This document shows positions 1 through 40,991 of a stretch of DNA of 40,991 nt, one piece after another (within the stretch, counting starts at the first letter, position 1; the number at the start of each line of letters is the position of its first letter). The stretch comes from Planctomycetota bacterium. GTDB lineage: Bacteria; Planctomycetota; B129-G9; JAJDCN01. The stretch is from positions 1-40,991 of the forward strand of contig JAJDCN010000232.1 in assembly GCA_029260815.1 (NCBI GenBank), given 5' to 3'. The notes beneath the pieces are model-generated. The model was not told where the DNA came from, did no database searches, and saw nothing but the letters and a program-made list of their open reading frames with translations. The position numbers and the translations under genes were made by a program.

Positions 1-2
1 AG

Positions 3-227
3 GTGGCGGTGATCGATCGCAACATTTCTTTCGGCTGCGGCGGAATCCTTGCCCAGGAGATCCGATCCGCTCTGGCCATGCTGCCCGCTGCGCCGCCGGT
101 CTTTGATTACATTATGGGGCTGGGCGGTCGCGACATTACGCCCAAAGATATTCGCGGGATCCTGGAGCAAACCTGCAAAGAGGATCAACCCGAACAGGAG
201 AGACAATGGGTGGGACTCATGAAATGA
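3..227 (+). CDS. 2-oxoacid (pyruvate-type):ferredoxin oxidoreductase alpha subunit, C-terminal fragment (5' end lies outside the window)
   Basis: The open frame runs from the window edge. The tail ...YIMGLGGRDITPKDIRGILEQ... resembles PorA/VorA C-termini. Its stop (225-227) overlaps the ATG (224) of the TPP-binding beta subunit as ATGA. Confidence 0.55.
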   Translation: MAVIDRNISFGCGGILAQEIRSALAMLPAAPPVFDYIMGLGGRDITPKDIRGILEQTCKEDQPEQERQWVGLMK

Positions 228-1117
228 GAATACCGGAAGAGGAACTGCTCAAGCCGGGACATCTTGCCTGTCAGGGCTGCGCCGCGTCGCTGGCGATGCG
301 TCTGGCCCTCAAGGCCCTGGGCTCGGACACCGTGGTGGTTATCCCCGCCTGCTGCTGGTCCATCATCGCGGGCCCGTTTCCTTACGCGGCGGTTAGCGTG
401 CCGGTCCTGCACATGGCCTTTGAGACTGCTGCCTGCTCCGCCGCGGCGGTGAAAGCCGCGTTGGAGATGCGCGGCAAGCCGGATACCACCGTCCTGGCCT
501 GGGCCGGCGACGGCGGGACGTTCGATATCGGCCTGCAGTCGTTGTCGGGCGCGGCAGAGCGCAACGCGGATATCATCTACATCTGCTACGACAACGAAGC
601 CTACATGAACACGGGGATCCAGCGGTCCTCCGCCACGCCCTGGGGCGCATGGACCACGACCACGCCGGGCGCCGAGTTCAAGCGCGAGAACAAAAAGGAT
701 ATCATGCGCATCATGGCCGCCCACGGAATCCCCTACGCCGCCACGGCGTCTGTGGCCCACCCGGAGGACTTTATCGCGAAAGTACAGCACGCCAAGTCGA
801 TTCGTGGCACAAAGTTTATCCACCTGCTGTCCCCCTGTCCGCCCGGCTGGAAAATCGCTTCTGACAAAACGATCAAGCTGGCGCGATTGGCCACCGAGTG
901 CCGCATCTTCCCGCTGTACGAGATCCGCGATGGCGAGGAATATCGCCTCACCATGGACCCGCCCGTGCGCCCGATCACCGAGTACCTCTCCGAACAGGGG
1001 CGGTTCAAACACCTCGGCAACGAGGCCATCGCCGGAATCCAGCACGCTGTGAACGAGCGTTGGGCCTTCCTCCAACGTTCGATCGTCGCCGCATCGGGTT
1101 CCACGCCGTCCAGCTAA
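224..1117 (+). CDS. porB: 2-oxoacid:ferredoxin oxidoreductase beta subunit (TPP-binding; pyruvate or 2-ketoisovalerate type)
   Basis: The translation has GHLACQGC near the N-terminus and the TPP motif AWAGDGGTFDIGLQSLSGAAERNADIIYICYDNEAYMNTG. An ATGA overlap with the upstream subunit favours the ATG at 224; an alternative ATG lies at 206. Substrate specificity cannot be read from the sequence. Confidence 0.85.
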   Translation: MRIPEEELLKPGHLACQGCAASLAMRLALKALGSDTVVVIPACCWSIIAGPFPYAAVSVPVLHMAFETAACSAAAVKAALEMRGKPDTTVLAWAGDGGTFDIGLQSLSGAAERNADIIYICYDNEAYMNTGIQRSSATPWGAWTTTTPGAEFKRENKKDIMRIMAAHGIPYAATASVAHPEDFIAKVQHAKSIRGTKFIHLLSPCPPGWKIASDKTIKLARLATECRIFPLYEIRDGEEYRLTMDPPVRPITEYLSEQGRFKHLGNEAIAGIQHAVNERWAFLQRSIVAASGSTPSS

Positions 1118-1227
1118 CCCGTTTTGCGCTTCTGCTGCGCACAAAACTTCGCTTTACATGGCGGCCTTGAGCAGATAAAATTTCACGATCTACAGCAACT
1201 TTGCGGATAAAAACAGGAGGAGAGGCG

Positions 1228-2166
1228 TTGGAAAGCTCAGAGTTTATCTGGATGGACGGCGAATTCGTCAAATGGGAAGATGCCAACATACATGTGCTGT
1301 CCCACTCGCTGCATTACGGCTCTGCGATCTTTGAAGGGATCCGTTGCTACGAAACGGTTGATGGACCCTCGGTCTTTCGCCTGCCCGAGCATACGGACCG
1401 TTTCTTTCGCGGCTGCAACCTGTACCGGCACACGCTGGATTTCACCGCAGAACAATTCAATGAAGCAATCCTCGAAACGATCCAAAAGAACAACCTGAAG
1501 GAATGCTACGTGCGCCCGATCGCCTTTTACGAGCTGGGCACCATTGGCGTGCGACCCGTCGCAGCCACCAAGCGCGCACGCACGCGCGTGGCGATCATCG
1601 CCTTTCCCTGGGGGGCCTACCTTGGTGAGGAAGGGCTCAAGAACGGCATCAAAGTCCTCGTGTCATCCTGGAAGCGCGTGCATCACAGCCAATTCTATAC
1701 TTCCGCCAAGGCCTCCGGGGCCTACCTTAACGCCATCGCCGCGGTGATGGATGCGCAGGACAAAGGCTTTGACGAGTGCCTGATGCTCGACATGAACGGC
1801 TACGTCGCAGAGGGCTCCGGCGAAAATATCTTCATCGTCCGCGACGGCGTGGTGTGGACAAATGACGGCACCAACTCCATCCTCGAGGGGATCACGCGGG
1901 ATTGTGTGATGACGATCGCCAAGGACTTGGGCCTGGAGCTCCAGATCCGCAACATCTCCCGGGCCGACCTGTCCCTGGCCGACGAGATCTTTCTGTGCGG
2001 CACCGCCGCGGAGGTGACTCCGGTCCGCCAAGTGGATCACTTTACCATCGGCAACGGTTCCCGTGGCCCGATTACAGAGAAGATCCAGTCGAAGTATTTC
2101 GAAATCATCCGAGGCAAGGACGAAAATTACAAGCGTTGGCACACGCCGGCTTACACGGACAAGTAA
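1228..2166 (+). CDS. ilvE: Branched-chain amino acid aminotransferase
   Basis: FIWMDGEFVKWEDANIHVLSHSLHYGSAIFEGIRCY closely parallels the E. coli IlvE N-terminus. AGGAGG at 1215-1220 lies 7 nt before an in-frame TTG at 1228. The ORF-track start at 1201 is probably too early. Confidence 0.9.
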   Translation: MESSEFIWMDGEFVKWEDANIHVLSHSLHYGSAIFEGIRCYETVDGPSVFRLPEHTDRFFRGCNLYRHTLDFTAEQFNEAILETIQKNNLKECYVRPIAFYELGTIGVRPVAATKRARTRVAIIAFPWGAYLGEEGLKNGIKVLVSSWKRVHHSQFYTSAKASGAYLNAIAAVMDAQDKGFDECLMLDMNGYVAEGSGENIFIVRDGVVWTNDGTNSILEGITRDCVMTIAKDLGLELQIRNISRADLSLADEIFLCGTAAEVTPVRQVDHFTIGNGSRGPITEKIQSKYFEIIRGKDENYKRWHTPAYTDK

Positions 2167-2180
2167 TCCGAACGACTTGT

Positions 2181-3158
2181 TTATCGTCCTCGGATCATCT
2201 CGGCGCAATAGTCCCCTGTGGCGGGCTGAAAGACCATCTGCTGGACCGTTATGTCCATAAAGATATTTGGATCGCGCAAGAGCGATAGGCACTGCTTAAA
2301 TGTCGCTGGTCGCTCACCGGCAAGTCGTTCGTCCAACCGGCAGTGGCGATCAATGGTCGTCCGTTCGCGCTCATCGTCTGGCTTGATCAATTGCTCGTCG
2401 GGCGCTTCCAGCTCCTGGTAATGGTTCGTCGCGATGAGCACGCCGTCGGTGGGGCGAATCACGGCGGCCCGGCTTGGGGATCGCTCGACAATAACAAACT
2501 GGCCCGCCTCCGTTCCGGTAACCAGCAGGATGCAATCGCTGCAGATCTTTTCCGTCTCGAGGATCGCGACCGCGGCTTCGAAGTCTTTCGCTTCCTCCAG
2601 GACCCTTCGCAATAGGAACACGACGGGAAGGCCGCCGCTGAACGGTTCCTCGCTACAGACCGCGTTGAGTGAAATGGAGAATCGGCCCGGCGCGGAGGCA
2701 GATAGAACCCCGACCATGCCGGGCCAGCCGACCGAAACGAACTCAAACCCCGTGCCGCGATATCGAAGCGTCAAGGAAGCTTCGGACATCTTCAGGTCTT
2801 CAGCGACCCAGTCGAGATTGCGTGCATGCAGCGGGCCTTGCGGTGTATCCACGGCGAAAGCGGAGCAGGCCCACAGGAGCTTCAACGAATCGTAGTACAG
2901 GTTCGCCGCCAACAGAGTCTCGTGCGGAATCCGCAAGACCTCGGACAGTCCGCGCAGGTCTTCTTCAACGCAAGCGAGAGAGGCATCTTTAAGGAGTTTC
3001 GAGATCAGGTTGCCCGTCTCGGTGCCCACCCCTGCATCCTTGAGGGCAAAGTGGACCATGCCTTGTGCGATCTCGCGATAGGGCGCCAGGGGCGCCCACC
3101 GGTCGGCGCCGTGTGCGTCCAGGTCGATTCCAATTTCCGGTATCGTTTGAAAATCCAT
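2181..3158 (-). CDS. C45-family Ntn hydrolase / acyl-CoA:6-APA acyltransferase-like (acid-ceramidase-like fold)
   Basis: LLWACSAFAVDTPQGPLHARNLDW fits a nucleophile Cys followed by an RNxDW motif. The start is set at MDFQTIPE (ATG 3158). The 77-codon upstream extension in the ORF track (to 3389) would overrun the divergent cca promoter and looks non-coding. Confidence 0.65.
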   Translation of the reverse strand: MDFQTIPEIGIDLDAHGADRWAPLAPYREIAQGMVHFALKDAGVGTETGNLISKLLKDASLACVEEDLRGLSEVLRIPHETLLAANLYYDSLKLLWACSAFAVDTPQGPLHARNLDWVAEDLKMSEASLTLRYRGTGFEFVSVGWPGMVGVLSASAPGRFSISLNAVCSEEPFSGGLPVVFLLRRVLEEAKDFEAAVAILETEKICSDCILLVTGTEAGQFVIVERSPSRAAVIRPTDGVLIATNHYQELEAPDEQLIKPDDERERTTIDRHCRLDERLAGERPATFKQCLSLLRDPNIFMDITVQQMVFQPATGDYCAEMIRGR

Positions 3159-3246
3159 TGGTCCTCTCGGGCTTAAATGCGTTCTGAATGGACACACGGT
3201 ACCAAGCGAATGGCCTTTCAGCAAGGGGCGTCCGGTCTGGTCTGGT

Positions 3247-3275
3247 TTGAACGCGCTCGCAGCTTCTGATAGAAT
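3247..3275 (+). promoter_or_regulatory. Sigma70-type promoter: TTGAAC - 17 nt - TAGAAT
   Basis: TTGAAC is at 3247-3252, a 17-nt spacer at 3253-3269 and TAGAAT at 3270-3275. The cca ATG (3283) lies 7 nt after the -10 element, which implies a leaderless or near-leaderless mRNA. Confidence 0.5.
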
Positions 3276-3282
3276 ATGGCCT

Positions 3283-4611
3283 ATGGACGAGACAAGAACC
3301 GCCGCCGATTTTGTTGCACAGCGACTTCGAGACCATGGGTACCGAGCCCTGTTCGCCGGAGGATGCGTGCGCGATCGGCTGTTGGGCAACGAACCGGCCG
3401 ATTACGACGTGGCCACGGATGCGGTACCCGAACAGATCTGCGGGCTCTTTGACAAGCGCGTGGAGGTCGGTTCAAAGTTTGGCGTGATCCTCGTCCGAGA
3501 TGGAGGGGCTCCGGTGGAGGTGGCGACCTTTCGCACCGATGGACAATATCTTGATGGTCGGCACCCGGAGAACGTCACATACGGCAATGAGCAAGACGAC
3601 GCACGACGCCGCGACTTCACGATCAACGGGATGTTCCTGGACCCCCAGACCGACACGGTGATCGACTACGTGGACGGGCAGAAGGATCTGGTGGCCGGTG
3701 TCGTCCGGGCGATTGGCGATCCAGCGGAACGTTTTGCCGAAGACCGCCTGCGGATGATGCGTGCCGCTCGCTTCGCCGCTCGATTGGACTTTGTACTGGA
3801 CCCGCCCACGGCAGCAGCGATCCAGATGCACGCTCCGTCAATTCATGACGTGTCGCCGGAGCGAATCCGCGAAGAGTTGGTGAAGATGATCACAGGGCCA
3901 CGACCGCACGTTGCGCTGGATCTGCTGGACCGTTACGGATTGCTGGAGCAGATTCTTCCGGAGATCACCGCCATGAAGGGGGTCGAGCAACCGGCCAATT
4001 TTCATCCGGAGGGCGATGTCTTTGTCCACACGCTGCTATGCATGAGCAAGCTGGAGTCGCCTTCGGTGGAGGCTGCCATGGGAACCCTGCTGCACGACGT
4101 GGCCAAGCCGCCCACCTACACCGTCACCGACCGGATACGATACCCCAAACACGAAGCGATTGGCGCCGAGATGACCGAAGTGATCTGCAAGCGCCTGCGA
4201 TTCTCCAACAAGCAGACCGAACGGATCGTATGGCTGGTCAAGCGACACCTGGTCTTTAAGGACACCAAGAAGATGCGGGCCAGCCGGCTCAAGCGCCTGC
4301 TGGCGGATGAGGGGTTTCTGGATCTGGCGGTCGTTTGTCGGGCCGACGCCTTGGGGAGCAACGGGGATCTCTCCTATCACGACTATTGCATGGAAATGCA
4401 TCAGAAGCTGGGCACGGAGCAGATCAAGCCGAAGCCTTGGGTCAACGGGGACGACCTGATCGCCATGGGGCTCCGGCCGGGTCCTCTATTCGCTGGCTTG
4501 CTGGAAGAGGCGTACACCGCCCAATTGGAAGGGGAGATCGCTGACCGGCAGGGGGCTCTGGAACGCCTCGAGCGGGTTCTTTCTTTGAGAGGGCTGCTTA
4601 AGCCTAGATGA
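3283..4611 (+). CDS. cca: CCA-adding tRNA nucleotidyltransferase (PolyA-polymerase head plus HD domain)
   Basis: LFAGGCVRDRLLGNEPADYDVAT is the class II nucleotidyltransferase GG..RD..L / DxD motif. RRRDFTINGM is present, and the HD region is HPEGDVFVHTL...LLHDVAKP. The ATG at 3283 is preferred over the TTG at 3247, which coincides with the -35 box. Confidence 0.88.
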   Translation: MDETRTAADFVAQRLRDHGYRALFAGGCVRDRLLGNEPADYDVATDAVPEQICGLFDKRVEVGSKFGVILVRDGGAPVEVATFRTDGQYLDGRHPENVTYGNEQDDARRRDFTINGMFLDPQTDTVIDYVDGQKDLVAGVVRAIGDPAERFAEDRLRMMRAARFAARLDFVLDPPTAAAIQMHAPSIHDVSPERIREELVKMITGPRPHVALDLLDRYGLLEQILPEITAMKGVEQPANFHPEGDVFVHTLLCMSKLESPSVEAAMGTLLHDVAKPPTYTVTDRIRYPKHEAIGAEMTEVICKRLRFSNKQTERIVWLVKRHLVFKDTKKMRASRLKRLLADEGFLDLAVVCRADALGSNGDLSYHDYCMEMHQKLGTEQIKPKPWVNGDDLIAMGLRPGPLFAGLLEEAYTAQLEGEIADRQGALERLERVLSLRGLLKPR

Positions 4612-4673
4612 CTAAGCTGGTTATGGGTTTGTTTGAGGTGCCTGGTCAGCCCCGAGAAAAACCGCATAATTTT

Positions 4674-4702
4674 GGAACATTTTTGAGCTTCAGTCCGTCT
4701 AA
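4674..4702 (+). promoter_or_regulatory. ECF-type (RpoE-like) autoregulatory promoter: GGAAC - 17 nt - CGTCTAA
   Basis: GGAAC is at 4674-4678 and CGTC at 4696-4699, extending to GTCTAA at 4697-4702. The site sits just upstream of AAAGGGA (4715-4721) and an in-frame GTG at 4728. Confidence 0.5.
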
Positions 4703-4727
4703 ATCTACAGAGCCAAAGGGACTTCGA

Positions 4728-5327
4728 GTGACCGAGAAGACAGAGGCACAACTGAAACAGCTCAAAGCGGGAAAGACCGATGCTTTTAAGGTTCTGTACG
4801 ACGAATATGCAGACAAGGTTTACGGAACTGCCTTGCGGATGTTGGGCTCGGAGCCGGACGCAGCGGATGTGGCCCAGGAAGTTTTCCTCACGATCTCGCA
4901 AAAGATCGGCAATTTTGAAGGCCGATCGAGTCTGTCGACCTGGATCTATCGTATCGCGGTCAATGCGTCTCTGGACAGGCGAAGAAAAATGAGTGCTACA
5001 GCCATACTTTCGATCGAGGAGTTCGACGGCGTCGAATCGAACACAAGCCTTTCGGCCGGTGCGTTGGATCCGACGGCGCAGGTTCAAGCGAATGATCTTC
5101 GGGATGCGATTCGCGGCGCGATTGCCTCGCTTACGCCGAAGCTGGCGGCGGTAATGACTCTTCGCTACTCCGAGGCGCTGGAGTACGAGCAGATCGCCGA
5201 GGTTCTGGGCTGCTCTATCGGTACGGTAAAATCGAGAATCGCTCGCGCCCACAAGAAGTTAACGCCATATCTGGAAAGAATCTACCATCGACACATCGGC
5301 GACGCCGAAAGCGGAGACGGACAATGA
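4728..5327 (+). CDS. ECF (sigma-70 family group 4) RNA polymerase sigma factor
   Basis: Region 2 reads FKVLYDEYADKVYGTALRMLGSEPDAADVAQEVFLTI...STWIYRIAVNASLD. Region 4 reads MTLRYSEALEYEQIAEVLGCSIGTVKSRIARAHKKL. The start is uncertain. GTG 4728 gives 199 aa and follows the ECF promoter. ATG 4608 overlaps the cca stop as ATGA but adds 40 atypical residues. Confidence 0.85.
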   Translation: MTEKTEAQLKQLKAGKTDAFKVLYDEYADKVYGTALRMLGSEPDAADVAQEVFLTISQKIGNFEGRSSLSTWIYRIAVNASLDRRRKMSATAILSIEEFDGVESNTSLSAGALDPTAQVQANDLRDAIRGAIASLTPKLAAVMTLRYSEALEYEQIAEVLGCSIGTVKSRIARAHKKLTPYLERIYHRHIGDAESGDGQ

Positions 5328-5758
5328 ACTGCAAGCGAACTCAAAAAGTGATCCATGCCGAATTGTTTGGCGAACGGGACGAAAGCCTTGCCGAACACGT
5401 CAAAGACTGCCCGGTTTGCGCGGAAGCTGTGGAATCGATCTGCAAATCTCAAGCGGTCCTAAATGCCGCACCGGGTGAGAAAGCTCCTCCGGAACTGTGG
5501 TCGCGGATCGAAGGCCAACTGGCCCGTCCGACGCCAACGATTCGGGCGCTGCCTGTGGCTTGGCGATGGACGGTTCCCATCGCTACTGCGGCGGGACTGG
5601 CGATTGCGGTCGGGTTGTGGAGTACAATCAACGCTTCGGATCCGGGACAGGGTTCTCAGGTCGTTCTGGGTGGGATCCCCGACGCGGAGTTTTATTTGAG
5701 CGAGCATCTGGCTGCGGAAGAAAGCTATGTTTTCTTCGATTCGTCTAAGGAGCGATAG
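5324..5758 (+). CDS. Membrane-anchored zinc-finger (ZAS, HxxxCxxC) anti-sigma factor
   Basis: HVKDCPVC is an exact H-x3-C-x2-C motif. There is a single TM segment, WRWTVPIATAAGLAIAVGLW. The ATG overlaps the sigma gene stop as ATGA. Confidence 0.75.
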   Translation: MNCKRTQKVIHAELFGERDESLAEHVKDCPVCAEAVESICKSQAVLNAAPGEKAPPELWSRIEGQLARPTPTIRALPVAWRWTVPIATAAGLAIAVGLWSTINASDPGQGSQVVLGGIPDAEFYLSEHLAAEESYVFFDSSKER

Positions 5759-5762
5759 AGCC

Positions 5763-7517
5763 GTGAACGGTAGAACTGGATTAAAGATTGGGTTGTTGAG
5801 CCTCCTGGCTTCTGTTGTGGTTCTGGGGTGCCAGAATACGCCGCCGGAGCGACGAGAGGATTTTGGCTTCTTCGACAGTCGGAACTCTGATCCGGTTTTC
5901 CAGGCCATGAAGGCTGCGGTAACGCACGAGTCCGAGCGTCGGTCAACGCTGGGCATCAGCGGGCCGCTACGAGCCCACGAGCTGTCCAAGCTGGCGGTCG
6001 AGAGCGCCGCGACGGGCTATAAAGAAGAGGGGCTGGAACACCTACGCCGGGCCCGGTTCTACGATCCGACCAACGAGGATGTTGCCAAAAGCGAGCAATT
6101 CCTTGCGGCGCATGTCGAACTGGACAAGGCCCTCGCCTTGCAAAGACAACAGGAGGAGTTAAACCGTCGCGACGAAGAGGCACAAGCCTTGATGGCCCAG
6201 GGCCGGACCCTGGAACAACAGGGGAAGTGGTACGCGGCCTATCACAAGCTTCATGCTGCAAGCCAGTTGGCTCCTTGGAACGAGACCGTACGAGAGCGAG
6301 AGCAGTCCTACCGCCGGCCCGCGGCCCGAGATTTACTAGCTCGGGCATCGGTACAGATGAAGAAGGAACAAATGCTCGAAGCGTTTGGCAGTTTGTCGGT
6401 CGCGATGAAACTCGATTCAGAACTGCCAGAATTGGCACAGACCCACAAAGACATCGGCGAGGGGGTTGCAAGGCGACTCCAAGAAGCCGGCCGCCGAGCT
6501 GAAAAAGGTTCGCAAATGGCCTTGGCCGCGTTGCGGTATGGACAGGCTCAAGAAATTGCTCCGCAATTGCCGGGAATCGATACGGATGTCGAACGTACCG
6601 AGCAGACACAGGCCGAAAAACTCCGTTATATCGTGATCGCATCGCAGGAATCATCGGAAAACGGAAGCAGCGCTTCTCGAATCCGTTCCGCCTTCAAGCA
6701 GGCTGCCCGTGACCTGGAGGCGAATCCCCAGTTTCAGGTTTTGACGCCCACCGCGTTTCGCGAGCTGGGGCCAGCCGGCCGGAAGGCCCCGCATGGCCGA
6801 CTTATGGGAACGCTGGAGTCCCTCAACGTTTCGGACAGCGAGACGGTGGTCACCGCCATCAAAGAAGAGCTTTACTACGAGGCGGAGCTTCAACGCATCA
6901 GCGTTCATTCCCCCGAGTCGCTCCTCTCGTATTATCCGGACCAATTGAATTTCGGCTATGGGCGATATCGCGGCATTCTTCGCGAGATGGAACGCCGGGC
7001 CAACGATGGAGATACCGGAAACGACATCATGCCGGTCTTTGTTCGTGTGCCCAAGACACAGACGATCACTTACCCTGTGACCCAATACGATCGCCATGCG
7101 ACCGCGAATTTTGTAGTCCGTTTGATCGATGCCAAGGCAGGTGTGGAATTGGCTCGGACAACGGCGATCGGATCGGCTGCGGCGAGCGATACGCCGGACG
7201 AAGGCGGCCGTGCTCGTCTGCCCGCCCCCGGTACGTTGAAGCAGCAGGCTGCCGACGATCTGATCGGACGGTTGCCCTATGTCGTGCGTCAGGTCGCTGC
7301 GGCCCACGCACGGCGCTTCCTGCTCCAGGCTGAGCGGGCGCGGGCGGCGGGGAATACAAAAAGGGCCTTGGATTTAGAGTTGCTTTACGCCCGTTCCATG
7401 GTGTCGGTCGGTGCTCCGATCGATCCGGAAATCGCTGAGCGACTCCTTCAGACGACCGGCTATTCGTTCACTGCCAAGAAGACTGATCCGCTGAAATTGG
7501 CGGGAGGCCTGAAATGA
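5763..7517 (+). CDS. Large lipoprotein of unknown function (helical/TPR-like N-terminal half, beta-rich C-terminal half)
   Basis: The signal peptide plus lipobox is LLSLLASVVVLGC. AAGGAG at 5747-5752 lies 10 nt before an in-frame GTG at 5763, just after the anti-sigma stop. The alternative ATG at 5727 would overlap by 32 nt. I recognise no confident family. Confidence 0.6.
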   Translation: MNGRTGLKIGLLSLLASVVVLGCQNTPPERREDFGFFDSRNSDPVFQAMKAAVTHESERRSTLGISGPLRAHELSKLAVESAATGYKEEGLEHLRRARFYDPTNEDVAKSEQFLAAHVELDKALALQRQQEELNRRDEEAQALMAQGRTLEQQGKWYAAYHKLHAASQLAPWNETVREREQSYRRPAARDLLARASVQMKKEQMLEAFGSLSVAMKLDSELPELAQTHKDIGEGVARRLQEAGRRAEKGSQMALAALRYGQAQEIAPQLPGIDTDVERTEQTQAEKLRYIVIASQESSENGSSASRIRSAFKQAARDLEANPQFQVLTPTAFRELGPAGRKAPHGRLMGTLESLNVSDSETVVTAIKEELYYEAELQRISVHSPESLLSYYPDQLNFGYGRYRGILREMERRANDGDTGNDIMPVFVRVPKTQTITYPVTQYDRHATANFVVRLIDAKAGVELARTTAIGSAAASDTPDEGGRARLPAPGTLKQQAADDLIGRLPYVVRQVAAAHARRFLLQAERARAAGNTKRALDLELLYARSMVSVGAPIDPEIAERLLQTTGYSFTAKKTDPLKLAGGLK

Positions 7518-8590
7518 AACGATTGTTCCTTTTATTGCTGTTGTTGAGCGTCTCGGCCCTAGCCCTGAACGGTTGTAAAGACGCCACGGCCCGTGTGGCG
7601 TGTGACCCGGAGGCGGTCGAATTGCTGAAGCAAGCGGTTGCGGCATCTTCGAAAATTAACTATTCCGGTGAAGTTGAGCGGGTTGAACAGAACCCCCTTT
7701 CCGCGGAGCCGGATCGCGTCGTATTCAAATCCGCCAGAGACGCCGAGGGACGGTATCGGTACGAAGTCCTAGAGCCAGTTGAGCGAAAAGGCTCTTTCTT
7801 TGTGGTTGCCGGTGGGGCTCCAATATTTTCCAAAGACTTCCAGACCACGTGGTTTCGGCGAAAGCGGAAGTATCGCAACTTCGAATTCATGATCAAGAAC
7901 CTGGACCAATTGGAAAAGAATTACGCCATCCGGTTTGATGGTCTGGATACGGTCGCCGGGCGTGCGACTCGGGTGGTCGACGTTCAGGCAGCGTATCCAA
8001 GTCTCAAACGGCCGTCCATACGGATCTGGATTGATACGGAGACCCAAAGAATTCTCGGTGCAGAAAGAAAGGCGCCGACAGGAGAGGTGACGTTCAAATT
8101 CGCGTTCCGAACGATTGAGATAAACCCGACCTTCGAGGCGCATGCCTTTGATCCGCCTGCTGAACGCAAGGAGCTAAATGGTCGGGGGGGCTCCAAATAT
8201 AATATCGAGCGAGAGACCCTCGAGGGCGGAATCGAGCAGGCGCGAAAAGAGTTTGATTTCGAGGTGCGCGAGCCTACGTTCGTGCCCGTCGGCTTCGAAC
8301 TGCTGAAGGTGAGACGGCTCAAGACGAAGCATGGCGAGATGTGCATGTTGCTTTACGGCGACGGCCTCACCGGCTTGAGCATCAAGATCCACGACGTCAA
8401 CAAGGCTCCGTTTCCGGGCTCAAAGAAGGCACGCAAAACTCAAGACAGCGAAAAAATACACACGAAACCCTTTGGCTTTCGCACGATGTACGCACAGAGC
8501 TTTGAAAAGGTCCGTGTTCTCGTTACAAGCGAACTTGTAGAAGAGGAGGCGTTGAGAGTCCTGAACTCCATGGGATTCTCTTTAGAATAA
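7514..8590 (+). CDS. RseB/MucB-LolA-like lipoprotein with a DUF4367-like C-terminus
   Basis: The lipobox is LSVSALALNGC. An INYSGEVERV segment is typical of RseB-like N-domains. The C-terminal EPTFVPVGFELLKV resembles DUF4367. The start overlaps the upstream stop as ATGA, and the gene sits in a sigma/anti-sigma operon. Confidence 0.55.
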   Translation: MKRLFLLLLLLSVSALALNGCKDATARVACDPEAVELLKQAVAASSKINYSGEVERVEQNPLSAEPDRVVFKSARDAEGRYRYEVLEPVERKGSFFVVAGGAPIFSKDFQTTWFRRKRKYRNFEFMIKNLDQLEKNYAIRFDGLDTVAGRATRVVDVQAAYPSLKRPSIRIWIDTETQRILGAERKAPTGEVTFKFAFRTIEINPTFEAHAFDPPAERKELNGRGGSKYNIERETLEGGIEQARKEFDFEVREPTFVPVGFELLKVRRLKTKHGEMCMLLYGDGLTGLSIKIHDVNKAPFPGSKKARKTQDSEKIHTKPFGFRTMYAQSFEKVRVLVTSELVEEEALRVLNSMGFSLE

Positions 8591-8601
8591 GGAGGTTTAT
8601 C

Positions 8602-8904
8602 ATGGGTAAAGCATTTTCTCTGTTTGTCGCGGCAATGGCGGTGTGCCTAGTGATGTCGGCGACGCCGGCTCAGGCTAGTCCCCATGGTCACGGTCGTGGC
8701 CACGGCGGCGGTTATGGTCACGGTGGCTACACCAAGAGCTACAGTCACGGCTATGGTGGGCGCCGTCGTAGCTATAGGAGTCAGCACTTCCGCCGGCCCT
8801 ATTATAATAGCTACTATTACAGATCGAGCTACCGGAGGCCTTATTATCACCGTCATCACCGGAGCCGCTTGAATATATCCTTTGGATATGGCGGTTGCTA
8901 TTAA
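8602..8904 (+). CDS. Secreted low-complexity Gly/His/Tyr/Arg-rich miniprotein (100 aa)
   Basis: A strong RBS, AAGGAGG, lies about 6 nt upstream of the ATG. The signal peptide is FSLFVAAMAVCLVMSATPAQA|SP. The mature part is HGHGRGHGGGYGHGGY...RRPYYNSYYYRSSYRRPYYHRHHRS. Confidence 0.6.
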   Translation: MGKAFSLFVAAMAVCLVMSATPAQASPHGHGRGHGGGYGHGGYTKSYSHGYGGRRRSYRSQHFRRPYYNSYYYRSSYRRPYYHRHHRSRLNISFGYGGCY

Positions 8905-8915
8905 GCGGAATCTTT

Positions 8916-8947
8916 CCGGCGGGGCAGGGCTGCTCCTGTCCCGCCGG
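8916..8947 (+). terminator. GC-rich stem-loop after the ECF operon (no clear U-tract)
   Basis: CCGGCGGGGCAGG (8916-8928) pairs with CCTGTCCCGCCGG (8935-8947) over 13 bp including one G-U, with a 6-nt loop. No T-run follows, so intrinsic-terminator status is uncertain. Confidence 0.35.
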
Positions 8948-9020
8948 TGGTCCGTTCCCAAAGCCATGAGCAACTCTTGGCCACTTGGCTAATCGGACGT
9001 CGAGCAATCTTGATTTTTGT

Positions 9021-9049
9021 TTGATCTGGAAACTCCCCTCCTTTACCAT
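9021..9049 (+). promoter_or_regulatory. Possible sigma70 promoter: TTGATC - 17 nt - TACCAT
   Basis: The hexamers lie at 9021-9026 and 9044-9049, about 64 nt upstream of the lipoprotein ATG at 9113. Confidence 0.25.
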
Positions 9050-9112
9050 ACCGAGCACCATCGGGATCGGTCCATTTACGTTCTAATTGATTTCACGCAA
9101 AGGAGATTCAGT

Positions 9113-9433
9113 ATGAGACGGAGCACCGTTCTGCTTGCGATTCTTGCTGTAGCGCTGTTGGCAGCTTGCGGCTGCACGACCATCAGCACCGGCTTGTCCG
9201 ACACGACCAGTGGCAGAGTCACCGGGTCCATTGCAAAGGGATCGGCGACCGGGATTTACCTGTTCGGCATGTGGCCGCTGACAGAAAATTCCGACGCCCA
9301 GGCGGCCTATAATCAGGCGGTCAACAGTGTGGGCGCCAAGGGACTGCGCGGCGCGACCATGCAGTCCACGATTATGAACCTCTTTATCGTCCAACTGGAG
9401 ATCGTCAAAGTCCGCGGACAGGCGGTGAATTAG
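9113..9433 (+). CDS. Small lipoprotein (106 aa), unknown function
   Basis: AAAGGAG lies 6 nt before the ATG at 9113. The signal peptide and lipobox are MRRSTVLLAILAVALLAACGC. The ORF-track start at 9017 has no RBS. Confidence 0.65.
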   Translation: MRRSTVLLAILAVALLAACGCTTISTGLSDTTSGRVTGSIAKGSATGIYLFGMWPLTENSDAQAAYNQAVNSVGAKGLRGATMQSTIMNLFIVQLEIVKVRGQAVN

Positions 9434-9451
9434 GTTCGCTGTATTTCAAAA

Positions 9452-9500
9452 AACACGCCCTCGGCCGCCGGGAGGATGGCCGAGGGCGTGTTGTTATTTT
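9452..9500. terminator. Bidirectional rho-independent terminator
   Basis: AACACGCCCTCGGCC (9452-9466) pairs perfectly over 15 bp with GGCCGAGGGCGTGTT (9478-9492). It is flanked by an A-run upstream and TTATTTT downstream, between convergent genes. Confidence 0.8.
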
Positions 9501-9511
9501 GACAGGCGGGC

Positions 9512-10633
9512 TCAGGGTTCCAGATAGTTCATAGAAGGGACCACCTCAGGCTGTTCGCGGACTAGATCGTCGAACCAATATGCTTCGTCGTCCCGTGAAA
9601 AGGCCATAAACCGGTTTTCGTCCTCTGGATTGCGAGCCCGATGGTACTTGAGGAAGATTTGGCTATCGGTGACCGCAACAATCTCAATTTTTCCGCTTTC
9701 GTGAGACATAACCAGCCGCATCCTTCGCGACAACCCACCGAGACGGGCTGCTGCCCGCGAGTAGACCTTGTAGGTCTCTGCGATGGGTAGCTCGAACGGT
9801 TTATTGCCCGCGGTGGGGCGTCCCTGGAAGAAGTAGTAGGGTGGGGCCCCTGCCCAGGACAGCCGTTTGCAAAGCTGGGCCAGTACTGCGGGATTGGCGT
9901 TGATCCCCTTGAGGATCGGCGACTGGTTACACAGCACGCCTCCGGCGTCTGTCAACATCCGCAGGCCTCTTCGGGCCACGTCGGTCAACTCCCGCGGATG
10001 GTTGAAGTGAACCATGAAGTAGATGCGTCGCTTGTGGGTGCTGTTCTTCCGAATCGATTCCAAAAGGTCTGGGTCGTTGAGAATCCGGTACGGGTTAAAC
10101 GCCGGCATCTTGGTCCCGATCCGGATCACGCGCACATGGGGGATCTCCCGCAGGGCCGTCAAGATCCGGTCTAGCTTGCCGGTCGACAGAAGCAGCGGAT
10201 CCCCACCGGTCAGTAGGATGTTGGAGATTTCTTCGTGCTTGCGGATGTACTCCAGCCCCGGCTCGATGTCGTTGACCACCTCGTCGTTGCCGTCCATGAA
10301 AAGACGCTTACGGAAGCAGAAGCGGCAGTAGGAACCGCAGACTTCGTTGACCAAGAGCAAAGCGACGGTGCGATATTTATGCTGTACGCCCGGCGCGACG
10401 TAATTTTCTGCTTCGTTGCTGGCGTCCAGCTTGCCCCAGGGCTCCAGCTCGCCCGGATCGGGGATGACAATCTTGCGGATCGGATCGTCCGGGTCGTCCC
10501 AATTGATCAGTGACAGGTAGTAATCGTTGGCTCGGAAGGCGTATTTGTCGACAACTGTTTTGAGCATTTCGCTCGCGCTGTGCTCCAGCTCGGGCACATT
10601 CTGTAGCGCCCTGATATATTTTGGTTTGGTCAT
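9512..10633 (-). CDS. KamA-family radical SAM aminomutase (lysine 2,3-aminomutase-like)
   Basis: CGSYCRFCFRKR is the CxxxCxxC radical-SAM cluster motif in a KamA-like context. Also present are YYLSLINWDDPDDPIRK and ILLTGGDPLLL. The substrate (Lys, Glu or EF-P-related) is not assignable. Confidence 0.8.
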   Translation of the reverse strand: MTKPKYIRALQNVPELEHSASEMLKTVVDKYAFRANDYYLSLINWDDPDDPIRKIVIPDPGELEPWGKLDASNEAENYVAPGVQHKYRTVALLLVNEVCGSYCRFCFRKRLFMDGNDEVVNDIEPGLEYIRKHEEISNILLTGGDPLLLSTGKLDRILTALREIPHVRVIRIGTKMPAFNPYRILNDPDLLESIRKNSTHKRRIYFMVHFNHPRELTDVARRGLRMLTDAGGVLCNQSPILKGINANPAVLAQLCKRLSWAGAPPYYFFQGRPTAGNKPFELPIAETYKVYSRAAARLGGLSRRMRLVMSHESGKIEIVAVTDSQIFLKYHRARNPEDENRFMAFSRDDEAYWFDDLVREQPEVVPSMNYLEP

Positions 10634-10957
10634 ATATTTTCCTTTTAATCGACCGGGCTCGCTTCAGCCGCTATTTTGAGGGAGGAGGTCTAACAGGAAC
10701 AAATTTTCTTTAGGAGCTCCCCCCAGCTCACAAGCTCTTTCGGTATTCGTTTAACGATTTATTTCGTCGCAGAAGAGCCAAGCTTGCGACACGGCGAGAC
10801 GAAGGACCGAAATAACGTGTCCAGCTTAACGAATGGTATGCCACGCGTCAAGGCGGAAGTAGAGCGGCTTCGGCGAGCGAAAGTTGTGAATATCTCCGGC
10901 CTGGTTGCGAAATGAGCGGTAGCGATGGCTGATTTCTCAGTCTTCGGCTTGCGGATT

Positions 10958-11374
10958 CTAGTCCCGATAGGCAGCCACAGAGGTTGGCGTCTCCCACAGG
11001 CGAACCTCCACGACGCCATAGCCCATCTGTTTGACGGCCAGGAAGATCCGCTTGGCGATCGCCTCAGCGGTGGGGGGCTCGTCCAGGAGGAAGTGAGGCT
11101 CGCCGTGTTCTTTAAGGAAGCCCACAAGCGGGTCGTCGCCCCTCAAGATCATCTGGTGGTCCAGGTTGGCGTCAATCCAACCCTTGATGTCACCCTTGAC
11201 GGTGGAGAAGTCGGCGACCATTCCCTGTTCGTCCAGATCGGGGGCTTCCAGTACCACCTCCACCCGACCGTTGTGGCCGTGGGGATGCTGGCACTTGCCA
11301 TAGTATTCCGGCAGCCGGTGTCCGTAGCAAAAATCAATTCTTTTTGTGACTCTATAAATCGTACCTTCCTCCAA
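10958..11374 (-). CDS. queD: 6-carboxy-tetrahydropterin synthase / 6-pyruvoyl-tetrahydropterin synthase family
   Basis: FCYGHRL...CQHPHGHNGRVEV carries the Cys-x3-HGH zinc/catalytic motif. DFSTVKGDIKGWIDANLDHQ is present, and the 138-aa size is typical. Confidence 0.8.
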   Translation of the reverse strand: MEEGTIYRVTKRIDFCYGHRLPEYYGKCQHPHGHNGRVEVVLEAPDLDEQGMVADFSTVKGDIKGWIDANLDHQMILRGDDPLVGFLKEHGEPHFLLDEPPTAEAIAKRIFLAVKQMGYGVVEVRLWETPTSVAAYRD

Positions 11375-11393
11375 CTTGAAGTTTGATTAGATG

Positions 11394-11900
11394 TTACTGT
11401 TTGCCTCCATGGCTTTGGATCTGCTTTGCGACTTCCCGGCGGGACAGGTCGAGCGCCTCCACCCAGGGTGTTTTGCCTCGTTTGTCTCTCGCGTTCACGT
11501 CTGCCCCCGCCGCGATCAACAACTCAACCATCTCGGCATGGCCTGCCCAGACTGCCCCGTGCAGCGGGGTCTTGCCCAGACGATTTCGAACATTCGGGTC
11601 CGCCCCGTAGCGCAGCAGCAGCTCCGCCACCATCCTGTTTCCCCGTTGTACCGCCATCATCAATGGAGCCAATCCCTCGGCACTGAGTGTGTTCACACGA
11701 GCCGGTTCTCTGCGAAGCATCGCGTCGATTGCCACCGCATCCGAGGAGCGGATCGCATCGAACACGGTCTCGTACGCGAGCCCGTTGTGCGGGTCCACGG
11801 CGGCTTCGGAACCGGTAGCCTCCAGGCGACAGGACGCGGCGAAGGCCAAGAGGCTTACGAGACTCAGCCACAGCAGCGAGTGAAGTCGGTACGATCCCAT
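11394..11900 (-). CDS. Exported ankyrin-repeat (lipo)protein
   Basis: The signal peptide with a lipobox-like end is LSLVSLLAFAASC. The ANK repeats are GLAPLMMAVQRGNRMVAELLLRYGADPNVRN, GKTPLHGAVWAGHAEMVELLIAAGADVNARD and GKTPW... Confidence 0.8.
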   Translation of the reverse strand: MGSYRLHSLLWLSLVSLLAFAASCRLEATGSEAAVDPHNGLAYETVFDAIRSSDAVAIDAMLRREPARVNTLSAEGLAPLMMAVQRGNRMVAELLLRYGADPNVRNRLGKTPLHGAVWAGHAEMVELLIAAGADVNARDKRGKTPWVEALDLSRREVAKQIQSHGGKQ

Positions 11901-11918
11901 GATACGGTCCTGGCTCCT

Positions 11919-12653
11919 TTAGTGGATCGATCGGCCGCCGTCAATATGGAGGGTGGCACCGGTGGCGAAATCCGTGCCTTCCACCAGGAACAGGACCGCC
12001 CGTGCAATGTCCTCCGGATCCCCGTGCCGGGCCAGCGGGGTCTTGTCCAGAACGGCTGCCTGATCCTCTTCGCTCATCCCGTTCGCCCAGAGGATCGGGC
12101 CGGGACAGATTGTGTTGACCTGTACCGTCGGGGCTAGCTCCTTGGCCAGGGCCTTGGTCAACGCGATGAGTCCTGCCTTGGACACGCAGTAGGGCAGGTA
12201 ATGCCGGTAGGGCCGCTCCCCGGCCCAATCCGCGATATTGACGATCTTGCCGGCTCCACGCTCGCGCATCCGGGGCCCCAGATGAGAACAAAGCAGAAAA
12301 GGGGCTTTGAGATTCACATCGTGCATGGTATCCCAATCGACCTCTCTGATCTGCTCCAGTGGCGTGCGATAAAAGGTCGATGCGTTGTTCACCAAGACAT
12401 CAATCTCACCCAATTCTTCCGTCGCTCTCCGGGCCAGGGCAGCGACTTGCTCGGTGCTGGACAGCTCAGTCTGAATTGCGACGGAGCGGACGCCCATCTC
12501 GTTGAGTTGAACCACCGTCGTCAGGGCGGGAGCTTCGGATCGATTGTACTGGATCGCCACGTTGCAGCCGCGCCCGGCCAAGGCCAGCGAAATCGCGTGG
12601 CCGATGCGAACGTGGCCTGCAGTGACCAATGCGGTCTTTCCGTTAAGGTCCAT
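11919..12653 (-). CDS. Short-chain dehydrogenase/reductase, pteridine-reductase-like
   Basis: The N-terminal TALVTAGHVRIGHAISLALA matches a (G/A)xxxRIG Rossmann variant seen in PTR1/FolM-type enzymes. The catalytic YCVSK (YxxxK) is present. Context with the PTPS gene supports the call. Confidence 0.7.
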   Translation of the reverse strand: MDLNGKTALVTAGHVRIGHAISLALAGRGCNVAIQYNRSEAPALTTVVQLNEMGVRSVAIQTELSSTEQVAALARRATEELGEIDVLVNNASTFYRTPLEQIREVDWDTMHDVNLKAPFLLCSHLGPRMRERGAGKIVNIADWAGERPYRHYLPYCVSKAGLIALTKALAKELAPTVQVNTICPGPILWANGMSEEDQAAVLDKTPLARHGDPEDIARAVLFLVEGTDFATGATLHIDGGRSIH

Positions 12654-13156
12654 CCATGGCTCCTAGAGAATCATACGGCGGATACAGCATGCCATTATAA
12701 ACGCAAAGGCGGAAGGATTCCAAGCTCGATTGAGTGAGAATAACGTGTCGACGATGTCTGGAGCAACACCAATGTCTCCTTACAGGGCTCAACCACGCGC
12801 ATCTGGCTAGCCCGCAGAGCTGTGCAGCATCCAAAAAATTCCCACCTGCGCAACTTAGGCCGTTTCGATCCAGTCCGTTTCCAGGCGCTACCATCGATCG
12901 GGACGAGAGGCCCTGTGATTTTGCGGCTAAAGTTCAGTCCTAAAGCTGTCGATAAGATGTAACGATATCGGGAAAAAGGTCACCAATTCTTCCCTATAGG
13001 GCTCAGCCCTACCTACATATAGAAGGGTGAGGAGAAAGCCGTATTCTCCATAACCCTCATTGTATCTGGCATTACAACAGTTTTTCTACAACACGTAAGG
13101 CAATACAGGACCACTGTTATACGGCGGAGATGGCGTATAATTGAAAGGAAGGGAAC

Positions 13157-14986
13157 TTGAAAAGTCTACAGGGCAAGATTACGTTTATGTTAGCGCTGTT
13201 GCTGTCCGTGTCGCTAGTCATGGCGACCATCCTCCTTCTCCAGGCCAGCAAAGAGAATCGGAGAGCCGTTCAGTATGATATAATGAACGAAGTCGCCGGC
13301 CATTTGAATGCCGCTGCCGGCTGGCAAGCGATCGAACGCGGCGTCGGCGCAACCATCCTCGGAAGTGAAAATCCCCCAGCGGCATTACTCGCAAAGTTTT
13401 CCACCCTCTCCACCAAGGGCGATGAAGAGGTGGCACAGGCGCAGAAGCATGTGGCCAAGCTGTTGGAGCAAATTGACAACCCCGACCTCCAGAAGCAAGT
13501 GTCCAAGTGGAACCAAGCTTTTGAAACCCTTCGCTCCAAGCGCTCCGGCGTAACAGACCACTCCCTCGACAAGTCGGACTGGATCCGAATCGCAACCAAC
13601 AACATCGAGAATGAGTTCGCCTTGCGCAACATCGCCTTTGCACCGAACGACGCCCGGGAACGGATTCTCTACTTTAACAGTGTTTTGCGAGCCAATGTGG
13701 CGACTCTGTGCGAATACGCCGGTCGGGAACGTGCCCTCCTGGGCAATGCGATCTCCACCGGAAAACCGATTCCGCCCAATACGCTGGAAACACTCAAGGC
13801 CTACCGGGCTCTGGTGGAAAATGCCGCGAGGCAAGTGTTGGCCTTAAAAGACCTCGACAGTACGCCCGAAGATCTGGCATCCACCATCAATGCATTTGAC
13901 CAGGAATTCCTCGGAAACTATCAGCAGCTACGCGAAGCCGTCTATGCCGCCAACGCCAACGGCACGCCTTATCCTGTGGATGGAGCCGCCTGGATCCAAC
14001 GCGCCACGAAGGCGATCAACACGGGCCTGGCGATTTCAAACATTGCCGGTGCGCTGGCAACCACTGCCACGCAAGACAGTCGAGCGGAAGCGCGGACCTC
14101 GATCTTTCTCAATGGCGGGCTGCTGTTAATGGCGATTGGCGTCTTTGCCTTCGTGCTGGTTTTCGTACGTCGATCCATTGTCCGGCCGCTGAACCAGATC
14201 ATTGACAGCTTGAGCAGCGGCTCCCATCAGGTAACCGGTGCCGCCGGGCAAATTTCCTCCTCCAGCCAAACTCTGGCTGAAGCATCCACCGAGCAGGCCG
14301 CCAGCTTGGAGGAGACTTCCTCTTCACTCGAACAGATGGCAAGCATGACGAAGCAGAACGCGGAAAACGCCGGTCAAGCCAACGCTTTGGCATCGGAAGC
14401 CAGCCAATACGCCGAGAAAGGGAATGAGGCGGTACAGAAGATGAATACCGCGATCAAAGAGATTCAGAAGTCCTCCGACGAAACCGCGAAGATCGTCAAA
14501 GTCATCGACGAGATTGCTTTTCAAACCAACCTGCTGGCCCTTAACGCCGCGGTGGAAGCGGCTCGGGCCGGCGAGGCCGGCAAGGGCTTTGCGGTCGTTG
14601 CCGAGGAGGTGCGCAACCTGGCGATGCGCTCGGCCGAAGCGGCGAAGGATACGTCTCAGATGATCCAGGAATCGGTTTCCAACAGTCAAAACGGCGTTGT
14701 GATCGCTGGCGAGGTCAGTTCTCTGTTAGAGGATATCTCGGCTGGCAATCGGAAGGTCAATGTTCTTGTAAGCGAAATTACCGCCGCCTGCGAAGAACAG
14801 ACTCAGGGTGTCGACCAGATCAACGTGGCGGTGACACAGATGGATCAGGTTACGCAGAAAAATGCAGCCACCGCAGAGGAGTCTGCGGCTGCATCCGAAC
14901 AGTTGACTGCCCAAGCCGAACAACTCAATGGCATGGTCTTGGATTTAACCAAATTGGTTGGGGCAACTGGAAATCATAACGATTAA
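13157..14986 (+). CDS. Methyl-accepting chemotaxis protein with a NIT-like periplasmic sensor
   Basis: The protein has two TM segments. The periplasmic region has two ERG/RER repeats, [15 protein letters not shown] and [17 protein letters not shown], as in NIT domains. The conserved MCP hairpin is [38 protein letters not shown]. The TTG start follows GAAAGGAAGGGA. Confidence 0.85.
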
Positions 14987-15017
14987 CTCTCTTTGTGTTA
15001 ATCCATAAAAAAGGCAT

Positions 15018-15058
15018 AAGGCGTGGCGGATTTTGAATCCGCCACGCCTTCTTTTGTT
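15018..15058 (+). terminator. Rho-independent terminator of the MCP gene
   Basis: AAGGCGTGGCGGA (15018-15030) pairs over 13 bp with TCCGCCACGCCTT (15038-15050), with a 7-nt loop, followed by CTTTTGTT. Confidence 0.85.
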
Positions 15059-15114
15059 CAGAAAAACAAACTTACCCATTATAAATTAAGGCTTTACGTC
15101 AAAGTGTTTTGTCA

Positions 15115-15142
15115 TTGACGGGAGGATGTTGTGTGTTAGGAT
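15115..15142 (+). promoter_or_regulatory. Sigma70 promoter: TTGACG - 16 nt - (TGt)TAGGAT, extended -10
   Basis: TTGACG is at 15115-15120 and TAGGAT at 15137-15142, preceded by TG at 15134-15135. Confidence 0.4.
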
Positions 15143-15148
15143 GCTAGT

Positions 15149-15167
15149 GATATTGAGACTCATTATC
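15149..15167 (+). promoter_or_regulatory. Fur-family (Fur/Zur-like) operator
   Basis: GATATTGAGACTCATTATC matches the classical 19-bp Fur box GATAATGATAATCATTATC at 16 of 19 positions. It lies immediately downstream of the -10 element. Confidence 0.5.
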
Positions 15168-15252
15168 ATTACGTTGTCGTGGCGATGGGACTCGTTCTCC
15201 TGCCGGAAGCAGAAAATACTGTGCCCTAAAAATCCAAAGGAAGGAGTACTGA

Positions 15253-15462
15253 ATGAATTGCAACCACAAGACGGTCAGTAGGAGCCAAGTCGGCTGTGTG
15301 CAAGCCTGTGCCTGCGGAACCATATCGATCCACTGCGGAAACGGAACTTTGCGGCTCTCTGCGGAAACTTTCGCCGGCTTTGCACGAATGGTAGACGATG
15401 CATTTTCTCGATTAATATATAGTGAACCTGAGGGCCCACGCCATAAACCCGACGATTCTTAA
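15253..15462 (+). CDS. Cys/His-rich miniprotein (69 aa), unknown function
   Basis: AAGGAG (15241-15246) lies 6 nt before the ATG. The N-terminal 28 residues contain C3, H5, C15, C19, C21, H27 and C28. Confidence 0.5.
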   Translation: MNCNHKTVSRSQVGCVQACACGTISIHCGNGTLRLSAETFAGFARMVDDAFSRLIYSEPEGPRHKPDDS

Positions 15463-15608
15463 GACGCTCAGCTCCACCGCATAATCCGTCTTGTACGCGC
15501 AGGCTCGCTCGTATACCATGATCTTGGCCGCACAGGAGCGGAAAAAAGGGCGCTGGTAGGCGTATACTCCATAGGAGTGTCCTATACGCAAGGATGGAGG
15601 AATGAGTT

Positions 15609-17585
15609 TTGGCTAAGAAATATACAGGATTCGCACCGATCCTAGGCCTACTATTGGTCTTTGGCGTCTTTGATTTCTCCTATGCCAGCGAAGGAAAGCA
15701 AGCGGGTCTTGGAGATGCCAAAGAGCAAGGCGTAGAGCTTGAGAAGCCTGATTTAAAGCAGGAGCGAAAGCCGGACAAACTACCGGTTGAGGCCATGGCC
15801 AGGGCGATTCAAGAAGTTGAGAAAATTCGCGGGTTAAAATTTAAGAAGGCCGTGCCGATGGCGTGGGTGACGACCGAGGAATGCATTAACCACATGCAGC
15901 GTATCGTCAGAAAGCCAGGCATCAAACCTGTGGCCGAGGGATCTCTGACTCTACTTCGCTACTTCGAGCTTCTACCGGCGAAACTAACCCTGGAAAAATA
16001 TGTGGAGAGGCTAGCCACAGCGGGTGTGGCTGGCTATTATGATCCTGAGGCTAAGAAATTTCAGGTTCTTACGAAAATTAGCGATATGCCCGATGATGTT
16101 CTACAAACAACCTTGGTTCACGAACTGACCCACGCCTTCCAGGACGAGGAGACAGACTTGTTCGCTTTTTATTATGGCGACAATTTCAATAACGATCAGC
16201 TTGGCGCTCGAATGAGCGTTATCGAGGGAGAGGCGACACTAGTCCACATGCAAAGCGAATTCCTCGCAGCTGGCAGCGATTTCGTAAAATCCGATGTCGA
16301 TCTTGGGCAGGTACTGCGCGATACCAGAGAGATAGCAGCGGTGTTTGGCGGTGCAATGGATGAGTCTTTGATGTTTCCCTATACCACGGGATCGTCCTTC
16401 ATGCGAGACTATGTCCGCAAACACGGCTGGAACGAGATCACCCGGCTTTATACCTCGCCGCCTGACTCGACTGAGCAGGTTCTATGTTCCGAAAAATTTC
16501 TGTCGACCAAAGCTCGCGATTACCCGGTTACTCTGGGCCTGGCGGACGCCTCTAAGTTGTTTGGAAAAAGTTATCGCAGGCTTTTATCCACAAGCTTTGG
16601 ACAGTACTACCTATCCCTGATTTTACGTGCGAAGCTTGCTGAGCCGGAGCTGGCCGCTGAGTTGGCTGCCGCTGGCTGGGACGGCGACACGATTGATTTC
16701 TATCGAGAGGATGGCGGCACACAGGCCTCGATCGTTTGGTTAACACGCTGGGATCGCCCGGAGGACGCCGAGCAGTTCTTCAATGTGTATCAGGTCAGTG
16801 CCGGACGTCGACTGGGAATGGAATCGCGCAATGAAAACTGGGAGGTGAAGAATCATTGGGCGAAGTCCGAGAAAACAAAGCTGGGCATGATTCGACGCGG
16901 GAACGGCTCCGAGGGAACGATCCTGATCGAGCGCCGGGGTATAGAGGTCCTTATTATTGAAAAGGCTCCGGCACAAATTCTTGAGGAGATTCGTCGCTTG
17001 GCTTGGAGGGCAAAGCGGATCTACCACGTCGCAGACAAAGACAAGGGCCAGAGGGACGCCGCTACGACGGCTAACTATGAAGCGGCCTTCACGAAAAAAT
17101 GGAAAAGAGACCACAAGGGTGGAAAGCAACTCAAGGGCAATCACTATGTAGATAAGACCAACCGGTTTGAACTTGATTTACCGGAAGAAGGCTGGGAAAT
17201 TCTCGAGGAAAAGTCTTTCGTGATTGTCAAGTCTGACAATGGATTGAAAGGGGCTCGGTTCAGCATTGAGATCTCTCAACCTGGCTTGAAGGTTGATTTT
17301 AAGGAGTTGGTGCATGTTGCCCGAGAACAAATCGATGCAGAGTTTGGGCTGGATGCCTGCACCATCAATGAAGTCGTAGATACCGCAGCAGGCCAAACAT
17401 TCCGGCTGCAATACTCTGACCATGGCAAGACCTTCTATCAGCAATGGTACTTGAGAGACGGAAAGGCTTTTGTTCTGGCGCTGGGAGTGGATAAAAAGCA
17501 TGAAGAGAAGGCAATCAAGGCCTTAAAAGTAGTGTTCGAATCTTTCCGTTTCTTGGAACAGGAGGCTCCGCAACCCGAGCCCTAG
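15609..17585 (+). CDS. Secreted zinc metallopeptidase (HEXXH...EGEA gluzincin, MA-clan-like) with a large uncharacterised C-terminal region
   Basis: GGAGG (15596-15600) lies 8 nt before the TTG at 15609. The signal peptide is FAPILGLLLVFGVFDFSYA. The motifs are LVHELTHAFQDEE followed by SVIEGEATL. Confidence 0.7.
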   Translation: MAKKYTGFAPILGLLLVFGVFDFSYASEGKQAGLGDAKEQGVELEKPDLKQERKPDKLPVEAMARAIQEVEKIRGLKFKKAVPMAWVTTEECINHMQRIVRKPGIKPVAEGSLTLLRYFELLPAKLTLEKYVERLATAGVAGYYDPEAKKFQVLTKISDMPDDVLQTTLVHELTHAFQDEETDLFAFYYGDNFNNDQLGARMSVIEGEATLVHMQSEFLAAGSDFVKSDVDLGQVLRDTREIAAVFGGAMDESLMFPYTTGSSFMRDYVRKHGWNEITRLYTSPPDSTEQVLCSEKFLSTKARDYPVTLGLADASKLFGKSYRRLLSTSFGQYYLSLILRAKLAEPELAAELAAAGWDGDTIDFYREDGGTQASIVWLTRWDRPEDAEQFFNVYQVSAGRRLGMESRNENWEVKNHWAKSEKTKLGMIRRGNGSEGTILIERRGIEVLIIEKAPAQILEEIRRLAWRAKRIYHVADKDKGQRDAATTANYEAAFTKKWKRDHKGGKQLKGNHYVDKTNRFELDLPEEGWEILEEKSFVIVKSDNGLKGARFSIEISQPGLKVDFKELVHVAREQIDAEFGLDACTINEVVDTAAGQTFRLQYSDHGKTFYQQWYLRDGKAFVLALGVDKKHEEKAIKALKVVFESFRFLEQEAPQPEP

Positions 17586-17893
17586 GAGGGCGCCTCCTCG
17601 CACGCCAAGACGAAGATCTTTCCGTCTCCGATTCGACCGGTTCGTACCGCGTTGCAAGCGGTCTGTACGATCTCGTCTACCCGCTCAGCCGGCAGGGTAA
17701 ACTCGACCTTGACCTTGGGGAGAAAGGAGATTGAGTACTCTGTCCCCGCGTACAATTCCAGATGGCCCTTTTGGCGGCCGAACCCGCGTACTTCGCAAAC
17801 GGTCAGATCCTGTACGCCCGCGGCTCCCAGCTTTTCCACCAGCATGTCCAATTTGAACGGCTTGATCACGCAGCGAATCCGTTTGTTTGGCAC
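17582..17893 (-). CDS. PII (GlnB/GlnK-family) signal transduction protein, short form lacking the canonical C-terminal segment
   Basis: IKPFKLD, the T-loop GFGRQKGHLELYAGTEY, FLPKVKVE and RTGRIGDGKIFV all parallel E. coli GlnB. The protein ends 8 residues after GDGKIFV, at 103 aa. Confidence 0.85.
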   Translation of the reverse strand: MPNKRIRCVIKPFKLDMLVEKLGAAGVQDLTVCEVRGFGRQKGHLELYAGTEYSISFLPKVKVEFTLPAERVDEIVQTACNAVRTGRIGDGKIFVLACEEAPS

Positions 17894-17904
17894 GTCGCCT
17901 CCGT

Positions 17905-18357
17905 TTAATCCACTAGAACGATTTTGATTCCCGCTCGCAGCAGGCGCGCGGTGGTGACACCGTCTCCCTCGGCCAACACGTTGCCGGAGCTATAGGTCTT
18001 TCCAAAGCCGCAGGAGGGGCTGCGGGCCTTGAGGTAAGCCATCTTGGCGCCAGTTTGTATCGCTTCTTCGAGGGCTGCCTCGGCGCCTTGGATATACACC
18101 TCCGTTACATCTTGGCCTGCCTCGTTGACCACCCGAGCGGAGCCCTCAAGCACGTCGTGCCCATCCCCACCTTCAATCCAGGATCGAGGTCGCGGGGTGC
18201 CCAGCCCGCCGAGCTGTTCGGGACAAATGCCCACAACGTGCAGGCCGTCTAAAGCCATATCGGTAGCTTTACTGCTGCAATGGCCGCCGTCATAACGACA
18301 GTGTTCGCCTAACAGACAGGCGCTGACCAAAGTTGCGGTTGTACGCGTGGCAGACAT
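17905..18357 (-). CDS. DUF523 / YbbK-TudS-like Cys-rich protein
   Basis: LVSACLLGEHCRYDGG... and ...ARSPSCG are motifs typical of DUF523. The start is set at MSATR (ATG 18357). The remainder of the ORF-track frame (to 18948) runs antisense to the response-regulator gene. Confidence 0.7.
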   Translation of the reverse strand: MSATRTTATLVSACLLGEHCRYDGGHCSSKATDMALDGLHVVGICPEQLGGLGTPRPRSWIEGGDGHDVLEGSARVVNEAGQDVTEVYIQGAEAALEEAIQTGAKMAYLKARSPSCGFGKTYSSGNVLAEGDGVTTARLLRAGIKIVLVD

Positions 18358-18627
18358 CGCCGCATTGTACGACAGGCGCCGGCTAGGGGTCAACCGGAGG
18401 ATCCAGGGACGTCTTGCCGAAACCCTTTTTAGGATAAGTGGTTGTGACCTTAAAATTTTTTTATTTTGTCCTTCAGCCGGCGAGGAAATTTGTCGATGAA
18501 AATGCACAGATTGGAATTTTTGGATATATTGGACAGCTTGGTCCAACCCCGATCTCCAAATCCGGTTATCAATCCCTGTTCTACACTTTCGATTGTATCG
18601 ATATACCCGGTTTTGGGAGCTTGGAAG

Positions 18628-19221
18628 ATGCCAAAGGAAGTCTACACCACCGGCGAGGTGGCAGAGATTTGCAATGTCGACCTGAAGACGGTAATCAAAT
18701 GGTTTGATGCGGGCCGGCTTGAGGGATACAAAGTTCCCGGATCGAACTATCGTCGCATACCCTACGAGAATCTCGTTCACTTTATGAATGAGAACGGTAT
18801 CCCTACGCGGAATCTGGAACAGAGAAAGAAGAAGGTTCTTATCGTTGACGACGAGCTCGACATTGTGGAGTACATCGAAGGAACCCTCTCGGGCGATAAG
18901 CGGATGGAAGTCTACTCCGCGACCAACGGGTGTTACGCATGCTTCCAAATCGGCGTGCTTCGCCCGGACCTCATCTGTCTAGACGTGAAGATGCCGATGA
19001 TGGATGGGGTGGAGGTCTGCAACTGGATCCGCGGCAATGCCACAACGAAAGAAACCAAGATCCTGATGATTACCGGATTTCCGGATGCCATTGAGACCGA
19101 CAAAATGCTCAAATCCGGTGTCGACGGCCTTTTGAAAAAGCCGGTGCATATGAACGATCTTAAGGGAAAGGTTCTCGAGTTGCTGGGACTGGAAGACAAG
19201 CGAAGCAAAACCCTGGTGTAA
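18628..19221 (+). CDS. Response regulator with an N-terminal excisionase/MerR-type HTH and a C-terminal receiver domain
   Basis: The HTH is YTTGEVAEICNVDLKTVIKWFDAGRLEGYKVPGSNYRRIP. The receiver is KVLIVDDE...LICLDVKMPMMDG...KILMITG...LKKP. The start is at MPKEVY. Confidence 0.8.
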   Translation: MPKEVYTTGEVAEICNVDLKTVIKWFDAGRLEGYKVPGSNYRRIPYENLVHFMNENGIPTRNLEQRKKKVLIVDDELDIVEYIEGTLSGDKRMEVYSATNGCYACFQIGVLRPDLICLDVKMPMMDGVEVCNWIRGNATTKETKILMITGFPDAIETDKMLKSGVDGLLKKPVHMNDLKGKVLELLGLEDKRSKTLV

Positions 19222-19289
19222 ATCGGCCAGGAAGCCTGCACGGACAGCCTGCTATTCAGGTGTCCAAATGAAGTAGGAGGGTGAAAAGC

Positions 19290-22052
19290 TTGAAGGCGTT
19301 TGGCGTTCCTGGTTGGCATAACCTTTCAGTCCGGCATAAATTACTGGTCGTGATTGTTGTCGTAATATTGCTCCCCGCGGGTGTGACGATCTTTCTGTGT
19401 GACCGCATGATGCAAGAGGTCTCCACAGAACAAGTACAGGACTCGATGCGTCTGGACGCACTTGTACTTGTCTCCTCTTTCCAAAAGACTATTGAGCGGA
19501 GCGCTTTACGGATTCATGCCTATGGGGCTCTCATTAGCGGCCCGCATTGCCATGCGGAAGACGATTTAACCACGTCGCATCTTCAGAATTACATATCGCA
19601 TCATGCCAAAAACTTCTTGAACAACAACGAAGACGTGGATTCCATTTCTATCCGCACAATATCCGGTTCGGCTTTGTTGGCGGAAAGTCAAGAAGGTGCG
19701 GAAGTTTTTGCCCCACATGAGCAAGCCCTGCGCGGCGCCTGGGATGGAAAGATCGTCTTCGCGGGTCCTTTTGTTTCCGGAGCGCTGAGCGACGCCTACG
19801 TTGAGATCGGAACGCCGGTGATCGGAAGTTCCGGAGAGGTCATCGCAATGGTTGTGGGGAGGATTCGCCTGGATGCCGTTCTTCCTTCCATGCACCTGCC
19901 CAATGGATGCCGGGAGAAGAGCAGACGGATGCTTCTCGACGCCAACGGTGTTTTAATCTGGGACTCCGAGCCAGACACTTACATCATGAAGCCAGCCCAG
20001 ACGTTGAGCCAGGACCAATTGGAGCAGATTCTCGACATCCGCCAGTTCGGTCCGGCCAGCAACAATCTTATGGCAACGACCTTCGCCATTCCTGGCTTTA
20101 CGGGAAACAAAAAGTTCAGCAATTCCGATGGTTTTTTCAGTACGGGAACGTCTGATGAACCGGGGAGGGGGTTTGTCCATTCCTTCGATCTTTACGGATC
20201 GACTTGGACGTTGTTGTATGTCTTGCCGGATTCGGTCTTATATGCCGACTTGAGCCGAGCCTCCTTGATGATCCTGTACGTTAGCGTAGGAGTGGCATTC
20301 GGTTCCTTACTTCTTGGGATCAGTCTGTCACGGACCATCGTCAAGCCGGTGTCCATGATCAGTCGCTCATTGGACCGATTCTCCAAGGGAGAGGACGCAA
20401 CCTTTGAGTACGAGCGCAAGGATGAATTCGGAGTCCTCGCCGGATCCTTTAACCAGATGGTGGTCTCGGTAAAAAGCTTCCAACTTGAGGTCGAGCAACA
20501 AAACCGTGATCTGGCTGAAGCAAACCGGAAGATGCGACTACTCAATGCCGGATTGGAAGAGACCGTCCGGGAGCGAACCCAGGATATCGAAAAAGAGAAA
20601 GAGAAGTTGAACGCCGTGGTCAGTTGCGCCAGTGTTGCCCTATCGACACTGGACAAACAATCGAACGTGACGTGGTCTAACAGCATCGTCGGTGAGGCCT
20701 TTCCTGGAATGGATCGGCTCCGAGCCAGCGCCAAGCTGACCAGCGAGACGGGAACACCCTGCCGTTGGCCCGTCCATCAGGTATTGCAAGATGGTAAGAT
20801 GCACACCGAGACCATCCAGATCGACACGCAGGAAAACAACGGGTGGTGGCAAGTGACCGGAGTCCCCATGCTCGATGCGGAGGGGGAGATCGAGGGTGTG
20901 CTGGAAATGGTTCAGGACGTCACTGAGCAGAAACTTACCGCCCAACGGGTCGTGCATGCGGAGAAAATGTCCTCGGTGGGGTATCTGGCTTCAGGCATCG
21001 CCCACGAATTCAACAACATTATGTGCGCCATTCTGGGGCATGCCAACCTCGCCAAGGCCAATCCAGGTCAGTTGGAACGATTCATCGACGTTGTGGTTCG
21101 ACAGTGCGATCGCGCCTCCAAGATTACGCAGGCCTTGGTCAGCATGTCCCGTCGGAAAGAATCGGTTATGAAGAATTCCGACCTCGTGACCCTAACCGAC
21201 GAAGTGGTTCGACTCATGGAGAACGAAGTCTCTAAAGAGCAGATCGAGTTGGTTCGGTCTTATCCGAAAGAGGCGGTCACCCTGGTCAACGAAAGCCACT
21301 TCCAACAAGTCGTGCTTAGCCTACTGATCAACGCTCGGCAGGCGATCGGAAAGAACGGAAAAGTCGAGATCCGTATAGACACTGACGGCCAGATGATCAT
21401 TCTGAGCATTGCCGATGATGGATGCGGCATTAAGCCGGAGCATCTGAGCAAGGTATTTGAACCGTTCTTTACCACCAAGGGCGCTTTGGGCGGAGGAAAG
21501 AAACAGGAGGGCACGGGCCTAGGCCTCAGCACCGTCTACAATATCATTACCAACATGGGTGGCGAGGTGCACATCGACTCTGCCGTGGGAGAAGGGACAA
21601 CCGTGAGCTGCTCCTTACCCATCCGTGAGGAGCAGCGCAACACCTACATTCCAGTGGAGGCCGAACGCCGTGTGCCGGATGCGACGTCCCGTCCGTACAA
21701 AGTCCTCGTGGTGGACGACGAAGAGGAGCTTCGAGAGCTGCTGCGCATCGTTCTGACTCTGGAGAAGAACGATGTCGTCGAAGCTTGCAATGCGGAGCAG
21801 GCTCTGGATCTGGCCGTAAAGAGCGATTTCGACGTGATCTTTATGGACATCAACATGCCCGGGGCGATCGACACATGGACCGCCTTGGAAGAGATCAAGC
21901 GCACCAGGCCACGCACTAAGGTTATTCTCGTCTCCGGTTCCGCGATCGAAGCGGACGAAGGCGGCTCTCTGGGAGATGCGGACGCCTTCATACGCAAACC
22001 GTTCGATAACGAACAGATTGGCGCGGTGCTTGCGAAAGTCACCTCCGCCTGA
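19290..22052 (+). CDS. Hybrid sensor histidine kinase (TM - Cache-like periplasmic domain - TM - HAMP - coiled coil - PAS - HisKA - HATPase - REC)
   Basis: The H-box is SGIAHEFNNIM, the G-boxes are GTGLGLSTVYNI, and the C-terminal receiver is KVLVVDDEEE...DVIFMDINMPG. AGGAGG (19275-19280) lies 9 nt before the TTG at 19290. The GTG at 19281 is adjacent to the RBS and less likely. Confidence 0.88.
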   Translation: MKAFGVPGWHNLSVRHKLLVVIVVVILLPAGVTIFLCDRMMQEVSTEQVQDSMRLDALVLVSSFQKTIERSALRIHAYGALISGPHCHAEDDLTTSHLQNYISHHAKNFLNNNEDVDSISIRTISGSALLAESQEGAEVFAPHEQALRGAWDGKIVFAGPFVSGALSDAYVEIGTPVIGSSGEVIAMVVGRIRLDAVLPSMHLPNGCREKSRRMLLDANGVLIWDSEPDTYIMKPAQTLSQDQLEQILDIRQFGPASNNLMATTFAIPGFTGNKKFSNSDGFFSTGTSDEPGRGFVHSFDLYGSTWTLLYVLPDSVLYADLSRASLMILYVSVGVAFGSLLLGISLSRTIVKPVSMISRSLDRFSKGEDATFEYERKDEFGVLAGSFNQMVVSVKSFQLEVEQQNRDLAEANRKMRLLNAGLEETVRERTQDIEKEKEKLNAVVSCASVALSTLDKQSNVTWSNSIVGEAFPGMDRLRASAKLTSETGTPCRWPVHQVLQDGKMHTETIQIDTQENNGWWQVTGVPMLDAEGEIEGVLEMVQDVTEQKLTAQRVVHAEKMSSVGYLASGIAHEFNNIMCAILGHANLAKANPGQLERFIDVVVRQCDRASKITQALVSMSRRKESVMKNSDLVTLTDEVVRLMENEVSKEQIELVRSYPKEAVTLVNESHFQQVVLSLLINARQAIGKNGKVEIRIDTDGQMIILSIADDGCGIKPEHLSKVFEPFFTTKGALGGGKKQEGTGLGLSTVYNIITNMGGEVHIDSAVGEGTTVSCSLPIREEQRNTYIPVEAERRVPDATSRPYKVLVVDDEEELRELLRIVLTLEKNDVVEACNAEQALDLAVKSDFDVIFMDINMPGAIDTWTALEEIKRTRPRTKVILVSGSAIEADEGGSLGDADAFIRKPFDNEQIGAVLAKVTSA

Positions 22053-22139
22053 TCCCCCGATCGCCGCAACCCCCTTATTACGAACTTAACCTGCTATGGG
22101 CCTCTCCGCGCGAAGGGCGCCTGATCCGTTGATACGAGA

Positions 22140-22178
22140 AAGGCCCCGACGTCTGAACGTCGAGGCCTTGGATTTGTC
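22140..22178. terminator. Stem-loop terminator between convergent kinase and regulator genes
   Basis: The hairpin is AAGGCC-cc-GACG tctgaa CGTC-ga-GGCCTT (22140-22169), followed by GGATTTGTCT. Confidence 0.55.
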
Positions 22179-22196
22179 TCGAACCTCGTCGTAGGC

Positions 22197-22796
22197 TTAA
22201 AGACCTTCGAAGATCCGCTCGAGGCTCATGCCCAGCGCTTGGGAAATCTTGTAGATGGTCGCCATGCTCGCGGCACTCTCGGCTCGCTCGATCTGAGAAA
22301 TGAGGCTGATGGAAAGATTGGTCCGCTTGGCGAGTTGCTTGATCGTCAGCCGTTGCGCCTTGCGGGTTTCTCGGATGCGACGTCCGACTTCCAGGTTGAC
22401 CTTCCGTTCCTTGCTGACCAGCAGGCCTTTTCTTTCGATCACGTTGCGAATGGCGTCCCGGAATTCGTCCATGTCGAACGGCTTCTTAATATAATCGAAG
22501 GCGCCGGCTTTCATGGTGTCGATTGCGGTATCCATGGAAGGATAGGCTGTAAAGATGAGGACCGCGATATCGGAGTCGATTTTCATGATCTCGTGCAACA
22601 GATCCTGCCCGTTCTGGTCGGGCATGACCAAGTCCAAAATGACGATCTGGTAAGATCGCTTCCGAATTTCCGCGATGGCTTTCGTCGGATCGGTTGTACT
22701 TTTGACCGCATACCCCTCATCGTTTAGGAAATCCTCCATGACCTGGCAGACGTCAGCATCGTCATCGATCACCATGATTCTTGGAAAACGCGCCAT
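22197..22796 (-). CDS. Response regulator: receiver domain plus C-terminal XRE-family (HTH_3) DNA-binding domain
   Basis: The receiver is IMVIDDDAD...IVILDLVMPDQNG...LIFTAY...IKKPF. The HTH is LTIKQLAKRTNLSISLISQIERAESAASMATIYKISQALG. Confidence 0.85.
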   Translation of the reverse strand: MARFPRIMVIDDDADVCQVMEDFLNDEGYAVKSTTDPTKAIAEIRKRSYQIVILDLVMPDQNGQDLLHEIMKIDSDIAVLIFTAYPSMDTAIDTMKAGAFDYIKKPFDMDEFRDAIRNVIERKGLLVSKERKVNLEVGRRIRETRKAQRLTIKQLAKRTNLSISLISQIERAESAASMATIYKISQALGMSLERIFEGL

Positions 22797-22892
22797 AGCT
22801 TAACTTCCTCCTTGTAGTATTAACGGCTTGTTCAAGCAGATTAGATATGACAGGGATAACGATGTGTGTGTGCCCCCCCAATCTTCATCAAT

Positions 22893-22921
22893 ATTGTAAG
22901 AAACGGGGAGGAAAATATCAA
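22893..22921 (-). promoter_or_regulatory. Sigma70 promoter: TTGATA - 17 nt - TACAAT (minus strand)
   Basis: The reverse complement of 22893-22921 reads TTGATAttttcctccccgtttctTACAAT. It lies about 95 nt upstream of the REC-XRE regulator start. Confidence 0.45.
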
Positions 22922-22946
22922 TGCTTTTTTCTGATCAAATTGTTAT

Positions 22947-23627
22947 TCAGCTGTAAGTTCGTTTTCTAAAGTCGTTTACAGTCTTATGGGCAAGCCGGGT
23001 TGGCTCAGGAATCCGGTGGTTTGGGCTACATGTCAAGGAAAAGCTGGTTGCCAACGGTACACTTATTTTGTGACCCGGAGAAACGAATATAGGTTTAACA
23101 CTTCTACGGGTTCGCAAAACCCGGCCTAAGGTAAAGTAGCCGTGATGCAGTGCCGCGTAAGAGCCTTTCTGCTTACCCGGTTGCTTGTAATCACCCACCA
23201 ATATCGTCTTTGCACACCCGATCGCGGGAAGGTCCAGGACCAAGCCCATGTGGCAAGCCAATCCAAACCGACGAGGATGCGCGATTCCGTGACCATCGAA
23301 AAGGACTACGTCTGGAACCGAACGAATCTTGCGGAACGCTTTCACCAACAACGGACCTTCACGAAAGGTCAGTAGGCCCGGAATGTAGGGGAATTCCAAT
23401 GGCCCGCTGGCAGTGGCAATTTCTACCAGCTCCAGTTGGGGAAAGGTCAGTACGACCACTGCTGCGAACCCGATCGGGTCGTCCCGTAGGAAAGAGACGT
23501 CCGCCCCAGCAACCAGACCCACATTGTCGAGCGTACCGCGCAAGACGATTTTTTTCTGCAACCGACGCTGAACTTCGATCGCCTTGGCTGCTGTTAGTTT
23601 CCACGAATGGAGTCGTTGCACTTTCAT
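22947..23627 (-). CDS. nfi: Endonuclease V (deoxyinosine 3' endonuclease)
   Basis: LVAGADVSF, FPYIPGLLTFREGP, VVLFDGHGIAHPRRFGLACHMGL and IGCAK are hallmark Nfi motifs. Confidence 0.88.
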   Translation of the reverse strand: MKVQRLHSWKLTAAKAIEVQRRLQKKIVLRGTLDNVGLVAGADVSFLRDDPIGFAAVVVLTFPQLELVEIATASGPLEFPYIPGLLTFREGPLLVKAFRKIRSVPDVVLFDGHGIAHPRRFGLACHMGLVLDLPAIGCAKTILVGDYKQPGKQKGSYAALHHGYFTLGRVLRTRRSVKPIFVSPGHKISVPLATSFSLTCSPNHRIPEPTRLAHKTVNDFRKRTYS

Positions 23628-24013
23628 AGGGGTGAGTGGAGTTTGTGAATTTCGATAGGTCCATGTTGCCGAGTGGTCCCGTTGTCTACTCGAAACGCGA
23701 CATCGAGTTTTTCACGGCGTTCCGCAAGCAAACGGACCGCAAGCTCTGAGGGGATACTGACAGCCATCGCCCAACTCGAAAGCGGTGGCTTGTCGATTAT
23801 CCGGCGGTAGTTCCAATGGGTTGTCAGCCATTGGCTGTTTTCTGCCATCTCGTGAGCGATCTGGCCATAGAAGGCCTCGTCATAGTTATCCAGAGAGCCG
23901 GTCCAGAGCAGCAGGCCCAAAAAGACCGCTGCGATGAGCAAGAGAGTTGCAAGCTCGAATTGCTGTTCTTTAAAAACCAGTTGAGCAGAGACAAAGAGCG
24001 AGCGTACGCTCAT
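23624..24013 (-). CDS. N-terminal fragment of an ArnT/PMT-type (GT39/GT83, GT-C) glycosyltransferase; possible pseudogene or remnant
   Basis: LDNYDEAFYGQIAHEMAENSQWLTTHWNYRRIIDKPPLSSWAMAVSIPSELAVRL matches the first-loop DE...KPPL..W...sE.a.R motif of the family. The ORF stops at 129 aa, whereas the family is typically over 450 aa with many TM helices. Confidence 0.5.
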   Translation of the reverse strand: MSVRSLFVSAQLVFKEQQFELATLLLIAAVFLGLLLWTGSLDNYDEAFYGQIAHEMAENSQWLTTHWNYRRIIDKPPLSSWAMAVSIPSELAVRLLAERREKLDVAFRVDNGTTRQHGPIEIHKLHSPL

Positions 24014-24981
24014 CCCCTGAGTTCTAGATGAAGCGCCAGTTGGAGGATTTTGTCACAGACCTTCGGAAAAGAAATTCCGGCCGCCTGGGCCGCCTTGGGC
24101 AGCAAGGAACGCTCTGTCAAGCCCGGCAGGCTGTTCACCTCGAGAACATTGATCTTGTCGTTCGGGCCATAGATCAGGTCCACCCGGGAGTAGTGGCGAC
24201 AGCCCAGCGCCTTGTGTGCGGCCAGCGCCGTATAGCGAATCTCATCGAGCCTTTCCGGGTCGATGTCCGGCTCCATGTCGTATTCAGTTGTCGAATCTCG
24301 ATATTTTGCTTCGTAGGTAAAGAGCGCGTCGGGCGAGCGAATCTCGATCACCGGTAGTGGCTGATCGTTCAGAATCCCGACGACCACTTCGCGTCCGGTC
24401 AGGAACCGTTCGATCATGGCTCGTTCTCCGAACTTCAGCGCCTTGTTGATCGCGGGCGTCAATTCCCCGGGCATGGAGACCTTCGAAACGCCCACGCTGG
24501 ATCCCTCCGCGGCTGGCTTGACCACCAGTGGCAAACCCAGCCGCCGCTGAATCCGGCTGATATCGTTGGCTGTGGCCTCGGCGGTCACCTCGTGATAGGG
24601 CGCAGTTGGGATTCCGTTCTTAAGAAACAGGATCTTCGAGCGAAGTTTGTCCATCGCATTGGCGCTTGCCTCCGCGCTGGAACCGGTGTAGCGGATTCCC
24701 CGTTCGTCCAGCATCCGTTGAATCTGGCCATCTTCCCCGAAGGTACCGTGAAGAGCCAGGAACACCGCATCGCAGGACGTGCCGTTGAGTTGCCGTAAAT
24801 TGCTATGGGTCAGATCGATTTGCCGAACCTTGTGACCGTTCTTCTGCAGCGCCTTGTGTACCGCTTGACCCGTCTGCAATGAAATCTCGCGTTCGGCTGA
24901 AACACCACCGGCCAGGACCGCCACGGTTGCGGTTGTCGTGGCCTGTTTTGGCCCGGTTTTGCGTGACGCTTTGGTTGTCAT
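24010..24981 (-). CDS. ddl: D-alanine--D-alanine ligase
   Basis: VLAGGVSAEREISLQTG, FLALHGTFGEDGQIQ, PLVVKPAAEGSSVGV and EVNSLPGLTERSLLPKAA form the ATP-grasp Ddl signature. Confidence 0.92.
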   Translation of the reverse strand: MTTKASRKTGPKQATTTATVAVLAGGVSAEREISLQTGQAVHKALQKNGHKVRQIDLTHSNLRQLNGTSCDAVFLALHGTFGEDGQIQRMLDERGIRYTGSSAEASANAMDKLRSKILFLKNGIPTAPYHEVTAEATANDISRIQRRLGLPLVVKPAAEGSSVGVSKVSMPGELTPAINKALKFGERAMIERFLTGREVVVGILNDQPLPVIEIRSPDALFTYEAKYRDSTTEYDMEPDIDPERLDEIRYTALAAHKALGCRHYSRVDLIYGPNDKINVLEVNSLPGLTERSLLPKAAQAAGISFPKVCDKILQLALHLELRG

Positions 24982-25030
24982 CGAATCCCCCCTGATTTTT
25001 TATCTTCCGGCTCGCTCTCCTATTGATTTC

Positions 25031-25342
25031 TTATTTTAGCTGTTTAACCTCGCGCAGTGGTGTCACCGGCTTGCCGTAGCCGGAGCTGGTTTTCTCGCGG
25101 ATCGGAGCTTCGCGGTAGGCTCCGGCCTTCCCTGAGCCGGTGTCCTCCAACAATTTCTCAGCATCTTCAATGAACGTGTCGATTGTCATAAAGATGCTCA
25201 TCGCCGCCCGCCGTGTGAGAATCACCGAATCACGAGAGGAATCGCTCAGTTCCTTGAGCAGCAGGCTCGTTGCCAGCTTAACCGCGTGGAGACGACGATC
25301 CAGGAACACCGCGATCTCTTCTTGTTTCGTGTATTTGTCCAT
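25031..25342 (-). CDS. Hypothetical soluble 103-aa protein embedded between murB and ddl
   Basis: The ATG lies 12 nt after the murB stop on the same strand, and the stop lies 49 nt before the ddl start. There is no TM segment or signal peptide, and I recognise no family. Confidence 0.45.
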   Translation of the reverse strand: MDKYTKQEEIAVFLDRRLHAVKLATSLLLKELSDSSRDSVILTRRAAMSIFMTIDTFIEDAEKLLEDTGSGKAGAYREAPIREKTSSGYGKPVTPLREVKQLK

Positions 25343-25354
25343 CGAGACTTCCTT

Positions 25355-26245
25355 TCAGCTCCAGACCTTCAGTTCAAGTTCCAACGTAACACCGCAAGCC
25401 CGTGCCACTTCACTTCGGACCCGCTTAATCAGAGACAAAATGTCCTCGACGGTTGCCCCGCCTGTGTTGAGGATGAAATTCGTGTGCTTTTCTGAAACCC
25501 GCGCTGCACCGACCGATTGATTCTTCATTCCTGCAGCCTCAATTAAGCGTCCGGCGGAATCCCCCGGGGGGTTTTTGAAAACGCAGCCGGGGCTTTTTTC
25601 TCCCAGCGGCTGCGTCGCCAGCTTCTCTTGCAGAATCTGCCGCCGTCGCGCGCGCAGGGAGACCGGATCACCCGGCCGTAGCTCGAAGGTCGCCGCGGCG
25701 ACCACGTCTTCGCCCAGCGCGGCGGTTCGGTAAGCAAAGCGAAGGCTGCCCGCCAGTCGGGTTTCACACTCGCCGGTGGGGCGGATTACCGTGACCGATT
25801 CGATCGCGTGAGAGACCTCGCCATATTTCCCACCCGCGTTCATGGCCACGAATCCACCCAACGTGCCAGGGATGCCCGCCAAGCCTTCCAAGCCCGACAA
25901 ACCCCATTCGACGGCTTGAACGATCAGCGGTTGCATCTCGGCTCCCGCACCGGCAGTAATCCGGTTGCCGGACCGCTCAACGGTGTTCAGCTTCGCCAAG
26001 GAGACCACAGCGCAATTGAGGACATCCGCCGCCACCAGAAGATTGGCTCCAGATCCCAGCGAGCGGATCGCAATCCCATGGGTTCGGGCGGTACGCACTA
26101 CGTTGGCAAGTTGGTCTGGGTCCGCGGGCTCTAAAAAGTACCGAGCAGTGCCCCCCACGCCGTAGGTCGTCAAGGGGCCCAAACACTTGTCGAGCGTCAA
26201 GATCGCGGCGAAATCGGCAAACGGTTCTTTGACAATCGCTGTCAT
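25355..26245 (-). CDS. murB: UDP-N-acetylenolpyruvoylglucosamine reductase
   Basis: LTTYGVGGTARYF, SLGSGANLLV and IPGTLGGFVAMNAGG are present, and the C-terminus is GCVFKNP...SEKHTNFILN. The ATG at 26245 overlaps the murC stop as ATGA. The longer ORF-track frame (to 26578) overlaps murC and is rejected. Confidence 0.9.
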   Translation of the reverse strand: MTAIVKEPFADFAAILTLDKCLGPLTTYGVGGTARYFLEPADPDQLANVVRTARTHGIAIRSLGSGANLLVAADVLNCAVVSLAKLNTVERSGNRITAGAGAEMQPLIVQAVEWGLSGLEGLAGIPGTLGGFVAMNAGGKYGEVSHAIESVTVIRPTGECETRLAGSLRFAYRTAALGEDVVAAATFELRPGDPVSLRARRRQILQEKLATQPLGEKSPGCVFKNPPGDSAGRLIEAAGMKNQSVGAARVSEKHTNFILNTGGATVEDILSLIKRVRSEVARACGVTLELELKVWS

Positions 26246-27636
26246 TGGGTTTGAACGAACCTCCGATCTCGAGACAAATAGCTGACGGCCACATGTCCAA
26301 TATCTCCCGCCCCCATGGTGATCAGCACTTCGCCGGTGTCCAGGTGCTCCTCCAGGTGCGCGAGGATCTGGTCCAAGCTGGGCAGATAGACGGCGTGGCC
26401 GCCCCGCGCCCGGATTTGGTGCACCAAGTCCTCCGAGGAGATGTTGTTTTTCTCTTCCAGGCTGTCCCGTACGAAATAGATGTCCGGGATGAGCGTCACA
26501 TCCGCGTCCACAAGCGATTGTGCGAAATCCTTGAGTAAAAACCGTGTTCGACTGTGCTGGTGTGGCTGGAACACGCACCAGACTCGGCGGCCGGGGTACA
26601 GATAGCGGATCGCCTCCAGCGTCGTCGCGATCGCTGTCGGGTGGTGGGCGTAGTCATCGATAATAATCACGTTGTCGCGGATGCCGACTCTTTCCAGTCG
26701 CCGGTGGACGCCGGGAAACTGCTCCAAGGAGTCGCGTGTATACTCTCGCGGAATTCCCAGTGCGTCCGCCGCTGCAATGACCGCCAGGCTGTTGAGCAGA
26801 CAATGCCGCCCGGGCACCGGGAAGCTGAAGCCCCCTTCTTCCCGGCCCTTGCGAACCAAGGTGAATTCCAACCCACGCTCGTTGCGCCGAATGTTCTTGG
26901 CGTGGTAATCCATTCCCGGGCTCAGGCCGAACGTGACCACCTGGGATCGAGCCGACCCGATCGCCGTGAGTACATTGGGATCTTCCCCGTTAGCAACGAT
27001 CGTTCCTTCCGAGGGGACCTGGGAGGCGAATTGGGAGAAGGCCTGGAGGATCTCGTCCAAACCGTCGTAGTAGTCCAGGTGATCTTCTTCGATGTTGTTC
27101 AGAATCGCAACCCGCGGGTGCAGGTTGAGAAACGAGCGGCGATACTCGCAGGCCTCCGCGATGAACAGGTCGCCCTTGCCCACCCGGGAAGAGCCGCCGA
27201 TGGCGCGTACCTCACCACCGATGACAAAGCTGGGGTCCAGCCCCGCATTGACTGCCGCCACCGCCAGCATGGCGGACGTCGAAGTCTTGCCGTGGGTGCC
27301 GGCCACGGCCACCCCGGTGGTCTTGTTCATCAAGGCCCCAAGGGCTTGAGCGTATTTTCGGATCCGAAGATTGCGGCGCTTAGCGGCATAGAGTTCAGGG
27401 TTGTCCGATGAAATCGCTTCGGTTACCAGAACCAGATCGGTTTCCGGTGGGATGTTGCCTTCGCGCTGGCCGACGTGAATCGCGGCGCCCAATTTGCGCA
27501 GGCCCTCGAGAAGTTGCGAATCGCGGGCGTCGGAGCCAGAGACGTGGATACCTTGGTCGAGCAGGTTCTTTGCGATCCCGCTCATACCGATTCCACCGAT
27601 CCCGACGAAGTGAACGTGCTCTATCCCCTCAAACAC
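26242..27636 (-). CDS. murC: UDP-N-acetylmuramate--L-alanine ligase
   Basis: HFVGIGGIGMSGIA and VAVAGTHGKTSTSAM (P-loop) are present, with DDYAHHP near the C-terminus. The start is GTG. Confidence 0.92.
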   Translation of the reverse strand: MFEGIEHVHFVGIGGIGMSGIAKNLLDQGIHVSGSDARDSQLLEGLRKLGAAIHVGQREGNIPPETDLVLVTEAISSDNPELYAAKRRNLRIRKYAQALGALMNKTTGVAVAGTHGKTSTSAMLAVAAVNAGLDPSFVIGGEVRAIGGSSRVGKGDLFIAEACEYRRSFLNLHPRVAILNNIEEDHLDYYDGLDEILQAFSQFASQVPSEGTIVANGEDPNVLTAIGSARSQVVTFGLSPGMDYHAKNIRRNERGLEFTLVRKGREEGGFSFPVPGRHCLLNSLAVIAAADALGIPREYTRDSLEQFPGVHRRLERVGIRDNVIIIDDYAHHPTAIATTLEAIRYLYPGRRVWCVFQPHQHSRTRFLLKDFAQSLVDADVTLIPDIYFVRDSLEEKNNISSEDLVHQIRARGGHAVYLPSLDQILAHLEEHLDTGEVLITMGAGDIGHVAVSYLSRDRRFVQTQ

Positions 27637-27671
27637 CGGCCTCCCCCTTTTTTGAAAGGTGTTTTCTCCAA

Positions 27672-27699
27672 ATTATACGGATGCAAAACAAATGTTCAA
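27672..27699 (-). promoter_or_regulatory. Internal dcw promoter: TTGAAC - 16 nt - TATAAT (minus strand)
   Basis: The reverse complement of 27672-27699 reads TTGAACatttgttttgcatccgTATAAT. It lies in the 96-nt murG-murC gap. Confidence 0.45.
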
Positions 27700-27732
27700 G
27701 GAAGAAGCGCATGTGTAGCCCTTTGTTAGGGG

Positions 27733-28884
27733 TTATTCTTGCGAATTGTTGGGCGAATCGACAATTAAGCGGGCAATAGCGGTTCGCGCATCGGGGTGAC
27801 CGATTCGGTCCAAGCTATGTGTGATCGACTGGGCAACCTCCGGATTCTTTACAATCTCTTGCAGGGCCTCGGCCAGGACGCGGGCGGAGTCGCTCCCTTC
27901 TTCCACCAACATCGCAGCCCCGCACTGTTGCATATGTTTTGCGTTTTTCAATTGGTCGCCTTCGACCGAATGGGGCAGTGGAATCAAAATCGACGGCACA
28001 TTACGAGCGGTCATCTCCGCAATGGTGATCGCTCCGGCTCGGCTGACCACCACGTCCGCCGCAGCCAGCGCCAGGTCGATCTTTTCGATAAACGGCATCA
28101 CCCGCGCCTGGAGCGTCAGGGACCGGTATTGGGCCACGACAGAGTTAAAATCCGCCTCCCCTGTCTGGTGGATGATGTTCATTGCCAGGCCGTTGCTGAA
28201 AATATTCGGCATTGCTTCCGTTACGATCCGGTTGACACCGGAGGAGCCTTGGGAGCCCCCCAAGATCAACAGCGTCTTGTGATGGGGGTCCAGGTTGAAA
28301 TGGGAATAAGCATCAGTTCGACTGGCCGCCTCGATTTCACGACGTACCGGGGTGCCCAGTACCTGCACGGGTCTTGGGCGCAGAGCCGTCGCGGTGTTCG
28401 TGTGGGAGCAGACCACCGTGTGTGCGAAGCGGGCCAGCCATCGTGTGGCCCGGCCCGGGGCCAGGTTCGGCTCCAGCAGCACAATGCGTATCCCCATCAG
28501 CCGTGCCACCAGCACCGTGGGCACTGAGGCATAGGCGCCCGTGCCCACGACCACTTCAGGACGAAACTGCCGAAGAATCCCGAAGGCGTCCGCCAGTGCC
28601 CGGACAAACGCGACCGTGAACTGTGGCCAGCCCCCAAGCTTGGAGGGAAGCTTCGGGGCGTCCAGAGCCACCTGATAGAACGGATACGCCTGGAGGATGG
28701 AACGATCCAGGCTCTTGCCGGAGGTGACAAACAGGATTTCGGAGTCGGGACGTTGCGCGGCGATTTCCCCGGCCACCGCTACGGCAGGAAGAATATGCCC
28801 ACCCGAGCCGCCGCCGGCGAACAAGACGCGCTGCACCTTTGGGACGGGCTTGAAAAGGCTCTTACTCTCAGCCTTTAATTCCAC
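27733..28884 (-). CDS. murG: Lipid II synthase: UDP-GlcNAc--undecaprenyl-PP-MurNAc-pentapeptide GlcNAc transferase
   Basis: VLFAGGGSGGHILPAVAVA (G-loop) and LLILGGSQGS are present, along with VVSRAGAITIAEM. Confidence 0.9.
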   Translation of the reverse strand: MELKAESKSLFKPVPKVQRVLFAGGGSGGHILPAVAVAGEIAAQRPDSEILFVTSGKSLDRSILQAYPFYQVALDAPKLPSKLGGWPQFTVAFVRALADAFGILRQFRPEVVVGTGAYASVPTVLVARLMGIRIVLLEPNLAPGRATRWLARFAHTVVCSHTNTATALRPRPVQVLGTPVRREIEAASRTDAYSHFNLDPHHKTLLILGGSQGSSGVNRIVTEAMPNIFSNGLAMNIIHQTGEADFNSVVAQYRSLTLQARVMPFIEKIDLALAAADVVVSRAGAITIAEMTARNVPSILIPLPHSVEGDQLKNAKHMQQCGAAMLVEEGSDSARVLAEALQEIVKNPEVAQSITHSLDRIGHPDARTAIARLIVDSPNNSQE

Positions 28885-29810
28885 CGGACTCTCGATTTGA
28901 GCAACTGAGCCTTCAGCGCAGGAGCGTGGCTGTCAAAGTCACTCGCGGAATAGCCTAGGGGCGTCGGTGAAGTGGTCGAAGCCACCGGGTACCAAATCCC
29001 GCTAGTGTCTTTGGACAATTCGACCGAGGTCACGTTTGCGTTTGTCCAATGGACGACCAGCATGCGCGTGCCGGACGTGGAGAGCATTTTCCACAGGCTG
29101 CCGCTGGCTTGGATTCCCATGTCGGCAAAGGCCGTCTTGGCTACTTCCAGCCCATCGGTTCGCCACGTCTGCTGTCCCGACGCCAGCGAACGGGAAATTG
29201 TCTGCAAATCGTTCGCGGTGGGGGTGGCATAGTAGCTTTTGGTGATACTCCCGAGTCGGGTGGTCGCCACGACGCTCGATCCTGTCCAGGTAGAGGCAGG
29301 CGTCTGCGGTATGGTACTGGCCACGGTCACGGTGGTGCCGGACGTCAGGCTGGGCTCGGAGGTGCCCGTTGGAACAGATCGGCCCATCCACTCCGGAGGC
29401 AGTTTCAACACCTGTCCCGGCATCAACTTGGTTGGTTCGATTCGGTTGAGCTGCTGCAAGGCCGGCCACGTGGAGTTCCGGCCGGTATACTTCCTGGCAA
29501 TCGCCTGGTAGGTGTCGCCCGACTTGACCGTGTAGGTTGTTGCAACCACCGGTGTTGGGAGAATCTCAGGAGCCGGATCCTGGCCTCCGACCGGCGCGGT
29601 CACATCCGGTGGCAGTGGCGGGACTAACGGCATTGAGGGTTGAGCGGCCTGACGAATCCGCTGACGTTGCTCCGGTTGTTGACGCGGCGCATTTTGTTGG
29701 GCGGTTGATCCGCCTCGATTCGTTTGTGCTTCGGTCGTGTTTTCCTCGCTGCAGCCGCCGGAAAACATCACCCCGGCGACAGCCAGGGTCGCTACGAACT
29801 TCTTCATCAT
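28875..29810 (-). CDS. LysM-domain lipoprotein with an uncharacterised C-terminal domain of about 170 aa
   Basis: GGAGGGA precedes ATGATG. The lipobox is ATLAVAGVMFSGGC, followed by a Pro/Gln-rich linker. The LysM domain is YTVKSGDTYQAIARKYTGRNSTWPALQQLNRIEPTKLMPGQVLKLP. The 3' end overlaps the murG start by 10 nt. Confidence 0.7.
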   Translation of the reverse strand: MMKKFVATLAVAGVMFSGGCSEENTTEAQTNRGGSTAQQNAPRQQPEQRQRIRQAAQPSMPLVPPLPPDVTAPVGGQDPAPEILPTPVVATTYTVKSGDTYQAIARKYTGRNSTWPALQQLNRIEPTKLMPGQVLKLPPEWMGRSVPTGTSEPSLTSGTTVTVASTIPQTPASTWTGSSVVATTRLGSITKSYYATPTANDLQTISRSLASGQQTWRTDGLEVAKTAFADMGIQASGSLWKMLSTSGTRMLVVHWTNANVTSVELSKDTSGIWYPVASTTSPTPLGYSASDFDSHAPALKAQLLKSRVRWN

Positions 29811-29842
29811 GTTCCCTCCAGAAATGATTTGGATGTTTGATT

Positions 29843-30997
29843 TCATCCGATCGTTTGTGTTGTCGGTCCGTTTTTTTCGAGCGCGCGATTGGCGATGTTA
29901 ATCAAGATGCCGACCGCGCAGCATTGAAACAGGAGCGCGGAACCGCCTTTTGAAATGAACGGCAGGCTGATTCCCTTGGTGGGAACCAAGTGCGTAACTA
30001 CGGCGATGTTGGCTGCCGCTTGTAGAGCAAGCATCACGGTTATCCCGTAGGCCAGCACGGAGGCAAACGGATCGTCCCGCGTCAACTTGGCAATTTGCAA
30101 ACCCGCCAGCGTAAAAGTTGCAAATGTTACAACAACGAGTAGGGTTCCCGCAAAGCCGGTCTCCTCGCCGAGAATGGCGAAGACAAAGTCAGTGTGTTCC
30201 TCTGGGAGATACCACAGTTTTTGCATGCTGCGGCCCAGGCCTTTTCCGAAGACCTCTCCGGAGCCCAGGGCGATGATCGACTGATTGATCTGGTAGCCAC
30301 TACCTGTCGGGTCAGCCACCTCTCCATATTGGACCGCATGTAGATACACGCCCAATCGGCTGGAGATGTGCGTCCAGTTCTGCGTAGCAACACCAATGGC
30401 GATAGGTATGGCAAGCGCCACCCCAACCAAACCTGCAAAGGGGGCGAAATGATTGTATCGAGCCCCCGCGGCCACGAGAACGAGGGCGCTGGTAAACAGC
30501 AGAAACAGCGGTGTTCCCGCGTCTCGCTCGGCGACAATCAACAGGGCCAACGCACCGAGTACCAGCGTGATCGGCAAAAATCCACGCTTGAAGTCGCGCA
30601 CGATTCCAGGCTTGCGCGTGGCGAAGGCGGCGATGAAAAGAACCGCGGCGAACTTCGCCATCTCCGATGGCTGGAAACTGATCGAGCCGAATCGGAACCA
30701 GCGTTGGGCTCCGTTGACCTTGGAACCGACGCCCGGGACCAGTACCGCGCCCAGTAACACAACCGTGGCGATAAGGATCGGGACTGCGGCCTTCTTCAAG
30801 CTTCGATAGTCGATGAGCGTGAACGCCAACAGGCCGGCGACCGACAGCGTCAAATACAACAAGTGCTTTCGTGGGATATAGGTCTGATCGTCGTGGAAGT
30901 GGTGAGAGCGCACCGAACTGGCCGAATACACCATTACCAGGCCGATTGCCATCAGCAGTGCGGCGGTGATCAAGATTGTGTTGCGTGCGTTGGTCAT
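29843..30997 (-). CDS. ftsW: SEDS-family peptidoglycan glycosyltransferase FtsW
   Basis: The protein is multi-TM, with MVYSASSV, FQPSEMAKF, EEHTDFVFAILGEETGF and LPFISKGGSALL signatures. It sits in the canonical position before murG. Confidence 0.88.
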   Translation of the reverse strand: MTNARNTILITAALLMAIGLVMVYSASSVRSHHFHDDQTYIPRKHLLYLTLSVAGLLAFTLIDYRSLKKAAVPILIATVVLLGAVLVPGVGSKVNGAQRWFRFGSISFQPSEMAKFAAVLFIAAFATRKPGIVRDFKRGFLPITLVLGALALLIVAERDAGTPLFLLFTSALVLVAAGARYNHFAPFAGLVGVALAIPIAIGVATQNWTHISSRLGVYLHAVQYGEVADPTGSGYQINQSIIALGSGEVFGKGLGRSMQKLWYLPEEHTDFVFAILGEETGFAGTLLVVVTFATFTLAGLQIAKLTRDDPFASVLAYGITVMLALQAAANIAVVTHLVPTKGISLPFISKGGSALLFQCCAVGILINIANRALEKNGPTTQTIG

Positions 30998-31006
30998 GGG
31001 CCGTTC

Positions 31007-31663
31007 CTAGGGCGTAATGGTCACCGGTGTGCCGACCGGGATATGATCGAAAACCTCCAGGATCTCTGCATCGGATATCGAAATACAGCCCAACGTAGAG
31101 GTTCGGTTTCCCTTGGCTCCGTGGATAAAAATTTCGCCACCAAGCTTTGTGTTCCAGGGCGGCTGGACGCGCCGGTTGATTGCCCACCGGATATGTTCGA
31201 ATTCCTCTTGCGTAATCATCGCCTCGCGCAGCCCGCGCTCAGCGTCTTCTACGTTCGGGTAGCTGATGCCCAGGGACCGGGTGTATTGGCTTTGCGGGTT
31301 TTTCACGCAGATGTAGAACGTTCCCTCCGGTGTTGCCTTGTCCCCTTCTTGTCTTTTGTCCGCGGTGTTTCCCCCTGCAATCGCTTCAATGCGCTTGACC
31401 AGCTCCTTGTCCCGGTAAATCTTGAGAATCCCCGCGCTCTTGCTGAAGGTCATGGACAACTTGCCCTGATACCAGGTACCGTCATCGATCACGACCACCT
31501 CGTCGCCTTGGGTTTGGGTCTTGTCGTCCGGCTCTATGGTGGGGACGATCTGCGTCTGGTGAGCCGAGCTATCGTTCATTGCAAGGAAGGCGAGCAGCCC
31601 GCCCGCGCTCAGCAGAAGGATCGTTGCTGCAACCAAGACCGCTCCATTCTGATTCACCCCCAT
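31007..31663 (-). CDS. Membrane-anchored L,D-transpeptidase (YkuD domain)
   Basis: The N-terminal TM is AVLVAATILLLSAGGLLAFLA. The catalytic motif is IFIHGAKGNRTSTLGCISIS (H...GC). The ATG lies 1 nt after the mraY stop, and the stop lies 9 nt before the ftsW start. Confidence 0.75.
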   Translation of the reverse strand: MGVNQNGAVLVAATILLLSAGGLLAFLAMNDSSAHQTQIVPTIEPDDKTQTQGDEVVVIDDGTWYQGKLSMTFSKSAGILKIYRDKELVKRIEAIAGGNTADKRQEGDKATPEGTFYICVKNPQSQYTRSLGISYPNVEDAERGLREAMITQEEFEHIRWAINRRVQPPWNTKLGGEIFIHGAKGNRTSTLGCISISDAEILEVFDHIPVGTPVTITP

Positions 31664-31664
31664 C

Positions 31665-32780
31665 TTACCGAATCCTTAAGGAAGCGATGCTGAACAAGGC
31701 CAGGATCGCCCCGATAATCCAAAACCGTATCACCACTTGCGTTTCCGACCATCCCTTGAACTGGAAATGATGATGAATCGGAGCGCATAGAAACAACCGC
31801 TTGTGTCGTGTCTTGTAGGAACCGACCTGAAGAATGACCGACAGAGCCTCTACCACGAAGATTCCGCCGGCGATCATCAAGATGATCTCGTGTTTGGTCG
31901 CAACCGCAATAAAGCCGATGGCCCCCCCGAGCGGCAGGGCACCGGTATCGCCCATGAAGATCTTTGCCGGGTGGCAATTAAACCACAGAAATCCCAGGCA
32001 TCCACCCAGGATCGACGCGGAGAAGATCGCCAGCTCGTCTGCGCCCGCGACCGGAGGCAGATGCAGATAGTTCGCCAGTCCCTTCGGTCCCACGCTGCCG
32101 ACCGCCAGGCAGAAGCCCACGAACGTCAGAGCTACCATCGCTGAGAGTCCTGAGGCCAGTCCATCGAGTCCGTCGGTCAAGTTGACGGCGTTCGACGTGG
32201 CCCCGATCACCAGCGCAACAAATGGGATATAAAGGAGTCCCAGATCTACGGAGCCCAACTTGAACGGGAAGTAAAGCGTATACGCATCGGGCACCGCTCG
32301 ATTGTGCGAGTAGAGCAGGTAGCCCAGAAGAAGCCCGACCAGAACCTGCGGCAAGACCTTTTCCAGAGATGTCAGGCCCGGCGCGTTCTTCGACGACAGT
32401 TTGATCCAGTCGTCGTGGAAGCCCACCAGCGTCAGCAGAAGGGTAGAGAGGATCGCCATAATCACGTAATACTCGTCGATCCGGGCCCACAAAATGGTGG
32501 AGAGCAGGACCGAACCGATGATCATTATGCCGCCCATGGTCGGCGTTTGCGCCTTGTGATCGTGCAAGTGGGCCAACCGTTCCGAATCCGTCTTTCCGGT
32601 GTGCTCCGAGAAGCGGTTGCTTTGCAGCAAGCGTATCAAGCGAGGACCGATGTACAGGCAAATGAAGAAGGAGGTGATCGCCGCAAACACAGTTCGGAAC
32701 TCTACGTAGGTGAAGACGTGGAACGGATGAACTCCGAACCACTCCACATTGCTCCACGGAAATAATAACTTTGGTAGCAT
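31665..32780 (-). CDS. mraY: Phospho-N-acetylmuramoyl-pentapeptide transferase
   Basis: KAQTPTMGG, NAVNLTDGLDGLA, MGDTGALPLGG and APIHHHF motifs are present. Confidence 0.93.
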   Translation of the reverse strand: MLPKLLFPWSNVEWFGVHPFHVFTYVEFRTVFAAITSFFICLYIGPRLIRLLQSNRFSEHTGKTDSERLAHLHDHKAQTPTMGGIMIIGSVLLSTILWARIDEYYVIMAILSTLLLTLVGFHDDWIKLSSKNAPGLTSLEKVLPQVLVGLLLGYLLYSHNRAVPDAYTLYFPFKLGSVDLGLLYIPFVALVIGATSNAVNLTDGLDGLASGLSAMVALTFVGFCLAVGSVGPKGLANYLHLPPVAGADELAIFSASILGGCLGFLWFNCHPAKIFMGDTGALPLGGAIGFIAVATKHEIILMIAGGIFVVEALSVILQVGSYKTRHKRLFLCAPIHHHFQFKGWSETQVVIRFWIIGAILALFSIASLRIR

Positions 32781-32792
32781 CTTCCTGGTGCC

Positions 32793-34205
32793 TTACTCGT
32801 TTGTCATCTTGACCGATGTGTCGATTCGACTCATATCGGACGGTACACCAGCCCGCATGGCGCTGACGATCGATTCCATATGCATTCCCCGGGATCCTTT
32901 AATCAGGACGATTGCGCCGTCGGGGATAAGAGATACGTGCTTTGTGCAATCCGTGGTGTTGACGAAACAGCGGATGTTCTCCGGTTTCATCCCCTGGCGA
33001 ACCGCCTCCACCGCGATTTCGTTAGCTTGTAGACCGATGGTCCAGAGAACCTCGATCCCGGCCTGCGCGACCTGCCGCCCGACGCCCGAATGATAGAGCT
33101 CCGCCGCCCCGCCCATTTCCAGCATGTCTCCGAGGATCGCCATCTTGATCTGTCCTCCGGTCAGAGAGGCCACGCTCTTGAGAGCGGCTTCCATGCTGCC
33201 AGGGTTGGCGTTGTAGGAGTCATCGATTACCAGGGTCTCCCCCAATTCAAAGACTTCCATTCGGTGGCTCGGCGGTGTGAAGTTCAGCAGCCGCTTCGAG
33301 CAGTATTCCAGCCCGATGCCCAGCCCGGAGCAGGCCGCCACGGCTGCGAGGGTGTTGTAAACATTGTGCCGGCCCAGCCCGGGTATCTCGAACGGGACGT
33401 CGTTGATTCGGAACGTCAGCTCGTAGCCGGCTTGTCGAATGGCACTCGCTTGGAAGTGCGCCGTTGTTTCCACTGCGAAGGTTGCCGTGTGGGCCCGGGT
33501 GACGTGCAGCATGACATGCGCGTAGGGGCAGTCCAGGTTGATCACTGCCAGGCCGTTTTCACGGACCGCCGCAATTAATTTGCTCTTTTCTCGGGCGACG
33601 CTGCTTTCGCTGCCGAACCCGCCCAAGTGGGCCGAGCTGACACCCGTAACCACGCCGATATCCGGTCGAGCGATATCGGCCAGCCGTTCCATCTCGCCCA
33701 CTTGACTACAGCCAATTTCCATCACCGCCGCCCGCGTTCGGGGCGTAATGGTGAGCAAGGATTTTGGTAGGCCGATCTCGTTGTTGAAGTTGCCCTTGGA
33801 CGCTACGGTTGGCAGAGAATCTTTCAGGATGTGGTAGATCATTTCCTTGGTGGTTGTCTTGCCATTAGAACCGGTGACCGCGATGAGCGGCGGGTTGACA
33901 GCGTCTCGGACGAAGCGGGCCAGTTGGCCCAATGCCGCGCGGGTGTCGCGCACGGTCAAACAAATACAACCTTCCGGGACTTTGCTCATTGGCCGGTTGG
34001 TCAACACGGCTGGACACCCGGCCTCCGCGGCCTCGGCGATGAAGTCGTGCCCGTCGAAGTTCTCTCCACGAATCGCGATGAACAGTTCGCCCGGCTGAAG
34101 GGTTCGCGTGTCTGTATTGATCGATGTAAACGCGATTTCCGGACAATTGCCTTCCAAGGTCGCCCCGGTAATGCATACGATTTCTTCCAGTGATAGATCG
34201 ATCAT
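32793..34205 (-). CDS. murF: UDP-MurNAc-tripeptide--D-alanyl-D-alanine ligase
   Basis: IAVTGSNGKTTTKEM (P-loop), DDSYNANPGSM and LGDMLEMG are present. The gene overlaps the murE stop as ATGA. Confidence 0.92.
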   Translation of the reverse strand: MIDLSLEEIVCITGATLEGNCPEIAFTSINTDTRTLQPGELFIAIRGENFDGHDFIAEAAEAGCPAVLTNRPMSKVPEGCICLTVRDTRAALGQLARFVRDAVNPPLIAVTGSNGKTTTKEMIYHILKDSLPTVASKGNFNNEIGLPKSLLTITPRTRAAVMEIGCSQVGEMERLADIARPDIGVVTGVSSAHLGGFGSESSVAREKSKLIAAVRENGLAVINLDCPYAHVMLHVTRAHTATFAVETTAHFQASAIRQAGYELTFRINDVPFEIPGLGRHNVYNTLAAVAACSGLGIGLEYCSKRLLNFTPPSHRMEVFELGETLVIDDSYNANPGSMEAALKSVASLTGGQIKMAILGDMLEMGGAAELYHSGVGRQVAQAGIEVLWTIGLQANEIAVEAVRQGMKPENIRCFVNTTDCTKHVSLIPDGAIVLIKGSRGMHMESIVSAMRAGVPSDMSRIDTSVKMTNE

Positions 34206-35701
34206 GACATATCCTTTGGAATGGCGTTGATGGCAACGGAAGCCTTTGAGTGCTGCAACTCCTGTAGCGCCTGCGCGGCTACGATCCGGTCATCGAAGGG
34301 GATTACCCGATCAGAGAGAACCTGGCGTGCTTCGTGTCCTTTGCCGGCGATCAAAACGATATCGTCCGGTTCGGCCGCTGCGATCGCCTTGCGAATGGCT
34401 GTGTGGCGGTCCGGCTCGGTTTCGTAATGTGTCGCTTCGCCGATGCCGGTTAACACTTCATGAATAATTGCCTCGGGGTCTTCGCCCCGCGGATTGTCGG
34501 AGGTGACCCAGAAGCGATCCGACCAGCGCTCCACCGCGGCTCCCATCTTCGGACGCTTGGTCCGGTCCCGGTCGCCACCGCAGCCGAATACCGTGAGGAT
34601 CCGGTTGCGTTTGAGTTCCGAGAGGTTGGCCAGCACCGTGTTCAAGGCGTCGTCGGTATGCGCGTAGTCGACCAGGACGTGAAATGGCTGACCGCAATCG
34701 ACGCGTTCCAACCGCCCTGAAATCGTTTCCACCTCTTCCAGCCCTCTCCGGATGGCGTCGGTGTGAATGCCCATGGAAAAGGCGCAGGCCGCTGCGGCGA
34801 GAGCATTGTAGATGTTATGGACGCCGATCAGTGGCCAGGCCACAGAGAATGAACCCGCCGGCGTGCGGATCTCAAAAGTCGCCCCCTCCAGTCCGGCAGC
34901 GTCCACGTGCCCGCGAACCATCCCCTCGTGCAGCCCGTAGGTGATGACTCGGGCGCGCGTTTTTTCAATGATCTGCCGGCCGCCACGGTCATCTGCGTTG
35001 ATTGCGGCCACGGCGTTTGCCCCCAGTTGTTGAAACAAGAGTCCTTTGGCGGCCAGGTATTCTTCCAGGGTTCCGTGGTAGTCCAGATGTTCGTGGCTCA
35101 GGTTGGTGTAGATTGCCGCCTCGAAGGTGACGTCGCGGACGCGTCGTTGGGTCAGAGCATGAGAGGAAACTTCCATGACTGCATACTCTACGCCCGCCGC
35201 CCGCATCTGCTCCAAGTGATGTTGCAACTCCACCGGTCCGGGCGTCGTGTTGTCGATCGGGAGGAAGCGCCCGGCATATTCGCAGCCGACCGTCCCGATC
35301 AGGCCGGTGGCGTCTCCGGCCGCGGTCAGGATCGCGCGCAACAGATAGCTGGTGGTCGTTTTTCCGTTGGTCCCGGTCACGCCGACCACGTGCATCTTGG
35401 TGGAAGGACAGCCGTGGATGAATCCGGCCAGACGCGACAGCGCCGCGCGGGCGTCGGGAACAAGGATCATGGGAATGCTCTTGGACGTGACGGTGTGGCG
35501 CTGGGCTACGATCGCCGCGGCTCCGGCCTTGAGAGCGTCGGGCACGAATCCGGTCCCGTCCACGTCGATCCCCGGGATCGCGACAAAGACCGATCCATTG
35601 CGTACCCGGCGGGAATCGCACTCCACCGAGACAATCTCTCTTTCCCGAAAGTTTGCCGCTTTATAAGACTCCAGCGATGATAACAGCTTGCTCAGCTTCA
35701 T
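34202..35701 (-). CDS. murE: UDP-MurNAc-L-Ala-D-Glu--2,6-diaminopimelate ligase
   Basis: VGVTGTNGKTTTSYL and VDYAHTDDAL are present. The DNPR motif (TSDNPRGEDP) indicates meso-DAP specificity. Confidence 0.92.
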   Translation of the reverse strand: MKLSKLLSSLESYKAANFREREIVSVECDSRRVRNGSVFVAIPGIDVDGTGFVPDALKAGAAAIVAQRHTVTSKSIPMILVPDARAALSRLAGFIHGCPSTKMHVVGVTGTNGKTTTSYLLRAILTAAGDATGLIGTVGCEYAGRFLPIDNTTPGPVELQHHLEQMRAAGVEYAVMEVSSHALTQRRVRDVTFEAAIYTNLSHEHLDYHGTLEEYLAAKGLLFQQLGANAVAAINADDRGGRQIIEKTRARVITYGLHEGMVRGHVDAAGLEGATFEIRTPAGSFSVAWPLIGVHNIYNALAAAACAFSMGIHTDAIRRGLEEVETISGRLERVDCGQPFHVLVDYAHTDDALNTVLANLSELKRNRILTVFGCGGDRDRTKRPKMGAAVERWSDRFWVTSDNPRGEDPEAIIHEVLTGIGEATHYETEPDRHTAIRKAIAAAEPDDIVLIAGKGHEARQVLSDRVIPFDDRIVAAQALQELQHSKASVAINAIPKDMS

Positions 35702-35719
35702 GAACAGGTCGCCTTTCTC

Positions 35720-37432
35720 TCATTTGTCCGGTTTTACCTGCAAGTGGATCAACGATTTCTCGATGATCTCGGAGACCGCAGGTGCGGCCACTGTGCCGCC
35801 GTAGTGACTTCCATGCGGCGTATCCACGGCCACCAAAACGCACAGCTCAGGCCGGGGAACAGGAGCGATGCCGACAAAATAGCCTACGTAATCGGTTTCC
35901 GAATAGCCTCTGCCGTTGGGCAGGGCCTTTTGCGCCGTTCCCGTCTTTCCGCCCACCGTGAAGTGTTCGGTGGCTGCCTTTTTTCCCGTTCCTTCTTCCA
36001 CCACAGCCTGCAGAATCGGCCGGATTTGCTGCACCGCCTCATAGGACAGCACCCGCCGTAGTTCCTGCGGCTCGTTTTGTTGCAAAAGATTTCCATCTGT
36101 GTCTTCGATCCGGGCAATGAGATAGGGCCGGAACAGGATCCCGTAGTTCCCCAGCGAGCAATAGGCGCTGGCCAACTGAAGCGGCGTAACGGTCATCTCC
36201 TGCCCGAAGGCGACCGACGCCTGGGAGTAGTTGTTCCAGCGCTCCATCGGAGTGATCCGCCCGCGCGCTTCGCCCCGCAGGCCCAGATCGGTGGGGCGTC
36301 CGAAGCCCAGGGAGACGACAAAGTCCCGCAACTGCTGATGGGTCAGCATCATCCCGATCCGCGCCGCGCCGACGTTGCTCGACTTGACAACAACGTCGCG
36401 TACGCTCAGCATCGCGCTACGCACATGATCGCGGATTGTTCGTCCGCCAACGCTTCCGGTGACCGAGATCATCGTATCCGGCCGGACCAATCCAAGATTG
36501 AGCGCGGCCGCGACCGTAAAGGGCTTAAACGTGGAGCCTGGATCGTAGGCGTCTGTGATCGCTCGGTTGCGCCGCTGGTGGGGTGTGGAGGCCGAAAACC
36601 GGTTCGGATCGTAGCCCGGCCGAGAGGCGATCGCCAGGATCTCACCGGTATAAGGCCGCATCACGATCGCGATGGCCCCCTCCGCCTTCCACTTCACGAA
36701 GGCCTCGTCCAGGGCCGCCTCCGTGATCGCCTGGATCTCCGGGTCGATGGTCAAGATCACATTGTGGCCATCGATCCCCGGCATTCCTTCCTCGCCAAGC
36801 GATGGGATGGGGCGACGCCGTGCATCGACGGCACTGGTCCGCTGACCGGGCGTGGTTCGGAGGAAGTTGTTGAACGCCAACTCGAGGCCCTCCAGCCCCC
36901 TGTCGTCACGATCCTTTTCGTCTTGGGTCACGAAGCCGAGGACTTGCGCCAGCATCTTACCCTGCGGGTAGCGACGTTTGTACTCGTACCGAAAATGGAG
37001 ACCGGGGACGCTCAGGCTGTGGACCGCTACTGCGTCCGACTCGCTCAAGAATCGGGCGAGCCAGACGAAGCGGTAGGGCGTTCCATTGGGTCGACGACGC
37101 ATCAGCTTGCGCTCGATGCGCGTCGGGTCGAGGCCGATCGCGGCGGACAACATGGCCGCGACACCGCTGGGATTGGCGATCCGCTCCGGGTCCGCGTACA
37201 GCGACGGGACCCGCTCGGAGGTGGCCAGCAGCGTACCGTCGCTGGCCCGGATGTCGCCGCGCTTGGGGACGTCGGGCATCTTCATCCGTTGCTGCCGGTC
37301 GGCGGCCCGGGCCGATTCCGGGCCGGCCACCACCTGGATGAAGAACAGCTTTACCGCCAGGCCCGCAAATACTAACACGATCACGATCTGCGTGACGGTG
37401 GCAGTTCTGGAGATCGAGGCTTCCCCATCCAT
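35720..37432 (-). CDS. ftsI: Class B penicillin-binding protein / peptidoglycan D,D-transpeptidase FtsI
   Basis: There is an N-terminal TM. The active-site triad of motifs is STFKP, SSN (VKSSNVG) and KTGTA. Confidence 0.9.
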   Translation of the reverse strand: MDGEASISRTATVTQIVIVLVFAGLAVKLFFIQVVAGPESARAADRQQRMKMPDVPKRGDIRASDGTLLATSERVPSLYADPERIANPSGVAAMLSAAIGLDPTRIERKLMRRRPNGTPYRFVWLARFLSESDAVAVHSLSVPGLHFRYEYKRRYPQGKMLAQVLGFVTQDEKDRDDRGLEGLELAFNNFLRTTPGQRTSAVDARRRPIPSLGEEGMPGIDGHNVILTIDPEIQAITEAALDEAFVKWKAEGAIAIVMRPYTGEILAIASRPGYDPNRFSASTPHQRRNRAITDAYDPGSTFKPFTVAAALNLGLVRPDTMISVTGSVGGRTIRDHVRSAMLSVRDVVVKSSNVGAARIGMMLTHQQLRDFVVSLGFGRPTDLGLRGEARGRITPMERWNNYSQASVAFGQEMTVTPLQLASAYCSLGNYGILFRPYLIARIEDTDGNLLQQNEPQELRRVLSYEAVQQIRPILQAVVEEGTGKKAATEHFTVGGKTGTAQKALPNGRGYSETDYVGYFVGIAPVPRPELCVLVAVDTPHGSHYGGTVAAPAVSEIIEKSLIHLQVKPDK

Positions 37433-37478
37433 GGTGATCGCTCCCCTTGCGTGCTATCGCGTGCGTCTGGCCGCGGCG

Positions 37479-38240
37479 TTAGCCGATGTCCTTGGGCAGA
37501 ATGAAGATCTCCACTCGACGGTTTTTCGCTTTTCCTGCGTCATCGCCGTTGTCGGCAACCGGCTGGAATTCACCGTAGCCAGCGGCGTAAACGATCTGCT
37601 GGTCGACACCATGCTTCGCAAGGAAGCGCGCGACGGCAGTGGATCGACCGACAGAAAGGCCGAGATTGTCGATCCAGACCTTTGCGGTCTTCCTGAGCGG
37701 AACGTTGTCAGTATGTCCATCGACACGGACTTTGGCAGCGTCGGTTTTCAGGACATTGGCCAACTGCGTCAGGGTCTGCTGGACCGGTTTTTTTAGAGCG
37801 TTGGAACCGCTGAAAAACAAAAGGTCCCCGGAAACATTGAGCCTGATCATTCCGTCGACCATCGTACCGGTGAGCCCGGTTTTGTCTTCAATCTCCTTTA
37901 GCAGCGCAGCAATCCGTTGTTCCTGTTGTGTCTTACTGCTCTCCAAGGATTTGATTTTGTCATGGGCGGCTCTTAGGCGGTTGCCCTGTCCGTTTAACGC
38001 GGCGAGTTGATTCTGGAGGTCGGCAATGCGCTGCTGCAGCGCAGCGATCTGTTTGGCGCCGGAGCCGTCCTGGTTCCGCAGGGCCTCCAGCTCTTGGAGC
38101 CTGGCGTTCTTTTCGGTATTAAGAATGTTGTAACGGTCCTGCAAATCGCTGTGCCTTGCACCGGAGACGCACCCTTGCGTCAGTACCACAGTGAAGGCAA
38201 CGACAGCGATAGCGACCACAACTCTTGAAACTCGATTCAT
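37479..38240 (-). CDS. Coiled-coil lipoprotein with a C-terminal OmpA/MotB-type peptidoglycan-binding domain
   Basis: GAGGAGAGGGG precedes the ATG at 38240. The lipobox is FTVVLTQGC. The coiled coil is LQELEALRNQ...IAALQQRIADLQNQLAAL. The OmpA_C-like part is FFSGSNALK...VDGHTDNVP...NLGLSVGRSTAVARFL...GYGEFQPVADN...NRRVEIFI. Confidence 0.8.
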   Translation of the reverse strand: MNRVSRVVVAIAVVAFTVVLTQGCVSGARHSDLQDRYNILNTEKNARLQELEALRNQDGSGAKQIAALQQRIADLQNQLAALNGQGNRLRAAHDKIKSLESSKTQQEQRIAALLKEIEDKTGLTGTMVDGMIRLNVSGDLLFFSGSNALKKPVQQTLTQLANVLKTDAAKVRVDGHTDNVPLRKTAKVWIDNLGLSVGRSTAVARFLAKHGVDQQIVYAAGYGEFQPVADNGDDAGKAKNRRVEIFILPKDIG

Positions 38241-38305
38241 GTCCCCTCTCCTCATTACGAGTGACGATTAAATGTGAAAAAACAATTCGTTTAAGTCGTT
38301 TCCAT

Positions 38306-38770
38306 CTAGTTGGACGGAATGGCAATTATGGCACCAGCACGCAGCTCGCCATTGGAGCCGATCTTGCCGGGGTTGGCATTCTTGATCGCCTGCCACTTCT
38401 TTCCGGTGCCATAGAAGCGTCGGGCCAGCGCCCATAGCGTATCGCCGCGCTGTACGGTGTACTGACGGCCTTGCGCGTTCGGCTGGGATCCGGCAACCAC
38501 GGTGGCCGACGCGGTGGTCAGCTCCGGCGGCATGGACATCGGGCTGGGAGTCAGGACCACCGGCCGCGCCTGAAGAGCGGCCAGACGGGCTTGCTCCCGC
38601 TGTTCTTTGATCTTTTGAATCTGTGCGGCCACTTGCTGGTGTTCCTGTTCCAGCAGTTCGGTCCGATGGTTCAGCTTGTCATCCTTTTCCTGGGAAACAC
38701 AACCGGCGACGCCGATGCCACCGATCAACAGGGCCGCCGCAACGGCCAACGGTTTTGCGTACGCTTTCAT
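38306..38770 (-). CDS. Coiled-coil lipoprotein with a C-terminal LysM domain
   Basis: GAGGTG lies before the ATG at 38770. The lipobox is LIGGIGVAGC. The helical segment is LLEQEHQQVAAQIQKIKEQREQARLAAL. The LysM domain is YTVQRGDTLWALARRFYGTGKKWQAIKNANPGKIGSNGELRAGAIIAIP. Confidence 0.75.
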   Translation of the reverse strand: MKAYAKPLAVAAALLIGGIGVAGCVSQEKDDKLNHRTELLEQEHQQVAAQIQKIKEQREQARLAALQARPVVLTPSPMSMPPELTTASATVVAGSQPNAQGRQYTVQRGDTLWALARRFYGTGKKWQAIKNANPGKIGSNGELRAGAIIAIPSN

Positions 38771-38827
38771 AAACACCTCACAAAAATGGGATAAATCGAT
38801 TCTCAATTTCTTTACAAACGTCACGAT

Positions 38828-39538
38828 CTAGTGAACCTCCGGCAGAAGGATTACCTGCCCGGTGGTTAACTCGCCGTGAGCTCCGATCTTGTCCGGATTT
38901 GCTTCGCGGATCTGGCGCCACTTGGAACCATCTCCGTAGTGATCCTTGGCCAACTCCCAACAACTGTCGCCGAACTTTACTTTGTGTTGTTTGCCCGTTC
39001 GAGCCACCAGCGTTGTGCCTCCGGCGATGACGGTTGGGATCGTTTCGGTCGGCGGTTCAACCACGGCCGGTGTGATCGCCCCCGCATCGGGGATCGCGAG
39101 CTTGGTTCGCAGCTTCAAGTGCCCTTGAGGGCTGACCAGGTTGGCGTTGGCGTCACGGATCTTCGTCCACATCCGACCGTCTCCATAGTACTTAACGGCC
39201 AACTCCCAGCAGGTGTCGCCATTCACGACCGCGTGGAACGTTTGAGCAGCTGCAACGGCAGGAAGCGCGAGGATCGGTGGGGTAATCCCTCCGCTGGCCG
39301 TCTCCATCGGGACGGTTGGGGCTTCGGGCACGTTTACTTCCTCGACAGGTGGACGATGGGTGGGTGGGCGCTCTTGTCCTGGCGTCGTTTGCGTTGGGGC
39401 AGGCTGCTCCGACTCTGCGGCCTGAACGCTGGTGGATGCTTGGGTCCCGTTCGGGTCCGTCAGGCGGTCGAACAGCACGTTTACCAGGACCATTAACAGC
39501 AGTAGGGCAAAGATCCCGATGTACGCCGTTTTTGTCAT
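38828..39538 (-). CDS. Membrane-anchored protein with two LysM domains
   Basis: AAGGAGG lies 5 nt before the ATG at 39538 (MTKTAYIG). The TM is IGIFALLLLMVLVNVLF, followed by a Pro/Thr-rich linker. The LysM repeats are FHAVVNGDTCWELAVKYYGDGRMWTKIRDAN... and HKVKFGDSCWELAKDHYGDGSKWRQIREANPDKIGAHGELTTGQVILLP. Confidence 0.75.
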   Translation of the reverse strand: MTKTAYIGIFALLLLMVLVNVLFDRLTDPNGTQASTSVQAAESEQPAPTQTTPGQERPPTHRPPVEEVNVPEAPTVPMETASGGITPPILALPAVAAAQTFHAVVNGDTCWELAVKYYGDGRMWTKIRDANANLVSPQGHLKLRTKLAIPDAGAITPAVVEPPTETIPTVIAGGTTLVARTGKQHKVKFGDSCWELAKDHYGDGSKWRQIREANPDKIGAHGELTTGQVILLPEVH

Positions 39539-39569
39539 CACTGCCTCCTTCTTCATATTCTTGACAGGT

Positions 39570-39899
39570 CTACTCTTGTTCGTGTGGGTTGTGTGGGTTT
39601 CCCCCCGGAACAATATTCTCCGAAGGCTGTGGGTTCTGAGTTTGCACAAAGCCGAGCGCGTCCTGCGGTGGGACGAGCTTGATGGGGTGTTCGGCCATTC
39701 GCTGCCGCAGGGCCGCCGGGCTCGTCAAGACGGCCCGTTCCAATTCCAATTTTCGATTCTTCTCTTGCAACGCATCCCGCTCGGCCCGCACGCGGGCCAA
39801 CTCGTAGCCCAAGGTCACCTGCCGTGTGCGAAAGTGGACGACCACCAGGGCGGCGACCATTGCGACGCATACGGCGAGAATAACTTGGCGTACCTTCAT
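39570..39899 (-). CDS. ftsL: FtsL-like bitopic cell-division protein
   Basis: The position is immediately after rsmH, with the ATG at 39899 lying 1 nt after the rsmH stop. There is a single TM, VILAVCVAMVAALVVV, followed by the coiled coil LARVRAERDALQEKNRKLELERAVL. Sequence conservation in this family is weak, so the call rests on architecture plus synteny. Confidence 0.6.
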   Translation of the reverse strand: MKVRQVILAVCVAMVAALVVVHFRTRQVTLGYELARVRAERDALQEKNRKLELERAVLTSPAALRQRMAEHPIKLVPPQDALGFVQTQNPQPSENIVPGGNPHNPHEQE

Positions 39900-39900
39900 C

Positions 39901-40797
39901 CTAATTCCTCTCGATGCCGCGCAGTTTGGCACTGCGGGCTCTGGGGTTGTCTTGCACCGCCTCGGTATCCGCGGTCACCGGCTTCTTCGTAAGGACACGG
40001 AACCTGCCGGCCTGGTCGGCGGCGCGGAACCGGTGCTTAACGATCCGGTCTTCCAGAGAGTGGAAGCTGATGACTGCCATGCGGCCACCGGGGGCGAGAA
40101 GATCCATGGCTCGATCCAGAGCCCCTCGCAAGATCTCGAGTTCGTCGTTGACTCCAATGCGCAGCGCTTGGAAGGTCCGCGTGGCCGGATGGATTCGGAA
40201 GCGCTTTTTCGGATAGGCTCTCTTGATCAGGTTGGCCAACTGCTGGGTTGTTTCGATGCGGCCGGTCTCGCGGGCGCGGACAAGGGTCCTTGCGATTCGA
40301 CGGGACAGCCGATCCTCGCCGTATTGGAAGATCAGGTCAGCCAATTCCCTTTCGGGCAGTTCGTTGACCAACTGCTCGGCGGTGGGGCCGTCGGAGCCGG
40401 TGTCCATCCGCATGTCCAGTGGGCCGTCGTGGGTAAAGCCGAATCCGCGGGCGGGATCCCCCAGTTGTGGCGAAGAGACGCCCAGATCCAGGAGAATTCC
40501 GTCGACGGATTCGACTTGCCGGTCGTGCAGGATTTTGTCGATGTGGGTGAAATTGTCGTGAACCGGGACGAATGCATCGCCGAATGGCTTGAGTCGGTCG
40601 GTGGCCGCTTCCAGCGCGGCGCGATCTTGATCAATCCCTATCAACGTCCCCTTGCTCCCGATGGCCGACAACAGCAGTCGTGCGTGACCTCCGTATCCGA
40701 CGGTCGCGTCGATGAAGGTCTGTCCCGGTTTTGGCTGAAGAATTTCGACTGTTTGTTTGGCGAGGACGGGTCGATGGGTCGGATGCCCCCCCTCCAT
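39901..40797 (-). CDS. rsmH: 16S rRNA (cytosine1402-N4)-methyltransferase
   Basis: HRPVLAKQTVEIL, FIDATVGYGGHA, DGILLDLGVSSPQLGDPARGF, RIAVISFHSLEDRIVK-like (MAVISFHSLEDRIVKH) and NPRARSAKLR are present. Confidence 0.93.
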   Translation of the reverse strand: MEGGHPTHRPVLAKQTVEILQPKPGQTFIDATVGYGGHARLLLSAIGSKGTLIGIDQDRAALEAATDRLKPFGDAFVPVHDNFTHIDKILHDRQVESVDGILLDLGVSSPQLGDPARGFGFTHDGPLDMRMDTGSDGPTAEQLVNELPERELADLIFQYGEDRLSRRIARTLVRARETGRIETTQQLANLIKRAYPKKRFRIHPATRTFQALRIGVNDELEILRGALDRAMDLLAPGGRMAVISFHSLEDRIVKHRFRAADQAGRFRVLTKKPVTADTEAVQDNPRARSAKLRGIERN

Positions 40798-40806
40798 GTT
40801 AATTCG

Positions 40807-40991
40807 TTAGCCTCGCGTTGAAGCGTCGGTCGCGGACTTTCCTTCAAGCTCGGACAGATCCACGTCGAGCTCTGCCTGCCGGGCGAGTTCTGAAACATGC
40901 GGGCTCAGTTCCACCTCCGGAAGCCTTCCGGCCAGCTTGCGGATTTTTCGAATCCGTTCCATGAGCGTGTCCATTTCCCGCTCCAGGGCCT
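40807..40991 (-). CDS. 3' end of an unidentified gene (helical, charged C-terminus); not MraZ-like
   Basis: The open minus-strand frame from the window edge translates to ALEREMDTLMERIRKIRKLAGRLPEVELSPHVSELARQAELDVDLSELEGKSATDASTRG* with a TAA stop at 40807-40809. It is absent from the ORF track because it has no start inside the window. Confidence 0.4.
   Translation of the reverse strand, partial: ALEREMDTLMERIRKIRKLAGRLPEVELSPHVSELARQAELDVDLSELEGKSATDASTRG

Follow-up and report, generated by a model that had tools for sequence, protein, structure and literature searches.

A YkuD-family gene conserved at the mraY-ftsW junction of the dcw cluster in a deep Planctomycetota-like clade

A gene of the YkuD family lies exactly between mraY and ftsW in the dcw cluster of the window analysed here (the whole stretch of DNA under study, a complete contig of 40,991 bp), and the same placement recurs in the deep clade to which the window belongs. 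Such a gene is an unusual newcomer to an ancient cluster, yet one that has been conserved, and the conservation of its position across the clade is a new result; a search of the literature for a YkuD gene inside a dcw cluster found no relevant report. In one recent reconstruction, genes of the cluster were lost or delocalised over time, "but likely no gene gain" took place (PMC8871954); the window departs from this picture, since here a gene was gained and then retained at a single, exact junction throughout a deep clade. The explanation that we favour overall, at about an even chance of being right, is that the gene encodes a periplasmic stem-peptide editor of the L,D-carboxypeptidase type, co-expressed with the septal synthase and gained in the dcw cluster by this lineage.

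Members of the phylum divide without FtsZ, and the building and splitting of their septum is not understood (PMC12283558, PMC12673574), so that a wall-editing enzyme tied to ftsW is a testable candidate for a lineage-specific division accessory. Annotation by domain name calls for caution here: 3-3 cross-links cannot be assumed from a YkuD match that carries the label "L,D-transpeptidase". In this phylum a textbook murD slot without murD is the normal state and does not point to a changed pathway.

The YkuD gene and the surrounding cluster

The gene occupies positions 31007..31663 of the minus strand and encodes 218 amino acids, among which the catalytic motif quoted in a preliminary description of this DNA, IFIHGAKGNRTSTLGCISIS, is indeed present. 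The Pfam check suggested there gave a significant match to PF03734 (YkuD; 70.6 bits, cut-off 23.4, E=2.8e-19) that spans profile positions 7-146 of 146. Homologues number more than 1,200, the best with E=2e-45, and the ORF is therefore a real gene rather than a chance reading frame. Its nearest homologue is 45-55% identical, and the exact protein, in its arrangement, is found on one contig only.

Both junctions are as tight as had been described. A single nucleotide separates the mraY stop codon (TAA, 31665-31667) from the YkuD start (ATG, 31661-31663), and 9 nt separate the YkuD stop (TAG, 31007-31009) from the ftsW start (ATG, 30995-30997). A Shine-Dalgarno sequence, AAGGA, can be read at 31673..31677 of the minus strand, inside the 3' end of mraY and 9 nt upstream of the YkuD ATG. 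The two spacers support the earlier proposal that the ORF is tightly wired into the mraY-ftsW operon. The gene would be transcribed with mraY upstream and ftsW downstream and is probably translationally coupled to both, and such co-expression would supply the enzyme along with the lipid-I synthase and the septal glycan polymerase. In GC content (0.566) and GC3 (0.712) the gene is similar to the adjoining ones, its tetranucleotide distance falls at the 51st percentile among equal-sized windows, and no repeats were found flanking its junctions. A recent horizontal transfer of the gene was ruled out by base composition, codon usage, tetranucleotides and this lack of repeats.

All genes of the cluster lie on the minus strand. 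In the direction of transcription they begin with mraW/rsmH (39901..40797; Pfam Methyltransf_5, E=2.8e-106), directly followed by a putative FtsL-like small bitopic protein (39570..39899) recognised, with no HMM support, by a membrane helix and then a GYEL...coiled-coil pattern; small ORFs located after mraW in three other loci (L086, L088 and L090) match this pattern. Two LysM genes come next, one running from a likely true start near 39556 to 38828 (E=6.3e-15) and the other at 38306-38824 (E=3.3e-10), and then a gene for an OmpA-family peptidoglycan-binding protein with a coiled-coil N-terminal half (37479..38255; Pfam OmpA, E=6e-16). Upstream of the YkuD gene are further found ftsI, encoding a class B PBP (35720..37432; Pfam Transpeptidase, E=3.3e-69, plus PBP_dimer), a murE of the meso-diaminopimelate-adding type (34202..35701; NF001126, 550.7 bits against a cut-off of 373), murF (32793..34205; TIGR01143, 408.6 bits) and mraY (31665..32780; TIGR00445, 351.6 bits). 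Downstream lie ftsW, encoding the SEDS glycosyltransferase (29843..30997; TIGR02614, 344.8 bits against a cut-off of 337.5), a gene for a LysM-domain protein (28875..29846; Pfam LysM, E=1.2e-12), murG (27733..28884; TIGR01133, 262.5 bits), murC (26242..27636; TIGR01082, 456 bits), murB (25355..26578; NF010480, 278.5 bits over residues 126-405) and ddl (24010..24981; NF002378, 342.5 bits). The murB ORF as listed is over-extended, with the MurB domain beginning near residue 126. A LysM gene at the ftsW-murG position is also seen in a Phycisphaerales locus (L058) and a Planctomycetota locus (L090). No ftsQ-ftsA-ftsZ comes after ddl; the next ORF, of 129 aa, matches no family significantly, and endonuclease V is next in line. 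Rfam and tRNA scans of the window found nothing.

murD and the mraY-ftsW junction across relatives

The preliminary description had pictured the enzyme as occupying a slot vacated by a relocated murD. No MurD features occur in the window, as it had stated: phmmer searches that compared murC, murE and murF with every six-frame ORF of 60 aa or more returned those three ligases only, and a Pfam scan of 37 window ORFs revealed no fourth Mur-ligase architecture. A murD hidden in the window was ruled out by these two scans. The window being the entire contig, the location of murD was judged from relatives and from published locus tags. In a genome scan, mraY directly adjoins ftsW, without murD, in all 29 of the 29 Planctomycetota-type loci, and the two genes also adjoin directly in four further metagenomic relatives. 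A Mur ligase stands between them in 37 non-Planctomycetota loci, and the order mraY-murD-ftsW is kept in Verrucomicrobiota, Lentisphaerota and Omnitrophota-like loci. According to published locus tags, murD (kuste3480) and mraY (kuste2380) of Kuenenia are some 1,100 tags apart, and in P. limnophila murD is Plim_1571 while murE and murF are Plim_0681 and Plim_0680. Given the 29 loci and the distant murD of Kuenenia, the empty slot is ancestral, and the relocation of murD is an old event at the level of the phylum that had nothing to do with the YkuD gene. In the window organism murD is missing from the cluster and very probably lies at another site in the genome, but it was not displaced by the YkuD gene, and the idea of an Ldt in the vacated slot is not borne out, Planctomycetota-type loci being already murD-less there.

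Compared with the canonical dcw order (mraZ-mraW-ftsL-ftsI-murE-murF-mraY-murD-ftsW-murG-murC-ddl-ftsQAZ), the window thus lacks murD at its usual place and has the YkuD gene instead. It resembles the clusters of Kuenenia (kuste2376-2386), Scalindua, Brocadia and Phycisphaerales MAGs, which read mraW-ftsL-ftsI-murE-murF-mraY-ftsW-murG-murC-(murB)-ddl; like the window, Planctomycetota clusters have no murD at the mraY-ftsW junction and no terminal ftsQAZ, and in several lineages of the phylum LysM genes are similarly interspersed. The window and its clade differ from these in the extra YkuD gene exactly at the junction, and the window further has two LysM genes and the OmpA-like gene between ftsL and ftsI.

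The survey of mraY-ftsW content in related genomes that had been proposed found a YkuD gene between the two in every clade member examined. The closest relatives of the window are at least seven metagenomic lineages (L084/L085, L099=L172, L117, L173/174, L175 and L176/177 all read mraY-YkuD-ftsW), and the junction is occupied in all eight distinct clade lineages examined, which are only 42-46% identical in their core Mur/Fts proteins. Independent assemblies of at least eight samples from related organisms gave this order, and in four of the lineages the end of the YkuD gene and the beginning of ftsW share 4 nt. The arrangement was found in none of 78 other YkuD loci and in none of 80 dcw loci of the PVC superphylum (Planctomycetota-Verrucomicrobiota-Chlamydiota); in the genome scan with MraY, the closest GTDB representatives reached at most 49% identity and none of the 80 loci carried a YkuD gene. 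Two close YkuD homologues, P0002 and P0007, adjoin rpmB and lie outside dcw clusters. The YkuD protein of the relatives is usually a form of about 850 aa with HEAT repeats, against 218 aa in the window. Its N-terminal ~650 aa gave a HEAT_2 and a weak FG-GAP-like match only and no match among PDB sequences, and an AF2 model built from a 7-sequence alignment had a mean pLDDT of 57.

In neighbour-joining trees the window groups with the YkuD-carrying clade in 187 of 200 bootstraps for MurG+MurC+FtsW and in 121 of 200 for MurE+MurF+MraY; a single tree of the latter set places the clade beside Brocadia and Scalindua loci and L088/L089, a grouping that carries no bootstrap value. In the tree of YkuD domains the window joins the other dcw-embedded domains in 0 of 200 replicates, the other four grouping together in 170. 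Because of this lack of grouping, a single origin of the insertion rests on position and host phylogeny and not on the gene tree.

Architecture and subfamily of the YkuD protein

The protein opens with a predicted single membrane helix, putatively a signal anchor (residues 6-28; 31580..31648, minus strand), which is helical in the AF2 model and hydrophobic (AVLVAATILLLSAGGLLAFLAM), in agreement with the anchor described earlier; it would remain uncleaved and leave the enzyme facing the periplasm. A flexible, low-complexity linker follows (residues 29-67; 31463..31579, minus strand), with pLDDT 49-64 and no predicted secondary structure, which is unconserved in homologue alignments. The catalytic YkuD domain, recognised by invariant residues and fold matches, takes up residues 68-218 (31010..31462, minus strand), and the protein ends with it, an NTF2-like C-terminal domain being missing. 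The mean pLDDT of the model is 85.5, rising above 90 in the compact domain 68-218, which has the YkuD beta-sandwich fold: the best 50 of 74 PDB matches with E<=1e-3 were all YkuD-fold enzymes. Lys103 (codon 31355-31357), the catalytic His181 (31121-31123) and Cys193 (31085-31087), and Gly182 and Gly192 are invariant in 71 of 71 aligned homologues. A family-specific insertion of about 30 residues (138-163), forming two helices, separates the YPN motif from the catalytic His; neither DpaA nor Csd6 has it, and the active site of the window protein may accordingly have another shape.

By profile, fold and key residues the protein belongs to the branch of DpaA, Csd6, Pgp2 and Bd1075, the characterised members of which are all hydrolases, either amidases or L,D-carboxypeptidases. 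Searched against PDB sequences, the family profile matched DpaA (8IKR, 6e-10), Csd6 (4.7e-8), Bd1075 (4.8e-7) and Pgp2 (1e-6), and classical LDTs more weakly (8e-5 to 0.02). Foldseek returned Csd6 first (4XZZ; E=1.4e-8, rmsd 2.4 A), Pgp2 third and fourth, Bd1075 fifth and DpaA within the top eight, and Csd6 was also the best phmmer match of the window protein. The sole NCBIfam match was LdtF_DpaA_YafK (NF040599), at 26.2 bits against an equivalog cut-off of 365 and over residues 94-145 only. Lys103 aligns with Lys107 of Csd6 and Lys83 of DpaA, and the GDK..EGD..TPEG loop and the YPN motif are common to the branch, B. subtilis YkuD having neither; a long L1 loop with a conserved Lys is specific to DpaA and LD-CPases (PMC10653827). 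Of the aromatic D-Ala pocket residues of Csd6, Trp158 aligns with Phe179, but Tyr133 aligns with Thr128; the neighbouring Tyr127 aligns with Csd6 Tyr132, and the position of Thr128 is Tyr in 51 of 71 relatives.

The residue two positions after the catalytic Cys separates the two kinds of enzyme, Arg marking LD-TPases and Ala marking Csd6/Pgp2/YafK-like hydrolases (PMC8263019, PMC10653827, PMC8938487). Among 196 relatives this position is Ala in 187, Ser in 6, Gly in 3 and Arg in none, and in the window it is Ser195 (codon 31079-31081). LdtMt2 has Asn there, yet makes 3-3 cross-links; a missing Arg is a correlate of non-transpeptidase chemistry, not proof of it.

The nearest functional models are the L,D-carboxypeptidases Csd6 (H. 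pylori; 4XZZ/4Y4V), Pgp2 (C. jejuni; 6XJ6) and Bd1075 (B. bacteriovorus; 7O21), which are classed as MEROPS C82.A01 (PMC8263019) and are only 21-23% identical to the window protein. They are periplasmic, as is predicted for the window protein, act on mDAP-type peptidoglycan, and share with it the Lys loop and the YPN motif; Csd6 also has a small, non-Arg residue at Cys+2 and an aromatic one at His-2, Trp158 corresponding to Phe179 of the window. Unlike them, the window protein is membrane-anchored by prediction, has the two-helix insertion and lacks the NTF2-like C-terminal and dimerisation domains (PMC8938487), and they are determinants of helical or curved cell shape that PMC10653827 and PMC8938487 do not describe as dcw-encoded. 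DpaA (YafK/LdtF) of E. coli shares the Lys and, at family level, the Ala at Cys+2, but the window has Phe for Met133 at His-2 and Ser for Ala145, and its His-to-Cys stretch counts 11 residues where that of DpaA counts 7; DpaA is an amidase that detaches Braun's lipoprotein, and its genomic context is unlike that of the window. With the cross-linking or lipoprotein-attaching LDTs (E. coli LdtA-E, E. faecium Ldtfm 1ZAT, M. tuberculosis LdtMt1/2 and B. subtilis YkuD 1Y7M) the protein has in common the fold, the Cys/His dyad and PF03734; B. subtilis YkuD reads GCIRM, with Arg at Cys+2, and has no L1 loop, whereas the window protein has the extra loop and no Arg.

Candidate roles of the enzyme

In the explanation that we favour, a YkuD-fold Cys/His enzyme would be held at the inner membrane by one helix and a linker of about 40 residues, facing the periplasm. 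The mDAP-type murE implies stem peptides with an mDAP-D-Ala L,D bond, and the most likely substrate would be this L,D bond after meso-DAP in new peptidoglycan. The most likely chemistry would be hydrolytic L,D-carboxypeptidase trimming of tetrapeptides to tripeptides, as by Csd6, Pgp2 and Bd1075, which would limit the supply of cross-link donors at the division site. In Kuenenia, a related anammox Planctomycete, the tripeptide M3 is the dominant monomer (PMC4432595), which indicates strong mDAP-D-Ala cleavage in the phylum. The gene itself would have been gained by the dcw cluster in this lineage, a deep and uncultured Planctomycetota-like clade, through insertion at the mraY-ftsW junction after murD had been lost from there in the ancestor of the phylum.

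The preliminary description had proposed that 3-3 cross-linking, or protein attachment, by an L,D-transpeptidase is an integral part of septal wall synthesis. Integration with septal synthesis is supported by the conserved mraY-YkuD-ftsW order, but 3-3 cross-linking is the less likely chemistry. A genuine L,D-transpeptidase making 3-3 (mDAP-mDAP) septal cross-links alongside FtsW and FtsI would fit the fold and the dyad, the leading structural and profile matches include B. subtilis YkuD and 4LPQ, LDTs such as LdtD are often carboxypeptidases as well (PMC8263019), and a cross-linker would be well served by being co-expressed with the septal synthase. Against it are the lack of Arg at Cys+2 in the window and its 196 relatives, the profile and fold rankings, which favour the amidase and L,D-carboxypeptidase branch over LdtMt, Ldtfm and YcbB-type enzymes, the long Lys-bearing L1 loop (PMC10653827) and the dimers reported from Kuenenia, which are of the 4-3 type only (D43, D44; PMC4432595); we consider it unlikely. 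We regard as equally doubtful a DpaA-like amidase, or a transferase working in reverse, that edits mDAP links to outer-membrane or other envelope proteins, for example by freeing peptidoglycan-tethered proteins at constriction so that the outer membrane follows the septum. DpaA is the best PDB profile match and the sole NCBIfam one, many homologues at 50% identity are labelled 'YafK' by JGI, and the family-level Ala at Cys+2 is that of DpaA Ala145, with Met at His-2, like Met133, in some relatives; the window cluster also holds an OmpA-like gene and three LysM genes. Yet the NCBIfam match, besides being confined to residues 94-145, is far below its cut-off, the window and all five dcw-embedded sequences have Phe rather than Met at His-2, and the top structural match is Csd6 rather than DpaA. 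We know of no Lpp-type substrate in Planctomycetota, nor is any peptidoglycan-linked protein known or identifiable here. DpaA-like proteins, a broad group in which the window protein has its place, are common in Lpp-less bacteria and may act there on other peptidoglycan-attached proteins (PMC8263019).

It is very unlikely that the gene is a passenger, a general periplasmic YkuD enzyme with no division role that was inserted, perhaps more than once independently, at a permissive junction. Such a history would agree with the separation of the window's YkuD domain from the other dcw-embedded ones, with the ~50% identity shared also with Acidobacteriota homologues that adjoin rpmB outside dcw clusters, and with the differing architectures of 218 and ~850 aa. 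However, the junction is filled in all clade lineages examined, the divergence of which in core proteins implies long retention; the 4-nt overlaps with ftsW in relatives and the tight spacers of the window point to selection for co-expression; the arrangement is absent from the 78 other YkuD loci and the 80 PVC dcw loci; and the base composition is fully ameliorated to that of the host. A chimeric join at 31.0-31.7 kb, raised earlier as a possible artefact of assembly, is so improbable as to be negligible. The exact protein is indeed on one contig only, but its boundaries are operon-like with a Shine-Dalgarno sequence in place, GC, GC3, codon usage and tetranucleotides are uniform, the junctions show no repeats, and the same order comes from the independent samples of related organisms mentioned above.

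A bolder reading, which we offer tentatively and think rather unlikely, is that in this FtsZ-less clade the enzyme is a fixed partner of the septal synthase FtsW/FtsI, co-expressed with it in stoichiometric amounts and thus a new accessory of the division machinery, with an L,D activity needed for building or splitting the septum and, in most members, control by an RNA leader of about 200 nt. The leader element of the relatives was looked for in the window and is absent there. In this reading the structured ~200-nt RNA leader of YkuD-ftsW would be previously undescribed, and the L,D activity would be either trimming or an unconventional transfer.

The YkuD gene at the mraY-ftsW junction

Between mraY (31665-32780) and ftsW (29843-30997) of the window, on the minus strand, lies a 218-aa ORF (31007-31663) whose translation carries the catalytic motif attributed to it in the preliminary description. 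Its ATG is 1 nt past the mraY stop and is preceded by AAGGA 9 nt upstream, its TAG is 9 nt ahead of the ftsW ATG, and Pfam YkuD matches it with E=2.8e-19 (70.6 bits against a cut-off of 23.4). The window comprises one complete metagenomic contig of 40,991 bp, and among 5.8 billion proteins this YkuD protein occurs there alone. An assembly artefact was considered: the GC content of the ORF (0.566), its GC3 (0.712) and its codon usage (which correlates at r=0.76 with that of the other cluster genes) lie within the span seen in neighbouring genes, by tetranucleotide distance to the contig it ranks at the 51st percentile of equal-sized windows, no repeats were found flanking it, and the mraY-YkuD-ftsW order has been assembled independently in related organisms. 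Nothing in these data speaks for a chimeric join or for recent transfer.

Across the entire protein collection, MraY has its best homologue (P0122, only 54% identity) on two contigs, L084 and L085, in which mraY is followed by an 858-aa protein and then, with a 4-nt overlap, by ftsW; the C-terminal 150 residues of this protein form a YkuD domain that phmmer aligns with the window protein at E=3.5e-46. A metagenome scan with two aligned YkuD domains returned 80 loci, 78 of which were devoid of dcw (division/cell-wall) genes. The remaining two encode an 837-aa YkuD protein followed by ftsW-murG-murC-murB-ddl (L099), and mraY, an 868-aa and a 196-aa YkuD protein, and ftsW-murG-murC-murB (L117). 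With the 837-aa protein as query, seven full-length relatives (47-100% identity) were retrieved, and all four examined (L172, L173/L174, L175 and L176/L177) display the order ftsI-murE-murF-mraY-[YkuD]-ftsW-murG-murC, the YkuD stop overlapping the ftsW start in L172, L173 and L176. The arrangement was found in none of 80 dcw loci from the PVC (Planctomycetota-Verrucomicrobiota-Chlamydiota) superphylum and in none of the 78 other YkuD loci.

In a neighbour-joining (NJ) tree of concatenated MurG, MurC and FtsW (34 taxa, 1,216 columns) the window grouped with L099 and L117 in 187 of 200 bootstraps. The corresponding tree of MurE, MurF and MraY (81 taxa, 1,282 columns) united the window with all carriers of the gene in 121 of 200 replicates and the carriers alone in 200 of 200; a wider grouping of the carrier clade with Brocadia/Scalindua loci and L088/L089 comes from a single tree of these three proteins and has no bootstrap value. 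Identity to the window is only 42-46%, and thus the clade must be deep. In an NJ tree of 171 YkuD domains, the four from L084, L099 and L117 clustered (170/200) and that of the window, which shares about 50% identity with almost all family members, joined them in 0 of 200 replicates. On position and host phylogeny, a single ancestral insertion at the mraY-ftsW junction is the parsimonious reading, the gene tree being no demonstration of it, and a second, independent insertion at the same site is conceivable.

YkuD-fold hydrolases and the fragmented, FtsZ-less, murD-less dcw cluster of Planctomycetota were already known; no YkuD gene fixed between mraY and ftsW was found in the literature searched. 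The dcw cluster has been described as having probably gained no gene since the last bacterial common ancestor (PMC8871954), to which a YkuD gain kept across a deep clade makes a modest exception.

The window lineage is itself very isolated, its best MraY match reaching 54% identity among the 5.8 billion proteins and 49% among GTDB representatives, and its concatenated Mur/Fts proteins at most 46% to anything found. The nearest stand-alone homologues of the YkuD protein (L001:9462-10797 and L002:10001-11037) both sit head-to-tail-inverted beside rpmB (ribosomal protein L28), in hosts that are probably Acidobacteriota; this neighbourhood may itself be conserved.

The murD-less junction

No ORF with MurD features lies in the window, as had been noticed: phmmer searches with murC, murE and murF against all six-frame ORFs of at least 60 aa recovered only those three, and MurD was not seen in Pfam scans of the remaining larger ORFs. 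This had been read as a relocation of murD, with the YkuD gene now in its slot. The window MraY was searched against GTDB species representatives, yielding 80 loci (nearest 48-49% identity) whose ORFs were labelled with the window's proteins. In 29 of them ftsW comes immediately after mraY, the stop-to-stop ORFs being spaced by -87 to +4 nt; the titles of 28 name Brocadia, Brocadiaceae, Scalindua, Scalinduaceae, Planctomycetes, Planctomycetota or Phycisphaerales, and the last is a Scalindua-like contig binned as Thermodesulfobacteriota. A Mur-ligase ORF (murD) separates the two genes in 37 loci, belonging to Verrucomicrobiota, Lentisphaerota and Thermoanaerobaculia. Four more metagenomic relatives reached via MraY homologues (L086, L088/L089, L090/L091) have mraY adjoining ftsW, and two Omnitrophota-like loci (L083, L087) keep murD.

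Published locus tags tell the same story. In Kuenenia stuttgartiensis, MurE, MurF, MraY, MurG, MurC and Ddl are kuste2378, 2379, 2380, 2383, 2385 and 2386, and MurD is kuste3480 (PMC4432595, Supplementary Table 1); in Planctopirus limnophila murD is Plim_1571, with murE and murF at Plim_0681 and Plim_0680 (PMC12283558, Table 1). Together with the direct mraY-ftsW loci, these tags indicate that the murD-less junction is ancestral to the window's group. The YkuD gene is therefore no replacement for murD and did not displace it; what stands of the earlier claim is that murD is absent from the cluster and, judging from these comparisons, very probably encoded elsewhere in the organism. An empty murD slot is ordinary for this phylum.

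On the contig binned as Thermodesulfobacteriota (L017, CAXMPV010000041.1) the dcw cluster resembles that of Scalindua, mraY directly adjoins ftsW and ftsW is frame-shifted; this contig is probably mis-binned.

Enzyme class and proposed function

AlphaFold2 modelling (71-sequence alignment, mean pLDDT 85.5) predicted a helix at residues 6-28, a disordered linker (29-67) and a compact domain (68-218, pLDDT >90). In Foldseek searches of the PDB the top match to this model was Helicobacter pylori Csd6 (E=1.4e-8, rmsd 2.4 A), and the first eight included Campylobacter jejuni Pgp2, Bdellovibrio Bd1075, Bacillus subtilis YkuD and Escherichia coli DpaA, with mycobacterial transpeptidases ranking below. 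Likewise, a family profile run against PDB sequences matched DpaA (6e-10), Csd6 (4.7e-8), B. subtilis YkuD (1.7e-7), Bd1075 (4.8e-7) and Pgp2 (1e-6), whereas classical transpeptidases scored between 8e-5 and 0.02. In the alignments this ranking near DpaA and Csd6 is explained by shared key residues, a Y-P-N motif and a loop, G-D-K-x-x-E-G-D-x-x-T-P-E-G, that both enzymes have in common with the window's family and that B. subtilis YkuD lacks. The invariant Lys103 corresponds to Csd6 Lys107 and DpaA Lys83, and Lys at this loop position has been marked as specific to DpaA and the carboxypeptidases (PMC10653827). At the second residue after catalytic Cys193 (Cys+2), Arg is given as the hallmark of transpeptidating enzymes and Ala as that of Csd6, Pgp2 and YafK-like hydrolases (PMC8263019, PMC10653827, PMC8938487). 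The window has Ser there, and its relatives Ala (187 of 196) and never Arg. The Arg rule is not absolute, since LdtMt2 carries Asn at Cys+2, and the chemistry of the window enzyme is therefore a matter of inference. Two residues before the catalytic His, the window and all dcw-embedded relatives have Phe, aromatic like Trp158 of the Csd6 D-Ala pocket, whereas DpaA has Met133.

Unlike the known members, the window protein lacks an NTF2-like domain, has a predicted membrane anchor, contains two extra helices (about 30 residues, 138-163) inserted ahead of the catalytic His, and carries Thr at the position of Csd6 Tyr133. Its sole NCBIfam match, LdtF_DpaA_YafK, reached 26 bits, far under the equivalog cut-off of 365. 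The protein is thus a YkuD superfamily member and not a DpaA equivalog; by its predicted fold and signature residues it lies nearest to the hydrolytic branch.

Since murE is of the meso-DAP-adding type, stem peptides should hold the mDAP-D-Ala L,D bond, the target of YkuD enzymes. The predicted helix would anchor the enzyme in the inner membrane, and the linker of about 40 residues is long enough to reach the wall; the tight operon junctions suggest that the enzyme is made together with MraY and FtsW. In nascent glycan strands made by FtsW/FtsI, Cys193 would then attack tetrapeptide stems at the mDAP carbonyl, and water would resolve the acyl-enzyme, leaving tripeptides. As tripeptides can serve as acceptors only, such trimming would modulate cross-linking and, later, cleavage where the cell divides, much as local trimming by Csd6, Pgp2 and Bd1075 determines cell shape (PMC8938487). 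Tripeptide M3 is the dominant monomer of Kuenenia peptidoglycan (PMC4432595), which fits the proposal.

The preliminary description had called the protein an L,D-transpeptidase and suggested 3-3 cross-linking in septal wall synthesis. The YkuD fold stands; the affinity to the hydrolytic branch and Ser rather than Arg at Cys+2 speak against the activity, and a true 3-3 transpeptidase seems unlikely. We hold it equally improbable that the enzyme edits protein-peptidoglycan links in the manner of DpaA, with which it shares Lys103 and the loop and from which it departs at His-2 and in its NCBIfam score; DpaA-like proteins are a large class of unsettled role found in bacteria without Lpp (PMC8263019). 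That the gene is a passenger, as the failure of its domain to join those of the carriers might suggest, is very improbable beside its recurrence at one junction. Trimming of tetrapeptides remains the preferred reading. That bacteria lacking FtsZ have kept a wall-editing enzyme coupled to ftsW offers a useful lead, open to experimental test.

Long forms, a candidate RNA leader and other cluster genes

The YkuD genes of the relatives (L172:4699-7212, L173:6135-8654, L175:1901-4525, L176:5653-8226, L084:1583-4159, L117:442-3048) encode long forms of 837-874 aa, composed of a signal peptide, some 650 residues and the C-terminal YkuD domain. The N-terminal region matched no PDB sequence and, in Pfam, only HEAT repeats and a weak FG-GAP-like stretch; AlphaFold2 confidence was low. 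In L117 a short form of 196 aa (L117:3045-3635) stands in tandem with the long one; the window has a short form only.

All ten long-form loci hold, in the 220-475-nt spacer between mraY and the YkuD gene, an element of about 200 nt (L172:4405-4698, L173:5919-6134, L175:1682-1900, L176:5433-5652, L117:227-441, L084:1356-1570, and in L099, L174, L177 and L085) that is almost invariant between lineages, in strong contrast to the flanking proteins (47-66% identity), and has the fully conserved core GGAAACACCATCTCCATTTATCTCCTTTTTGGGCAGGGG...GGGCCCCTGTCTT. No Rfam family matched it at E<=1. An nhmmer profile recovered it in the ten long-form loci only, and neither in the window, where the mraY-YkuD spacer is 1 nt, nor in about 165 other loci. 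RNAalifold predicted 61 pairs in 8 helices, with a covarying long stem of variable tip and a 3' hairpin; two-sided changes affect 11 pairs, whereas shuffled alignments gave 4.3±1.5 (0/500) and slid controls no more than 5. The direction of transcription, as judged from invariant G-U pairs, is that of the gene. The element resembles a structured leader to the YkuD-ftsW unit and is a candidate new cis-regulatory RNA.

The window's dcw cluster is compact and entirely on the minus strand. Directly after mraW (39901-40797) comes a small bitopic FtsL-like ORF (39570-39899; a membrane helix, then GYEL and a coiled coil), similar to small ORFs after mraW in L086, L088 and L090, which places the start of the neighbouring LysM ORF near 39556 rather than 39649. 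Two LysM genes (38828 to ~39556 and 38306-38824), an OmpA-like coiled-coil gene (37479-38255), ftsI (35720-37432), murE (34202-35701; meso-DAP-adding type, 550.7 bits against a 373-bit cut-off) and murF (32793-34205) precede mraY; a LysM gene (28875-29846), murG (27733-28884) and murC (26242-27636) follow ftsW. The listed murB ORF (25355-26578) overlaps murC by about 340 nt, and its MurB domain begins only at residue ~126, so that translation probably starts well downstream of the listed start. The gap between murB and ddl (24010-24981) is filled by an ORF of 103 aa without family match (25031-25342), and a 129-aa ORF of no significant family and endonuclease V (together 22947-24013) end the cluster. 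No ftsQ, ftsA or ftsZ follows ddl in the cluster, consistent with the FtsZ-less pattern of Planctomycetota.

Three LysM genes and the OmpA-like gene thus sit inside the cluster; a LysM gene recurs in dcw clusters across PVC-superphylum loci, in the ftsW-murG interval (L058, L090), after murG (L019, L082, L086) or, in several Verrucomicrobiota, after murD. The contig also encodes, on the plus strand, a class IV aminotransferase of the D-amino-acid/branched-chain type (1201-2166). Also on this strand, what looks like an envelope-stress module (4608-8590) consists of an ECF sigma factor gene and, after it, an ORF of 596 aa without family and a MucB/RseB-like gene.

Follow-up and report, generated by a model that had tools for sequence, protein, structure and literature searches.

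Three small genes, here called A, B and C, lie between ftsL and ftsI on the minus strand of a dcw cluster, and each of them joins a membrane anchor or a lipoprotein-type signal to a domain that binds peptidoglycan (PG). The placement is rare and the components are familiar. We tentatively read the three products as envelope-to-wall tethers made alongside the septal synthase, and give this reading not quite an even chance. In the window, which is the whole stretch of 40,991 nucleotides that was analysed, the gene order on the minus strand is rsmH, an ftsL-like gene, A, B, C and ftsI, and the genes discussed below are as follows.

39901..40797, minus strand: rsmH (mraW), the first recognisable dcw gene of the window (Pfam Methyltransf_5, E=2.8e-106)
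39570..39899, minus strand: ftsL-like gene, 109 aa, with an N-terminal TM helix and a helical region
38828..39538, minus strand: gene A, 236 aa, TM helix, linker and two LysM domains
38306..38770, minus strand: gene B, 154 aa, lipoprotein with a helix and a LysM domain
37479..38240, minus strand: gene C, 253 aa, lipoprotein-type signal, helix and OmpA-like domain
35720..37432, minus strand: ftsI (class B PBP), 46 nt 3' of gene C (Pfam Transpeptidase, E=3.3e-69; PBP_dimer, E=2.2e-19)
24010..35701, minus strand: remaining dcw genes, murE, murF, mraY, (ykuD), ftsW, (D), murG, murC, murB, orf103 and ddl, assigned with Pfam
31007..31663, minus strand: YkuD-type L,D-transpeptidase gene with an N-terminal TM/signal segment (Pfam YkuD, E=2.8e-19)
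28875..29846, minus strand: gene D, a fourth LysM lipoprotein of up to 323 aa between ftsW and murG (Pfam LysM, E=1.2e-12, 48 bits)

The gene upstream of A encodes a small bitopic protein, occupies the position between rsmH and ftsI and reaches 23.8 bits against Pfam FtsL (cut-off 22.9); its assignment as FtsL is marginal because the match to TIGR02209 (E=5e-9, 35.9 bits) stays under the cut-off of 42.45. With Pfam, neither ftsQ, ftsA and ftsZ nor murD was found in the cluster, which ends with murB-ddl, in agreement with the earlier note as to ftsQAZ. The usual place of murD between mraY and ftsW is taken by the ykuD gene, and the Pfam search of the window gave no Mur ligase there. The description of a three-gene module was right about the three genes but too narrow about the set, as the same cluster also holds the YkuD-type L,D-transpeptidase and the fourth LysM lipoprotein. 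These wall-related extras (A, B, C, YkuD and D) are five genes at three positions, and they are all the non-canonical genes of the cluster that have a recognisable domain (5/5). Gene D is the sole occupant of the ftsW-murG slot among 40 loci; its product is 27% identical to that of B over 136-140 aa, signal and linker included, and has a C-terminal domain of about 170 aa whose family is unassigned by Pfam (no match at E<=10) and for which a sequence match in the PDB was also not found.

The spacers between the genes are short, namely 31 nt for ftsL-A, 57 nt for A-B, 65 nt for B-C and 46 nt for C-ftsI, and a Shine-Dalgarno sequence precedes A (GAAGGAGG), B (GAGGTG), C (GAGGAG) and ftsI (AGGGGAG), so that the coordinates, gaps and separate Shine-Dalgarno sequences given earlier for the three same-strand genes are confirmed. 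The starts of B and C were also chosen by an independent gene caller run on a 2.2-kb Logan contig of identical sequence; the sole other copy of the locus, in Logan SRR15505518 (L012), shows no difference over 2201 nt (100% identity). Searches of the four spacers for terminators, promoters and structured RNA found none, with fold z-scores near 0, and neither Rfam nor tRNA scans of the window gave a match. Judged from this layout, A, B and C are probably co-transcribed with ftsL and ftsI. Two points weigh against the tether reading here: with 33-38% GC vs about 60%, the A-B and B-C spacers are rich in AT and could be seats of internal promoters, and the lipobox of C is non-canonical. The GC3 values of A and B (0.69-0.72) are in line with those of the adjacent dcw genes, and no direct or inverted repeats flank the insertion; a recent horizontal or mobile insertion is therefore unsupported.

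All LysM and OmpA matches described below are above the Pfam gathering thresholds (20.9 bits for LysM, PF01476; 27.2 bits for OmpA, PF00691), so the domain assignments of the earlier note passed the Pfam check that it had proposed. None of A, B and C reaches the cut-off of any curated family. Gene A is composed of the following parts.

39470-39538, minus strand: signal-anchor TM helix, residues 1-23, from hydropathy
39236-39469, minus strand: linker of 77 aa, rich in Pro, Thr and Ala
39086-39235, minus strand: LysM1, from Pfam
38840-38986, minus strand: LysM2, from Pfam

The product of A matches Pfam LysM PF01476 in two stretches (E=4.3e-15, 55.8 bits), and Pfam and hydropathy agree on a TM-anchored protein with two LysM domains, as first described; the cytoplasmic tail, of about 5 residues, is essentially missing. 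The best match outside the locus is of 58 bits only, and neither of the best homologues examined (P0242, P0244) is in a dcw context. In its layout A resembles FtsN, which also crosses the inner membrane once and continues into a long, Pro-rich, disordered periplasmic linker and a C-terminal PG-binding domain, and A lies near ftsI. It differs from FtsN in the very short cytoplasmic tail and in having LysM instead of SPOR; no Pfam SPOR match was found in A, B or C, and no essential FtsN helix motif is recognisable in the linker of A. The sequences of FtsN-like proteins vary greatly (PMC7327166). A thus fits the FtsN-like layout of bitopic anchor, linker and PG-binding domain as an architectural resemblance only.

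A single-pass TM helix followed by extracytoplasmic LysM is also the build of YneA/ChiZ-type division inhibitors, which block septation under stress, and the YneA suppressor model (NF010723) finds both A (23.2 bits) and B (23.7 bits). These scores are well under the cut-off of 60, A carries two LysM domains as well as a long linker, and there would be little sense in expressing an inhibitor constitutively along with ftsL and ftsI. Genes of the YneA type are SOS-regulated and lie outside the dcw cluster. We consider it very improbable that A is such an inhibitor.

Gene B is composed of the following parts.

38699-38770, minus strand: lipoprotein signal with lipobox VAGC, read from the sequence
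38573-38704, minus strand: helix of about 44 aa, residues 23-66, predicted with AF2
38315-38461, minus strand: LysM (Pfam, E=2.7e-10, 40.5 bits)

A disordered linker separates the helix from the LysM domain. The lipoprotein nature and the LysM domain of B were thus recognised correctly from the start, and what had been called a coiled coil is one predicted helix of 44 residues, with a pLDDT of 84-94 in a single-sequence AF2 model. No full-length orthologue of B was found with HMMER among 1.84 billion representatives, the matches being mostly proteins with multiple LysM repeats. In sequence, the LysM domains of A and B resemble those of YgaU and phage gpX; an assignment as YgaU/Kbp (NF008399) was nevertheless rejected, because A (64.9 bits) and B (39.6 bits) remain under the cut-off of at least 134, the matches cover only model positions 89-147 of 149, and Pfam finds no BON domain. 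The suggested paralogy of the three LysM copies is well supported for the second unit of A and B, which are 41% identical over 83 aa, a similarity that includes about 30 aa ahead of the LysM domain. It is less clear for the remainder: LysM1 of A has diverged further (37-41% identity), and LysM domains from outside the locus are similarly close to LysM2 when this domain is taken alone (about 49% identity).

As in Lpp and OprI, the mature parts of the lipoproteins B and C start with a long alpha-helix that extends to the wall. The match of B to the Lpp/OprI alanine-zipper model (NF040598) is weak (residues 12-69; 21.9 bits, cut-off 43), and B ends with ...AIPSN and C with ...KDIG, so that both are without a C-terminal Lys and B is not of the Lpp/OprI type. 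Since B ends in ...IPSN, covalent attachment through Lys is not expected for it, and B and C would bind through the LysM or the OmpA-like domain, not through a covalent link as Lpp/OprI do.

Division-site targeting mediated by LysM is described for DipM, NlpD and EnvC (PMC5533458), and B gives weak matches to the DipM (20.7 vs 740 bits) and ActS (15.4 vs 375 bits) models. These matches would fit regulators or scaffolds that recruit or activate FtsI/FtsW, YkuD or an amidase in the manner of LpoA/B, NlpD/EnvC/DipM or NlpI; ftsI lies right beside the three genes, and ftsW and an L,D-transpeptidase gene belong to the same cluster. There is also the precedent of E. coli, in which outer-membrane lipoproteins are established as reaching through the wall and controlling synthases (cited in PMC12132463 and PMC7327166). 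The matches are, however, confined to the LysM region and far under the cut-offs, as are all matches to the NCBIfam DipM models (17-21 bits vs 740-900), and neither LytM/M23 nor TPR nor any other domain for interaction or activation was found in A, B or C; besides the PG-binding domains the three proteins consist of helix or disordered linker. No M23 match was found with Pfam in A-D, at E<=0.1 or at E<=0.001, and none of the four is a LytM factor (NlpD/EnvC/DipM/ActS). A regulatory role of this kind seems to us improbable.

Gene C is composed of the following parts.

38169-38240, minus strand: signal ending with ...LTQGC, a non-canonical lipobox
37878-38162, minus strand: helix of 95 residues, predicted at high confidence with AF2 (mean pLDDT of the model, 87)
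37494-37868, minus strand: OmpA-like PG-binding domain (Pfam OmpA PF00691, E=6e-16, 59 bits)

The PG-contact motifs of OmpA-like domains (GHTD, LS..R and NRRVE) are intact in C. Across 42 homologues, the motif G-H-T-D...N..L..R...N-R-R is invariant and Cys24, the lipid anchor, is at least 90% conserved. Of the earlier description of C as a lipoprotein with a long coiled coil and an OmpA/MotB-type domain, the domain and a helix of 95 residues were recovered, whereas the lipobox departs from the canonical form and coiled-coil oligomerisation is hypothetical. C belongs to a wide family of lipoproteins with a long helix and an OmpA-like domain, annotated as 'OmpA family protein' or 'MotB', with which it shares the anchor Cys and the invariant residues and aligns end to end at 27-37% identity. 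This family gives 3277 matches at E<=1e-5 in Bacteroidota, Myxococcota, Nitrospirota and others; our search for a characterised member found none.

The high-confidence structural model of C and a Foldseek comparison confirmed the OmpA-like fold; the best matches were PA0833, MotS, PomB, TssL and YiaD, with E-values of 2.6e-13 to about 2e-11 for the first four. The domain is nearer to those of MotB, PomB, TssL, YiaD and YfiB than to that of Pal. A MotB/PomB stator was rejected for C, as the lipoprotein-type signal is cleavable and no TM helix is retained, no motA is adjacent, and the scores (MotD 113.7 vs 283, MotB 83.9 vs 301) are under the cut-offs. Pal is an outer-membrane lipoprotein whose C-terminal OmpA-like domain binds PG non-covalently, and a late divisome component promoting outer-membrane constriction (PMC12132463; see also PMC7391070). 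Unlike Pal, C has the 95-residue helical stalk and no adjacent tol genes; no tolQRAB was found within the 41-kb window, and the match to the Pal model TIGR02802 is of 45.8 bits against a cut-off of 125 (125.35). The identities Pal, Lpp, MotB stator, LytM, SPOR and YneA were rejected because the scores stay under the respective cut-offs or the defining domains are absent.

Gene position and domain content make a septal tethering role of A, B and C plausible. The proteins would be non-catalytic PG binders facing the periplasm. A would be held in the inner membrane by its one helix, from which the linker of about 77 residues would let the two LysM domains reach glycan strands. B and C are predicted to be sorted to the outer membrane because Asp is absent at +2 (the Lol rule of E. 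coli), and they would carry their PG-binding domain, LysM in B and OmpA-like in C, at the tip of a rigid helical stalk, whose predicted length is about 6.5 nm in B and about 14 nm in C. If they are made along with FtsI and FtsW and located at the septum, the three would fasten both membranes non-covalently to the new septal wall, and the envelope layers might then invaginate together, a task that Pal, Lpp and the LysM or SPOR domains of NlpD, DipM and FtsN perform elsewhere. In Myxococcus, stronger tethers between outer membrane and PG suffice to couple the constriction of the two (PMC12132463).

The rarity of the arrangement was examined with 76 other loci having both rsmH and ftsI (77 including the window). 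That ftsL is normally adjoined by ftsI, as the earlier note stated, holds in this set, for the rsmH-to-ftsI gap has a median of 497 nt over the 77 loci, and the gap of the window (2468 nt) is the largest. A wall-binding gene occurs in the ftsL-ftsI region in 1/76 other loci, and in the six nearest FtsI relatives examined the insertion is absent and ftsI directly follows ftsL, which speaks against the tether reading. The single case (L034), which speaks for the tether reading, is a contig of a probable planctomycete, in which a gene for a TM helix, a disordered part and two LysM domains lies between rsmH and ftsL-ftsI. LysM genes occur ahead of ftsW in five of the 76 other loci, within the slot from murD/mraY to ftsW in 5/45, and anywhere inside the dcw cluster in 6/76; an OmpA-like gene was found in none of the 76. 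Four LysM/OmpA genes are present in the dcw cluster of about 17 kb in the window, as compared with four in total in 680 kb of dcw interior from 80 metagenomic loci, a density of PG-binder genes about 40-fold above that of these 80 other loci. No close relative was found among 5.8 billion protein clusters, the best FtsI match being at most 43% identical, and a contig search with the FtsI sequence gave one locus only, a distant one.

These counts bear also on the view that A, B and C are housekeeping envelope staples, acting over the whole cell as tethers or spacers like Lpp, OmpA, YiaD and Pal, and seated in the dcw cluster only for constitutive, growth-coupled expression. The very broad family of C and the YgaU- or gpX-like type of the LysM domains speak for this view, the count of 0/76 dcw loci with an OmpA-like gene means that such genes have no conserved dcw link, and the nearest homologues of C and of A occur in neighbourhoods unrelated to dcw (for C, neither P0002 nor P0006, the best full-length homologues examined, is in a dcw context), which also weighs against the tether reading. 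On the other hand, hitch-hiking is unlikely because five of the five inserted domain-bearing genes are wall-related and occupy three slots; moreover, LysM genes recur in the dcw clusters of other lineages, and a chlamydial LysM protein, NlpD, is septal (PMC4083446). We regard the whole-cell alternative as rather unlikely, and keep septal tethers as the favoured reading.

The NlpD of Waddlia chondrophila (Chlamydiae) is, by analogy, the closest precedent, and it comes from a PVC bacterium. Its gene lies in a cluster for wall and division proteins, and the protein, which has two LysM domains, binds sacculi via LysM and is septal in dependence on prior wall synthesis; it also has a region or origin of the LytM/M23 type and acts like an endopeptidase when assayed with an E. 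coli reporter (PMC4083446). The likeness lies in the gene for a LysM PG binder inside a wall/division cluster; A, B and C differ from it in having no M23 domain, in their ftsL-ftsI slot, and in being three genes, one of them OmpA-like. The earlier statement that no such system is described can be kept for the arrangement itself, on which we found no paper in the literature, but not for the general idea, which the Waddlia NlpD and the LysM genes of other dcw loci precede.

The dcw cluster is among the most conserved gene arrangements of bacteria, and its history has been summarised as one of loss and dispersal, with 'likely no gene gain' (PMC8871954); the cluster in the window has five wall-related gains at three positions. 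The recurrence of anchored LysM genes in the dcw clusters of several uncultured lineages suggests that these are under-described accessory division genes. If the proteins are septal, membrane invagination would be coupled to septal wall synthesis via generic wall-binding domains on stalks of defined length, and this would bear on envelope division in lineages without Lpp, without FtsN and possibly without FtsZ, and on the question whether tether density alone drives outer-membrane constriction (PMC12132463). A more far-reaching version, which we judge doubtful, is a late divisome for a bacterium lacking the classical accessories, possibly an FtsZ-less PVC-type organism: A would be a LysM-type FtsN analogue that senses septal glycan and feeds back on FtsWI, the places of Lpp and Pal would be taken by B and C as outer-membrane staples of defined length that drive outer-membrane constriction, and the remaining members of the wall-remodelling set would be the L,D-transpeptidase and the LysM protein encoded by D. 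The TM-2xLysM gene beside ftsL-ftsI in L034, the probable planctomycete, would be a counterpart of A. An RseB-like gene was also observed within the window, and its presence suggests a diderm envelope.

The earlier note described three genes, here A, B and C, inserted between an ftsL-like gene and ftsI and carrying LysM or OmpA-like domains, and this insertion was confirmed by the coordinates, by the spacers of exactly 31, 57, 65 and 46 nt around the three genes, by a Shine-Dalgarno motif upstream of each of them and by Pfam. The starts of B and C were identical in an independent gene call on an identical 2.2-kb Logan contig, another copy of the A-B-C region.

Features of the dcw cluster of the window, in 5' to 3' order
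40797-39901, minus strand: rsmH
39899-39570, minus strand: ftsL-like gene
39538-38828, minus strand: gene A
38770-38306, minus strand: gene B
38240-37479, minus strand: gene C
37432-35720, minus strand: ftsI, followed by murE, murF and mraY
31663-31007, minus strand: YkuD L,D-transpeptidase gene with an N-terminal membrane segment, between mraY and ftsW
29846-28875, minus strand: gene D, a LysM lipoprotein gene, between ftsW and murG
Minus strand, after gene D: murG, murC, murB
Minus strand, after murB and in this order: 103-aa ORF (25031-25342), ddl, 129-aa ORF (23624-24013), endonuclease V gene

Within this cluster no ftsQ, ftsA, ftsZ or murD was found. The slot between mraY and ftsW, which the YkuD gene occupies here, is the usual place of murD, and murD is also missing from it in five comparison loci (L004, a Brocadiaceae contig, and L036, L042, L053 and L076). 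Neither the 103-aa ORF between murB and ddl nor the 129-aa ORF, which has a hydrophobic N-terminus and follows ddl at the position where ftsQ normally comes, has a family match. A MraZ C-terminus was not recognisable in the 194 nt upstream of rsmH (40798-40991, minus strand), where a 55-aa ORF (40807-40974), adjoined by the contig end, is likewise without a family match.

The product of gene A (236 aa) starts with a 23-residue hydrophobic helix lacking a cleavage motif, followed by a Pro/Thr/Ala-rich linker of 77 residues and two LysM domains about 35 residues apart (Pfam LysM, E=4e-15, two stretches). Gene B encodes 154 aa with a canonical lipobox (VAGC), one predicted 44-residue helix, then about 34 disordered residues and a C-terminal LysM domain (Pfam, E=2.7e-10). 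In the 253-aa product of gene C, the signal peptide ends in LTQGC, whose Cys is shared by at least 90% of 42 homologues, and an AlphaFold2 model built on the alignment of these homologues was confident (mean pLDDT 87). Residues 27-121 of the predicted model form one unbroken helix, about 14 nm long at 1.5 Å per residue, and residues 125-249 form an OmpA-like domain that is nearest to PA0833, MotS, MotB, PomB, TssL, YiaD and YfiB, not to Pal (Foldseek and phmmer against PDB), with the peptidoglycan (PG)-contact motifs GHTD, N..LS..R and NRRVE intact. The helix-coding part also contains an imperfect 35-nt direct repeat (37884-38053, minus strand; 71% identity, 135 nt apart), and because of this repeat we note that internal duplication is suggested as the way the stalk grew.

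Because no NCBIfam equivalog reached its curated cut-off with A, B or C, and Pfam found no LytM, SPOR, BON or catalytic domain in them, the three are, as predicted from sequence, anchored, non-enzymatic wall binders. The identities Pal, Lpp/OprI, DipM, ActS, YneA, MotB and YgaU were all below these cut-offs; no named family was assigned, and the bare domains alone were recognised. That such proteins are scaffolds or regulators of wall enzymes is a smaller rival explanation, which we regard as improbable, and that gene A is a YneA-like division inhibitor is most improbable.

The earlier note had inferred from shared motifs that the three LysM copies are paralogous. This holds for the second LysM unit of A and for B, which share 41% identity over 83 residues with similarity reaching about 30 residues upstream of LysM, but is weaker for the first unit of A, which is more diverged than both. 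The LysM domain alone of the second unit has similar identity, about 49%, to unrelated phage-type LysM proteins. Because outside matches of gene A peak at only 58 bits in a search of 5.8 billion clusters, A and B are judged from their sequences to be true local paralogues. An alignment of B with D covers the signal peptide and the linker as well as LysM, at 27% identity over 136-140 aa; the C-terminal domain of D, about 170 residues and Ser/Thr-rich, has no sequence match in Pfam or PDB.

No close relative of the lineage was found in searchable databases, where FtsI has at most 43% identity to any other sequence and its top matches are scattered among Brocadiales, a Chlamydiae MAG, Omnitrophota, Desulfuromonadia and Acidobacteria. 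Gene C has a best match of 36% identity, and gene A a single full-length match of 26%. In six near FtsI relatives, ftsL is directly followed by ftsI. We surveyed 80 dcw loci of JGI metagenomes, retrieved by an FtsI profile and annotated with custom HMMs for LysM and OmpA-like domains, the dcw genes being identified by phmmer. The rsmH-to-ftsI distance, with a median of 497 nt in the 77 loci having both genes, is largest in the window (2468 nt), and other large gaps consist of a longer FtsL and a small conserved ORF. A wall-binding gene occupies this slot in just one further locus (L034; JGI Ga0137463_1000021, 7573-9887), in the order rsmH, LysM gene, 100-aa ftsL-like ORF and ftsI. The encoded protein, of at most 657 aa, combines a TM helix and a long disordered region with two LysM domains at the C-terminus, and is analogous to gene A in both position and architecture. 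This contig, where a DUF1501 gene adjoins, is probably planctomycete. Small anchored LysM genes lie between murD/mraY and ftsW in 5 of 45 other loci.

LysM genes before ftsW in other surveyed loci
L013, 14619-15050
L015, 13924-14466
L023, 17227-17697
L053, 6199-6945
L076, 14896-15633

Their products, from five uncultured lineages, carry a membrane or lipid anchor and one or two LysM domains but no LytM domain, and are possibly related to chlamydial NlpD, which is also embedded in a dcw cluster. No other surveyed locus has an OmpA-like gene inside the cluster, and gene D is the sole occupant of the ftsW-murG slot among 40 loci. The dcw interior of the 80 loci (680 kb) contains four LysM/OmpA genes, against four in about 17 kb of the window. 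The exact A-B-C arrangement is thus unique within the material surveyed; anchored LysM genes as such are found repeatedly within dcw clusters. In many soil-metagenome dcw loci (L044, L062, L067, L077, L082, L084, L085 and L088), rsmH and the gene of a long FtsL (about 150-175 aa) are separated by a conserved, unannotated small ORF, which encodes 50-99 aa and has the core motif MYTGT(L/M)I(E/K)(E/D)L...V(E/Q)RAE.

Our literature search found no description of genes for LysM or OmpA-like proteins in the ftsL-ftsI interval, nor of LysM genes in planctomycete division loci. The gain of five genes in this cluster is noteworthy because a comparative study (PMC8871954) concluded that dcw history was one of gene loss and delocalisation, with "likely no gene gain". 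Among published systems, the closest precedent is chlamydial NlpD: it binds the sacculus through two LysM domains, and its septal localisation depends on prior wall synthesis (PMC4083446). The septal PG-tethering role proposed in the earlier note is partly supported: it is plausible and fits precedents, but is less unprecedented than claimed, given NlpD and the LysM genes of other dcw clusters; A, B and C would belong among septal or dcw-associated wall-binding accessory proteins, an already known sort. In architecture gene A is similar to FtsN, LysM taking the place of SPOR, but the two have no sequence features in common, and the likenesses to Pal, Lpp, FtsN and NlpD are functional analogies only.

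On the coding strand of the A/B/C spacers, neither an intrinsic-terminator-like site nor a sigma-70-like promoter was found, and the spacers fold no better than shuffled sequence; co-transcription of the three genes with the cluster is likely. GC3 is 0.69 for A and 0.72 for B, in line with neighbouring dcw genes, and slightly lower for C (0.65), still inside the cluster's range; no flanking repeats surround the insertion. Because the A-B (38771-38827) and B-C (38241-38305) spacers are AT-rich (33% and 38% GC, against about 60% for the locus and 72% for the C-ftsI spacer), they may harbour internal promoters or regulatory sites, of which consensus scans found none. The main rival, that A, B and C are general envelope staples merely using the dcw promoter, seems unlikely to us. 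Tentatively, we prefer to see them as inner- and outer-membrane tethers to the septal wall, co-expressed with FtsL, FtsI and FtsW; the data show the domains, anchors, geometry, layout and rarity, and from these we infer transcription unit, sorting, localisation and phenotype. Gene A would link septal glycan strands with the inner membrane, and B and C, since both lack Asp at +2, would be outer-membrane tethers if sorting is of the E. coli type. Helical stalks of about 6.5 nm (B) and 14 nm (C) would set the spacing, and co-expression would match tether supply to septal synthesis. Pal and Lpp are such tethers of outer membrane to wall, and L,D-transpeptidases like YkuD are able to cross-link the peptides of the wall or to attach proteins of the envelope; the presence of the YkuD gene and gene D in the same cluster suggests that this locus is specialised in coupling envelope and wall. 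In Myxococcus, more tether suffices to synchronise outer-membrane and wall constriction (PMC12132463). The finding would be weightier if the lineage's genome proved to be without classical FtsN, Pal, Lpp or FtsZ.

Elsewhere in the window, an ECF sigma factor, a 596-aa protein without a family match and a MucB/RseB-like protein are encoded in succession (4608-8590, plus strand), a layout that resembles a sigma-E-type envelope-stress module and hints at a diderm envelope. A 658-aa protein (15609-17585, plus strand) matches the NCBIfam model "Hvo_1808 family surface protein", named after a haloarchaeon, with E=7.5e-38 and a score of 130.9 against a cut-off of 200.
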